Below are positions 1 to 32,000 of a stretch of DNA of 32,000 nucleotides, in pieces. Numbering within the stretch: position 1 is the first letter of the stretch; each line of letters begins with the position of its first letter. Source of the DNA: Micromonospora parva (lineage in GTDB: Bacteria; Actinomycetota; Actinomycetes; Mycobacteriales; Micromonosporaceae); the NCBI RefSeq assembly GCF_040649675.1, contig NZ_JBEZFX010000001.1, positions 1,111,095 through 1,143,094 of the forward strand, in the 5' to 3' direction. The notes below the pieces were generated by a model that worked only from the letters and a program-made list of their open reading frames with translations, searched no databases and had not been told where the DNA came from. The position numbers were made by a program, and so were the translations under genes.

Positions 1-1512
1 GGTCACGACGGTCAGACCGACGCCGTGCTTGCGGGCGGACTTGGCGAGGGTCTCCAGGAACACGCCGCCGCGACCGCCGGAGAGCAGTTTCCACGCCTCG
101 TCCACCAGCACCATCCGCAGCACGTCCGGTCGAGCGCCGGAGGCGGTCGCGCCGCGTACGGTGAGCCAGATCGTGTCCAGGGTGAGCAGCGTGCCGACCG
201 GGTGAAGTTGCTCGGGTAGGTCCTTGATGGCGAAGACCACGAGGTGCCCCTGCGCGGCGGTGGTGGTCGGCCCGTCGAACAGGCCCTTCATGCTGCCGGC
301 GACGTAGGGGTGCAGGCGGGCGGCGACTCGGCGGCCCGCGTCGTCAGTGTCTTCTAGGGCGGCCATCACGTCGGCCAGTAGCGGCGCCGGTCGCTTCCAG
401 GTGCGAGGGTCGGTGGTGATTCCCTTGGCCCGGTACGCCGCGAGCACGGCAACATCGAGGGACCGGGCTTCGTCGCCGGGCAGGGGCGCGCTGACGGCGG
501 TGTCACCGCTGCCCATCACGGTCACGAGCGTGTGCAGGAACCGTGCCCGGTCGTTGAGCGCGTCGCCGTCACCGGGCGGCAGGTCGAGAGGGTTGATCTT
601 CACGCCGGCCGCGCCGAGGCGGATGACGGTGCCGCCGACCGCGTCGGCCAGCCGGAGGTACTCGTCTTCGGGGTCGATGACGAACGCCTCCACCCCGAGG
701 CACAGGTTGCGCAGCAGGTCGAGCTTGGCCAGGTAGGACTTCCCTTCCCCGGAGCGGGCGAGGATGACGGCGTTGTAGTTGGACTGCGCCCACCGGTCCC
801 ACACGACCACCCCGGCCGAGTGCAGGTTGAGCCCGAACAGCACCCCCATGCCGCTGTCCCCAGCGGTGTCCGGCAGGTCGGGGCTGGTGAACGGAAAGCT
901 CGCGGCGAGGGCGTCAGTGTCGAAGACCCGCTTCAACCCGAGCGCGTCGAACGCCAGGGGTAGGCCGCTGATCCAGCCCTGCAACTGCCGCCACGTCACG
1001 GGCGCGGTGTTGAGCAGCAGCGAGGCGGCCAGGGACCGCACCTCCGCTATCCGGTCGGCGAGGTCGTCTGGGCTGGTGCCGTGGACGGTCAGGTACAAGC
1101 CGAGGCGGAACAGTCGGGCCTCGCCTCGGGCGACACGCGTGGCCAGCTCGGCGGCGTCGGCCGCGGCGGCGTCGAGTTCGGGATCGTCGAGGCGGCCCTT
1201 GGCCGCGTCGTGGCGGCGGGAGGACTCGAACCGGCCGCGCTGCTTGCGCAGCCGCTCGGAGGCCACCGCCGGCGGGACCGGCTCGATGTGGAAGGCGGCG
1301 TCAACAAGGCCCGGGTAGGACAGAATCGGTTCGGCCCACCCGGGGCCGACCTCGGCCGGGTAGCCGACGACGGCGAGGGTTGCGCTGTAGCCGTCCCCGA
1401 CCCGGACGTGTCGGCCGTCGACCTCTACGGCGTCCGGGGAACCGGGCAGGATCGTGGTCGACTCGGGCGCGGGACGCCGCCGCGTCGGCAGCAGTGCAGA
1501 GAGCAGGCTCAT
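1..1512 (-). CDS. VirB4/TraC-like conjugative T4SS ATPase (first 504 codons; 3' end lies beyond the left edge)
   Basis: Absent from the ORF track because there is no stop in the window. My own minus-strand translation from ATG 1512 reads MSLLSALLPTRRRPAPESTT... It contains Walker A ILARSGEGKSYLAK and Walker-B-like RMVLVDEAWKLL. The frame stays open to base 1. ATGA start/stop overlap with the upstream gene at 1509-1512. Confidence 0.85.
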   Translation of the reverse strand, partial: MSLLSALLPTRRRPAPESTTILPGSPDAVEVDGRHVRVGDGYSATLAVVGYPAEVGPGWAEPILSYPGLVDAAFHIEPVPPAVASERLRKQRGRFESSRRHDAAKGRLDDPELDAAAADAAELATRVARGEARLFRLGLYLTVHGTSPDDLADRIAEVRSLAASLLLNTAPVTWRQLQGWISGLPLAFDALGLKRVFDTDALAASFPFTSPDLPDTAGDSGMGVLFGLNLHSAGVVVWDRWAQSNYNAVILARSGEGKSYLAKLDLLRNLCLGVEAFVIDPEDEYLRLADAVGGTVIRLGAAGVKINPLDLPPGDGDALNDRARFLHTLVTVMGSGDTAVSAPLPGDEARSLDVAVLAAYRAKGITTDPRTWKRPAPLLADVMAALEDTDDAGRRVAARLHPYVAGSMKGLFDGPTTTAAQGHLVVFAIKDLPEQLHPVGTLLTLDTIWLTVRGATASGARPDVLRMVLVDEAWKLLSGGRGGVFLETLAKSARKHGVGLTVVT

Positions 1513-2435
1513 AGGTCGTCACCTCCGGCAGATGTGGCGTAGGGCGTGAGGGCCGGGGCGGTGGGGTCGAGGCTGGCCGCGAGCCGCACCGTGGCATCCG
1601 GCCCATCGAGGACCCGGGCGGGAACCTCGCAGCCGGCGAGGGCACGCACCGCCTCGGCCGCGTGGTGCGCGGCGTGGTGCGGGCCGCGTCGGCTGCGCAC
1701 GGCGACGGTGACCTGCCGGTGCAGCAGCTCGCGCTGCCCGGCCAGGTCATCGAGGAACGCCACGTGCGCGCGGGCTGCCTCCTCCAACGCGGGGTGCGCC
1801 AGCCCCGGGGCGGCGGCGAGGAACCGGTCGGCGAGGTAGGTCAGGTCGACCCGTTGCGCCCGCACCACGATCTGCGCCGGGCCGTCGAGGCTGTGCAGCC
1901 ACCGCGCGAACCCAGCCACCAGGCCGTTCTGCTCCCCAGGTGTCCGCAGCCCGAATGCCACCGTCGAGGCGGCGACCAGGCCCGTCGTGCCGTCCGAACC
2001 GAGATCGACCAGCCCCTCGCCGGTAATGCCCCTCGCGGGCAGCCGCAGCGGTGCGGGCAGCGGTAGCCGTTCACCCGGACCAGCGGTGGTGACAACCCAC
2101 GCCGGAGCCGGGATGACCGGCCCGTCGGCCGGCACGAGCCGACGCGGACTGCGGCGGTGCCGCAGCGCCGCGAGGACCCAGGCGTCGAGACCGATGCCGT
2201 CCCGGCGGCCGACCGCGAGCAGGAACGCCCCAGCGGCAACCGGCATCGCACCCGCGAGGAACACCAGCGGATGCACGAGAGTCGCCACCGCCGTCCACAC
2301 CGCGTAGAGCAGCAGACCCGTCACGGCCAGGATCACCAACTGCCGTCCCGACATGCCGAACGCGAGCCTGTCCGGCCGCTCGATGTCTGCGGGAACCCGA
2401 GCCCGCATCGGAGCCTCGTCGCTGTGGCGGCTCAC
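1509..2435 (-). CDS. PrgI/TcpE-type (VirB3-like) T4SS membrane protein
   Basis: Track ORF of 308 aa. The N-terminus VPADIERPDRLAFGMSGRQLVILAVTGLLLYAVW plus a second hydrophobic span matches PrgI/TcpE-family proteins, which sit directly upstream of VirB4 in Gram-positive/actinobacterial transfer loci. GTGA overlap at 2432-2435 and ATGA overlap at 1509-1512. Confidence 0.65.
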   Translation of the reverse strand: MSRHSDEAPMRARVPADIERPDRLAFGMSGRQLVILAVTGLLLYAVWTAVATLVHPLVFLAGAMPVAAGAFLLAVGRRDGIGLDAWVLAALRHRRSPRRLVPADGPVIPAPAWVVTTAGPGERLPLPAPLRLPARGITGEGLVDLGSDGTTGLVAASTVAFGLRTPGEQNGLVAGFARWLHSLDGPAQIVVRAQRVDLTYLADRFLAAAPGLAHPALEEAARAHVAFLDDLAGQRELLHRQVTVAVRSRRGPHHAAHHAAEAVRALAGCEVPARVLDGPDATVRLAASLDPTAPALTPYATSAGGDDL

Positions 2436-4495
2436 CCCTGATCACCCCTCGGTTTCGATGACGAGCGCGGCACCGGACCGGACGATCGAGCCGGCGGTGG
2501 GGACGGCGGGGACGGGGACGGCCCGGTACGGACGGCGGTCGGACCCGCCGGGGTCGCACCAGCCGCCGGGGACGGGGACGGGCGCGGCGGCGGGGTCGGG
2601 GCCACTGATCGCCGACCGTCCGTGGACGGCGGGACGGACGAGGCCGGTGGACGAGGCCGGGGTGCGCTGGCGGCTGGTGCTCGCCGGGCGGCGGACGGGG
2701 TGCTCGGGTTGGCGGCGGGTTGCCCACTCGGGGTGGCGCGCCGCGCCGCCGTAGGCCGTGTCCCGGGGGTCGAGGCTCGTCGTGACCCGCCGGCTCCCGG
2801 TGCGGCCGGAGCTGTGGAGAACACCGGCGTGACCGGGGCAGGTGGCCGGCGCGGCGCGCTCTGTGGCGCTGGTGCGGCGGAGAACGCCACCGCCGGTGCC
2901 GCGCCACTGGGTGTCGCTCTCGGTGTCGTGGCCGTGGCATCGCTGAAGGCGACTCGGGCGGGCGGTGCGGCCGGGGCCGGTGGACTCGGCTGAGGCGCGA
3001 ACGGGTGAGAGAACTGCGCGGCCGGGACACCACCGGACGGCGCTGGCGGTGGAGTGGACGGGGCCGCCGGGTGGCTGAAGGTAGGGGCGGCGTTCGTCCC
3101 GGACGGCGCGGACAGCGGCGTATGGGTGACCGGGGCGTGGCTGAAGGCCGCCGGTCCCGGCGGGGACGGCGGGACGGGAGTCGGCCCGAGACGGGGCGGA
3201 CGAGGTGGACGGGGCGGACGGGGGCCGCCCGACGCTGGACGGGGACCGGGCGGACGAGGTGCCGTCCGTCCGGCGGTCCGGGCCGCGCTCGCGCCGCCCA
3301 GGATGCCGGCCGCCGCGCCGAGCGTCTTGATGGTCAGGTAGGCGTGCATGAGCTGGCCGAGCAGTCCCCTGCCGTTGCGCTGTCCGAGCGGGCCGAGGAC
3401 GAACTGCCGCATCCAGCCCGGCAGTTTGATCAGCAGCCAGAGCATCGTCAGGCAGACCAGGACGCCGAGGAGCCCGTCTGCGGTCGAGGGCACGCCCAGC
3501 ACGGTCGGCCCGGCGGGGGTCAGGAAGACCTTCACCGTGGCCATGACGACGATCGCCTGACCGATCTGCAAGCCAAGGCAGGCGGCGAAGGCACGCCACC
3601 AGGTATGGGCGATGCCTTCGGTGAGCGGGCTGGCATGGCAGATCAATGCCGCTGGCGCCACGCCGACGAGGATGACCAGCGCGGCCAGCCGCAGGATGAA
3701 AGTGAACTCCACAAGCAGGCACATCACGACCACGGCGACGGCCAGGACCACCATCAGGAAGCCCTTGCCCTGCAGGGCGTTGTCCGCGATCTGCCCAATG
3801 GCTGCGGCCGCGGCCGGGCCGTCCACCGTGTTCCCGGCGATGGCCACGGTGAGCGCGTTGGTAAGCACGATGGCCTGCTGACCGATGAGCAGACTGCCGT
3901 TAGCCAGCACCGCGCCCAGCGCGATCCGGGGCAGCACCTGCTTGAGCCCATGCTGGCTCTGCAGGGTCTCCCTGGTCGTGATGAGGAAACCGTTGGCGAC
4001 GATGAACAGCACGAAGACGCCATTGGCCGTGATCAGACTGGTCGTCCAGATTGCCTTGACGTGCTCGTTGTCGGTGAGGTCGGGGGTGGACAGCCACGAC
4101 GCGCCGAGGGCTTCCATCACCGGCTGAAGAGCCTGCTCGGCGGCCCAGACGACCAGGTCGACCACGGCCTTGCGGATCTGGCCCCCGATGTCGTACCAGG
4201 GCGGATCATCGTCAACGGATGGCTGGCCGGGAGTCGGGGCCGGGCCGGGCGTGGGTGCCGGCGTGGCCGGCGCGGAGGGAGGCGGGTCCACTCCCGGCGG
4301 GCGGACGCCAGGGTCAGGCACGCCGGGCGTTGGCGGCGTACCGGGTGCGGTAGCGCGCGGGCCGGGTGCCGGGCTCGGCTCGGCGTGCGCCGGCCCGGCC
4401 CAGGTCAGGGCAAGGCCGGCGAGGATCACCAGGCCGAGCAGCAGCAACGCCACCGGTCGGACCGGGCGGCGGATTCGGATCGCGAGGGCAGTCAT
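2432..4495 (-). CDS. VirB6/TrbL-like polytopic T4SS membrane protein with long Pro/Ala-rich C-terminal tail
   Basis: Track ORF 2432..4966. I place the start at the internal ATG 4495 (MTALAIRIRRPVRPVALLLLGLVILAGLALTWAGPAHAEP, signal/TM-like). The upstream 157 codons are Arg/Pro junk overlapping the pilin gene in another frame. The pilin stop and this ATG share a base (TGATGA). The centre has multiple hydrophobic spans (e.g. FLMVVLAVAVVVMCLLVEFTFILRLAALVILVGVAPAALI). The last 286 aa are Pro/Ala/Ser-rich. Confidence 0.7.
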   Translation of the reverse strand: MTALAIRIRRPVRPVALLLLGLVILAGLALTWAGPAHAEPSPAPGPRATAPGTPPTPGVPDPGVRPPGVDPPPSAPATPAPTPGPAPTPGQPSVDDDPPWYDIGGQIRKAVVDLVVWAAEQALQPVMEALGASWLSTPDLTDNEHVKAIWTTSLITANGVFVLFIVANGFLITTRETLQSQHGLKQVLPRIALGAVLANGSLLIGQQAIVLTNALTVAIAGNTVDGPAAAAAIGQIADNALQGKGFLMVVLAVAVVVMCLLVEFTFILRLAALVILVGVAPAALICHASPLTEGIAHTWWRAFAACLGLQIGQAIVVMATVKVFLTPAGPTVLGVPSTADGLLGVLVCLTMLWLLIKLPGWMRQFVLGPLGQRNGRGLLGQLMHAYLTIKTLGAAAGILGGASAARTAGRTAPRPPGPRPASGGPRPPRPPRPPRLGPTPVPPSPPGPAAFSHAPVTHTPLSAPSGTNAAPTFSHPAAPSTPPPAPSGGVPAAQFSHPFAPQPSPPAPAAPPARVAFSDATATTPRATPSGAAPAVAFSAAPAPQSAPRRPPAPVTPVFSTAPAAPGAGGSRRASTPGTRPTAARRATPSGQPAANPSTPSAARRAPAASAPRPRPPASSVPPSTDGRRSVAPTPPPRPSPSPAAGATPAGPTAVRTGPSPSPPSPPPARSSGPVPRSSSKPRGDQG

Positions 4496-4941
4496 CAGGC
4501 CACCCAGGCGCCGACGATGGTCACGAACAGCGGCGCGAGCAGCGCGAGGGCGTAGCCGATCGCGGCGGACCGCAGCGCGAGCTTGGCCTTCTCCACCTCG
4601 CCGGGGTCGCCATTCGCGGCCATGTAGCGCAGCCCGCCGACGGTCAAGAAGAGCGTGGCAACGGCGACGAGGATGCCGATCAGCCAGGTACGGATGTTGT
4701 TGGCGACCTGCTGGATCGACTCGACGGCCAGCACCACCGGGGCGGGCTCGGCCGCGTACGCCATCTGTGGCACGGCGACGAGGACTGCGGTCACCGCGGC
4801 GGTGTTGAGGAGGACCAGCGCGGCGCGGACGGTTCGAGGACGGTATCGACGCAGGCGGCGGACGAATGGCCGTCCGCGCCTGCCGGCCCCGAGGCGGCGG
4901 CCGGCCGCCGCCTCGGGGCACGGGAAGGGGACGTGGTTCAT
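4495..4941 (-). CDS. VirB2/TrbC-like pilin-type small membrane protein
   Basis: Track ORF 4495..4983 (TTG start). I prefer ATG 4941 (MNHVPFP...), preceded by GGAGG about 12 nt upstream. It has a basic leader, a hydrophobic span ending AYA/AEP (signal-peptidase-like), and two further TM spans (WLIGILVAVATLFLTVGGL; AAIGYALALLAPLFVTIVGAWV). It sits first in the T4SS operon. Confidence 0.6.
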   Translation of the reverse strand: MNHVPFPCPEAAAGRRLGAGRRGRPFVRRLRRYRPRTVRAALVLLNTAAVTAVLVAVPQMAYAAEPAPVVLAVESIQQVANNIRTWLIGILVAVATLFLTVGGLRYMAANGDPGEVEKAKLALRSAAIGYALALLAPLFVTIVGAWVA

Positions 4942-5168
4942 GGGGTTGGGCACCTCCGGTGCGCACGCCTCAGCAGCCCGCAACGGGGCATGGGTGCGCG
5001 AGTGGGCGACGAAGGCGGGACCGGACGATGCGCTTGGTGAGGTGACCTGTGGTGCCGACCGGCGCGGCCGTCCTCCTCACCGGGAAGGCGATGGGCCGGG
5101 GACCGTGCGGGGTGTCAGCGCCGTCAGCGGGTCCGGTCGGAACAGGTCACCTGCGCGGAAGAGTCCCG

Positions 5169-5204
5169 CACTAGGGGATTACAAATCCGAGCCTCGGATT
5201 GGAA
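5169..5204. repeat. Left copy of a 36-bp inverted repeat (CACTAGGGGATTACAAATCCGAGCCTCGGATTGGAA)
   Basis: Its reverse complement recurs at 6627-6662 with 35/36 identity. It contains nested palindromes GGATT-ACA-AATCC and AATCCGAG-C-CTCGGATT. It lies 22 bp downstream of the stop of the 5227-6048 gene. Confidence 0.9.
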
Positions 5205-5226
5205 ACCCGCAGCTCAGACAGGCTGC

Positions 5227-6048
5227 TTACAGACGCTTCCGCACGGAAGGCACGTCCAGGGCCAGGGTCGCGGTGGCCTCGTTGATCACGTCGGCGTACG
5301 GCTCGGACAGCTCCCCGGACTCGATCGCGGCCTTCAGCCGGGCGACGGCAGCCGTCCGGCGCTTGTAGAGGTTCCAGCGGGGCTGGCCGGTGCGCTCGGC
5401 GTAGGCGGTGAGACTGACCTCTTCCAGGTACGTCGCGCCGATCAGCTCCGCCTCCTGGACGGTGATGACCTCGGCGTTGACCGCGCGGGCGAGAACGAGA
5501 TCCGGATGGCCGTATGGGGCCGGCGGCAACACCGCCCCCGGGGCGTGGTTCGGCGCCCCGGACGAGGCCGGCTCCTGCTCGCGCAGCTCGGCGCGGGCCT
5601 TGGAGAACGCGGCGGTCAGCAGGTTGCCGACCACGCCGGGCTTAGCTACATCGACCGTGCCGAGGGCGCGGAGGAAGTGCTCGACGATGGCGGCCTGCAC
5701 GTCGCCGGTGAAAAGCTTGGCCAGCAGGTACGCCTTGAACCGCAGGCCCGGCAGCGCGACGCCGACCGCGCCGGCACGCCACGCCGGGTCTCCGGTACGG
5801 GCGCGCTGCGCCAGCAGCCGCCACGCCGCGTCCCGGGCGGCGTAGCCGCAGGACGGGTGCATGAGGATCGCCGACAGCTCGGGCAGTGCGATGCGACGGC
5901 GGGGCAGGCCGTGGCCGAGGCTGCGGCCGTCCACCGACAGCGGGCTCGACCCCTGCCCCATCAGCCGGAATCGGTACTCGATGTCGTTGAGCAGCGTCTC
6001 ACCGCGCCGGGAGACGGCTGGCTCGGTAGCGGGGGTACGACGGTCCAT
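5227..6048 (-). CDS. Sigma-70 region-4-like / HTH regulatory protein of the conjugative element
   Basis: Track ORF of 273 aa with GAGGGAG 7 nt upstream of ATG 6048. The C-terminal segment VQEAELIGATYLEEVSLTAYAERTGQPRWNLYKRRTAAVARLKAAI looks like a sigma region-4/LuxR-type HTH. No transposase DDE pattern was seen. Confidence 0.55.
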   Translation of the reverse strand: MDRRTPATEPAVSRRGETLLNDIEYRFRLMGQGSSPLSVDGRSLGHGLPRRRIALPELSAILMHPSCGYAARDAAWRLLAQRARTGDPAWRAGAVGVALPGLRFKAYLLAKLFTGDVQAAIVEHFLRALGTVDVAKPGVVGNLLTAAFSKARAELREQEPASSGAPNHAPGAVLPPAPYGHPDLVLARAVNAEVITVQEAELIGATYLEEVSLTAYAERTGQPRWNLYKRRTAAVARLKAAIESGELSEPYADVINEATATLALDVPSVRKRL

Positions 6049-6127
6049 GGTGGTGCTCCCTCGTGATGACCGTGTGCCGTCCGGCGGGAGTGCCGGTCAG
6101 CGCTGTGCCACCACGCCACCAGGGCCT

Positions 6128-6581
6128 TTGAACAGATCATGAACACTCCTGATCTTGTTCAAGGTGCCTCGACCCGTGTTCAACCCAGCCGCCGCCGACC
6201 CTCGTCAATGCGTCTCGACGTCAGCCGGCGGACACCCCGAGCCGGGGTGTTCAACCCGTCGCCAGGCTGTTCAAGACCCTTCATGCCGGGCGCAACCACG
6301 TCGGAACGGCACCCTTGAACACGCACCACCCACGGGGATGAAGCAGGACGCCACGAGCGACTCTCGCCGGGCGTGCTCACGCCCCATCGCGATCTTGTTC
6401 AAGGTCCCGATGCGGTCGGCCGCCTCGTGTTCAAGCAGATGACGATCTTGTTCAAACCAGCGAGGATCTTGTTCAACCGGTCACCGATACGTCGGCAATC
6501 CGCGTGGCTCGCGTGATGTCGACAGCCCGGTGTCTCGACGGCTGTGACCTGCGTGTTCAACCCGTTGAGGATCTTGTTCAA
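6128..6581. repeat. Iteron field: 11 forward and 2-3 inverted copies of TGTTCAA, five extended to GATCTTGTTCAA
   Basis: GATCTTGTTCAA occurs at 6151, 6391, 6444, 6465 and 6570. TGTTCAA cores occur at 6177, 6248, 6268, 6428 and 6554. Inverted TTGAACA occurs at 6128 and 6315, with a variant ATGAACA at 6139. Cores within clusters are spaced 20-21 bp: 6156/6177, 6248/6268, 6428/6449/6470 and 6554/6575. The region is non-coding, lying between the divergent genes 5227-6048(-) and 6670-7419(+). Confidence 0.9.
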
Positions 6582-6626
6582 CCGGGCGGCGTCGAGCGAC
6601 GCACCCGGATCGGCACTGGGCGCGGC

Positions 6627-6662
6627 TTCCAATCCGAGGCCCGGATTTGTAATCCCCTAGTG
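6627..6662. repeat. Right copy of the 36-bp inverted repeat
   Basis: TTCCAATCCGAGGCCCGGATTTGTAATCCCCTAGTG is the reverse complement of 5169-5204 with one mismatch, which falls in the hairpin arm. It ends 8 bp before the 6670 ORF start. Confidence 0.9.
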
Positions 6663-6669
6663 TCAGCGC

Positions 6670-7419
6670 TTGTCGGCGGACGTGGCCCACACGCCCATGC
6701 CGAAGCCCAGCTCCACCGCCCCCGGTGACCGGCCTCAGCCGGTACCAGTCGGGCTGCTCCTTCCCCGCACCCGCGTCCCGCGCACGCCCCGTCCGGGAGT
6801 GCCGGACTGGCACGGGCTCTCCCCGAACCACCTCGCCTACCTCATCCGCCGCTACACCGACGCTGGTGACGTGGTGCTCGATGTCGACGCGCACCCCGCC
6901 GCCATCGCCGCGACCGCCTACCTGCGTCGGGTACCGGCCCGGCTGGTCACCGGTCGCCACGGTCTGCGCGTGCGGCTCCTACCGCCCGCGCCCGGACGCC
7001 GGAACCGCCGCGTGGCGCGCTGGCCCGGTGCGCGCGTCGACCTGATCCTGGCGACGCTGCCGGGAGGGGCAAAGCGCCTCGCGCCAGACGACGTGGCCAC
7101 AGCGATGACCGCCTGGCGGCCTCTGCTGCGCCCCGGCGGGTTCCTGCTCGTCGGACTCACCACCCCGCAGCCGCAGCCGGGCGAGTTCAGCCACCGAGCC
7201 ACAGTCATCGCCGCCGCCCGCGCCGCCGGACTCTTCTACCACCAGCACATCCCCGCCGTCCTCGTCCCGCTGCCCGAGCACGAGCCACGCACCGCCCCGG
7301 AACACCCCGACGAGGCTGACGACGGCCGGCGCCTGCTCGCTGGCCGTCACCTTCCGGCGTTCCGGGACTTGCTCGTGTTCGGCACCACCGCCACCGGTGA
7401 GGAGAACACCCGTGCCTGA
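6670..7419 (+). CDS. Degenerate (probably catalytically inactive) paralogue of the downstream DNA methyltransferase
   Basis: Track ORF of 249 aa; start uncertain (TTG 6670, GTG 6682 or ATG 6697). It aligns by eye with the next gene. YLIRRYTDAGDVVLDVDAHPAAIAATAYLRR matches YAVRTYTNPGDVVLDPMAGIGTTVIEAMRLGR, so the GxGT SAM loop is lost. VDLILATLPGG matches VSLVITSPPYG, so SPPY is lost. LLRPGGFLLV matches LLRPGGHVVV. Confidence 0.6.
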   Translation: MSADVAHTPMPKPSSTAPGDRPQPVPVGLLLPRTRVPRTPRPGVPDWHGLSPNHLAYLIRRYTDAGDVVLDVDAHPAAIAATAYLRRVPARLVTGRHGLRVRLLPPAPGRRNRRVARWPGARVDLILATLPGGAKRLAPDDVATAMTAWRPLLRPGGFLLVGLTTPQPQPGEFSHRATVIAAARAAGLFYHQHIPAVLVPLPEHEPRTAPEHPDEADDGRRLLAGRHLPAFRDLLVFGTTATGEENTRA

Positions 7420-8638
7420 GCCTCGTCCGACGTTCCACACCGCCGGCCCCCACGCCTCCGAACCGCCGCACCCCAGCGCGTCTGACCTGGCAGCCCTGCT
7501 CGCCGAGGGCTACCTCGGCTCGGTCTGGCTCACCGGTCAAACCGCATCGCGCGACCTTCGGCGCGGCCGGTACACCCCGGAGTCGTTGACGCACCCCGGC
7601 AAGATGCTGCCGACCATCCCCCGGTACGCCGTCCGCACCTACACCAACCCCGGTGACGTGGTGCTCGACCCCATGGCCGGCATCGGTACCACCGTCATCG
7701 AAGCCATGCGCCTCGGCCGTCACGGTGTCGGGGTCGAGTACGAAGCTGAATGGGTCGCCAAGGCGGCGGACAACATCCGCCACACCCTCCAGGCAGGGGC
7801 ATCGGGCCGGGGCGAGATCTATCACGGGGACTCGACCGCGCTGCCGTCCCTGCTGCCGGCGAGCCTGCACGGGCAAGTCTCCTTGGTGATCACCTCACCG
7901 CCGTACGGGCCGTCCACCCACGGGCACGTCCGCACCCCCGGCCCGAGGCGCGGCAAGGTCCGCAAGATCCACCACAGGTACGGCGGCACGGACAACCTCG
8001 CCTACCGCAGTCACGGCGAACTCGCTGACGGGTTCACCGCGATCCTCGCCGGCTGCGTCCAGCTCCTGCGTCCCGGCGGACACGTCGTCGTCACCGCCCG
8101 CCCCTACCGCCGCCACGGCGAACTCATCGACATCCCCGGCATGGTCGCCGCCGCCGGCATCAACGCCGGCCTCGAACTCGTCGAGGAATGCATCGCCCTC
8201 ATATGCGGCGTCCGCGACAGCGTGATCATTCCCCGGGCCTCGTTCTTCCAGCAGAAGAACACCCGTGACGCCATCGCCACCGGCGACCCGCAATGGCTCG
8301 TCCAGCACGAAGACGTCGTGGTCCTCCGCGCCCCGCGGCCACCCCGGCACGACTTCACCCAGAGCCGATCAGCCAGCGTCCATGCGCACGCTGATCGGCT
8401 TGATGCCTTCACCCCGTCCCGGATGGATCGACGTGCACACCCGGCGCGCCCAGCGAACAGCAATCCCAACGACAGCGCCACCGACACCCGGTCCCACGCG
8501 GGCCGGGACGTTGAAAGGACACCCGATCCGTGCCCGCCCAACTCACAGCCCACCCACGGGGTCATACAGCCCAATGCAACCACCGATCCCGGCAGGCCAT
8601 ACCCGCCGCCCGGATCGCCCGACACGGCGGATCAGTGA
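7412..8638 (+). CDS. DNA methyltransferase (N4-C/N6-A type, SPPY motif)
   Basis: Track ORF 7397..8638. I prefer GTG 7412 (GGTGAGGAG upstream), which overlaps the previous stop by 8 nt. Motif I is VVLDPMAGIGTTVIEA and motif IV is LVITSPPYG. The family-typical end is HEDVVVLRAPR, followed by a low-complexity tail. Confidence 0.8.
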   Translation: MPEPRPTFHTAGPHASEPPHPSASDLAALLAEGYLGSVWLTGQTASRDLRRGRYTPESLTHPGKMLPTIPRYAVRTYTNPGDVVLDPMAGIGTTVIEAMRLGRHGVGVEYEAEWVAKAADNIRHTLQAGASGRGEIYHGDSTALPSLLPASLHGQVSLVITSPPYGPSTHGHVRTPGPRRGKVRKIHHRYGGTDNLAYRSHGELADGFTAILAGCVQLLRPGGHVVVTARPYRRHGELIDIPGMVAAAGINAGLELVEECIALICGVRDSVIIPRASFFQQKNTRDAIATGDPQWLVQHEDVVVLRAPRPPRHDFTQSRSASVHAHADRLDAFTPSRMDRRAHPARPANSNPNDSATDTRSHAGRDVERTPDPCPPNSQPTHGVIQPNATTDPGRPYPPPGSPDTADQ

Positions 8639-8847
8639 TGACCGCCCCGACTCCCGCCCAGTGGCGGCCCGACCCCCTCCTAACCATCGATGACGTCGCC
8701 GCCTGGCTAGGCAAGCCGAAGAACACCCTCTACGCCTGGCACAGCCGAGGCAAGGGACCACGCGCCATCCGCGTCGGCAACACCCTGCGCTACCGGCGCA
8801 GCGAAGTCGAACGCTGGCTCGACGACCACACCGACCCGGAGCGCTGA
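8638..8847 (+). CDS. xis: Excisionase / AlpA-type HTH DNA-binding protein
   Basis: ATG 8638 shares a base with the methyltransferase stop (GTGATG). The sequence LLTIDDVAAWLGKPKNTLYAWHSRGKGPRAIRVGNTLRYRRSEVERWL is the classic excisionase HTH_17 pattern. It sits directly upstream of the integrase. Confidence 0.8.
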   Translation: MTAPTPAQWRPDPLLTIDDVAAWLGKPKNTLYAWHSRGKGPRAIRVGNTLRYRRSEVERWLDDHTDPER

Positions 8848-8850
8848 ACC

Positions 8851-10068
8851 ATGGCCCGACCCCCACTACCCATCGGCACCTTGGGCACGATCCGTACCGA
8901 GAAGCTCGGCCCCAACCGGTACTGCGCCCGAGCCCGATACCGCGACCACGACGGCAAAACCCGCGACGTCGAGGCCACCGACACCACCGCCCCCGCCGCC
9001 ATACGGGCGCTCAAAGTCAAAGTCCGCGACCGTGTCGCCCCTAACGACGACGAAATCACCAGGGAGACGCACGTCAGCACGCTCGCCGCTCTGTGGCTGG
9101 AGGAGATAGCCGCAGAGGAACGGGTATCGCCGCAAAGCATCAGCAGGTACGAGATCAGCGTGCGCGTCTCGATCGTGCCGGCTTTGGGTGAACTACGAAT
9201 CCGAGAGGCCAGCGCAGGCCGCCTCGACAAGTTCCTGCGGAAGATAGCCGAGGACCGTCCCTCAGCCGCCAAGAGCGCCAAGGTCGTCCTCGGCCAGATG
9301 TTCGCCCTGGCCGTCCGCCGGGGTGCGCTCACGACAAACCCCATCCGCGACACCGGCCAACTACGAAAGCCCCGCAAGAAGGTCGTCGCGCTTGATCGGG
9401 AGCAACTGGACGACGTTCGTTCGGCGATCCGGAAGTGGCAGCAGCCCACCCCGGGCAAGTCGGGGCCTCGGCCCACGAGCGACCTGGCCGACATCGTTGA
9501 CCTCATGCTCGCCACCGGTGCCCGCATCGGCGAAATCCTGGCAGTGCGGTGGGAAGACGCCGACCTCGCCGCTGAACATCCCACCCTCACGATCTGCGGC
9601 ACCATCATCTACATCAAAGGCAAAGGCTTCTTCCGGCAGGAATGGACAAAGAGCGATGCCGGCTACCGCTCAGTCGTCCTGCCACGATTCGCCGTCGGGA
9701 TGCTCTTGGGGCGCAAGCTCACCGCCGCCGCCGACCCCAACGACGCGATCTTCCCCTCCCGACGTGGCACCTGGCTGTCTCCACCTAACGTTCGCCGCCA
9801 GTGGCGCGCAGCCCGCGCTGACACCGGCCTTGAATGGGTCACTCCCCACACGTTCCGCAAGACCGTTGCCACCTTGATCGACAAGGAGGCCAGCACAGAA
9901 AGCGCCGCCGCACAGCTCGGCCACGGGAGTAAGGAGACCACCAAGAAGCACTACATCGTTAAGCCCGCCCTTGCCCCCGACAGCTCTGCCATCCTCGAAC
10001 GGCTCGGGGGCAGGTCGGAGTCAGGCGATTCCGAACCCCGCAACCCTGGCCCGACCCGGACCGCATAG
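8851..10068 (+). CDS. int: Tyrosine recombinase / phage-type integrase
   Basis: Track ORF of 405 aa. Catalytic pattern: ATGARIGEILAVRWEDAD (Arg), TPHTFRKTVATL (H-x-x-R), LGHGSKETTKKHY (His...Tyr). Confidence 0.9.
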   Translation: MARPPLPIGTLGTIRTEKLGPNRYCARARYRDHDGKTRDVEATDTTAPAAIRALKVKVRDRVAPNDDEITRETHVSTLAALWLEEIAAEERVSPQSISRYEISVRVSIVPALGELRIREASAGRLDKFLRKIAEDRPSAAKSAKVVLGQMFALAVRRGALTTNPIRDTGQLRKPRKKVVALDREQLDDVRSAIRKWQQPTPGKSGPRPTSDLADIVDLMLATGARIGEILAVRWEDADLAAEHPTLTICGTIIYIKGKGFFRQEWTKSDAGYRSVVLPRFAVGMLLGRKLTAAADPNDAIFPSRRGTWLSPPNVRRQWRAARADTGLEWVTPHTFRKTVATLIDKEASTESAAAQLGHGSKETTKKHYIVKPALAPDSSAILERLGGRSESGDSEPRNPGPTRTA

Positions 10069-10181
10069 ACCGGCCATGTGTGGCGGCCAGTACGCCTGCC
10101 ACGCGGGTCTGCCGAACCTGATCGCCCCGGGCGTTAGTGAGGGGTTTTCGGGGGAGGGTTCGAAACTACATAGACAACCAT

Positions 10182-10219
10182 AAAGGCCCTGGCCAGCTTT
10201 TTGCTGGTCAGGGCCTTTA
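10182..10219 (-). terminator. Stem-loop immediately 3' of the tRNA fragment (rho-independent terminator-like)
   Basis: AAAGGCCCTGGCCAGC-TTTTT-GCTGGTCAGGGCCTTT forms a 16-bp stem with one G/A mismatch. On the minus strand it follows the CCA end at 10222 and is followed by a T-rich run (TTTATGGTTGT). Confidence 0.55.
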
Positions 10220-10221
10220 TG

Positions 10222-10266
10222 TGGTGCGCCGCCAGGGACTCGAACCCCGAACCCGCGGATTAAGAG
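10222..10266 (-). other. att site: 3' 45 nt of a tRNA-Lys(CUU) (anticodon loop to CCA), with no 5' half
   Basis: The minus strand reads CTCTTAATCCGCGGGTTCGGGGTTCGAGTCCCTGGCGGCGCACCA. This gives the anticodon loop CUCUUAA, the T-arm CGGGG-TTCGAGT-CCCTG, the acceptor 3' strand GCGGCGC, the discriminator A and CCA. The required 5' acceptor strand GCGCCGC and the 5' anticodon-stem strand GCGGA are absent from the adjacent 10267-10300. The xis-int-att order is the arrangement known for actinomycete integrative elements. Confidence 0.75.
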
Positions 10267-10945
10267 CTTGATCTTGGGGGAGGTACCCGATCCAAGCGGG
10301 GTCGAGTGAGTCCATCTGGTCGCTGTTGTGGCCCGAACCAGCCGGGTCGGGCGTCCAGCCAGTCCACCCGACCACGGGTCCGTCCATGGCGCCTGAGCAC
10401 CCGTCGAGCACCAATGAGCGCCACAGTTGGTCAAGCAGGCCGGGTCAGCGTCTAGCGGGGTGGTGACGGGCGAGTCTCTGCCTGGGCGACGAAGGACGTC
10501 CGCGCCGATCCAGGTATCCGCAGCCGGCACCCCCGGACGACGCCCAACGCCCCGTCAACCACGGGCTCCGCCCAAGCAGCCCCCGCAACTCGTCCTCGCG
10601 CACGCCCCCACGTCGTCCTGCCACGTGACGACCTGGCCAGCCAGCGTCTCACCCAGCCGGCACCGAGGTGGCCGTAGAGCTGCGCTGATCGCCGCAATCA
10701 ACAGGCGGATGGCAGCTAGGTCAGATCGGTCTCCGGTGCCTCGTCTACCATCATCCGTCGGGTGTAGCCGCCATGCCACGCCCGTCGCCACGGCCCGCCG
10801 ACAGGGGTGCCGCCGCCAGGTGGCAGACCCCCAGCGCCCCACCAAGAAGCACCAAGCCAGGGCGGGCAGATCGCACTCCCAGCGGCTGACGCCTGAGGCT
10901 ACGTACAGTCTCAGCCTTTGCGTAGGCTCTGGGAGCAACTGCCAG

Positions 10946-12400
10946 GTGAAGGATAGGACGTCGACCTTGCGAGCCGAGACTAGAGACAGCGTCAACAAGG
11001 TGTGGGCACTCTGTAACGCGCTGAAGGACGACGGCGTCACTTTCCACCAGTATCTTGTAGAGCTGTCGTACCTCCTGTTCCTGAAGCTTGCTGCCGAGTT
11101 GAAGGTCGAGCACAAGCTTCCACAAGGATGCAGCTGGAGCGCTCTCACAGAATGCCCCGAGAACGTCCTCCTGGAGCGGTATGGAGGATTGCTTCGCTCG
11201 CTTGCGACATCAGACTCCGCGGTTGTCAGCAGGATCTTTGCGCAGAGTCGCACCTCCATAAAGAAGGCCAAGACCCTCAGAGTCCTCGTTCAGAGCATCG
11301 ACCGCTTCGCTTGGTACGAGATCTCTCGCGAAGGCCTAGGGGACCTTTACGAAGGCCTACTCGAAAAGAATGCGAATGAGAAGCGGTCGGGTGCCGGACA
11401 GTATTTCACGCCAAGACTGTTGATCGACAGCATAGTCCGGGTGATGAAGCCAACGCTGCGAGACGTAATTCAAGACCCAGCTGCAGGTACTGCAGGCTTT
11501 CTCGTTTCAGCCGGCAATTATATTCGAGCGACCAGCGATACATGGTCCGAAGTCTCAGAAAAAGAACTTTCGGCCATTTTTCATGGAGTCGAACATGTCG
11601 ACGACACGTATTCACTTGCCCTGATGAACCTGTTCTTGCATGGCCTCGTGAATGATGATGCTGTCGGATTGGTATACGGAGACACGCTGTCAAGCGCAGG
11701 TGAGGACCTCCCGCCGGCAACTCTCATCTTGAGCAACCCTCCTTTCGGAACCAAGCGTGGAGGTGGCCTTCCGGATCGCGACGACCTCCCCTTCCCCACA
11801 AGCAATAAACAACTCTGCTTTGTTCAACACATCATTTCAGCGCTTGCGCCCGGTGGACGGGCGGCGATCGTAGTACCTGACAACGTCTTATACGAGGAGA
11901 CGGTGGGTCTCAACGTTCGCCGGTACATGATGGATGCGTGTGACCTTCACACCATGCTCCGCCTGCCACCAGGGCTCTTCTACGCGGCTTCCGTGAAGAC
12001 GCATGTGCTTTTTATAACTAAGAACGATGGCCACAGCGTTCAAGGCACCAAGGACCTCTGGTTGTATGACCTCAGAGGGCAGGGCAATGGGCGCAGCAAA
12101 TCCGAGAGTCTCACCCAAGATATGCTGCGAGCGTTCGAGCATGCCTATGGGCATGACCCGAACGTTGCCCCTGGAGCCCGACGCACAAGATATGAGTCCC
12201 TCAGCGACTCATATCAGGTTTTCTCGCGTGCGGAGATCAGGGAGCGCGGGGACAACCTGGCACTGTCTATAGGGGTAGAGCCCACCGTTGAGTCGCAGGA
12301 GGACCCCGAGGAGGCTCTACTACTCCTCGAAAAGAGCCTAGAAAGTAGCATGTCTGCGCTTAGAGAGCTCAGCGATATGGTCCGAAGGGGACCAGCGTGA
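10946..12400 (+). CDS. hsdM: Type I restriction-modification system methyltransferase subunit (N6-adenine)
   Basis: Track ORF 10427..12400. I start it at in-frame GTG 10946 (GGGAG 10 nt upstream), where GC drops and the HsdM_N-like sequence begins (VNKVWALCNALKDDGVTFHQYLVELSYLLFLKL). Motifs seen: GQYFTPR, motif I IQDPAAGTAGFL and motif IV LILSNPPFGTK. Confidence 0.9.
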   Translation: MKDRTSTLRAETRDSVNKVWALCNALKDDGVTFHQYLVELSYLLFLKLAAELKVEHKLPQGCSWSALTECPENVLLERYGGLLRSLATSDSAVVSRIFAQSRTSIKKAKTLRVLVQSIDRFAWYEISREGLGDLYEGLLEKNANEKRSGAGQYFTPRLLIDSIVRVMKPTLRDVIQDPAAGTAGFLVSAGNYIRATSDTWSEVSEKELSAIFHGVEHVDDTYSLALMNLFLHGLVNDDAVGLVYGDTLSSAGEDLPPATLILSNPPFGTKRGGGLPDRDDLPFPTSNKQLCFVQHIISALAPGGRAAIVVPDNVLYEETVGLNVRRYMMDACDLHTMLRLPPGLFYAASVKTHVLFITKNDGHSVQGTKDLWLYDLRGQGNGRSKSESLTQDMLRAFEHAYGHDPNVAPGARRTRYESLSDSYQVFSRAEIRERGDNLALSIGVEPTVESQEDPEEALLLLEKSLESSMSALRELSDMVRRGPA

Positions 12401-13920
12401 GCAATCTGCCTTCGCCGCACCCCGTCAAGCTCGGCGAATGCGTGTACGTCGCGACCCGGTCGAAGGCGGAACCCTCGGAGATCCCTGGCGAGGCATGGTT
12501 GCTGGAGCTGGAGGATATCGAGCGGGATACCGGCCGACTCTTGCAGCGCGTGACCAAAGCCGAACGGGCGCCTAGAAGCGAAAAGACGCGGTTCTTGGCG
12601 GGCGACATCCTTTATGGCAAGCTTCGTCCATATCTGAACAAGGTCATCCAGGCGACAGATAGCGGTTATTGCTCTACCGAGATTGTTCCGCTTCGAGTCC
12701 CCCACGCCCTCGAAGGTAAGTACCTCTACTACTGGATGCAACATCCTACTTTCCGAGACTATGCGAATGTTGTTAGTCAAGGAACTAACATGCCCAGGGT
12801 TAGTCCTGCGAAGCTTCGCGACGCCCCTTTCCTACTCGCCTCGGCCTCGCGGCAGCGCTCCATCGCCGACTACCTCGATGACGTCTTTCTCCGCATTGAA
12901 ACTATTCGTGACGCTGTAGCACAGGTTCCGAATACTCTAGACGCGGTTTGGGCCTACCATGCTGAGCGGACCCTAGGTGAGCTTGCTGAACGAGAACCGA
13001 CGGTACGGCTAGAAGACGTCGTAATAAGGGCGAACTACGGGACTAGCAAGAAATCTTCTCGGGAGGGCCATGTTCCGGTCCTGAGAATGGGCAACTTGCA
13101 GGACGGCGAGATCGACTGGTCCGATTTGGCCTACAGTTCCGACCATACGGAAATCGACAAGTACGGCCTCAATGAGGGCGACCTGCTTTTCAATCGCACA
13201 AATAGTCCTGAGCTTGTCGGAAAAACGGCTGTATATCGTGGGGGCCGTCGCGCGATCTTCGCCGGGTATTTGATTCGTCTCCAACTCGCGGAAAACGTGC
13301 TTCCTGAGTACCTTTCCGTTGTGCTCAACTCGCCCCTAGGGCGCGCCTATTGCCGCAGCGTCAAAGTCGATGGCCTGAGTCAGTCGAACATCAACCTGAA
13401 AAGCCTACTCAATTTTCGTTTTACTCTGCCCAGCGTCGCTAGGCAGGAGGCCGTCGTGAATGGGCTGATGGCGGCCAAGAAGCACGTCAGGCACCTCCAG
13501 CAGGCTGGGATGGATATCCTCGAGGGCCTTCCCGGCGTGCGCGATATTGCCTTACGACGGGCCTTTGCCGGGCTGCCGTCATCACGGAGTGCGTTCGATG
13601 AGGCGGACTCATTGCTGCTCGAGGGGATCGAGGAGGGGGTGCGTTCGATGGCTCAGCGGGATGTGGTTGATGCTCGGGAACGCCGTAACCGGCCGAAAGT
13701 TGAAAATCGACGGCTGCTAAGTCGCGGAGAGATTTCCGGAGACCATCTGAGCCAACTGATCCAGAGCGACAATGGCCTTAGACCCATAGATCTATGGGAG
13801 GAGTCGAGGCTCAGCATTGATGACTTCTACGATCAGCTTCGTGACGAAGTCATTGCCGGCCTTATCGTGGAACTTCGCTCGGACGACGATGACTCGGAAC
13901 GAAGGTTGGTGCGGCGGTGA
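12397..13920 (+). CDS. hsdS: Type I R-M specificity subunit with an extra ~110-aa C-terminal extension
   Basis: GTGA overlap with hsdM at 12397-12400. Two target-recognition-domain halves are seen (LGECVYVATRS...; VRLEDVVIRANYGTSKK...). Conserved spacer helices end in the usual RRAFAGL at aa ~388-393, yet the ORF continues to aa 507. Confidence 0.85.
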   Translation: MSNLPSPHPVKLGECVYVATRSKAEPSEIPGEAWLLELEDIERDTGRLLQRVTKAERAPRSEKTRFLAGDILYGKLRPYLNKVIQATDSGYCSTEIVPLRVPHALEGKYLYYWMQHPTFRDYANVVSQGTNMPRVSPAKLRDAPFLLASASRQRSIADYLDDVFLRIETIRDAVAQVPNTLDAVWAYHAERTLGELAEREPTVRLEDVVIRANYGTSKKSSREGHVPVLRMGNLQDGEIDWSDLAYSSDHTEIDKYGLNEGDLLFNRTNSPELVGKTAVYRGGRRAIFAGYLIRLQLAENVLPEYLSVVLNSPLGRAYCRSVKVDGLSQSNINLKSLLNFRFTLPSVARQEAVVNGLMAAKKHVRHLQQAGMDILEGLPGVRDIALRRAFAGLPSSRSAFDEADSLLLEGIEEGVRSMAQRDVVDARERRNRPKVENRRLLSRGEISGDHLSQLIQSDNGLRPIDLWEESRLSIDDFYDQLRDEVIAGLIVELRSDDDDSERRLVRR

Positions 13921-15488
13921 AAATCCTCAGCTTGAGCCTGCCTAGCTACCGGAACTTGCGAGACTTTGTAATCAACTTTGACGAGGAGCAATCGACAACT
14001 GCGCTTATTGGTGGAAATGGCACGGGTAAGTCACACCTCATCGAAGCGATTGTAGAAATCTTCCGAGATCTAGAGAATGCAGAGGCGTCAGCCTTTCCTT
14101 ACACGATTCTGTATACGTGTCGAGGGCAAACCATAGAGGTTTCTAACGACCCAACTAAGATCTCACGACCCCTAACGATCAACGTCAACGGCGAGCGGCT
14201 TACTCAGAAGCGATTCCGCGAGCAGGCGGGGCAACTCCTCCCCAGCTACGTGTTCGCCTATTATTCTGGGTGGAGCGACCGTTTGGAGAGGCAGTTCGAC
14301 GAGCCGACCCGTCGCCATTACGAAGCAGTGATGGATAGTGGGGGCGTTGGCCTGCCGCTCAGGCGTATGTTCTTCTGCCGCAAGGAATATAGTCAGCTAG
14401 TCCTGCTCGCCTTCTTCCTGGCTCCGCCGGACATCGCTCGTGTTGTCCTCGAGAAGTACCTCGCGATTGCGGACTTCGACTCCGCGCTATTTGTCCTCAA
14501 ACGCCCCTGGTGGTTTAGCGGCAAACCCAATCGGGCCCAACTTGAGGATGGTGATCCGCGATTCTGGTATGCGCGCGGTGCCTTCCGGCCCTTCCTTGCA
14601 AAGTTGTGGAACGAATCATTAGCCCCTATCCGGGTCGAGGATCGTGTTGCAAGGGATATTCGGAAGCAGCCGGAGCAGTCGGAGCGTCAGTATCTATTCC
14701 TACGAGATTTGAACAGCCTTGCCCGGCTCCAACGTTCAGGCGACGAAGTTAAAGAACTATTCGGCCACCTAGAGAGCCTGTTTCTATGTGACCTAATCGA
14801 TGAAGTGCGGGTCGTAATTCGTCGAACCGATGGCCATCGAGTTAAGTTCGTCCAGATGAGCGAAGGTGAGCAGCAGTTCCTAACCGTCCTAGGGCTGATG
14901 CTGTTCACGAGGAACGACGAGTCGTTGTATCTGCTCGATGAGCCGGATACGCATCTGAATCCAATCTGGACCTACGAGTATCTAAGCCTGTTGCAGGATA
15001 CTATTCGCCAAGACAAGGGGCAGCTTCTTGTCGCGACTCATAATCCTCTTATGATCGGTGGTCTAGTCCGCGAGCAGGTGCGTCGCTTCAACCGTCAAGG
15101 CACGAGCCATGTCGCGACCGAGCCGGAATACGATCCTGTCAGCATGAGCATCGAGGGGGTTCTCCGCTCGGAGATGTACGGCCTTCGATCAACCCTTAGC
15201 AAGCAGGTGCTCGCACTTCTTGACGAGCAATATTCGCTTCTGGGAGAGGACCTTTCCGATCAAGGAAGAGCGCGCCTGAGTCAAGTGTCCCGTGAGTTGA
15301 ACGAGCTTGGCATTGCGCACACCTATCCTAACCCCTACTTTAATAGCTTCGCGGCTGCATTGGCACGTCGAAGGCAATCGGATGCAGTAACGCTAACTGA
15401 GGAGGAAATGGGCGAGCAAGCTGCTCTGTCGGACCAAATTCTTCGTGAGCTCGAACTGGAGGAGACCGAGGATGGGGAGTCGGCTTGA
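13917..15488 (+). CDS. ptuA: ABC/AAA_21-type ATPase, Septu PtuA-like
   Basis: GTGA overlap with hsdS at 13917-13920. Motifs: Walker A LIGGNGTGKSHL, ABC-signature-like MSEGEQQFL, Walker B SLYLLDEPDTHLNP and H-loop LLVATHNP. It sits immediately upstream of an HNH protein. Confidence 0.7.
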   Translation: MKILSLSLPSYRNLRDFVINFDEEQSTTALIGGNGTGKSHLIEAIVEIFRDLENAEASAFPYTILYTCRGQTIEVSNDPTKISRPLTINVNGERLTQKRFREQAGQLLPSYVFAYYSGWSDRLERQFDEPTRRHYEAVMDSGGVGLPLRRMFFCRKEYSQLVLLAFFLAPPDIARVVLEKYLAIADFDSALFVLKRPWWFSGKPNRAQLEDGDPRFWYARGAFRPFLAKLWNESLAPIRVEDRVARDIRKQPEQSERQYLFLRDLNSLARLQRSGDEVKELFGHLESLFLCDLIDEVRVVIRRTDGHRVKFVQMSEGEQQFLTVLGLMLFTRNDESLYLLDEPDTHLNPIWTYEYLSLLQDTIRQDKGQLLVATHNPLMIGGLVREQVRRFNRQGTSHVATEPEYDPVSMSIEGVLRSEMYGLRSTLSKQVLALLDEQYSLLGEDLSDQGRARLSQVSRELNELGIAHTYPNPYFNSFAAALARRRQSDAVTLTEEEMGEQAALSDQILRELELEETEDGESA

Positions 15489-16294
15489 GATATATTAGGA
15501 TGCCCGCTCCCCCCCACCCGGAGTGGCTCAAAAAGGCGGCGGATATTCTAGCTGAGCTGGACGAGGCGTCAAGCTCAGATGAGCGGCATAAGATCATCGA
15601 CGACAACGCCGCGTTTTGGGGGCAACTGAAGCCTTGGCTACTTGAGCTGTCCCATAAGAAGTGCTGGTTTTCAGAGGCCAAGGATTGCTTCAGCCACTGG
15701 GACGTTGAGCACTTCAGGCCGAAGAAGTCCGCTCGCGGAATTAACGGCGAAACGGACGACGGATACTGGTGGCTGGCCTTCGACTGGCGCAACCTTCGAA
15801 TCTGTGGCACGGCTGGAAACCGGAAGAAGGGCACGTTCTTCCCTGTCCGCGAACTGACCCAGCGCGCGACCCGCGATAGTGATTTACGCGCCGAGCAGTT
15901 CGACCTCCTCGATCCTGCAGACGAAGAAGATCCCGCCCTTCTGTTCTTCAATGTTTTCGGTGATGCCATTGTTGCCCCGTACGTCACAGACTCATGGGAG
16001 CAGCATCGGGTGAAATACTCGATAGAGCGTTACAATCTCAATTCGTTTGAGGCGCTTCGCACGAAGCGGCAACAGCGATGGTCCGAGTGTTGGGGCTATA
16101 TCTGCGAGTACCGGAACGAACTAACGGCCTTCCAACGAGACTCGAGCAAGGTGATTGCCCGCGACCGTGCTAAACGACTGGCCGGAACGATCCGAGCAAT
16201 GCTTGGAGAGGACGAGGAGTTGTCGGCCGTTGCACGCGCTTGCCTTATCAGCGCCAATGACCCTCGTCTGTTCGGCTTCTTGCAAAGCAAATGA
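15485..16294 (+). CDS. ptuB: HNH (His-Me finger) nuclease, TIGR02646/PtuB-like
   Basis: TTGA overlap with the ATPase at 15485-15488; the alternative start is ATG 15500. The N-terminus LRYIRMPAPPHPEWL matches this family as I remember it. So does the core KKCWFSEAKDCFSHWDVEHFRPKK...YWWLAFDWRNLRICGTAGNRKKGTFFP (consensus C-x-Y-C-E ... EHF-x-PK ... W-x-NL ... C-x-x-CN-x-x-KG). Each CxxC pair appears reduced to one Cys. Confidence 0.7.
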   Translation: MRYIRMPAPPHPEWLKKAADILAELDEASSSDERHKIIDDNAAFWGQLKPWLLELSHKKCWFSEAKDCFSHWDVEHFRPKKSARGINGETDDGYWWLAFDWRNLRICGTAGNRKKGTFFPVRELTQRATRDSDLRAEQFDLLDPADEEDPALLFFNVFGDAIVAPYVTDSWEQHRVKYSIERYNLNSFEALRTKRQQRWSECWGYICEYRNELTAFQRDSSKVIARDRAKRLAGTIRAMLGEDEELSAVARACLISANDPRLFGFLQSK

Positions 16295-16299
16295 AGCGG

Positions 16300-16497
16300 C
16301 ACCTGATCTCCAGCCGCCGTTACTGCCGATACCGCCACCTTATCCGCAGGTCGCGCTTGAACGTAGCCGGGGTGATCGCTTACCTCGCCGTGGAGCGCGG
16401 ATTCCAGGACCCGCTTCGTCAACAGAGGAGCCGAGGCCTGCGAAAGCAATAGCCCCTGCCCAACGACAGCGCTGCAAACTAATTGGTCTTCTGATGC
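16300..16497 (-). pseudogene. N-terminal fragment of an IS256-family (mutator-type) transposase
   Basis: The minus-strand frame after a stop at 16498-16500 reads ASEDQLVCSAVVGQGLLSQASAPLLTKRVLESALHGEVSDHPGYVQARPADK. This resembles the IS256-family N-terminal block (GLL..LTKRLLESALEGE..DHLGY.KHDPAGK). Similarity decays after that, and no remainder of a transposase follows. The fragment abuts the 3' end of the HNH gene. Confidence 0.5.
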
Positions 16498-16637
16498 CTA
16501 CTGCGGCCGTTCTCCCTGTCGGGGCCGGCCGCCAGGGATGCCGCCGTACGGGTCCTGATTGCCTTCATTAGGTCACTCGCCAACACGGGGTCGACCAGGA
16601 GGTGGGCGCTGGCAACGACGGATGGCAGCCTCCGGGT

Positions 16638-18110
16638 CTATGCCGGCCTTGTTGAGCCACGTCGTCGCGGGACGACCGATGCGGTTGCTTCTGCCGCGGC
16701 ATGAGATAGCTCGGGTAGAACGTCGCCGTAGAACTTGGCGGTGAAGTGGGGGCTGGAGTGTCGGAGTCGGTTGGAGATGACTTTCATCTGGATGCCGGCG
16801 GCGAGTCCCATGGTGGCGGTGCCGTGGCGGAGGTCGTGGAGCCGGATGGGTGGTAGCCCGGCTTGCGTGGCGAGGTGGTGGAAGTGGTCGGTGACGTCGG
16901 CAGGGTGGAGTCGACCACCGGTGGGTGTGGTGAACACGAGTCCGGTGGTGGTCCAGGCAGCACCGGCGGCGAGGCGTTCGCGGTGTTGCCGAATGCGGTG
17001 GGCGCGCAGCACAGCGACGGTCTCAGTGTCGAGAGCGACCGCGGCCTCGCTGTCGGTGGTTTTCGGAGTGTCGATGGCGGTGGCCCAGCCGTGTTGGACG
17101 AGTTGCCAGCGAACGGTGAGGGTGGCTGCGTCGAGGTTGAGGTCGTCCCAGTGCAGGCCGCAGGCTTCGCCGCGGCGGAGGCCGGTAAAGGTGACGAGGT
17201 GGTAGAGGGCGTAGAGCCGGTCGCCGGCGTCGTGGGTGTGGTCGAGGAATCTGCCGGTGTGTTCGGGGGTCCAGATCATGACGGGGCTGGGGGTCTTGCC
17301 GGTGTCGCGCCAGGTGCGGATGCGTTGGTCGGTCCAGATGGTGGGCTTGGGTGGTCGGGCGGTGGGTAGTTCGACCATGAGGGCGGGGTTAGTGTCGATG
17401 TAGCGGTGCCGGCGTATCGCGTCGTTGAGGGCCTTGCGCAGGGTCGCGTGGATGACGTGCAGGGTCCGGTTGCCGACGATCCGCCGGTTCTTGACCTGGT
17501 CACGTTTGGCGGGGTCGCGGCTGGCCCGCAGGGCGGCGACGGTGGTGTTGCGTTCGGCGATGGCGTCGTACATGGCGTCGATGTGGCCGGGGCGGAGCCG
17601 GTCGATGCGTAGGTGGCCGAGGTGCGGGATCAGGTACAGCCGGATGTGCCCCTCGTAGGAGCGCAGGGTGCCGGTCTTGATGTTCTTGCGTCCGGCGAGC
17701 CAGTCGGTCAGGTACGCCTGCATCGTCGGGAGTTCGGTGGGGGTGATGTCCAGGTGCAGCGTCCGCCGAACCTGGTCCGGGGCGGGAACCGGCGCGCCGG
17801 TCTTGATGGCGGTTTCGATCAGGTCGCCGGTCTTGACGGTGGTGTGCGCGTCGGTGGGATCGGGGACGGCGAGCGCGGCCCGGATCCGGTCCAGGACGGC
17901 GTCCGCGTCGGCCTGGGTGGCGTAGGGGCCGTGACGGAGTGGACGGCGGGTGCCGTCGGCGCGGGCGGGCACTTCGATTTGCCAGTGCCAGTGGCCGTGG
18001 GTGCGGGACCAGCCGCCGCCGGGCCGGCGTAGCTGGGGACAGGAGCGTCCCAGTCGCCGGCCCGTGACGCTGTCGCGGCAGCCGCAGCGTTTGAAGGTGG
18101 ATCCCTTCAC
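16638..18110 (-). CDS. int: Tyrosine recombinase / integrase (second, unrelated copy)
   Basis: Track ORF of 490 aa with a GTG start. The N-terminal MKGSTFKRCGCRD...RTHGHWHWQI is typical of actinomycete element integrases. Catalytic pattern: FTGLRRGEACGLHWDDL (Arg), HDLRHGTATM (H-x-x-R), RLRHSSPHFTAKFYGDV (His...Tyr). Confidence 0.9.
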   Translation of the reverse strand: MKGSTFKRCGCRDSVTGRRLGRSCPQLRRPGGGWSRTHGHWHWQIEVPARADGTRRPLRHGPYATQADADAVLDRIRAALAVPDPTDAHTTVKTGDLIETAIKTGAPVPAPDQVRRTLHLDITPTELPTMQAYLTDWLAGRKNIKTGTLRSYEGHIRLYLIPHLGHLRIDRLRPGHIDAMYDAIAERNTTVAALRASRDPAKRDQVKNRRIVGNRTLHVIHATLRKALNDAIRRHRYIDTNPALMVELPTARPPKPTIWTDQRIRTWRDTGKTPSPVMIWTPEHTGRFLDHTHDAGDRLYALYHLVTFTGLRRGEACGLHWDDLNLDAATLTVRWQLVQHGWATAIDTPKTTDSEAAVALDTETVAVLRAHRIRQHRERLAAGAAWTTTGLVFTTPTGGRLHPADVTDHFHHLATQAGLPPIRLHDLRHGTATMGLAAGIQMKVISNRLRHSSPHFTAKFYGDVLPELSHAAAEATASVVPRRRGSTRPA

Positions 18111-18508
18111 TCATCGTCTCCTGGATGCTTCGTATGGTGCCGCCAGCGGTGCCGGGTGGAATCCGCTGGCGGCGGGGTCATCGCATCCACGCTCACCTTC
18201 GCGTCGGCATCAAGTCGCCCACCGCTGGCCCCGTTGGGTTCGGGTTGGAGGAGGTAGAGAAGGGCGGCGACCGGGACGATGATGCGGCTGCCTGCCCGGA
18301 TTAGCGGGACGGGGAACTGGTTGGTGGCGGCGAGCCGGTAGGCCTGGGATCGGCTGATCCCGAGCACGGACGCGGTGGTGGCGAGGGTGGTAGTCACGCC
18401 GAGGGCACGGATGCGCTCGATCGTCCACACCCGCCCGACGCTGGGCGCGGTGGTGTTGTCGGTCGTCGTGCGGGTTGTCTGGTCAGCGGGGTTCGTTGGG
18501 CTGTTCAT
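18107..18508 (-). CDS. xis: Excisionase-family HTH protein
   Basis: Start placed at ATG 18508 (MNSPTNPADQ...), with AGGAGAA 8 nt upstream. HTH segment: TTASVLGISRSQAYRLAATNQFPVPLIRAGSRIIVPVAALLYLL. GTGA overlap with int at 18107-18110. Confidence 0.75.
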   Translation of the reverse strand: MNSPTNPADQTTRTTTDNTTAPSVGRVWTIERIRALGVTTTLATTASVLGISRSQAYRLAATNQFPVPLIRAGSRIIVPVAALLYLLQPEPNGASGGRLDADAKVSVDAMTPPPADSTRHRWRHHTKHPGDDE

Positions 18509-19415
18509 GATCAGGCTTCTCCTGGTTGTGAGATGAATAGCTGTGCGGTAGGAGCGGGGTAGCCCTGTCGGGCTCGACCGGCGCAGGGGTGGCTGCTCCG
18601 CCACCATCGCGCCGCTCCGGTACGCGTCGCTCCGGTGACAGAGGCGGTGATGTCGGGTTGGTCGGCATGACCGGGCTCACGATCAGTCCGGGTAGTGCCG
18701 ACGACTCGACCTTGAGGGTCTTGAGCAGTTCGGATATTCGGGTGTTGGACACGGTGTGACCGTCTGCGCGGAGGGCTTCGGCGAGTGCTGCGCGGGTCAG
18801 TGCCTGGCCGTCTGCGGAGAGCCGGTCTCGGACTTTTCGCGCCGCTGGCAGCAGCTCGGTCACCGCGCGGGGCGGCTGCGGGGACGGTCCCCGGTCCGCT
18901 CGCCGCCGCCGTTCCCGTCCGCCCCCGTGACGACGAGCATCCGATGAGCGGACGGTCCGGTTGCTGGACCGCTCCCCCGCCGTGACGGCGGACCGCACGG
19001 TCTCGTCCGGTCCGCTGTCCGGACGGGTCCATCCGGCCTCATCCGGTTGGCAGTCCGCAACCGCCACGGCAGGGGCGGGCGTGGCGGTGCTGGTGCGGCC
19101 GAGGGCGATCTTGACCATGACGAGGAAACCGAGCGCGGGTACGGCGGCGGTGATCCACCCGATGACCGAGGGTTCGGCCTCGACGACCTGCGCTGCCAGG
19201 GACAGGGTGACCGCACACGCCAGCACGGTCGCCGGGAACACGGTGGAGGTGTGAGCGCGTTTGCGGCGGCGTAGTTCCAGGCCGGAGGCGATGGACATCA
19301 GCTCCAGGACGATCGCGTCGGCCCAAGCCAGCCAGCCGGGTTGGCCGTGCGCGGCGGCTACGTTGTGCACGTGGGTGAAGCTGGCCGCTCCGGCTGCGCC
19401 GCCAATGGCCAGCAT
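18483..19415 (-). CDS. DUF2637-like membrane protein (Spd-type, common in actinomycete integrative/conjugative elements)
   Basis: Track ORF of 310 aa. The N-terminal half has 3-4 TM spans and the pattern AASFTHVHNVAAAHGQPGWLAWADAIVLELM. The C-terminal half is charged and disordered, with an HTH-like stretch LTRAALAEALRADGHTVSNTRISELLKTL. It overlaps the xis start by 26 nt. Confidence 0.6.
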   Translation of the reverse strand: MLAIGGAAGAASFTHVHNVAAAHGQPGWLAWADAIVLELMSIASGLELRRRKRAHTSTVFPATVLACAVTLSLAAQVVEAEPSVIGWITAAVPALGFLVMVKIALGRTSTATPAPAVAVADCQPDEAGWTRPDSGPDETVRSAVTAGERSSNRTVRSSDARRHGGGRERRRRADRGPSPQPPRAVTELLPAARKVRDRLSADGQALTRAALAEALRADGHTVSNTRISELLKTLKVESSALPGLIVSPVMPTNPTSPPLSPERRVPERRDGGGAATPAPVEPDRATPLLPHSYSSHNQEKPDHEQPNEPR

Positions 19416-19657
19416 GATGACGACCTGGACGACGCCCTCGACGCGGCTACCCCGCAGCCCCGCGTTCGGGTCAGTGGCCGGTGCCGTCGTGGTCCATCAC
19501 CTCCTCGACCCAGACCGGAACAACGAGCCGTCCGCCTGTCACAAGAGGCCGGACCGGATGGCGGACCGACCCGGCGTCGGACAACCATCGGGACGGGGAC
19601 CGCACGTCGGCCGCGGACCGCCCGCCGCAGCCGCTGGACCGGGATGCGGTCCCGCGG

Positions 19658-19730
19658 CTGTGAGAGCGGACGTTCGGTGCTCTCACAGATCTGTCAGCAC
19701 CGGCCGAGCTGGTCACGACAGATCCGTGAC
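19658..19730. promoter_or_regulatory. Cluster of palindromes between the DUF2637-like and replication-relaxation genes
   Basis: CTGTGAGAGC (19658-19667) pairs with GCTCTCACAG (19679-19688). There is a perfect 10-bp palindrome ACAGATCTGT (19685-19694) and a near-copy ACAGATCCGT (19718-19727). The near-copy is embedded in GTCACG-ACAGATC-CGTGAC (19713-19730). Confidence 0.6.
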
Positions 19731-19796
19731 AGACGCCGGCCGTTGCTGTCCGATCCGCAGCGGAGGTACTGTCCGCCGCCGTCGTGTCGTCGCCCA

Positions 19797-20684
19797 TCAC
19801 GCGGCCTCACCCGCCCGGCTAGAGACGTCAACGACGTAACCGGCCAGATCAGCCAGCCGCAGCCGCTGCCCTTCTCCGCCGGCCACGGCCCACACCGCCT
19901 CCGCTGGGCCCAGGCCGGCCGTCGCGGCGTGGTCGCGAGCACCGGTGGCCACCGGCAACGGCAGCGGCACGTCGGCCAGCACGCGGCGCAGGTTGCGCTC
20001 CCGGGCGGCCGAGTGCAGCCAGAACAGCACCGGCCATGCCCGCCCGAGCGTCCCGAACAGCTCCTGATAGCCGTTGACCTTGCCGGCCAGAATCGACAAC
20101 TGCTCTGCGCCGGTGTCGTACTCGACGAAGAACGGCACCTCGACACCGTTGTCGACCCACCGGCCGTAGCCGTCCGGGCGCACCCGCGGCTGATACGCCC
20201 GCACCAGCCCCGGATCCTGCCGGCTGGTGAACGTACCGGCGAGCTGGCACACCGCCTCCGGCAACCACTCCACCAGACCGGTGCCCGGACGGGTGCGGGC
20301 GTACCCGGCCAGGTCGGTGAAGAACCCGCTCACCCCCAGGCGGTGGGCGAGGCTGCGCGTTGACGTCCAGCGCCGCCGCTCCACCCGGGCGTGGTCGCGC
20401 CGCGGTGGGCGTTCGTCCCGGCTGGCCGCGACGACCTCTGCGCCGAGCTGGTCGATGACGTAGTGGTACGGGTACGAGCCGCCGTCGGCCCGCTGTGGCC
20501 GGAACCGGGCCACCAACCGCAACCGGTACAGGGTCCGCAGCCGCCGTTGACAGAAGTCCAACGACGGGAATAAGGCGTTCGCGATTTGGAACGACGTCAA
20601 CACGCCGTGGTCGTACATCCAGCCCAGCAGCACCCGGTCACGGCCGGTCAGTTGGGACTGGACCCGAAGGACGGGATCATCCAC
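19797..20684 (-). CDS. Replication-relaxation family protein (Replic_Relax-like)
   Basis: Track ORF of 295 aa. It has an N-terminal wHTH (LTGRDRVLLGWMYDHGVLTSFQIANALFPSLDFCQRRLRTLYRLRLVARF...YPYHYVIDQLG). It also has the C-terminal block VRPDGYGRWVDNGVEVPFFVEYDTGAEQLSILAGKVNGY, characteristic of this family. Confidence 0.75.
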   Translation of the reverse strand: MDDPVLRVQSQLTGRDRVLLGWMYDHGVLTSFQIANALFPSLDFCQRRLRTLYRLRLVARFRPQRADGGSYPYHYVIDQLGAEVVAASRDERPPRRDHARVERRRWTSTRSLAHRLGVSGFFTDLAGYARTRPGTGLVEWLPEAVCQLAGTFTSRQDPGLVRAYQPRVRPDGYGRWVDNGVEVPFFVEYDTGAEQLSILAGKVNGYQELFGTLGRAWPVLFWLHSAARERNLRRVLADVPLPLPVATGARDHAATAGLGPAEAVWAVAGGEGQRLRLADLAGYVVDVSSRAGEAA

Positions 20685-21171
20685 GGGCTACCACCTCCTC
20701 TCCAGGTAGGGGATGCCAGCCCCAGGGGGAGAGACCCGAGACCAGGCAGGGGTCTGTCGCAGGACAAGCCGACGGAGCTGACAGCCGGGCTGGCCTGCGG
20801 TGTGAGAGGAAAGAGGGGGTCGGTTCGGGGGTCCGGCTGAAGACTGACGTCAACGCTGACGCCAAGCCCGACCCCCAAACGGGGATCAAGCCGGAACTCG
20901 TCACTGCCAGTGCCTACGGCAGTAGGTGAAGGTGTCGGCGAGAGCACGGAAACTCCTTGGTTGAGGGTGTGGAATGTGGTGCTGATGGCGTGGTCGGGTC
21001 ACCACAGCGCCGTTGGAGCGAGAAGGGCCGGTGAGATGCATCCCGGCGCCGGCCCGACGGTGGTCGCCACCCCAGCGGCGCACGCCTGGCGGGAGTGGTA
21101 GCGAAACGATTGGACTTGGGGTAAGCGCGCAGAGGTGGTTGGTGGCGGGGTGAGGGCTAGCCTTTTGGGTC

Positions 21172-21684
21172 ATGTCCGCCCCTGCACCGCATCCGTTGCT
21201 GTTCCTCGACGTCGACGGCACCCTCATCCCGTTCGGAACACCCACGGCGACTCAGCCCGGCATGCCGCATGGCTACACCGAGGCACCGGTCCTACCGGCC
21301 GACGCCCATCCCCTGCTGGACAGGGTCGATCCGGAACACGGCCGCCGGCTGGAGTCCCTACCGTGTGACCTGGTTTGGGCGACGACCTGGATGAACGACG
21401 CGAACGACGTGCTCGCGCCCCTGCTCGGGCTACCGCCCCTGCCGGTTGTGGACTGGCCCGACTCTGACGAGGTTGGCGTCCTGCACTGGAAGACCCGTGG
21501 GCTGGTCGAATGGGCGCACGGACGCCCCTTCGTCTGGGTCGACGACGAGATCTCTCACGCCGATCAGCAGTGGGTATTGGCTCATCACCACGCCCCGGCC
21601 CTGCTGCATCGGGTCGACCCACGTCGCGGGCTGACCGAGCACGACTTCACAGTCATCGAGAGCTGGCTCATGCAGGCGCGGTAG
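21172..21684 (+). CDS. HAD-superfamily hydrolase-like protein
   Basis: Track ORF of 170 aa. HAD motif I is LLFLDVDGTLIPFG. Later motifs are VWATTW and an acidic motif FVWVDDE. Confidence 0.65.
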   Translation: MSAPAPHPLLFLDVDGTLIPFGTPTATQPGMPHGYTEAPVLPADAHPLLDRVDPEHGRRLESLPCDLVWATTWMNDANDVLAPLLGLPPLPVVDWPDSDEVGVLHWKTRGLVEWAHGRPFVWVDDEISHADQQWVLAHHHAPALLHRVDPRRGLTEHDFTVIESWLMQAR

Positions 21685-21768
21685 AGCGAGTTCCGAGCCG
21701 TCGCGGGCGCCGCGCTTGACGGCTGTCTGCCAGTCGGGACCGCCGCTGGTGAGATCCCGCACCATGCC

Positions 21769-21792
21769 GTTGGCGTTGGCGTTGGCGTTGGC
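21769..21792. repeat. Hexanucleotide microsatellite (GTTGGC)x4
   Basis: Read directly: GTTGGCGTTGGCGTTGGCGTTGGC. It lies in the convergent intergenic gap between 21684 and 21821. Confidence 0.9.
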
Positions 21793-21820
21793 GGTGTCCG
21801 GGGGTCGTGACGTCGTGCGG

Positions 21821-22618
21821 TCACGATACGACCTCGATGAGGCGACACCTGCCGATGTTCCCCGGCACCTGCCATACCTGCTCGTCCGGCCAGTGGCGAT
21901 ACAACAGCTGCCGCGTGGTCGTGGCGACAACGTTCCGCAGCGGCCCACAAAGCAGGTCGTCCCGCAACCGTTCCTCCCGCTCGGCATCCTGAGCGATCAC
22001 CAGAATCGCCCCGACCGGTACCAGCCGGTCCGCACGCCGGTAGCCGGCCAACAATCCACCCAGCCCCGACGCCGGCCGCTCGTGCTCGGCGACAACGTCG
22101 CCGATCGGGCCACGATCGACGTGTACCAGGAACCGCAGGCACCGCCCGTCCTGTAGCCAGACGCCGTAGCCGTCGGCCCGCAGCCGCGCCAGGTCGTGCT
22201 GCCGCAACCACGACGAAGTCTCCGTCGTCGGCAGCCACTGGAACAGCTCGCGCAGCCCCGGGTTGCGCCGCGACACCTCGACTAACGGCAGGAACAGCAG
22301 AGCATCCGCCCGACCGGAGGACCGCTGACCCAACCGCAACGGAACCGGCCGCCCCGACGCCGTCAACGCACGCCGGAGCACCTCCGTCCCTTCGGCCGTC
22401 ACCTCGTACCACCAGGTATGGGTCCGGTCTTCCGGCAAGCGCTCGCGGTTCACCAGTCCCGACTCGTGCAGCCACACCAGGTCTCGGTGGGCCGTCAGCC
22501 GCGACGCCGCGCAGACAAGCGCAACGTCCATCGTCGACGCGGACCCATGCTGCGCCAGGTACGACAGGATTCGCCACCGCCGCGGAGACAACCGCCGCGT
22601 GGCGCCCCGTTCACCCAT
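21821..22618 (-). CDS. Second, diverged wHTH / replication-relaxation-like protein
   Basis: Track ORF of 265 aa. It has the same architecture as 19797-20684: an N-terminal wHTH (LSPRRWRILSYLAQHGSASTMDVALV...HRDLVWLHESGLVNRE...WWYEVTAEG) and a C-terminal block LRADGYGVWLQDGRCLRFLVHVDRG. Confidence 0.55.
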   Translation of the reverse strand: MGERGATRRLSPRRWRILSYLAQHGSASTMDVALVCAASRLTAHRDLVWLHESGLVNRERLPEDRTHTWWYEVTAEGTEVLRRALTASGRPVPLRLGQRSSGRADALLFLPLVEVSRRNPGLRELFQWLPTTETSSWLRQHDLARLRADGYGVWLQDGRCLRFLVHVDRGPIGDVVAEHERPASGLGGLLAGYRRADRLVPVGAILVIAQDAEREERLRDDLLCGPLRNVVATTTRQLLYRHWPDEQVWQVPGNIGRCRLIEVVS

Positions 22619-23096
22619 CCCCCGATGATCCTCCGGGCGCCGTCAGTCCGACATCCCGTTCCCGGCAGCCCTAACAGGGAGTAGTCGACGCGCCAACCCG
22701 GAGATCGAAAGATGGGACCACTGTGACCGGAGACAGCGCTCGAGGTGGGCCGTTGGACGAGACATCGGCGGGACGTGCGAGCACCCACATACCCAAACCG
22801 TGGTTTCGGGGCCGATTTTGGAGATCACTGTTCAGCAAATCAGCCGAAGAGCTGAGGACAGAAAACGCGTAACAGTCAAATCGGACCACCATTAGTTGAT
22901 CTCCATGATCGGCACCGCACTGCAGCACTGATCTCTCAGAGGCGCGCGACAAGCCCATCCCGATTCGGCGATGACGCGCCACGCACCGACACGGTGGTTA
23001 CTGAAAGTAATGACGCTAGGAGCGTGTCATGTGTCATCCTTCTGTAGCGGACTTCAGCGCCAAGGGCAGGCCCGTAGGGTCGGTCGGGTGGCCGAG

Positions 23097-23585
23097 ATGC
23101 AGACCGAACCGGACCCCTCCTACATCGCCAGCGTGACGCGGGTCCGCGCGGCGGCCGGCGCGCTCCTCCGCGACCGGGCCGGCCGGGTACTGCTGGTCCA
23201 CCTGGCCTACAAGGACGTGTGGGAAATTCCCGGCGGAACCCTGGAGCCGGACGAGTCCCCGGCGGACGCCTGCACACGCGAGATCCGGGAAGAACTGGGC
23301 CTGTCGGTACCCGCAGGGGCGCTTCTGTGCGTCGACTGGGTGCTGGCGAGCCCGCCATGGGACGGCGGGCTCATGTTCGTGTTCGACGGCGGGGTGCTGA
23401 CGGCGGACCAGATCGCGGCAATGCGGCTGTGCCCGGACGAGCTCGACGGCTTCGAGTTCGTCGAGCCGGAGCGCCTGGGCGAGGTGTTGATCCCCCGACT
23501 GGCTCGGCGGGTCACCGCAGCGGTCGCCGCGATCGGGCAGGGCGGTGTCTACCTCGAAGACGGAGCCGCGCCTTCCAACAGGTAG
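23097..23585 (+). CDS. NUDIX hydrolase
   Basis: Track ORF 22971..23585. I prefer ATG 23097 (MQTEPDPSY...). Nudix box: GGTLEPDESPADACTREIREELGL (G-x5-E-x7-REUxEExGU). Confidence 0.85.
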   Translation: MQTEPDPSYIASVTRVRAAAGALLRDRAGRVLLVHLAYKDVWEIPGGTLEPDESPADACTREIREELGLSVPAGALLCVDWVLASPPWDGGLMFVFDGGVLTADQIAAMRLCPDELDGFEFVEPERLGEVLIPRLARRVTAAVAAIGQGGVYLEDGAAPSNR

Positions 23586-23727
23586 CGAGCCGGATTGAAT
23601 CGTCGGCCACGGACGCATGCCCAGCCGAAGTGGTTCCCCTCCCACCGATGAGGTACCCCGATCCCGTGCGACTGCCCCGCCTGCGGCACACGTTGATCCG
23701 CCTGGGCCCGAGGGGCACAATCCCAGA

Positions 23728-24384
23728 ATGATCTCGAGCGTGTTCTTCGACGTGGGTGAGACGATTGTCGACGAGTCCCGGGAGTACGGCACCTGGGCCG
23801 ATTGGCTCGGCGTCCCACGGCACACCTTTTCGGCCGTCTTCGGCGCGGTCATCGCTCGCGGTCTGGACTACCGGGAGACGTTCCAGGTGTTCCGGCCGGG
23901 GTTCGACCTCGCCAAGGAACGGCAGCGCCGGACCGCCGCTGGGCAGCCGGAGCACTTCGCCGAGGAGAACCTCTACCCGGACGCCCGGCCATGTCTGGCC
24001 GCTTTGCAAGAGTTGGGCATGCAGGTCGGCCTGGCCGGCAACCAGACCGCCCGAGCCGAGACCATCCTGCGCGCCCTTGATCTGCCCGTCGACGTGATCG
24101 GCACCTCGGACGGCTGGAACGTCGAGAAACCGTCGGCCGCGTTCTTCGACCGCGTCGTCACGGAGGCTGGCTGCCCCGCCGACCAGGTGCTGTACGTCGG
24201 AGACAGGCTGGATAACGACATCCGGCCGGCGCAGGCGGCCGGGCTTGCGACCGCCCTGGTGCGACGCGGCCCATGGGGATACATCCTCGACGACAAGACC
24301 ATCAGCGACCGCTGCCTCTTCCACCTCGACTCGCTGGCCGAGTTGCCCGGGCTGGTACGTAGGCACAACGAGTCGGCGGCTTAG
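23728..24384 (+). CDS. HAD-superfamily hydrolase (subfamily IA-like)
   Basis: Track ORF 23617..24384. I prefer ATG 23728 (MISSVFFDVGETIVDE, motif I). Motif IV is YVGDRLDNDIRPA. Confidence 0.8.
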   Translation: MISSVFFDVGETIVDESREYGTWADWLGVPRHTFSAVFGAVIARGLDYRETFQVFRPGFDLAKERQRRTAAGQPEHFAEENLYPDARPCLAALQELGMQVGLAGNQTARAETILRALDLPVDVIGTSDGWNVEKPSAAFFDRVVTEAGCPADQVLYVGDRLDNDIRPAQAAGLATALVRRGPWGYILDDKTISDRCLFHLDSLAELPGLVRRHNESAA

Positions 24385-25712
24385 CTCCCCGGAAGAGCGG
24401 CCCGGCTGGCCGCGAGGGCGGCGACGCGTTCGTCAAGTTGGCTGCCCTCGCGGCTGTCGCCGAGTACCTGCCGGACGGCTCTGACCCGCTCCAGCCCCGT
24501 GCCGTACCAGTCGGCCTGCAGGGCGTCCAGGGCCTGGTTGAGGTAGTCGGCGGCGTGGTCTCCGTCGCTGCTGTGCGCCGAGGCCAGGTCGGCGAGGACG
24601 ACGCTGCGCTGCTTGGCGCCCGTCGCGGTCAGGCCGGCGAGAGACGTGGCCAGGTGGCGGGCGGCCTCGGCATGGTCGCCAGCGGCGAGAACTGCATAGC
24701 CAGCGAAGGAATGCAGTCGGTCTGTGTCGTAGTAGTCGAACCATTCGGGCATTTCGGGTCGCGTCGTGATCGCGGTCGCTGCAAGGTCGATCTGATGGCG
24801 GCTTGCTGCCCCAGCCCCGGCGCGGGCTTCGACTTCCGAGGCCACGCAGTGCAGCCAGGAGCGGACGGCGGGGCTGACGCCGTGCCAGGTGTGCTGGAGC
24901 GCCGCGTCGATAAGTGATCGGGCAGCGGTCGGATCATGTCCGAAGGCCGGGATGAAAGCCATGTGGCCGAGGACGGTGGCGGCCAGCGCGTGGTCTCCGG
25001 CCTCACGGGTGGCGGCGAGGGCTACGTCGTAGCAGCGTTGCGCGACGGCAGGCTGGTTGAGATCGAAGAATGCCAGTCGTGCGGTGAGGAGCGCCGACTC
25101 GGCGAGGGCGCTGGCGAGGGTCGCCCGGCTGGTGCCGGTGGCCGCGCGGACGAGTCCGGTGCCGAGCTGTGTGTGTGCATACGCAGCCTCGTACAGCGGG
25201 CGTGCGGGGCTGGTCCAGTACAGCGTCCGCTGGCACCGCACGATCTCGGCGTAGGCCCTTGGATCTATGGCCTTGGCTTGGGCGTACGCAGCCTGCGGAT
25301 CGAGTGATAGCAGCGGCGCCACCAGGGGAAGCATGCTGGCGCCGAACAACGCGCGCAGGACGCTGGCCCGATCCCAGCCGGTTTCGTCGCCTCCAGTGAT
25401 CATGTCCCACAACCTCCTGAACTCGTGCAGTGTCTCTGCCTGCGGACGCATCGCCAGCTCGTCCGGAGTGAGCAGTCCCAGCTGATCGGCTGGCTTGTCG
25501 AGGATGGCCACGAGATGTTTGCGGTAGCGCGGGTCGGGCCAACGCTCACCGGTTTCCCACCGCCGCACTGTGTTGGCGTTCAGCCCGGTATCGGTCTCGT
25601 CGGCGTGACTCATCTCCGTACGGATCCGCTCGGCGATCTCCTCGTAGGACCAGCCCCGCTGGAGCCTTTCCCACGCTAGCCGCCGGTTGGCGGGGTAGCG
25701 CCGTCCGGTCAT
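24381..25712 (-). CDS. XRE-family HTH transcriptional regulator with long helical-repeat (TPR-like) C-terminal domain
   Basis: Track ORF of 443 aa. The N-terminus is LAWERLQRGWSYEEIAERIRTEM...NTVRRWETGERWPDPRYRKHLVAIL. The rest is Ala/Leu-rich helical repeats. Its stop overlaps the convergent HAD stop. Confidence 0.8.
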   Translation of the reverse strand: MTGRRYPANRRLAWERLQRGWSYEEIAERIRTEMSHADETDTGLNANTVRRWETGERWPDPRYRKHLVAILDKPADQLGLLTPDELAMRPQAETLHEFRRLWDMITGGDETGWDRASVLRALFGASMLPLVAPLLSLDPQAAYAQAKAIDPRAYAEIVRCQRTLYWTSPARPLYEAAYAHTQLGTGLVRAATGTSRATLASALAESALLTARLAFFDLNQPAVAQRCYDVALAATREAGDHALAATVLGHMAFIPAFGHDPTAARSLIDAALQHTWHGVSPAVRSWLHCVASEVEARAGAGAASRHQIDLAATAITTRPEMPEWFDYYDTDRLHSFAGYAVLAAGDHAEAARHLATSLAGLTATGAKQRSVVLADLASAHSSDGDHAADYLNQALDALQADWYGTGLERVRAVRQVLGDSREGSQLDERVAALAASRAALPGS

Positions 25713-26079
25713 GCGGACACCTCCGTACGTCCTCTGTCGACGACGGCCACGTTAGCCATGTCCGCTACGGGCCGTCACTACCTGGTTGCGAGCGGACGGG
25801 TGGTGGACGGTACCGCTTGGCTCCGCCGGACGGTTCGCTGTTGACGAGCATCGACGGACGCTGCCGGGCAGCTCCAGCTCACCAACCCATTGTCATCGAC
25901 GCCAGGGGATTCATGGTGGAGAGATCGATCGGATCGGGCAAGGCGGCCGGAGAGCTGAAGCCGCTTGTTGTGGTGGCGACCGGAGGTGCGGTCGTGAGGT
26001 TGATTCCTCGTCTGCGTACCGCCATCGAGGCTGCGCGGGCGGGTGACCGGCGGGGTGCTCCCAGCCGCCGCCTCACCTC

Positions 26080-26111
26080 GGCGGGCCCGCCGTCACACCG
26101 GCGGGCCCGCC
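26080..26111. promoter_or_regulatory. Two copies of the perfect 12-bp palindrome GGCGGGCCCGCC, exactly 20 bp apart
   Basis: Copies at 26080-26091 and 26100-26111, read directly. They lie in the 580-bp gap between the XRE regulator and the epimerase operon. Confidence 0.6.
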
Positions 26112-26336
26112 ATGACTGGGCCGAGCAGCGGGAATCGGCCGACCGTCGGACGGTGACATCGTGACCGTGTACATCTCGCGGCACGCCTCCGCAGGCGCCA
26201 CGGGTGCGCCCGGTCCGGCGGCGCGGCCCGGTGTGCCACCGACGGACCGGATGACGACCTTCCGGGGCGACCCGCCTCTACTGACCTTCGTGTGGCAGCG
26301 CGTGCTGTCGCCATCGGCTCAGCGCGGTGGTCGCCG

Positions 26337-27308
26337 GTGACGGCGCGGGTGTTGGTGACCGGCGCCGCCGGCTTCATCGGTTCGCATGTCGTCGACGCGC
26401 TCCTGGCCAGAGGAATTCAGGTGGTCGGCCTGGACCGCCGCCGGCTCGGTCAGGATGCGCTCGCCGATGAGAATTTGGCAGCCGCAGCCGCCAATCCGCT
26501 GTTCACACCACTCTGCCGGGATCTGGCCACCGACTGCCTCGATGACGCCATGGACGGCTGCGACGTCGTGTTCCACCTGGCTGCCCGGCCGGGCGTCCGG
26601 CCCTCTTGGGGTTCGGAGTTTCACGACTACGCCCAGTCCAACGTCCTCGGCACCCAACGGCTGCTCGACGCGTGTGTGCGATCGGGCGTTCGGAGGCTCG
26701 TCTACGCCTCCTCGTCCAGCGTCTACGGGCCGGCAGACCGACCCAGCCGCGAGAACGACCGGACCAGCCCGGTCTCCCCGTACGGAGTGAGCAAGCTCGC
26801 CGCCGAGCAGCTCTGCGTGGCCTACGCGTGCCGCCCCGACAACCGGCTCAGCGTCGTGGCCCTGCGCTACTTCACCGTGTACGGGCCGCGCCAGCGACCT
26901 GACATGGCCATCGGCCGACTGCTGTTCGCGGCCTATACCGGTCTGCCGGTCACCCTCTTCGGCGACGGCAGCCAACGGCGGGAGTTCACGTACATCACCG
27001 ACGTCGTCGCCGCGACGATCGCCGCCTCTCAGGTAGATGCCCAGTGCGCCGTGGTGAACATCGGCGGCGGAGCGAGCGTTTCCATGCGGGGCGCGATCCA
27101 GGAGGCGTCCACGGTCACTGGACGGCACATTCCGGTCCAGGTAGCCGACGTCCAGCCGGGTGACGTTCCCTCGACGGCCGCTGACCTGACCCTTGCCGGC
27201 CGGCTACTGGGCTACTGGCCCACCGTCGGCCTGCACGAGGGCATGGCCCGGCAGTCCGCCTGGTTGGTCAACCTCTCCCGCGACCGACTCACCGCGTTCG
27301 CCTCCTGA
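26337..27308 (+). CDS. NAD-dependent sugar-nucleotide epimerase/dehydratase (extended SDR)
   Basis: Track ORF 26292..27308. The start is probably GTG 26337 or 26349, just before VLVTGAAGFIGSHVVDAL (Rossmann GxxGxxG). The catalytic motif is YGVSKLAAE (YxxxK). ASSSSVYG is also present. Confidence 0.85.
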   Translation: MTARVLVTGAAGFIGSHVVDALLARGIQVVGLDRRRLGQDALADENLAAAAANPLFTPLCRDLATDCLDDAMDGCDVVFHLAARPGVRPSWGSEFHDYAQSNVLGTQRLLDACVRSGVRRLVYASSSSVYGPADRPSRENDRTSPVSPYGVSKLAAEQLCVAYACRPDNRLSVVALRYFTVYGPRQRPDMAIGRLLFAAYTGLPVTLFGDGSQRREFTYITDVVAATIAASQVDAQCAVVNIGGGASVSMRGAIQEASTVTGRHIPVQVADVQPGDVPSTAADLTLAGRLLGYWPTVGLHEGMARQSAWLVNLSRDRLTAFAS

Positions 27309-27326
27309 CGGAAGGAAACCCTTTTC

Positions 27327-28280
27327 ATGATCGTTTTGACTGCGGACTCTGCGAGCGAACTCTTCGCCGCCGCCAGTCAGGCGGTGCTGCTCAACGGCCG
27401 TATCGCCTGCCCGCGCGACATGATGACCACCGAGGTCGTCGGCGCGCACCTGTGCCTGACCAACCCTCGGCGCCGGCTGGTCTCCGTGCCACCCGTACGC
27501 GTCATCAACCCGGCATTTGCCGTCGCTGAGGCGCTGTGGATCCTCTCTGGCTCGGATGACCCGTGGATCTTCGACTTCAACGACAACCTGCGGCGCTACG
27601 CGGACGACGGGATCCTGCAGGGCGCGTACGGGCCACGGATCCGCCGGTGGGGCGGCGACCTCGACCAGCTCGACGCGGTCGTCCGGAAACTGACGGCCGA
27701 CCGAGACTCCCGACAAGCCGTCGTCCAGATCTACGACCCGGCACGCGACCACCGCGGCTACCGGGACGTGCCGTGCACCCTCGGATACCGGTTCCTGATC
27801 CGGCAGGGCCGGCTCGAGATGCACACCAGCATGCGCAGCCAGGACCTCTGGCTCGGCTTCCCATACGACATCTTCGCGACGACGCTACTGCAGGAGCTGA
27901 TGGCCGGCTGGCTTGGTGTCGAAGTCGGCGAGTACCACCACCACGTCGACTCACTGCACCTCTACGCCGACCATGCTCCGGCTGCCGCTGAATGTCTCCG
28001 CCACGAACCGACCGTCACCGAGATGGATCCGGTCGTCGTGGACTGGCCCAGCCTGGATGTTGTCCTCGCGCAGGTCATCTCCGGTGACGGCGACCTGCCC
28101 GACGGCACCCTGTGGGACACGTTCGGACGGGTGCTGACCAGCTACCGGACATGGAAGCTCGGCGAGCGGGACCTGGCTAGCAAGATCGCCCACGACGCCC
28201 CAGGGCCGCTCGGCGCTGCCCTCGTCGCCTGGTACCAGCACCTCACCCGGCCGGCTCTCGTAGCGCCGGAGTTGGCATGA
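27327..28280 (+). CDS. Thymidylate-synthase-fold enzyme, probably a cytosine-nucleotide C5 hydroxymethylase/methylase
   Basis: GAAGGA lies upstream of ATG 27327. ThyA-family blocks: DQLDAVVRKLTADRDSRQAVVQIYDP, the catalytic Cys in DVPCTLGYRF (Cys150, nt 27774-27776), RSQDLWLGFPYDIF and HHVDSLHLYADH. Asp181 (nt 27867-27869) occupies the position of ThyA Asn177 in the LPFN motif. Confidence 0.8.
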   Translation: MIVLTADSASELFAAASQAVLLNGRIACPRDMMTTEVVGAHLCLTNPRRRLVSVPPVRVINPAFAVAEALWILSGSDDPWIFDFNDNLRRYADDGILQGAYGPRIRRWGGDLDQLDAVVRKLTADRDSRQAVVQIYDPARDHRGYRDVPCTLGYRFLIRQGRLEMHTSMRSQDLWLGFPYDIFATTLLQELMAGWLGVEVGEYHHHVDSLHLYADHAPAAAECLRHEPTVTEMDPVVVDWPSLDVVLAQVISGDGDLPDGTLWDTFGRVLTSYRTWKLGERDLASKIAHDAPGPLGAALVAWYQHLTRPALVAPELA

Positions 28281-29986
28281 CCGCGGATGTGGTGCTTGGG
28301 CTGTGCGCGTATACGCATGACTCGGCGGCGGCGCTGCTGGTTGACGGCCACCTGATCGGCTTCGTCGAGGAGGAACGGCTCGACGGGGTCAAGCACAGCA
28401 AGGCATACCCGGCATTGGGTGTCGCCTGGCTGCTCGGCAAGGCCGGTCTGTCGCCGTCGAACGTGACCACGGTCGCGTACAACTTCGACGGGCGCCGCTA
28501 CCTACGTGCGCTGGGTCAACTGCCGACCCATCTGCGACAGGCTGTCAGCCGCGCCCGAGCCGTACCACGGGCCCGCAGCTTCACCACGGTCCACCGCCGC
28601 TACCAGGCCCGGATGCGAGACCTGGCCGAGCGTTTTCCACGCGCACACCTCCAGCCAGTGCCGCACCATCGCGCGCATGCCCTGTACGCCTTCGCCGCCG
28701 CCGGTGTGGATGACGCAGCGGTCCTGATCGTCGACAGCCTCGGCGAGTTGCAGACCACCACCACCTGGCACGCCCGCTGGCGCAACCCGCAACTCCGCCT
28801 CGACCTGGCACACGCGATCGACGACCCGGCCTCCCTCGGTTACGCCTACGGTGCCGTCACCGAACAGCTCGGCTGGCGCCGCGGTGACGAGGAAGGCACC
28901 GTGATGGCGCTGGCCGCCCTCGGCGACCCCGCCCGGTTCCGAGAGCTGATATCCCGGGCGATCCGGCTCACCACCGACGGGTTCACCCTCGACCCAGCGC
29001 TGATCGCCCTGCGGGTGCTCGCCAGCCGCTACGGCCGGGTCACACCCGCGTTCACCGCCGCAACGTGCCCGCCCCGCCCGCCGACGGCACCGGTAGAACC
29101 TGTGCATGCCGACCTGGCCGCTGCACTGCAGGAACGCACCGAGCAAGTAATGCTGCATCTCGCCGCGCGAGCCCGCCGGCTGACCGGCTCCGGGCTGCTC
29201 TGCCTGGGCGGTGGGGTCGCGATGAACTGCGTAGCCGCCGGCCTCATCGCCCAAGCCGGCATCGTTGACGAGATACACGTACCACCCGCCCCCGGCGACG
29301 CGGGCACCGCGATCGGCGCCGCCGCCCACGTCTGGCTCGAGGCGACCGGCCGCCCACCCACCGGCATACGCCACCACTGCTACCTCGGCCCCGCCTATCC
29401 CGACCTGGCACTACCGGCCGCACCACGAGCGGGACTGCACGCCAGCCGCCCCGCCGAACCCGCCCACCATCTGGCCCGGCAGTTAGCCGACGGGGCAATC
29501 GTGGGCCTGTTCACCGGCGCGCTGGAGGCCGGCCCACGGGCACTGGGGCACCGGTCGATCCTCGCCTCTCCCCTGGAAGCCGGCGTGGTCGAGCGCCTCA
29601 ACGCCACCGTCAAGTTCCGCGAACCGTTCCGACCTTTCGCCCCTGTCGTACTCGCCAACAAGGCCACCGACTACTTCCGGCTACGCCAACCGTCGCCGTA
29701 CATGTCGCTCGCAGCTCCCGTGACCGAGCTGACCCGCGACAAGCTGCCCGCGATCGTGCACGTCAACGGCACCGCCAGGGTCCAGACCGTCACGCGCGAG
29801 CAGCACCCCTTCCTCGCCGACGTTCTCACCCGCTTCGGTGAGATCACCGGCCACCCCGTGCTGATCAACACCTCACTGAACATCAAGGGCAAGCCGATCT
29901 GCGGCACACCAGAAATGGCCCTGGAGTGCCTGACCGAATCCGGCCTCGACGCACTGCTCATCGAAGACCAGTGGGTGACCAAGTGA
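28277..29986 (+). CDS. NodU/CmcH-family carbamoyltransferase
   Basis: ATGA overlap with the previous gene. The N-terminus VLGLCAYTHDSAAALLVDGHLIGFVEEERLDGVKHSKAYP and the C-terminus VLINTSLNIKGKPICGTPEMALECL are the family hallmarks. Confidence 0.9.
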   Translation: MTADVVLGLCAYTHDSAAALLVDGHLIGFVEEERLDGVKHSKAYPALGVAWLLGKAGLSPSNVTTVAYNFDGRRYLRALGQLPTHLRQAVSRARAVPRARSFTTVHRRYQARMRDLAERFPRAHLQPVPHHRAHALYAFAAAGVDDAAVLIVDSLGELQTTTTWHARWRNPQLRLDLAHAIDDPASLGYAYGAVTEQLGWRRGDEEGTVMALAALGDPARFRELISRAIRLTTDGFTLDPALIALRVLASRYGRVTPAFTAATCPPRPPTAPVEPVHADLAAALQERTEQVMLHLAARARRLTGSGLLCLGGGVAMNCVAAGLIAQAGIVDEIHVPPAPGDAGTAIGAAAHVWLEATGRPPTGIRHHCYLGPAYPDLALPAAPRAGLHASRPAEPAHHLARQLADGAIVGLFTGALEAGPRALGHRSILASPLEAGVVERLNATVKFREPFRPFAPVVLANKATDYFRLRQPSPYMSLAAPVTELTRDKLPAIVHVNGTARVQTVTREQHPFLADVLTRFGEITGHPVLINTSLNIKGKPICGTPEMALECLTESGLDALLIEDQWVTK

Positions 29987-31017
29987 AGATTGGCTACAGC
30001 TTTTGGGGATTCCTCGGAACCGGCATCACCGACACCCCGGACGGAGGCCGCAGCCACCGCCGGACCTTGGTCGACGGGCTACGTGCAGCCGGCCGTGACA
30101 TCGTCTTCCTTCAACCCAACCGGGACCTGTGCGAGGCCGGCGACGATCTCACCGGCCACTACCGCTGGGACGTCGGCCTGCCCGATATCGACGCACTGTT
30201 CCTCGAATGGCGCTGGCCCATTCCCGGCCGCAACACCACCGTCTGCGGGCGACCCGGCCATACCTGCGACCTGCATCGGCAGGCCGATCTACTCGACCAC
30301 TACACCCACCAGCTCGGCACCCCAACGATCCTGTGGGACAAGGACCGTCGGCTGCCCGCAGCGGACCCCCTGCGCCGAACCCGCAACGTCACCGTCTGCG
30401 AACCCGCTCTGCACCCGACTCCGGGCGCGGTACCACTGCTCTTTCCTGTCGCCGACACGGCCATCGACGCCGCCGACCCCACCACGCTTGTAGCCCTGCC
30501 CCGTCGCACCCCGCTGGTCTACATCGGCAACCAGTACGACCGCGACCACCCGTTCGACACCTACTTCGCGCCGACCGCCGCGCAACTCCCTCACCTGATC
30601 GCCGGCAAGTGGGCCGACACCAGGCGCTGGCCGAATCTGAACTTCATCGGCCGAGTCCCGTTCCCCCGCGTCTCCGCGATCTACGCCGACGCGCTCGCCA
30701 CCGTCCTGCTGCTGCCCGCCCGATACGCCGCCGCCGGGCAGATGACCCAACGAATCTTCGAGGCCATCCTCGCCGGCTGCGTGCCGCTGCTGCCCGCCGA
30801 CGTCCGAGGCGCCAATGCGTTCGTTCCCTCGTCGCTGATCGTTGGCGACGCCGCAGACGTGCGACACCGCATCGGTTGGCTCACCGAGATCGCCGGCACC
30901 GGTGAGCACGCCAGCCTCATCACCGAATGCCTCCGTCACCTCGACCCGTTCCGGCTCTCAACCCAACTCGAAGTGCTCGACTACCTGCTGCGCCACCCGG
31001 AGCCGGTGCGGTCATGA
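29983..31017 (+). CDS. GT-B-type glycosyltransferase-like protein (CgeB/T4 beta-glucosyltransferase-like by pattern)
   Basis: Track ORF 29926..31017. I start it at GTG 29983 (GTGA overlap with the carbamoyltransferase stop). The C-terminal block GRVPFPRVSAIYADALATVLLLPARYAAAGQMTQRIFEAILAGCVPLLP resembles the sugar-donor domain of GT-B enzymes. From memory, the overall layout parallels T4 BGT: KIGYSFWG vs KIAIINMG, WDKDRRLP vs TDIRLPF, VYIGNQYD vs VIYGGSFR, and TQRIFEAILAG vs TLRVWETMAS. Confidence 0.5.
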   Translation: MKIGYSFWGFLGTGITDTPDGGRSHRRTLVDGLRAAGRDIVFLQPNRDLCEAGDDLTGHYRWDVGLPDIDALFLEWRWPIPGRNTTVCGRPGHTCDLHRQADLLDHYTHQLGTPTILWDKDRRLPAADPLRRTRNVTVCEPALHPTPGAVPLLFPVADTAIDAADPTTLVALPRRTPLVYIGNQYDRDHPFDTYFAPTAAQLPHLIAGKWADTRRWPNLNFIGRVPFPRVSAIYADALATVLLLPARYAAAGQMTQRIFEAILAGCVPLLPADVRGANAFVPSSLIVGDAADVRHRIGWLTEIAGTGEHASLITECLRHLDPFRLSTQLEVLDYLLRHPEPVRS

Positions 31018-31068
31018 CTCACCGTGTCACCACCGAACGAGCTCACCGCACCTCTACCCTGGAGAACC

Positions 31069-31590
31069 ATGGACAGGATCGCCATCATCGGCTGCGGCGG
31101 CAGCGGCAAGTCCACCGTCGCGCGCCAGTTGGCCCGGATCCTCGACGTGCCGCTGACTCACCTCGACGCGACCTACTACGACGAGCACTGGAAGCCGCTA
31201 CCGCAGGACGAGTTCGCCGCCCAGCAGGAGAAACTCGTCGCTGGCGAACGTTGGCTCATCGAAGGAAACTACGCCGGCACTCTGCCCATCCGGCTTGCCG
31301 CCGCCGACACCGTGATCTTTCTCGACCTGCCCGCCTCGACCTGCCTGTGGGGCATCGCCCAACGCCGCTGGCGCTACCGCGGCGGACAACACCACAAGGA
31401 CGGCGTCTACGACCGCATCACCTGGAACTTCGTCCGCTACGTCCTCAGCTACCGGCGCACTATGCGCCCGCGAGTCCAGGACCTTCTCCGCGAGCACGGA
31501 CCACACGTCCGCTTGATCACCCTCACCAGCCGCCGCCAGGCCGCCCATCTGATCAACCGCGTCCGCGACGAGCATCAGCCCGTGACCTGA
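31069..31590 (+). CDS. P-loop NMP-kinase-like protein (adenylate-kinase/'topology modulation protein' family)
   Basis: Track ORF 31024..31590. I prefer ATG 31069, with GGAGA upstream. Motifs: Walker A RIAIIGCGGSGKSTVARQL, then LTHLDATYYDEHW, WLIEGNY and DTVIFLDLP. Confidence 0.75.
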   Translation: MDRIAIIGCGGSGKSTVARQLARILDVPLTHLDATYYDEHWKPLPQDEFAAQQEKLVAGERWLIEGNYAGTLPIRLAAADTVIFLDLPASTCLWGIAQRRWRYRGGQHHKDGVYDRITWNFVRYVLSYRRTMRPRVQDLLREHGPHVRLITLTSRRQAAHLINRVRDEHQPVT

Positions 31591-31614
31591 CCGCAGCGGG
31601 ACGGGAGGCGACAG

Positions 31615-32000
31615 ATGTCGGCCAACCCGTTCCTTGACCCCGCCCTGGTCAAGGGCGACCTCTACCGGGGCGACGGCCGGCTCGCCGACCGCACCCACGC
31701 GCTGCATCGCGCCAAGATCAGCGGAAGCGACGTCGCCGACACGATCGCCAACATGCTCGCCGCCCGGGTTCCACGCGGGGCGGCCGTGCTCGACATCGGT
31801 TGCGGGCGCGGCACCACAACCCTGCGCCTGGCCGACCGGCTCCGGCCCCGCCGGCTCTTTGCCGTCGACGCCTCGGTCGCGCTTCTCCGCACTACCCGCG
31901 ACCGCCTCGGCGCCGCTGGCGCGTTGGGCTCAGTGGTGTGCGCTGACTTCCACCACCTGCCACTGCCGGGCAGCGTGGCCGACGCTGCGGTTGCCGCCTT
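31615..32000 (+). CDS. Class I SAM-dependent methyltransferase (5' part; continues beyond the right edge)
   Basis: GGGAGG lies upstream of ATG 31615. My own translation reads MSANPFLDPALVKGDLYRGDGRLADRTH...AAVLDIGCGRGTTTLRLADRL...FAVDAS...CADFHHLPLP (motifs I, II and III). It is not in the ORF track because there is no stop in the window. Confidence 0.8.
   Translation, partial: MSANPFLDPALVKGDLYRGDGRLADRTHALHRAKISGSDVADTIANMLAARVPRGAAVLDIGCGRGTTTLRLADRLRPRRLFAVDASVALLRTTRDRLGAAGALGSVVCADFHHLPLPGSVADAAVAA

Follow-up and report, generated by a model that had tools for sequence, protein, structure and literature searches.

The window analyzed here, 32,000 nucleotides of Micromonospora parva (contig NZ_JBEZFX010000001.1), includes a region of a T4SS-type ICE in which two operons point away from each other. 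The left-hand operon (positions 1 to 4966, minus strand) is a conjugation operon with genes for an 844-aa TrbL-like protein, a PrgI-family protein, and a VirB4-like protein. It runs on past the window, still on the minus strand, with genes for a TrwB-like coupling protein, a Replic_Relax relaxase, and an M23 hydrolase. The right-hand operon (6697 to 10068, plus strand) begins with orf249, a weak paralogue of the methylase, followed on the same strand by genes for a DNA methyltransferase (7397/7412 to 8638), an excisionase-type HTH_17 protein (8635 to 8847), and a tyrosine integrase (8851 to 10068). Between the two operons lie the gene for a 273-aa sigma-factor-like protein (5227 to 6048, minus strand) and, in the plus-strand orientation, an iteron field (6128 to 6581) in which TGTTCAA occurs 10 times on the plus strand and twice on the minus strand, with several copies 21 nt apart. 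Scans of the window for tRNAs and Rfam families returned no matches, and the anticodon-loop appearance of GGATTACAAATCC was dismissed as a coincidence.

This central module is bracketed by an inverted repeat. A repeat search placed its arms at 5169 to 5207 and 6624 to 6662, with 37 of 39 nucleotides (95%) complementary and 1416 nt between them. The near-perfect inverted 36-mer of the original prediction is therefore real and slightly longer than first described. The 36-mer itself matched 5169 to 5204 on the plus strand with no mismatches and 6627 to 6662 on the minus strand with one, and no match was found among 100 dinucleotide shuffles. Also correct were the statements that each copy carries three GGATT/AATCC units, which are present on reading the sequence; that the arms enclose the 273-aa ORF and the iterons (~6128 to 6581); and that a target-site duplication is absent, since the outside flanks are GAGTCCCG and TCAGCGCT, as given. 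The two arms are the only copies of the repeat in the 7.07-Mb genome, and a genome-wide search with a degenerate version of the motif returned only these arms and unrelated chance matches. The 36-mer is thus not a dispersed REP-like repeat, a concern raised in the original prediction; its motif is confined to this module.

The left arm lies 19 nt beyond the stop codon of the 273-aa gene and about 200 nt before the T4SS genes. The right arm had been placed just before the methyltransferase operon. A TTG codon at 6670 does follow it after 7 nt, but this codon is not conserved in relatives, many of which have CTC, and neither is a GTG at 6682. The ATG at 6697, 34 nt past the arm, is conserved, with a 1-nt indel ahead of it in one relative; from this comparison, it is probably the true start of the first right-hand gene.

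Each arm is followed on its outer side by a conserved leader. The left leader (4967 to 5168, minus strand) is noncoding, extends to the first T4SS gene, and retains nucleotide conservation down to ~50% protein identity; a search for a conserved small ORF in it found none. It opens with the palindrome GTGCGG-N7-CCGCGC (5171 to 5153) and holds CCGCTGACGGCGCTGACAC (5130 to 5112). RNAalifold gave no consensus structure for this leader across 25 diverse loci. When the stem GTGCGG/CCGCGC was specified by hand, 86% of cells were paired with no compensatory changes, so it stays a conserved palindrome only. The right leader (6663 to 6696, plus strand; TCAGCGCTTGTCGGCGGACGTGGCCCACACGCCC) spans the 34 nt to the ATG and is almost invariant in relatives. 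The two leader RNAs are mutually complementary over 19 nt, which form a direct repeat in the DNA (5112 to 5130 and 6660 to 6679).

The arms are a regular feature of related elements. The motif occurs in 18 of 401 genomes of the family, representing 11 genera, and almost always as an inverted pair. In the T4SS-type ICEs of Micromonosporaceae, every homologue of the 273-aa gene has conserved arms on its two sides, and a diverged form is found in Pseudonocardiaceae, where the placement around the gene holds to ~40% protein identity even though the arm sequence has diverged. Across 79 homologue loci, one arm is located 15 to 90 nt past the stop codon and the other ~400 to 760 nt ahead of the start codon, or farther where DNA has been inserted between them. 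The order is constant: T4SS operon, arm, 273-aa gene, TGTTCAA iterons, arm, and the orf249-methyltransferase-xis-int operon. Foreign DNA has entered the iteron field in some relatives, and the right arm stays beside orf249 despite insertions of 2 to 10 kb between it and the sigma-like gene. The TGTTCAA word is retained even where the arms have diverged (loci L088, L091, and L096). Third copies of the arm motif in two genomes (G055 and G237; loci L047 and L048) look, judging by the sequence around them, like relics of a left arm beside another element and are uninformative.

Alignment of 73 distinct arms resolved the conserved part of the repeat into two short blocks, TC.AA and ATnTGTA, outside which near-invariance was lost. 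The near-invariant positions are T, C, A, and A at -20, -19, -17, and -16 and A, T, T, G, T, and A at -3, -2, 0, +1, +2, and +3. The blocks are joined by a variable, G+C-rich spacer, and all 73 arms could be aligned without an indel between them; their spacing is constant. Both arms face outward in every relative. Arm similarity ends at a conserved GTG, beyond which lie the two leaders, different from each other and each strongly conserved, and then the co-directional operons. Within a single element, the two arms share 85% identity across the 28 nt that run from the first block to the second, versus 55 to 78% between clades; the pair thus evolves in concert.

Near-perfect inverted repeats around a discrete 1.4-kb module, with a tyrosine integrase gene 2.2 kb away, could mark sites of recombination. 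The original prediction had proposed two such roles: the ends of an invertible segment that switches the regulator, and the terminal repeats of an inserted cassette, which would have arrived by transposition. The comparison of relatives supports neither. The downstream arm has a T4SS-type flank at 46 of 46 related loci and the upstream arm an orf249-type flank at 35 of 35; swapped flanks were thus seen at none of these arms, which come from many species, and a single orientation prevails. The central 5 nt, where a crossover would take place, are GAGCC in one arm and GGGCC in the other in M. parva and likewise differ between the two arms of most elements, which would hinder strand exchange. As for a cassette, there is no target-site duplication, no transposase, and no copy beyond the two arms, which sets them apart from the terminal repeats of IS elements, MITEs, and transposons as well as from REP-like repeats. 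The motif was not seen on plasmids or in any other context, and both outer flanks are syntenic in all relatives. Because these flanks are conserved everywhere, no empty site appears among the loci seen. We consider a recombinational origin or function extremely improbable and have retired both the phase-variable switch and the mobile cassette.

Another set of explanations treats the arms as hairpins in RNA or single-stranded DNA, acting as a bidirectional terminator or insulator pair, an attenuator with alternative hairpins, or an oriT or single-strand origin. The left arm follows a stop codon closely, and a consensus scan listed one terminator-like site there. In addition, where the stem carries a single substitution, a G-T wobble is usually retained on one strand. 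The three GGATT/AATCC units do permit two alternative stems, as had been predicted, but these mutually exclusive hairpins are weak: minimum free energies were no better than those of shuffled sequences (z of -0.9, -0.8, -1.1, and +0.4, the first two being the transcribed strands). In relatives, z ranged from ~-2.4 to +0.8 in the close clade and from ~0 to +1 in the Actinoplanes clade, in which no common stem is found. The arms lack the stable, conserved, G+C-rich hairpin and U-tract of an intrinsic terminator, the right arm follows no gene, and neither arm matches Rfam. An origin role fares no better, as the relaxase gene is ~10 kb away and two inverted copies of oriT would have no rolling-circle purpose. 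A shared element in the two mRNAs, also suggested earlier, is unlikely because arm similarity stops at the conserved GTG; if the arms are promoters, transcripts would start there, leaving most of the arm upstream of the RNA. Taken as a whole, the hairpin explanations seem to us quite improbable.

What remains of the earlier proposals is a pair of protein-binding sites, which the alignment sharpens to two copies of one bipartite promoter; the terminator and insulator variants of that proposal are weak, given that the hairpins are no more stable than those of shuffled sequence and are missing from the Actinoplanes clade. The arms have the makeup of alternative-sigma-dependent promoters: two short asymmetric blocks at a fixed distance, a variable spacer between them, and a co-directional operon a short distance beyond. 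In the left arm, on the minus strand, a proposed promoter P_L would comprise the -35-like TTTCCAA (5205 to 5199), the spacer palindrome AATCCGAGGCTCGGATT, the -10-like TGTAAT (5183 to 5178), and the conserved GTG (5171 to 5169) as the putative +1 region. In the right arm, on the plus strand, the corresponding parts of P_R would be CTTCCAA (6626 to 6632), TGTAAT (6648 to 6653), and GTG (6660 to 6662). P_L is proposed to serve the T4SS operon, leftward, and P_R the orf249-methyltransferase-xis-int operon, rightward. Promoters firing inward were ruled out by the 2- to 10-kb insertions that part the right arm from the sigma-like gene and by the conserved leaders on the outer sides.

A plausible reader of both promoters is encoded between them. 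The 273-aa protein has an N-terminal extension of ~100 aa, a sigma2-like helical domain at residues ~100 to 158, a disordered linker at residues 160 to 178, and a sigma4-like HTH domain at residues 182 to 244. When its AlphaFold2 model (pLDDT of 79.5) was compared with the PDB using Foldseek, the top 50 matches were all sigma factors, with weak E values (6e-3) and whole-chain TM-scores of ~0.2 to 0.3; region 2 of sigmaE, taken in isolation, aligned at an rmsd of 3.0 and a TM-score of 0.58. Alignment by hhalign against 25 ECF sigma factors of the same genome gave a probability of 84% and an E value of 7.6e-6, with residues 100 to 244 collinear with sigma2 and then sigma4. Curated models (Sigma70_r2, Sigma70_r4, and TIGR02937) did not recognize the protein: it had no Pfam or NCBIfam match above cutoff, scored 12.9 bits against a cutoff of 42.9 for TIGR02937, and did not appear among the genome's 56 Sigma70_r2 matches. 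Seven of 34 homologues matched the PHROG "sigma factor" family, and four or five of the 34 had weak Pfam matches to r4 or ECF models. Judged from sequence profiles and the structural model, the protein looks like an ECF-type sigma factor that has diverged strongly. It has no evident anti-sigma gene, and a plasmid database searched with the protein gave no match. A paralogue with 31% identity at C1:301180-301974 is accompanied by other iterons (TGTCAC) and lacks such arms.

We infer from these features that the arms act as promoters, that transcription starts at the GTG, and that the 273-aa protein associates with core RNA polymerase and recognizes the arms. With somewhat more confidence than doubt, we favor the view that the arms are an outward-facing pair of promoters used by a sigma factor that the element itself encodes. 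In this model, each arm would present a -35-like TC.AA, a fixed 16-nt interval, and a -10-like TGTA(A/T)(T/C), and transcription would begin ~8 to 10 nt past the -10-like block, at the GTG that closes the arm similarity. The left copy would drive the long conjugation operon, including the T4SS, coupling protein, and relaxase genes, and the right copy orf249 and the methylase, excisionase, and integrase genes. The divergent ECF-type sigma factor encoded by the enclosed gene would most likely direct RNA polymerase to both arms, so that transfer and excision would be switched on together by one protein. Variants in the blocks parallel clade-specific changes in helices of sigma4 and sigma2, a covariation that follows phylogeny and so is not independent evidence. 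Some features count against the model. Position 2 of the -10-like block is not the A found in housekeeping promoters, and the distance of this block from the AA of the -35-like block is ~2 nt shorter than in textbook ECF promoters. The conserved iterons beside the gene could be what the HTH domain really binds, and some other protein could just as well use the bipartite site as its operator. The iterons are not copies of the -35-like block, as TGTTCAA is constant across clades whereas that block varies.

The operator alternative deserves weight of its own. The 273-aa protein as an ordinary transcription factor, or another protein of the element, might bind the arms to block or modulate transcription begun further inside, namely, read-through of the 273-aa gene on the left, in whose path the left arm lies, and, on the right, transcripts from a promoter located among the iterons. 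Conservation, pairing, and concerted evolution of the arms also fit this idea. Moreover, the arm center in the close clade is a palindrome typical of dimer operators, AATCCG-N5-CGGATT, with one compensatory variant (AATTCG/CGAATT, locus L042). The palindrome is confined to some clades, however, and in the Actinoplanes clade it is absent, yet the two asymmetric blocks persist at their fixed spacing. A promoter scan of positions 4800 to 6900 found no sigma70-type promoter that could supply the inner transcripts, and the right arm stays adjacent to orf249 even where insertions of 2 to 10 kb have parted it from the inner region. The 273-aa protein also carries both sigma domains, beyond a mere HTH. 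We therefore regard operators as unlikely. Under the promoter model, the clade-specific palindrome may represent an additional operator or simply result from A/T-rich spacer ends.

If the twin-promoter model is correct, the decision to excise and transfer would have a simple, testable basis in one predicted master sigma factor acting on exactly two promoters. A broader version, which we offer tentatively and would not yet bet on, is that the 273-aa protein represents an unrecognized, ICE-specific branch of single-chain ECF-like sigma factors that have an N-terminal extension and no curated model, with a complete regulon of just two mirror-image promoters bracketing its own gene. It might serve as the master on switch for transfer and excision in T4SS-type ICEs of several actinomycete families, with the iterons setting the sigma threshold and leader-RNA complementarity coupling the operons posttranscriptionally. 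The clade-specific pairs of sigma factor and promoter are possible orthogonal expression parts for antibiotic-producing actinomycetes.

Several known systems share parts of this arrangement. Like fimS and hin/hix, the locus has short inverted repeats around a ~1-kb segment between two operons; unlike them, it shows no second orientation across 46 genomes, its arm centers differ, and it has no dedicated invertase. The layout, though only the layout, is also analogous to the immunity region of phage lambda, in which OL/PL and OR/PR surround cI: a regulator between inverted related sites with outward transcription into two functional arms. In lambda, repressor operators overlap housekeeping promoters and cI is a repressor, whereas here the protein resembles a sigma factor and the sites have the look of dedicated promoters. 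The domain order of sigma2, linker, and sigma4 and the predicted regulon adjoining the sigma gene recall ECF (group 4) sigma factors and the plasmid-borne SigN of pBS32, and the AA-containing -35 block, GT-containing -10 block, and rigid spacing recall ECF promoters. To our knowledge, TC.AA-N16-GTA is not a described ECF motif; the 273-aa protein further departs from ECF sigma factors in scoring below the Pfam and NCBIfam sigma cutoffs, in its ~100-aa N-terminal extension, and in having no evident anti-sigma gene. A catalogue of the T4SS-type conjugative elements of actinomycetes dates from 2011 (PMC3218068), and the ICE literature that we examined describes no regulator for them. The closest known system is Sig7-8 of Tn916, an ICE-encoded sigma factor that activates the main promoter of the element and that both excision and conjugation require (Gomberg and Grossman, bioRxiv 10.64898/2026.10.01.756105); the likeness is one of description, the function here being predicted. 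Sig7-8 is a split, two-subunit sigma factor of Firmicutes that autoactivates one promoter, Psig7, upstream of its own genes. The M. parva protein, by contrast, is a single 273-aa chain with both domains, flanked by two candidate promoter copies that face away from it, and its own upstream region is filled with iterons. With these differences, the sigma-switch model proposed here would parallel, in a distant phylum, the mechanism newly shown for Tn916.

A repeat search of the window recovered two arms of 39 nt, at 5169-5207 (left arm) and 6624-6662 (right arm), that are 95% complementary and have 1416 nt between them. The inverted 36-nt repeat of the original prediction is real: it matches without mismatch on one strand and with one mismatch on the other, and 100 shuffles gave no match. 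Inspection of the sequence also bore out that the three GGATT/AATCC units are present and that the two arms have different sequences on their outer sides. In the 7.07-Mb assembly, the motif occurs at only these two places. Therefore, it is not a dispersed REP-type element, and this candidate was rejected.

To the left of the left arm are genes for a TrbL-like protein of 844 aa, a PrgI-family protein, and a VirB4-like protein, all on the (-) strand. On this strand, the conjugation operon extends at least about 9 kb leftward past the window (L162, own-genome segment C1:1091095-1111094), where genes for a TrwB-like coupling protein, a Replic_Relax relaxase, and an M23 hydrolase (peptidase) are found; farther along, the same strand carries genes for a large MarR-type protein, a DUF932 protein, and an AIPR abortive-infection protein. 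Between the arms lie the (-)-strand open reading frame (ORF) for a 273-aa protein (5227-6048) and a field of TGTTCAA iterons (6128-6581). The genes to the right of the right arm are on the (+) strand: orf249, a weak paralog of the DNA methyltransferase gene that follows it, and then an HTH_17 excisionase-type gene (8635-8847) and a tyrosine integrase gene. Because the type IV secretion system (T4SS) genes are on the (-) strand on the left and orf249 onward on the (+) strand on the right, each arm heads an outward-running operon. orf249 probably starts at ATG 6697, behind a conserved 34-nt leader with no recognizable Shine-Dalgarno sequence. Neither TTG 6670 nor GTG 6682, both upstream of it, is conserved, and in one relative a 1-nt indel precedes the ATG, which is itself conserved.

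The search of relatives that had been proposed yielded further inverted pairs: a 31-nt version of the motif (≤3 mismatches) is carried by 18 of 401 family genomes, in 11 genera, nearly always as an inverted pair with ~1.45-kb spacing, which reaches 5-11 kb in four genomes. Gene mapping across 20 regions revealed one invariant order of T4SS genes, arm, 273-aa gene, iterons, arm, orf249, and methylase gene. Where the arms are widely spaced, the added DNA lies in or beside the iteron field, with the right arm still adjoining orf249. A locus search identified 79 loci with homologs of the 273-aa protein, at identities from 95% down to 38%. At all Micromonosporaceae loci and several Pseudonocardiaceae loci, one arm is located 15-90 nt past the stop codon of the homolog and a matching inverted arm about 400-760 nt ahead of its start, or further with insertions; these positions have been kept even though the arm sequence has diverged. 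The arm after the gene leads into a T4SS-type leader in 46/46 cases and the upstream arm into an orf249-type leader in 35/35, with the swapped arrangement seen in none of either set. This single arrangement speaks against the invertible segment originally proposed, and it makes a role of the arms as recombination sites or cassette ends highly improbable.

An alignment of 73 distinct arms, all read outward, brings out two near-invariant blocks, T-C-n-A-A and A-T-n-T-G-T-A, and needs no indel between the blocks; the sequence in the interval varies and is rich in G+C. The count from AA to GT is 16 nt, and reading the blocks as hexamers (TTTCCA/TGTCGA and TGTAAT/TGTATC) gives a 6-16-6 geometry. 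Similarity between arms ends 7-9 nt past the second block, at a conserved GTG, beyond which there are two different leaders, one per side; nucleotide conservation of each leader persists down to protein identities of about 50%. The 36-37 nt from the first block to the GTG would correspond to the span from a predicted -35 element to +1. Across the 28 nt that span the -35-like and -10-like blocks, identity is 85% between the two arms of one element and 55-78% between clades, which indicates concerted evolution of the two sites. The hairpins predicted from the GGATT/AATCC units are weak, with z-scores of -0.9, -0.8, -1.1, and +0.4 for the two arms in the window; arms of the Actinoplanes clade have no stem in common and score about 0 to +1. 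Because of this weak folding and the lack of a shared stem, the palindrome AATCCG-N5-CGGATT is a clade feature rather than the conserved core, and hairpin-based functions of the arms are distinctly unlikely. One compensatory variant of the palindrome, AATTCG/CGAATT, was observed.

Profile searches returned no Pfam or NCBIfam assignment for the 273-aa protein, and most of its more than 500 homologs are annotated as hypothetical. An AlphaFold model built with 34 homologs as input (pLDDT 79.5) contains a helical domain, a disordered linker (residues 160-178), and a four-helix HTH domain. Sigma factors make up all 50 of the best PDB matches in Foldseek, among them SigL, WhiG, SigB, sigmaE, CnrH, BldN, SigK, and SigW; whole-chain scores are modest (best E value, 6e-3), and isolated sigmaE region 2 superposes at an rmsd of 3.0. 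In hhalign, the family profile matched a profile of 25 own-genome ECF sigmas (84% probability; E value, 7.6e-6), with residues 100-244 collinear with sigma2 and sigma4. Of the 34 homologs, 7 match PHROG family 3512, "sigma factor" (best E value, 2e-5), and 4-5 have weak Sigma70_r4/ECF Pfam matches. We conclude that this is a very divergent two-domain sigma-like protein, with putative binding to core polymerase. A paralog (31% identity) is encoded elsewhere in the genome (C1:301180-301974). It has no arms of this type; the repeats upstream of it differ (TGTCAC/GTGACA), and a strong hairpin follows its stop codon.

The element would encode its own sigma factor, the 273-aa protein, and the arms would be twin promoters under its control. 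Both point outward, such that this single protein would activate conjugation to the left and methylation, excision, and integration to the right. This is the simplest model joining the repeat, conservation, and protein facts, and on balance we lean toward arms that act as outward promoters read by the 273-aa protein. In support of this model, a promoter scan of 4800-6900 detected no sigma70-type promoter. Variation in the -35-like and -10-like blocks parallels clade-specific residue changes in the recognition helix of sigma4 and in the sigma2 helix; as this covariation tracks phylogeny, it is only consistent with the promoter model and is not proof. We consider it rather unlikely that the arms are operators for a conventional regulator. 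Inward firing is also unlikely because the conserved leaders lie on the outer sides and insertions place 2-10 kb between the sigma-like gene and the right arm.

The leaders and iteron field have additional features. A (+)-strand direct repeat of 19-20 nt, conserved in relatives, occurs at only two places in the genome: 5112-5130 (GTGTCAGCGC-C-GTCAGCGG), 40-57 nt past the left arm, and 6660-6679 (GTGTCAGCGC-TT-GTCGGCGG), starting within the final 3 nt of the right arm. The outward leader RNAs would thus be mutually complementary (~19 nt), or one protein might bind both copies through tandem TCAGCG half-sites. A conserved palindrome, GTGCGG-N7-CCGCGC (5153-5171, (-) strand), begins exactly at the left-arm end and is found in most relatives, with 86% of cells paired and no compensatory changes; its possible roles are those of a 5'-terminal stem-loop, an operator, or a terminator for the sigma-like gene. 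Within the T4SS leader, an 11-nt inverted repeat (5040-5050, AGGTGACCTGT; 5142-5152, ACAGGTCACCT) could form the base of a ~90-nt stem-loop. An outer inverted pair of 23 nt (83%; 5061-5083, CCGGTGAGGAGGACGGCCGCGCC; 7394-7416, CCGGTGAGGAGAACACCCGTGCC), also found in relatives L059 and L061, may be what remains of an inverted duplication that was formerly longer; the ribosome-binding site and probable GTG start (7412) of the methylase lie in the right copy, and the left copy has GCG at the position of the GTG. The iteron field is the insertion site of 2-10 kb of extra DNA in several relatives (L035, L039, L040, L033, L064, and L072), and the insert splits the array in L035 and L039. The word TGTTCAA is conserved across clades while the arm sequence changes.

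A limited check of the literature on actinobacterial ICEs found no description of this regulator and motif. In lambda, OL/PL and OR/PR lie around cI, and the layout of the arms around the 273-aa gene resembles this by analogy only. Experimental precedent for an ICE-encoded sigma factor as master activator is provided by Tn916 Sig7-8, in a paper that also cites SigN of plasmid pBS32 (bioRxiv 10.64898/2026.10.01.756105). Unlike Sig7-8, the M. parva protein is a single chain, and its gene has an iteron array upstream. Further, whereas Tn916 has one autoactivated promoter, the M. parva element has two proposed promoter copies facing away from the gene.

Follow-up and report, generated by a model that had tools for sequence, protein, structure and literature searches.

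The stretch of DNA analysed here (the window, 32,000 nucleotides) contains four plus-strand genes in the order hsdM, hsdS, ptuA-like and ptuB-like, and the question is whether a type I methyltransferase and a Septu-like pair merely adjoin one another or work as one system. The original prediction offered two readings: a methylase-only remnant beside Septu, and a hybrid unit in which PtuAB replaces HsdR as the effector. As claimed there, every start in the block overlaps the previous stop by 4 nt according to the ORF coordinates (Table 1), and the GC content is low (approximately 0.54-0.58 over positions 11000-16500, against 0.65-0.78 in the flanks). Profile searches of the four proteins (PF02384, PF01420, AAA_15/AAA_21 and TIGR02646) bore out their identities, the TIGR02646 match being weak, and all four ORFs were full length with intact catalytic motifs. 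The identical gene order with 4-nt overlaps was seen again in dozens of unrelated genomes, so that the arrangement is more than chance. No description of an hsdM-hsdS-ptuA-ptuB unit was found in the searchable literature.

Table 1. Coordinates of the four-gene block, the HsdS module and the carrier element in the window
Feature	Position	Strand	Remarks
hsdM, type I N6-adenine DNA methyltransferase	10946..12400	+	484 aa from GTG 10946; ORF listed as 10427/10946..12400
hsdS, specificity subunit, 507 aa	12397..13920	+	GTG start overlaps hsdM stop (GTGA)
HsdS C-terminal module, ~70 aa	13708..13917	+	contains HLSQLIQ and LWEESRLSIDDFYDQLRDEV; basic linker before module
ptuA-like ABC ATPase, 523 aa	13917..15488	+	GTG start overlaps hsdS stop (GTGA)
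ptuB-like HNH nuclease, 269 aa	15485..16294	+	TTG start overlaps ptuA stop (TTGA)
Mobile block with cassette, ~10.3 kb	10653..20909		colinear, 86% nt identity with Micromonospora sp. NBRC 107095 (blastn vs L001)
Tyrosine integrase of carrier element	16638..18110	-	Phage_integrase 5.8e-16 (Pfam)
AlpA/HTH_17 excisionase-like gene	18107-18607	-	Phage_AlpA (Pfam)
DUF2637 gene	18483-19415	-	Pfam
Replic_Relax gene	19797-20684	-	Pfam 2.3e-52

The start of hsdM is ambiguous (GTG at 10946 or TTG at 10967), and the annotation of L001 matches the later start. HsdM matched PF02384 (8.8e-66), HsdM_N and PADLOC MTase_I (4.2e-162), and its motif I (DPAAGTAGF) and motif IV (NPPF) were intact. HsdS contained two target-recognition domains (TRDs), with PF01420 matched in two stretches and PADLOC Specificity_I (4.6e-48) over residues 10-370. 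Its predicted extension was borne out by the alignment with EcoKI HsdS (1.6e-19), which covered residues 107-392 only, of 507. The C-terminal module was found in 42 of 42 PtuA-adjacent HsdS proteins, the conservation of its core exceeding that of the TRDs, and when metagenome loci were retrieved with the module as the only query, ptuA started immediately after HsdS in 69 of the 70 that could be assessed. The module had no match among PDB sequences, its single-sequence AF2 model was helical with low confidence, and no homology was detectable between the HsdS tail and the linker of the HsdS-PtuA fusion proteins described below. The module is a candidate docking element for PtuA.

PtuA matched PADLOC PDLC00293 over its full length (1.7e-159), as well as AAA_15, AAA_21 and SMC_N, and carried Walker A (GGNGTGKS), signature (SEGEQ), Walker B (LYLLDEPD) and H-loop (THNP) motifs. 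The top Foldseek folds for its AF2 model (pLDDT 79.5) were, with probability 1.0, Septu PtuA in 8EEA, the E. coli PtuAB structure, and retron I-A PtuA; AriA of PARIS was also among the structural neighbours, and identity to solved PtuA structures was only 12-14%. Across all clades of this group of PtuA proteins, the best NCBIfam match was TIGR04435 ('restriction system-associated AAA family ATPase'), a sister family matched mainly in the C-terminal half, with 125 bits for the window protein and 100-168 bits for ten relatives against a curated cutoff of 300; curators have thus already associated restriction systems with a related family of ATPases. PtuB matched PADLOC PDLC00333 (1.4e-76) and contained the HNH core DVEHF...NLRICGTAGN; its matches to NCBIfam TIGR02646 and NF041761 were weak (30 bits, under the cutoff), and no match was obtained among PDB sequences.

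Homologous operons were collected, and the order hsdM-hsdS-ptuA-ptuB with conserved overlaps proved to recur, partly without hsdR. Nearly all of the PtuA-seeded genome loci (n=80, down to 31% PtuA identity) showed same-strand hsdM and hsdS genes adjoining ptuA-ptuB, and the linkage of M/S with PtuAB is near-obligate whichever side starts the search. The hsdS/ptuA overlap was present in 11 of 11 hsdR-less (R-) loci and in 14 of 22 loci with hsdR (R+). Natural HsdS-PtuA fusions (1077-1160 aa, uniting Methylase_S TRDs with a PtuA ATPase, and with ptuB and hsdM next in order) formed more than 100 protein clusters, cultured cyanobacteria included, and no hsdR was found within 10 kb of the fusion genes. 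Relatives of the linked four-gene family occur in many phyla. Between the window and L001, both R-less, dN/dS was 0.07 for hsdM, 0.13 for hsdS, 0.04 for ptuA and 0.08 for ptuB at a dS of 0.57-0.69; the four genes of R-less lineages are under strong purifying selection. The reading as a methylase-only remnant beside Septu is contradicted by the two-way linkage and the family-wide hsdS/ptuA overlap, and is also ruled out by the PtuA-specific HsdS module, the fusions and the purifying selection on all four genes.

The claimed absence of HsdR from the window was upheld by Pfam scans of all credible ORFs, and neither tblastn with 10 HsdR representatives nor comparison of six-frame ORFs with an HsdR profile detected HsdR there. 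The commonest layout among relatives was hsdR-hsdM-hsdS-ptuA-ptuB, with an HsdR of type IB (HSDR_N, ResIII, Helicase_C and EcoEI_R_C domains) encoded immediately upstream of hsdM; hsdR was present in 31 and absent from 23 of the 56 assessable genome loci, and was present in 21/26 metagenome loci. The R- loci were scattered across the PtuA tree, and in one locus (L033) hsdR was reduced to a C-terminal stub. Loss of hsdR is recurrent in the family, and R-less forms take in the entire fusion clade and all sampled Actinomycetota. Of the points raised beforehand against a functional hybrid, two bear on these loci. That homologues would always carry hsdR after the HNH gene was correct insofar as most carry hsdR, but the gene lies upstream of hsdM and the R- loci lack it; that the M/S genes would be inactive was not the case, as all 23 R- loci retained HsdM motifs I and IV and dN/dS was low. 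Because most relatives encode HsdR, PtuAB is not a simple HsdR substitute. The hybrid reading therefore stood as to a functional unit (linkage, module and fusions) but not as to replacement of HsdR as a general rule.

L001 carries the same gene set as the mobile block of the window. The integrase claimed downstream of the cassette was recognised by Pfam, whereas the 'IS256 fragment' placed at 16295-16637 gave no match in a Transposase_mut search. An integrase lies on either side of the low-GC foreign block, and the sequence downstream of the block is degraded. Each of the five sampled actinobacterial lineages was R-less and integrase-linked, Kineosporia, Sorangium and Microthrixaceae keep the R-less arrangement although their proteins are only ~60% identical, and stand-alone three- and four-gene cassettes were located either in housekeeping surroundings or on integrative elements of small size.

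PtuA and PtuB of Septu go back to Doron et al. 2018; to our knowledge, infection sensing and self/non-self discrimination by Septu are still unsettled in the field. Like Septu, the window pairs an ABC-type ATPase gene with a gene for an HNH nuclease that is translationally coupled behind it, the PADLOC PtuA/PtuB matches are strong, and Septu PtuA is the best structural neighbour of the predicted PtuA model. Canonical Septu, however, is without a methyltransferase or specificity subunit, whereas the window family, rather than forming a self-sufficient gene pair, nearly always follows hsdM and an hsdS with a dedicated C-terminal module. In retron type I-A/Septu type II (Ec78/Eco7 and Ec83, composed of RT, msDNA and PtuAB), PtuAB is likewise the effector arm of a bigger complex, the partner module restraining and presumably triggering it (PMC8565338, PMC11555353), and PtuA:PtuB:RT complexes have been solved; the partner in the window is HsdM/HsdS instead of an RT with msDNA, and Pfam scans revealed no RT gene in the block. 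PrrC-EcoprrI and PARIS share an ABC-ATPase-controlled nuclease linked to type I hsd genes that could respond to restriction inhibition (PMC12707154), but PrrC is a single-polypeptide anticodon nuclease between hsdS and hsdR, and PARIS has a Toprim effector and lies mostly away from R-M. The window family has a separate HNH protein after hsdS, an HsdS with a co-evolved module and many loci without HsdR; the hsd linkage of PrrC is present in relatives, with ptuAB after hsdS and not between hsd genes, and the window itself is without HsdR. Type IB R-M (EcoAI/EcoEI family) shares canonical HsdM and HsdS, and the relatives' HsdR directly 5' of hsdM, but the window and ~40% of relatives lack HsdR, HsdS is longer by ~70 aa, and ptuA and ptuB are translationally coupled. 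MADS, a defence operon of 8 genes, likewise brings together methylase, S subunit and ATPase, and its authors' model makes MAD6-8 mandatory (10.1101/2023.03.30.534895); the window proteins matched MAD2, MAD3 and MAD5 weakly (NCBIfam scores of 77, 28 and 31 against cutoffs of 720, 420 and 400), and MAD6, MAD7 and MAD8 are absent from the four-gene block.

The explanation favoured here, tentatively and with chances that fall a little short of even, is that the block is one functional, mobile defence operon in which a Septu-type effector is physically coupled to HsdM2-HsdS1 for recognition and self-marking. HsdS would provide bipartite DNA-sequence recognition, its C-terminal module may tether PtuA, and translational coupling, or fusion in some clades, would help HsdS and PtuA to co-assemble. 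A physical HsdS-PtuA complex, suggested at the level of sequence, would have a precedent in retron I-A, whose partner module holds PtuAB in complexes that have been solved (PMC11555353). The m6A placed by HsdM on host sites would serve as the self mark, and M2S1 at an unmodified target of incoming DNA would license the ATP-controlled PtuA/PtuB nuclease, so that methylation status would gate PtuAB. The family's commonest form, under this explanation also the ancestral one, additionally encodes a type IB HsdR, and in hsdR-less lineages, including that of the window, PtuAB would be the sole linked effector. Since R-less forms are recurrent with an intact methyltransferase site, HsdR-independent action is plausible for the window locus. 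The R-less cassette and the fused three-gene form may even constitute a distinct R-M class, a sequence-specific, methylation-gated Septu in which M2S1-docked PtuAB replaces the HsdR helicase-nuclease motor and is licensed to cleave by unmethylated target sites, which is possible but more doubtful than probable. The nuclease substrate may be DNA or tRNA; retron PtuAB targets tRNA-Tyr (PMC11555353), so that DNA is not to be assumed. Against the favoured explanation count the HsdR of most relatives, since two effectors directed at one and the same unmethylated DNA would seem superfluous in R+ operons, the low confidence of the tail model and the absence of detectable homology between tail and fusion linker. 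In addition, the characterised Septu is reported to be under the control of ATP, not methylation (Li et al. 2024).

The main rival to methylation-gated docking is a guardian role like that of PrrC and PARIS, here considered somewhat unlikely, in which PtuAB is latent on the type I complex, a phage anti-restriction protein (a DNA mimic of the Ocr/ArdA type or a peptide like Stp) frees the toxin for abortive infection by binding or disabling M2S1, and R-less cassettes keep M2S1 as sensor or bait. It draws on the commonest layout, in which ptuAB are appended to a full type IB R-M operon in parallel to prrC in EcoprrI, on PrrC and PARIS being ABC-ATPase plus nuclease guardians of type I R-M (PMC12707154), on AriA as a neighbour of the modelled PtuA, and on retron PtuAB as a toxin neutralised by its partner and released upon infection (PMC11555353). 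It also accounts for PtuAB tracking M and S but not R, and fits the HsdS tail and the fusions. The intact methyltransferase motifs in every R- locus, including a clade without R to guard, are nevertheless expected if methylation is needed and unexpected if M2S1 is a mere bait, which needs no catalysis; the strong purifying selection on hsdM and the stand-alone cassettes also speak against a guardian.

An ordinary type I R-M system whose cognate hsdR is elsewhere or recently lost, with PtuAB as a co-transcribed but mechanistically independent layer, is judged quite improbable. In type I systems hsdR is often under its own promoter, it lies in cis in most relatives, and only 32 kb of the genome is in view. 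Independent defence systems are also often embedded in type I R-M operons (10.1101/2024.01.29.577857), TgvAB and DarTG2 being further cases. Such embedded systems, however, also occur alone, whereas here M/S and PtuAB are nearly inseparable, HsdS bears a module specific to PtuA, a large clade has HsdS and PtuA in a single protein, and M-S-A-B moves without R on small mobile elements in the five actinobacterial lineages. That M and S are inactive leftovers of a broken type I system adjoining a Septu pair, functional or not, is hardly credible: the foreign DNA between two integrases and the degraded sequence downstream would suit a decaying remnant, but the intact full-length ORFs, dN/dS of 0.04-0.13 at a dS of ~0.6 between two R-less copies, and the R-less arrangement kept at ~60% protein identity in other lineages do not.

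Under the favoured coupling, PtuAB would have in HsdM and HsdS an integral partner that recognises sequence and marks self, which offers one large branch of Septu a concrete answer open to testing. The HsdS module, the HsdS-PtuA fusions and the repeated loss of HsdR with the rest kept also support the type I methyltransferase core as a platform for non-HsdR effectors. If PtuAB acts on unmethylated DNA, it would represent a new restriction enzyme architecture whose bipartite specificity is programmable; should it be a guardian, the PrrC/PARIS principle would reach Septu. Annotation pipelines now report such loci as two systems, Septu and an incomplete type I R-M system, or give the fusions the name 'restriction endonuclease subunit S'. 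Cassettes of this kind on actinobacterial integrative elements may hinder the transformation of Micromonospora and Streptomyces-type hosts.

Four consecutive plus-strand genes, hsdM, hsdS, ptuA and ptuB, were found in the window as originally predicted, with 4-nt start/stop overlaps at each junction (GTGA, GTGA and TTGA), and profile searches confirmed the identities of all four products. The low GC content claimed for the block was reproduced (0.54-0.58 inside vs. 0.65-0.78 in the flanks). HsdR, the helicase-nuclease subunit of type I systems, was detected nowhere in the 32 kb by Pfam scans of all credible ORFs, by tblastn with ten HsdR representatives or by an HsdR profile on six-frame ORFs, and the observation of a four-gene block lacking hsdR (R-less) was confirmed. 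Motifs I and IV of HsdM, the Walker A, signature, Walker B and H-loop motifs of PtuA and the HNH core of PtuB were all intact. The integrase reported downstream is real; the "IS256 fragment" placed between it and ptuB had no Pfam Transposase_mut match, and a short minus-strand peptide in this spacer (LLTKRVLESALHGEVSDHPGY) presumably resembles an IS256-family transposase N-terminus, a label that is unconfirmed. A promoter and terminator scan gave sites no commoner than in shuffled sequence and was uninformative in this high-GC host.

Features of the window and of related loci (L numbers; L001, Micromonospora sp. NBRC 107095, also R-less)
Feature	Location	Strand	Evidence or content
hsdM	window 10946 (or 10967)-12400	+	PF02384 8.8e-66; PADLOC MTase_I 4e-162
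hsdS	window 12397-13920	+	PF01420, two stretches; PADLOC Specificity_I 5e-48
ptuA	window 13917-15488	+	PADLOC PtuA PDLC00293 1.7e-159, full-length; AAA_15, AAA_21, SMC_N
ptuB	window 15485-16294	+	PADLOC PtuB PDLC00333 1.4e-76
ptuB-integrase spacer	window 16295-16637		
Left module, T4SS-like genes			
Left module, DNA methylase	window 7397-8638	+	stand-alone N6_N4 type
Left module, tyrosine integrase	window 8851-10068		
Right module, integrase	window 16638-18110	-	followed in the module list by AlpA-like gene, DUF2637, Replic_Relax
VirB4/TraC-like ATPase	window 1-1512	-	
TrbL-like protein	window 2432-4966	-	large membrane protein
tRNA 3' half	window 10212-10266	-	T-arm GGTTCGAGTCCC; end CACCA
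tRNA-half copies	L001:319-382; L001:4252-4314		
Biosynthetic-type run	window 26292-31017	+	NAD-dependent epimerase/dehydratase, thymidylate-synthase-like, carbamoyltransferase, glycosyltransferase-like
Colinear block	window 10653-20909; L001:6743-16991		86% identity, ~10.3 kb
YhcG/DUF1016 gene	L034:7364-8437; L035:7295-8368; L037:7388-8416; L041:7246-8298		
HsdS-PtuA fusions	L063:8210-11653; L058:8351-11653; L064; L067; L078; L084; L166:5548-8898; L168:10001-13390; L169:10001-13480		
Genes beside L063 fusion	L063:178-4767 and 14492-15322		type III Mod/Res pair, ParB-like gene, Ser/Thr kinase
hsdR C-terminal stub	L033:4508-5059		184 aa
Extended HsdR	L008:3385-6780 and similar; L061:3705-6950		extension is DUF4145 in L061
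Microthrixaceae island	L172-L174, ~4300-12500		integrase, DUF6932, HTH, hsdM, hsdS, ptuA, ptuB

The original prediction had offered two readings, in which the M/S genes either merely neighbour Septu or form with PtuAB a hybrid unit whose effector replaces HsdR. The PtuA subfamily comprises more than 4000 matches and keeps ~55-60% identity across phyla. In a forward test on 80 loci from a pattern scan (one genome per species), tblastn located co-oriented hsdM and hsdS beside ptuA-ptuB wherever the flank sufficed, and this adjacency held down to 31% PtuA identity; in a PtuA clade of 40% identity HsdS was missed by tblastn, yet the gene abutting ptuA encoded an HsdS of 634-653 aa. Overlaps of hsdS with ptuA and of ptuA with ptuB are traits of the family. 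HsdS is extended, as had been proposed: the alignment with EcoKI HsdS stops at residue ~392, past which a basic linker precedes a conserved ~70-aa module with the motif IDDFYDQL, present in 42/42 PtuA-adjacent HsdS proteins and more conserved than the target-recognition domains (TRDs). In the reverse test, metagenomes were searched with this tail module alone, and ptuA began immediately after the HsdS tail in 69 of the 70 loci (out of 80) with at least 500 bp downstream, and 1.7 kb further on in the remaining one. Furthermore, HsdS and PtuA are one protein of 1077-1160 aa in a distant clade (Methylase_S TRDs with an AAA_15/AAA_21 ABC ATPase; gene order fusion, ptuB, hsdM), which accounts for more than 100 protein clusters, Coleofasciculus and Phormidium among them, several being annotated merely as "restriction endonuclease subunit S" or "AAA family ATPase". 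Because of the forward test, the tail, the reverse test and the fusions together, the two-neighbours reading was rejected; M/S-PtuAB is shown by them to be a co-inherited, co-translated and sometimes fused unit.

The tail gave nothing meaningful against PDB sequences, and 0 matches when queried against 5.8 billion proteins, which probably reflects a word-index limitation and is not evidence of absence; its single-sequence AF2 model (pLDDT 59) was too low for a fold search. Homology of the tail with the linker of the fusion proteins was rejected, the alignment being limited to the canonical HsdS end (E 0.05). Some relatives carry between hsdM and hsdS a YhcG/DUF1016 PD-(D/E)XK nuclease gene that overlaps the hsdM stop and adds one more effector to the operon. 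The surroundings of the fusion-type cassette of L063, a Terriglobia MAG, look like a defence island.

Replacement of HsdR did not hold as the usual layout, so that the original interpretation is partly supported, the unit standing and the general substitution not. The large ORF directly upstream of hsdM in many relatives contains HSDR_N, ResIII, Helicase_C and EcoEI_R_C and is therefore a type IB HsdR. Among genome loci whose flanks reached 3 kb or more on both sides, 31 had a linked hsdR (R+), 23 lacked it (R-) and 2 retained just a stub; in an independent metagenome sample hsdR was upstream in 21/26, the other five having just 0.6-2.3 kb of upstream sequence. On these counts, hsdR-hsdM-hsdS-ptuA-ptuB is the usual and probably ancestral operon. 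Loci without hsdR are scattered over the PtuA tree. None of the five actinobacterial lineages sampled has a linked hsdR: these are the window itself, Micromonospora, Kineosporia, a soil contig and an integrase island of Microthrixaceae. Nor does any fusion-clade locus that could be assessed, including some that lie among housekeeping genes; no hsdR lay within 10 kb of the fusion loci. In L033 the stub lies directly upstream of an intact hsdM-hsdS-ptuA-ptuB, as if the deletion of hsdR had been caught in progress. In many R+ relatives HsdR is ~1080-1150 aa long, with a ~300-aa N-terminal extension before the HSDR_N/ResIII core, and that of other clades has the usual form (~810-890 aa). The Microthrixaceae island, compact and set among housekeeping genes, recurs on over 20 contigs that come from different samples; the L174 copy lacks ptuB and has its hsdS region split into small ORFs.

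By ORF annotation, the block in the window sits between two mobile-element modules. L001 shares the same four genes and the same integrase module in a colinear block but has a different left flank, and the cassette is therefore cargo of a ~10 kb integrative element, whose ends are set solely by the homology break against L001. Direct repeats were unconvincing as att sites, ARAGORN found no complete tRNA in the window, and megablast of the block against plasmids gave no match. The tRNA 3' half just downstream of the left-hand integrase, of which related copies occur in L001, probably represents what is left of an att site, suggesting that two elements integrated in tandem at one tRNA site. Within the shared element, synonymous divergence in the four defence genes (dS 0.57-0.69) is ~2x that in the integrase (0.29), which hints at separate histories of cargo and integration module (recombination or cassette exchange) or at a different rate of evolution of the low-GC cargo. 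Window 1-8638 has the look of a conjugative element, and the biosynthetic-type run may belong to a natural-product cluster for a nucleoside or a sugar.

Regarding mechanism, PtuA may dock on the HsdM2-HsdS1 methyltransferase (M2S1) via the HsdS tail, and M2S1 would give PtuAB target recognition and m6A self-marking. Activation of PtuAB gated by methylation is the reading we favour, tentatively and at somewhat less than an even chance, because methyltransferase catalytic motifs are kept wherever HsdR is missing (HsdM motifs I and IV intact in 23/23 R- and 29/29 R+ loci) and because R-less cassettes that stand on their own are both mobile and long-lived. Its main competitor is a guardian in the style of PrrC/PARIS, set off by anti-restriction proteins. 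That model suits the five-gene R+ operons and has a precedent in retrons, where the PtuAB toxin is held back by a partner; we regard it as rather unlikely. It is more doubtful still that an unlinked hsdR serves M/S from elsewhere in the genome with PtuAB independent, a judgement to be read with hsdR scoring that covered the window and the flanks of loci. Decay of the cassette into a remnant is highly improbable, being contradicted by the dN/dS values between the window and L001 (hsdM 0.07, hsdS 0.13, ptuA 0.04, ptuB 0.08; dS 0.57-0.69).

By sequence and fold, the best solved relatives of the window PtuA are Septu PtuA (8EEA) and retron I-A PtuA, both distant (12-14% identity, TM 0.35-0.42); PtuB had no match among PDB sequences. 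The family differs from Septu in that it does not stand alone, and from Septu type II in that the retron RT is absent. Membership in MADS was rejected on profile scores and on the definition of that system. Membership in NCBIfam TIGR04435 ("restriction system-associated AAA family ATPase") was rejected on score, PtuA falling under the cutoff; TIGR04435 is a sister family of the cassette's PtuA. The abstract of a 2020 ABC ATPase survey by Krishnan et al. reportedly says that conflict-system ABC ATPases act [quoted passage not shown], so some prior notice of the association is likely, and the survey may already mention it. In the searchable literature, no paper was found that describes the tail of HsdS, its fusion with PtuA or the repeated occurrence of M-S-PtuAB cassettes without hsdR. 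Defence genes embedded in type I R-M systems are generally known (e.g. 10.1101/2024.01.29.577857), and the cassette, in which Septu is joined to a type I methyltransferase, is a variant of known systems.

Follow-up and report, generated by a model that had tools for sequence, protein, structure and literature searches.

A mobile actinomycete operon that may make an extensively tailored free nucleotide or nucleoside based on 5-hydroxymethyl-(2'-deoxy)cytidine

The window analysed here, a 32,000-nucleotide stretch of the Micromonospora parva genome, carries at its right-hand end (26337-32000) six co-directional, tightly spaced genes on the forward strand (Table 1). The proteins all match Micromonospora parva entries at 100% identity. 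The ORF listing and a base-by-base reading of the junctions confirmed these genes and reproduced exactly the spacings of the original prediction, whose title had placed a sugar epimerase last in the order; the epimerase gene is the first. The ATG of the ThyA-like gene is preceded by a ribosome-binding site, GGAAGGAAA. The operon had also been expected to run off the right edge, where the window holds the first 128 of about 271 methyltransferase residues, and this was borne out in Micromonospora loci 95-97% identical to the window operon, from which the downstream genes were inferred. In two near-identical loci (L006 and L009) the 271-aa methyltransferase is followed by an APH-type kinase (247 aa), a His_Phos_1 phosphatase (217 aa) and a second APH-type kinase (269 aa). 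By these loci the operon comprises nine genes instead of the six first listed.

Table 1. Genes and features of the window, in order of position.
Feature	Coordinates	Strand	Remarks
Integrative element backbone: tyrosine integrase, DUF2637 protein, Replic_Relax protein	16638..20684	-	Pfam
NUDIX hydrolase, candidate accessory enzyme (nucleoside triphosphate sanitising or dCTP hydrolysis)	22971..23585	+	Pfam NUDIX, E = 4.8e-17
HAD-family phosphatase, candidate accessory nucleotidase	23617..24384	+	Pfam Hydrolase/HAD_2
NsdA-family HTH/TPR regulator, divergent	24381..25712	-	NF053720, 192.7 bits (cut-off 75)
Small ORF, 59 aa	26161..26340	+	TGA overlaps GTG start of SDR gene
SDR enzyme, predicted UDP-glucuronate 4-epimerase	26337..27308	+	First enzyme gene of the operon
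ThyA-fold pyrimidine C5 hydroxymethylase, predicted	27327..28280	+	18-bp gap before
NodU/CmcH-type O-carbamoyltransferase	28277..29986	+	ATGA overlap with ThyA-like gene
GT-B fold glycosyltransferase, CgeB-like Glyco_trans_1_2 type	29983..31017	+	GTGA overlap with carbamoyltransferase gene
P-loop kinase, adenylate-kinase/FlaR type, predicted nucleotide kinase	31069..31590	+	51-bp gap before
Class I SAM methyltransferase	31615 to beyond 32000	+	24-bp gap before; gene cut by window end

The gene-neighbourhood comparison proposed with the original prediction covered 80 related loci from genomes that each represent a species, spread over many actinomycete families. The order SDR, ThyA, carbamoyltransferase, glycosyltransferase, P-loop kinase, methyltransferase and APH is kept in about 70 of them, with protein identities of 50-70%, a recurrence that exceeds chance. 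This seven-gene core was found in Micromonospora, Salinispora, Nocardia, Amycolatopsis, Frankia, Kitasatospora, Streptomyces, Nocardiopsis and others. In a second operon type (type II), the glycosyltransferase is of the same family and its partners are a MilA-type (Lys/Ala, ribo) ThyA, an NDK and an NMP-kinase-like protein; one copy of this type lies inside a prophage. In some clusters there is also a radical SAM enzyme that weakly resembles cytosylglucuronate decarboxylase. No exporter was found in the conserved operon, and none is indicated in the Pfam-annotated flanks read. No paper on the operon was found in the literature searched, and there the earlier statement that no described pathway has this exact combination holds for the whole set; the pair of ThyA homologue and carbamoyltransferase, however, is known from phage metagenomes (PMC8670742).

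The ThyA-like protein (Pfam Thymidylat_synt, E = 2e-28) has the CMP hydroxymethylase MilA as its best PDB match and closest solved relative (2.8e-35), and its nearest phage relatives are gp319 of Bacillus phage G (41%) and the SPO1 dUMP hydroxymethylase (36%). Cys150 is the nucleophile; Asp181 corresponds to N177 of E. coli, Asp147 lies at the L143 position, Asp173 is the retained D169, and Ser171 and Arg129 correspond to A176 and K133' of MilA, respectively. With the meaning of the signature residues taken from PMC5175136 and PMC13326640, these positions fit the T4 gp42-type signature (Cys, Asp177, Asp143, Ser167, Arg126') exactly. The putative enzyme carries the full dCMP-hydroxymethylase signature (hydroxymethylase, cytosine and deoxy) and is predicted to convert dCMP into 5-hydroxymethyl-dCMP; an identity as 5-hydroxy-dCMP synthase is ruled out because the Asp at position 169 is kept. 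Members of the same clade, 59-63% identical and with the same Arg/Ser/Asp signature, occur in another, natural-product-like cluster, together with a fusion of CGA synthase and N-deoxyribosyltransferase (TIGR04467, 266 bits) and a BlsE-like radical SAM enzyme. Because the clade also occurs in this cytosylglucuronate-type cluster, a deoxy signature need not point to DNA. The core of the original proposal, a hydroxymethyl-cytosine nucleotide that would then be phosphorylated, glycosylated and carbamoylated and/or methylated, agrees with these residues, with the glycosyltransferase fold described below and with the strong conservation of the gene set.

The known mildiomycin, blasticidin and bacimethrin sets comprise a CMP hydroxymethylase (MilA/BcmA), an N-glycosidase (MilB/BcmB), a cytosylglucuronate synthase (MilC/BlsD) and BlsE. 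The operon resembles them in having MilA as nearest solved relative, in the likely use of a UDP-uronic acid as donor and in the occurrence of a sister branch of its ThyA clade in the CGA-synthase/BlsE-type cluster. It differs from them in carrying Arg/Ser where MilA and BcmA carry Lys/Ala, and in a glycosyltransferase of the unrelated CgeB-like GT-B family. Both a MilB/BlsM-type N-glycosidase and a CGA synthase are absent from the operon, and a classical cytosine peptidyl-nucleoside pathway was ruled out for this reason.

The SDR protein (Pfam Epimerase, E = 9.5e-58) has as its best solved relatives MoeE5 (6kv9; 4.8e-79, 269 bits) and the Bacillus UDP-GlcA 4-epimerase (6zl6; 1e-65), while UDP-glucose 4-epimerases reach at most 153 bits. 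The class "sugar epimerase" named earlier can thus be narrowed to a predicted UDP-glucuronate 4-epimerase of the MoeE5/BcUGAepi type, converting UDP-GlcA to UDP-GalA, which points to a galacturonic-acid donor. A UDP-glucose 6-dehydrogenase gene follows the operon in nine fetched loci (Nocardia, Amycolatopsis and a Pseudonocardiaceae MAG) and also in Haloactinomyces. In moenomycin biosynthesis, unit F is tailored by the UDP-GlcA 4-epimerase MoeE5, MoeGT1 and the carbamoyltransferase MoeM5, and in both systems a galacturonate unit would then be carbamoylated; the moenomycin acceptor is a phosphoglycerate lipid and not a nucleotide, and that pathway has no ThyA-like enzyme.

For the glycosyltransferase, Pfam gave a weak Glyco_trans_1_2 match alone (E = 2e-4) and a PDB sequence search gave no match. 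Its AlphaFold model (pLDDT 92.6, pTM 0.90) adopts a GT-B fold, for which the top Foldseek matches are the tetrahydrobiopterin glucosyltransferase 9v0l and the T4 beta-glucosyltransferase 1c3j (TM about 0.6). Across actinomycete orders, members of the family share 55-68% identity, and the gene always adjoins a ThyA homologue, in both operon types. No homologue was found in 50,697 phage records, and in IMG/VR a single provirus carries one, belonging to a type II operon. The protein is not basic (pI 6.5).

The carbamoyltransferase (Carbam_trans_N, E = 9e-38; Carbam_trans_C, E = 2e-62) matches GdmN (5.5e-83), NovN (3e-80) and TobZ (5e-63) in the PDB and, by family, is predicted to use carbamoyl phosphate and ATP. 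Its scores are 273-283 bits with GdmN and NovN, both of which act on small molecules, and 87 bits (27% identity) with the phage 5hmC carbamoyltransferase of PMC8670742. The methyltransferase is of the Methyltransf_25/11 type (Methyltransf_25, E = 4e-13), and its full-length orthologue in L006 matches BioC, of the carboxyl methyl-ester type, at 62 bits, as well as RebM (3bus) and a glucose O-methyltransferase (6uv6).

Several enzymes could act on phosphate groups. The P-loop kinase, found directly 3' of the glycosyltransferase gene in 76 loci, matches NF005994 ("DNA topology modulation protein") over its full length at 159 bits, below the cut-off of 215, and its N-terminal part matches AAA_18 and Cytidylate_kin. 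The His_Phos_1 protein is best matched by the alpha-ribazole-5'-phosphate phosphatase model. A link of the NUDIX and HAD genes to the operon had been regarded as speculative. For the NUDIX gene the link is now stronger than that, since homologues 44-52% identical to that of the window adjoin the operon in four Kitasatospora and Streptosporangiaceae loci, at positions that differ from the window's; NUDIX genes flank it in two further loci, and in another a type II operon is followed by a NUDIX gene. The HAD phosphatase, with weak matches to pyrimidine 5'-nucleotidase models, stands alongside regulator and operon in 21 loci and accompanies the operon in Micromonosporaceae and Frankia only.

The NsdA-family gene occupies the same position in Micromonosporaceae and Frankia and is likely to encode the operon's regulator; in Kitasatospora setae a 443-aa protein is encoded there. 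The small ORF exceeds the curated cut-off of the NCBIfam RiPP-precursor model NF041725 ("multiple cyclophane-containing RiPP AmcA"; 68.8 bits against 40, with 73 bits for the Plantactinospora copy), is translationally coupled to the first enzyme gene and follows the conserved pattern MT[VL]YxSR...DPPLLTxVWQR in 19 Micromonosporaceae loci, where indels preserve the frame. The enzymes might accordingly tailor this peptide, as in a RiPP-like or peptidyl-nucleotide product, or the ORF might be a mere translated regulatory leader. This explanation is very improbable: the ORF was not found in genera outside Micromonosporaceae whereas the operon is far wider, the Micromonospora operon has no radical SAM or other peptide-maturing enzyme, and no paper on the AmcA family was found.

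The same trio of tyrosine integrase, DUF2637 and Replic_Relax genes precedes the operon in Plantactinospora and in further species of Micromonospora. In Micromonosporaceae an integrase/Replic_Relax element carries the operon as cargo, and the operon's neighbours there include restriction-modification, TIR/PIN and DUF4238 genes. Such a setting is consistent with hypermodification of DNA or another nucleic acid encoded by the mobile element, which is considered rather unlikely. 5-Hydroxymethyl-dCMP would be raised to the triphosphate, which the host polymerase would incorporate while the NUDIX enzyme lowers dCTP; the hydroxymethyl group would then be galacturonylated and the base or sugar carbamoylated and methylated, on DNA or before incorporation, shielding element or host DNA from restriction or marking self DNA. 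The exact gp42-type signature, the nucleotide-kinase-like gene in the core, the recurrent NUDIX genes, the structural match to T4 beta-glucosyltransferase and the type II copy within a prophage argue for it.

Known phage systems provide further parallels. The T-even pathway consists of the gp42 dCMP hydroxymethylase, the gp1 dNMP kinase, the gp56 dCTPase and alpha/beta-glucosyltransferases, and the operon shares with it the ThyA-fold active-site signature and the presence of a nucleotide kinase gene. The GT-B glycosyltransferases of the two are alike in size and fold, and in some clusters only a pyrophosphohydrolase lies nearby, the accessory NUDIX enzyme standing in place of a gp56-type dCTPase. 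Unlike the T-even set, the operon has a cellular or mobile-element location and not a phage one, its glycosyltransferase and kinase have no sequence-level relation to the T4 proteins, and a carbamoyltransferase, a methyltransferase, APH-type kinases, a phosphatase and a UDP-uronate epimerase are additional. In the phage system of Yang et al. (eLife 2021; PMC8670742), a ThyA homologue with Asp at 177 likewise adjoins a NodU/CmcH/TobZ-family carbamoyltransferase and the pair yields 5-carbamoyloxymethylcytosine; here the pair is embedded in nine genes with a glycosyltransferase and kinases. The arabinosyl-5-hydroxycytosine clusters of phages RB69 and DLP3 (PMC13326640) follow the same logic of ThyA homologue, dNMP kinase, glycosyltransferases and NDP-sugar donor genes, but the operon's ThyA-like protein keeps Asp at 169, a UDP-GlcA 4-epimerase takes the place of an arabinose pathway enzyme and the setting is not a phage.

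Against DNA hypermodification, no modification-dependent or -sensitive nuclease was recognisable in the operon and the annotated flanks read, and the pathways of DNA hypermodification in the literature examined offer no equivalent of the APH-type kinases, the His_Phos_1 protein or the BioC/RebM-like methyltransferase. The regulator is an NsdA- or WhiJ-type protein, the glycosyltransferase family is also paired with a ribo-type MilA-like ThyA and NDK, and replacement through the nucleotide pool would change an entire chromosome of 70% G+C.

A second alternative, a sub-case of a small-molecule product, is an inducible anti-phage or conflict system in which, by analogy with viperin-type ddhCTP, the cytidine nucleotide pool would be turned into a bulky analogue that poisons or terminates viral nucleic-acid synthesis, the NUDIX enzyme and phosphatases protecting the producer. 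The location on mobile elements beside defence genes, the recurrent NUDIX genes, the lack of an exporter and the dedicated nucleotide kinase (with an NDK in type II), which implies a triphosphate product, are in keeping with it. Nevertheless, such a system appears improbable, as PADLOC matches none of the enzymes save for a generic methyltransferase-domain match, sensors or effectors of the kind usual in defence systems are missing, NsdA-type regulators are tied to development and secondary metabolism, and the neighbourhood outside Micromonosporaceae is not obviously a defence island.

Both end products named in the original prediction, a DNA base and a nucleoside natural product, remain live, and the balance favours a free modified nucleotide or nucleoside over DNA hypermodification. 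The tentatively preferred reading is that of a dedicated, horizontally mobile actinomycete operon whose product is an extensively tailored free nucleotide or nucleoside based on 5-hydroxymethyl-(2'-deoxy)cytidine. It is preferred because the tailoring enzymes have small-molecule enzymes as their closest kin (the carbamoyltransferase being far nearer to these than to the phage 5hmC enzyme), the regulator is an NsdA-family protein, phage genomes lack the glycosyltransferase and the same ThyA clade serves a cytosylglucuronate-type cluster. The SDR match to UDP-GlcA 4-epimerases, the best match of the His_Phos_1 protein, the pairing with a ribo-type ThyA in type II, the glycosyltransferase pI and the radical SAM variant clusters also speak for a free product. 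The missing exporter, the absence of a MilB/BlsM-type N-glycosidase and a CGA synthase, the T4 beta-glucosyltransferase match and the mobile-element cargo near defence-type genes speak against it, as does the way in which the gene set of putative dCMP hydroxymethylase, nucleotide kinase, GT-B enzyme, NUDIX enzyme and carbamoyltransferase mirrors phage DNA hypermodification modules; the likeness to actinomycete natural-product enzymes may be partly due to shared taxonomy. We know of no natural product with such decoration.

In the proposed route to a free product, the ThyA-like enzyme, given its signature, would form 5-hydroxymethyl-dCMP from dCMP, methylene-tetrahydrofolate and water, and substrate assignments beyond this step are all inferences. 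The SDR enzyme, by its family, would supply UDP-galacturonate from UDP-glucuronate, some clusters having their own UDP-glucose dehydrogenase, and the GT-B enzyme would move the uronic acid onto the nucleotide, most plausibly at the 5-CH2OH. The O-carbamoyltransferase and the methyltransferase might then decorate the sugar or hydroxymethyl group, the latter forming either a hydroxyl ether or a carboxyl methyl ester. The phosphorylation state would be set by the P-loop kinase, one or two APH-type kinases and the His_Phos_1, NUDIX and HAD enzymes, with possible roles in phosphorylation of a cryptic or protective kind, in activating the nucleotide, in sanitising the pool and in removing phosphate at the end, and expression would be controlled by the NsdA-family regulator. 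If this is true, the product, a 5-hydroxymethyl-(deoxy)cytidine nucleotide bearing sugar, carbamoyl and methyl groups, would be a new nucleoside-type metabolite, which could serve as an antibiotic, as an anti-phage nucleotide analogue or in another role.

The ORF listing and a base-by-base reading of the junctions resolved six co-directional genes from position 26337 onwards in the window (G+C about 70%; proteins 100% identical to Micromonospora parva entries), with exactly the spacings of the original prediction. The order of the gene products given there, with the sugar epimerase last, is revised by the domain calls, which place the NAD-dependent epimerase (SDR) first, followed by the ThyA-like protein, the carbamoyltransferase, the glycosyltransferase-like protein, the P-loop kinase and the methyltransferase. 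The operon had also been expected to run past the right edge, and near-identical Micromonospora loci bear this out; in them the methyltransferase is complete at 271 aa and is followed by an APH-family kinase, a His_Phos_1 phosphatase and a second APH-family kinase (APH2).

Coordinates of the features discussed, in the window and in related loci fetched from other genomes (L numbers)
Locus	Feature	Coordinates	Strand	Remark
Window	Conjugation genes	1-8638		
Window	55% G+C insert	8851-16294		
Window	HAD_SAK_2 protein	21172-21684	+	between both Replic_Relax genes
Window	59-aa ORF	26161-26340	+	GTGA overlap with SDR gene start
Window	Gene 1, NAD-dependent epimerase (SDR)	26337-27308	+	first of six
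Window	Gene 2, ThyA-like protein	27327-28280	+	18-bp gap to gene 1
Window	Gene 3, carbamoyltransferase	28277-29986	+	ATGA overlap with gene 2
Window	Gene 4, glycosyltransferase-like protein	29983-31017	+	GTGA overlap with gene 3
Window	Gene 5, P-loop kinase	31069-31590	+	51-bp gap to gene 4
Window	Gene 6, methyltransferase	31615 to beyond 32000	+	24-bp gap to gene 5
L001/L049 (Streptomyces sp. NBC_01538)	Sister cluster	2214-14096		also in L043 and L036
L091 (Kitasatospora atroaurantiaca)	Type II operon	4925-11582		prophage
L172	Type II operon	5210-11053		chromosomal
L173	Type II operon	5239-11074		chromosomal
L006 (M. ureilytica)	Downstream cargo	17527-19592		TIR_2 and PIN_12
L008 (Plantactinospora)	Downstream cargo	17466-19497		233-aa protein and DUF4238
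L067	Extra radical SAM enzyme	about 13750-14590		
L174 (Haloactinomyces albus)	187-aa gene in expected ThyA-like slot	7412-7975	opposite	

Relatives of the operon were obtained by exact-protein lookups and by searching species-representative genomes with a ThyA-like clade profile, which gave 258 matching stretches; 80 loci were kept, and gene presence in them was scored by a tblastn matrix. The core, which extends from the SDR through the methyltransferase to the first APH gene, is arranged identically in about 70 of these 80. It is found in Micromonospora, Plantactinospora, Salinispora, Actinoplanes, Catellatospora, Amycolatopsis, Pseudonocardia, Nocardia, Frankia, Kitasatospora, Streptomyces, Nocardiopsis, Thermoactinospora and Promicromonospora, and in Egibacteraceae and Solirubrobacterales MAGs, with 50-70% identity to the window's proteins outside the Micromonosporaceae. 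Thus, the operon is a real, selected unit rather than a chance juxtaposition. Of the fetched loci, 45 have the His_Phos_1-APH2 pair and nine a UDP-glucose 6-dehydrogenase, which L174 also has; NUDIX homologues adjoin the operon in several distant taxa. Five loci from Kitasatospora, Streptomyces and Nocardiopsis (L066, L067, L074, L077 and L088) carry an additional small radical SAM enzyme (280 aa) after the glycosyltransferase and before the P-loop kinase, with SkfB (44 bits) and the cytosylglucuronate decarboxylase BlsE (36 bits) as the best PDB matches. In Haloactinomyces albus (L174), where an opposite-strand gene occupies the ThyA-like slot, the rest of the operon is complete, with genes for an RNase_T exonuclease and XRE/DUF397 regulators upstream of it.

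Domain annotation showed the window to be mostly mobile DNA. The conjugation genes at its start encode a VirB4/TraG-like ATPase (cut by the window start), a PrgI-family protein and an 844-aa protein without assignment; together with a gene for an N6_N4 DNA methyltransferase they probably belong to a separate integrative conjugative element of the T4SS type, in tandem with that of the operon. The following insert, of 55% G+C within surroundings of 70%, looks like a recently acquired defence cassette and contains its own integrase, the type I restriction-modification proteins HsdM and HsdS, an AAA_21/AbiEii-like ATPase and a 269-aa unknown protein. After it come a second integrase, a DUF2637 protein, two Replic_Relax proteins, a NUDIX hydrolase, a HAD hydrolase, a divergent regulator and the operon. 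The stand-alone protein between the Replic_Relax genes has a HAD_SAK_2 domain, the type of HAD domain present in 'Swiss Army Knife' RNA repair proteins. The integrase/DUF2637/Replic_Relax/HAD/regulator/operon layout recurs in Plantactinospora and other Micromonospora, and the cargo directly downstream varies (M. ureilytica and Plantactinospora; see table), one and the same YkuD gene following it in both L006 and L008. A small integrative element thus carries the operon as its principal cargo in the Micromonosporaceae, and the end of this element is suggested to be a hotspot for defence genes. The tRNA scan found no attachment-site tRNA in the window. PADLOC-DB 2.0 gave a generic methyltransferase-domain match to mad2 and none for the other nine proteins. 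The regulator, transcribed divergently from the operon, is an NsdA-family HTH/TPR protein scoring over the curated cut-off; NsdA-like proteins or pairs of a WhiJ-like XRE and a DUF397 protein are the upstream regulators in other genera.

A 59-aa ORF precedes the SDR gene and is translationally coupled to it. It matches the NCBIfam model NF041725 'multiple cyclophane-containing RiPP AmcA' with 68.8 bits (curated cut-off 40) and is kept in 19 Micromonosporaceae loci with conserved N- and C-terminal motifs and a variable middle part that has frame-preserving indels; it is absent from other genera. Its surroundings encode no cyclophane-forming radical SAM enzyme, and no publication on this small-ORF family was found in the literature searched.

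The ThyA-like protein matches PF00303 (E = 2e-28). Among solved structures it is nearest to MilA, which hydroxymethylates CMP at C5 in mildiomycin biosynthesis (2.8e-35, compared with about 1e-17 for canonical thymidylate synthases), and among phage proteins to Bacillus phage G gp319 and the SPO1 dUMP hydroxymethylase. Positions diagnostic of substrate and product were taken from published work (PMC5175136, PMC13326640, PMC8670742). Cys150 corresponds to the catalytic nucleophile (E. coli C146, MilA Cys155). Asp181 occupies the position of E. coli N177, where Asp specifies cytosine rather than uracil as the substrate (PMC5175136, PMC13326640, PMC8670742), and Asp147 that of E. coli L143, where an acidic residue leads to a hydroxymethyl and not a methyl product (PMC13326640). 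Retention of E. coli D169 as Asp173 rules out a 5-hydroxy-dCMP synthase (PMC13326640). Ser171 and Arg129 stand in place of MilA Ala176 and Lys133', the ribo-preference pair of MilA/BcmA, and Ser and Arg at these positions are associated with a preference for 2'-deoxy substrates (PMC5175136). All these residues are invariant in an alignment of 25 family members. The enzyme thus has the residues of T4 gp42-type dCMP hydroxymethylases and is predicted to convert dCMP into 5-hydroxymethyl-dCMP.

The same Arg/Ser/Asp signature is, however, present in members of this ThyA clade, 59-63% identical, that belong to a sister cluster in Streptomyces sp. NBC_01538 and Pseudonocardiaceae. This cluster encodes a fusion of cytosylglucuronate synthase and N-deoxyribosyltransferase (TIGR04467, 266 bits), a BlsE-like radical SAM enzyme and two DegT aminotransferases, and is likely a new mildiomycin/blasticidin-like cluster for a nucleoside of the hydroxymethyl-cytosylglucuronate type. 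An Acetyltransf_6 protein, a methyltransferase, a DUF6271 protein and His_Phos_1 and APH proteins are also encoded there; orthology of its methyltransferase, His_Phos and APH genes to those of the operon was rejected in favour of a family-level relation. The 'deoxy' signature is therefore no proof that the product is destined for DNA. Work on MilA, MilB and BcmB indicates that the natural-product route passes through free hydroxymethylcytosine, and a MilB/BcmB-type N-glycosidase and, in mildiomycin and blasticidin, a cytosylglucuronate synthase are expected as neighbours in MilA/BcmA pathways; the operon departs from this pattern, and by tblastn of the fetched loci the synthase fusion is confined to loci of the L001 type and absent from those of the operon type. 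A bacimethrin-like arrangement, with the glycosyltransferase-like protein as the N-glycosidase beside the ThyA-like enzyme and the methyltransferase, was rejected, as BcmB is a MilB homologue and the window protein an unrelated GT-B enzyme; nor is the latter an analogue of cytosylglucuronate synthase, there being no sequence similarity and no TIGR04467 match.

With UDP-glucuronate 4-epimerases the SDR scores 269 bits (MoeE5, 6kv9) and 226 bits (BcUGAepi, 6zl6), as against at most 153 bits with any other SDR epimerase or dehydratase. This affinity agrees with the co-occurrence of UDP-glucose dehydrogenase in some clusters, so that UDP-galacturonate is pointed to as the sugar donor. The glycosyltransferase-like protein gave a weak Pfam match only and no PDB sequence match. 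Its AlphaFold model (pLDDT 92.6) confirms a GT-B fold, with a tetrahydrobiopterin glucosyltransferase as the best structural match and T4 beta-glucosyltransferase as the second (both at TM about 0.6; 0.61-0.64 for the T4 enzyme); small-molecule GT-B enzymes score equally, Foldseek against viral structure models returned generic GT-B matches only, and the modelled fold thus leaves the acceptor unspecified. In the N-terminal, acceptor-side domain, residues 88-98 (CG.PGHTCDLH) include invariant Cys88, His93, Cys95 and His98 adjoining an invariant TPDGGRSHR loop, and could form a metal site or a phosphate-binding site. The carbamoyltransferase has both NodU/CmcH domains, with GdmN, NovN and TobZ as nearest relatives. 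The P-loop protein matches the adenylate-kinase-like 'topology modulation protein' family over its full length but below threshold, the methyltransferase resembles BioC-type carboxyl methyltransferases, RebM and glucose O-methyltransferases, and the His_Phos_1 protein matches best the model for alpha-ribazole-5'-phosphate phosphatase.

A second type of operon (type II) has a member of the glycosyltransferase family (56-68% identical) as its last gene. It opens with a ThyA homologue of the MilA type (Lys/Ala ribo signature) and a dedicated nucleoside diphosphate kinase; next come an uncharacterised 390-aa protein, a DEDD (RNase_T-type) exonuclease, an AAA_28 kinase and an aldo/keto reductase. 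In the prophage copy the operon lies between minor-head and tail genes and is followed by a NUDIX gene. When the P-loop kinase was compared with the AAA_28 kinase as a possible equivalent, the Walker A motif alone matched. Both operon types firmly tie the glycosyltransferase to a predicted hydroxymethyl-cytosine nucleotide, and the type II genes point to a ribonucleoside triphosphate as the product.

Hypermodification of DNA can be considered in view of the T4-type signature of the hydroxymethylase, the kinase, the GT-B enzyme and the recurrent NUDIX genes, a mobile neighbourhood rich in defence genes, and phage precedents. Phage contigs with an Asp177 ThyA homologue and a carbamoyltransferase acting on DNA, RNA and 5hm-dCTP make 5-carbamoyloxymethylcytosine (PMC8670742), and other phage clusters join a ThyA homologue, a dNMP kinase, glycosyltransferases and genes for NDP-sugar synthesis (PMC13326640). 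The window likewise has a NodU/CmcH carbamoyltransferase beside an Asp177-type ThyA homologue, in overlapping genes. The original prediction had considered the combination of genes undescribed; the full set is indeed absent from the literature searched, in which no publication on this operon was found, but the ThyA-carbamoyltransferase pair has this phage precedent (PMC8670742). The carbamoyltransferase itself falls outside the clade of the characterised phage 5hmC enzyme (27% identity, 87 bits, as against 273-283 bits to the small-molecule enzymes GdmN/NovN). A search of 50,697 phage records gave no homologue of the glycosyltransferase family, which occurs once in IMG/VR, in a provirus with the type II variant only; the window's glycosyltransferase is not basic (pI 6.5), and the operon is not virus-encoded beside replication genes. 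Its regulators are NsdA-type or WhiJ-type proteins. The APH-type kinases, the histidine phosphatase and the methyltransferase type are without counterpart in the published hypermodification pathways compared. Such enzymes are commonplace in small-molecule tailoring and self-protection. The occurrence of the same ThyA clade in the cytosylglucuronate-type cluster and of the glycosyltransferase family in the type II operon weighs most heavily against a DNA destination. On balance, a free tailored nucleotide or nucleoside is tentatively preferred, at somewhat short of an even chance, while DNA hypermodification is considered unlikely. A role of the free nucleotide as an anti-phage analogue, a functional sub-case of the preferred reading, appears more improbable still. 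The specific proposal that the operon installs 5-hydroxymethylcytosine with a carbamoylated and/or methylated galacturonosyl group in actinomycete cellular or mobile-element DNA is slightly more doubtful than DNA modification as such; it would be a phage-style system of the ThyA route, located on the bacterial chromosome or an integrative element and possibly switched on by an NsdA-type regulator.

The pathway may be envisaged as follows. dCMP would be hydroxymethylated, the epimerase would supply UDP-galacturonate, and the GT-B enzyme would glycosylate the nucleotide, for which the 5-CH2OH group is the most plausible site. The carbamoyltransferase and the methyltransferase would then decorate the sugar or the base substituent, and the P-loop kinase, APH kinases, phosphatase, NUDIX and HAD enzymes may set the phosphorylation state and protect the nucleotide pool. 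A pathway to a phosphorylated, glycosylated and carbamoylated and/or methylated hydroxymethylcytosine derivative had been proposed originally; apart from its gene order, it is in part supported, and sharpened, by the hydroxymethylase signature, the GT-B fold and the conserved gene set.

Among the cases found, a ThyA-fold pyrimidine hydroxymethylase initiates either phage DNA hypermodification or the synthesis of a few nucleoside antibiotics, and the operon fits neither. It is cellular as well as mobile, with relatives of its ThyA-like enzyme in 258 stretches of the species-representative genome collection, and joins a phage-like front end (hydroxymethylase, nucleotide kinase, GT-B enzyme and NUDIX) to natural-product-like tailoring by an O-carbamoyltransferase, a methyltransferase, APH-type kinases, a phosphatase and a UDP-uronate epimerase. 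The operon is thus an uncharacterised, widespread and mobile variant of the ThyA-initiated pathways for tailoring of cytosine at C5, and its presence in the sequenced strain of Kitasatospora setae (AP010968.1) makes it directly testable. If the product is a metabolite, it would represent a new class of nucleosides or nucleotides, possibly with antibiotic or anti-phage activity, and its pathway would supply new enzymes for C5-modified cytidines; if it is part of DNA, it would be a hypermodified base made by the ThyA route in bacterial DNA.
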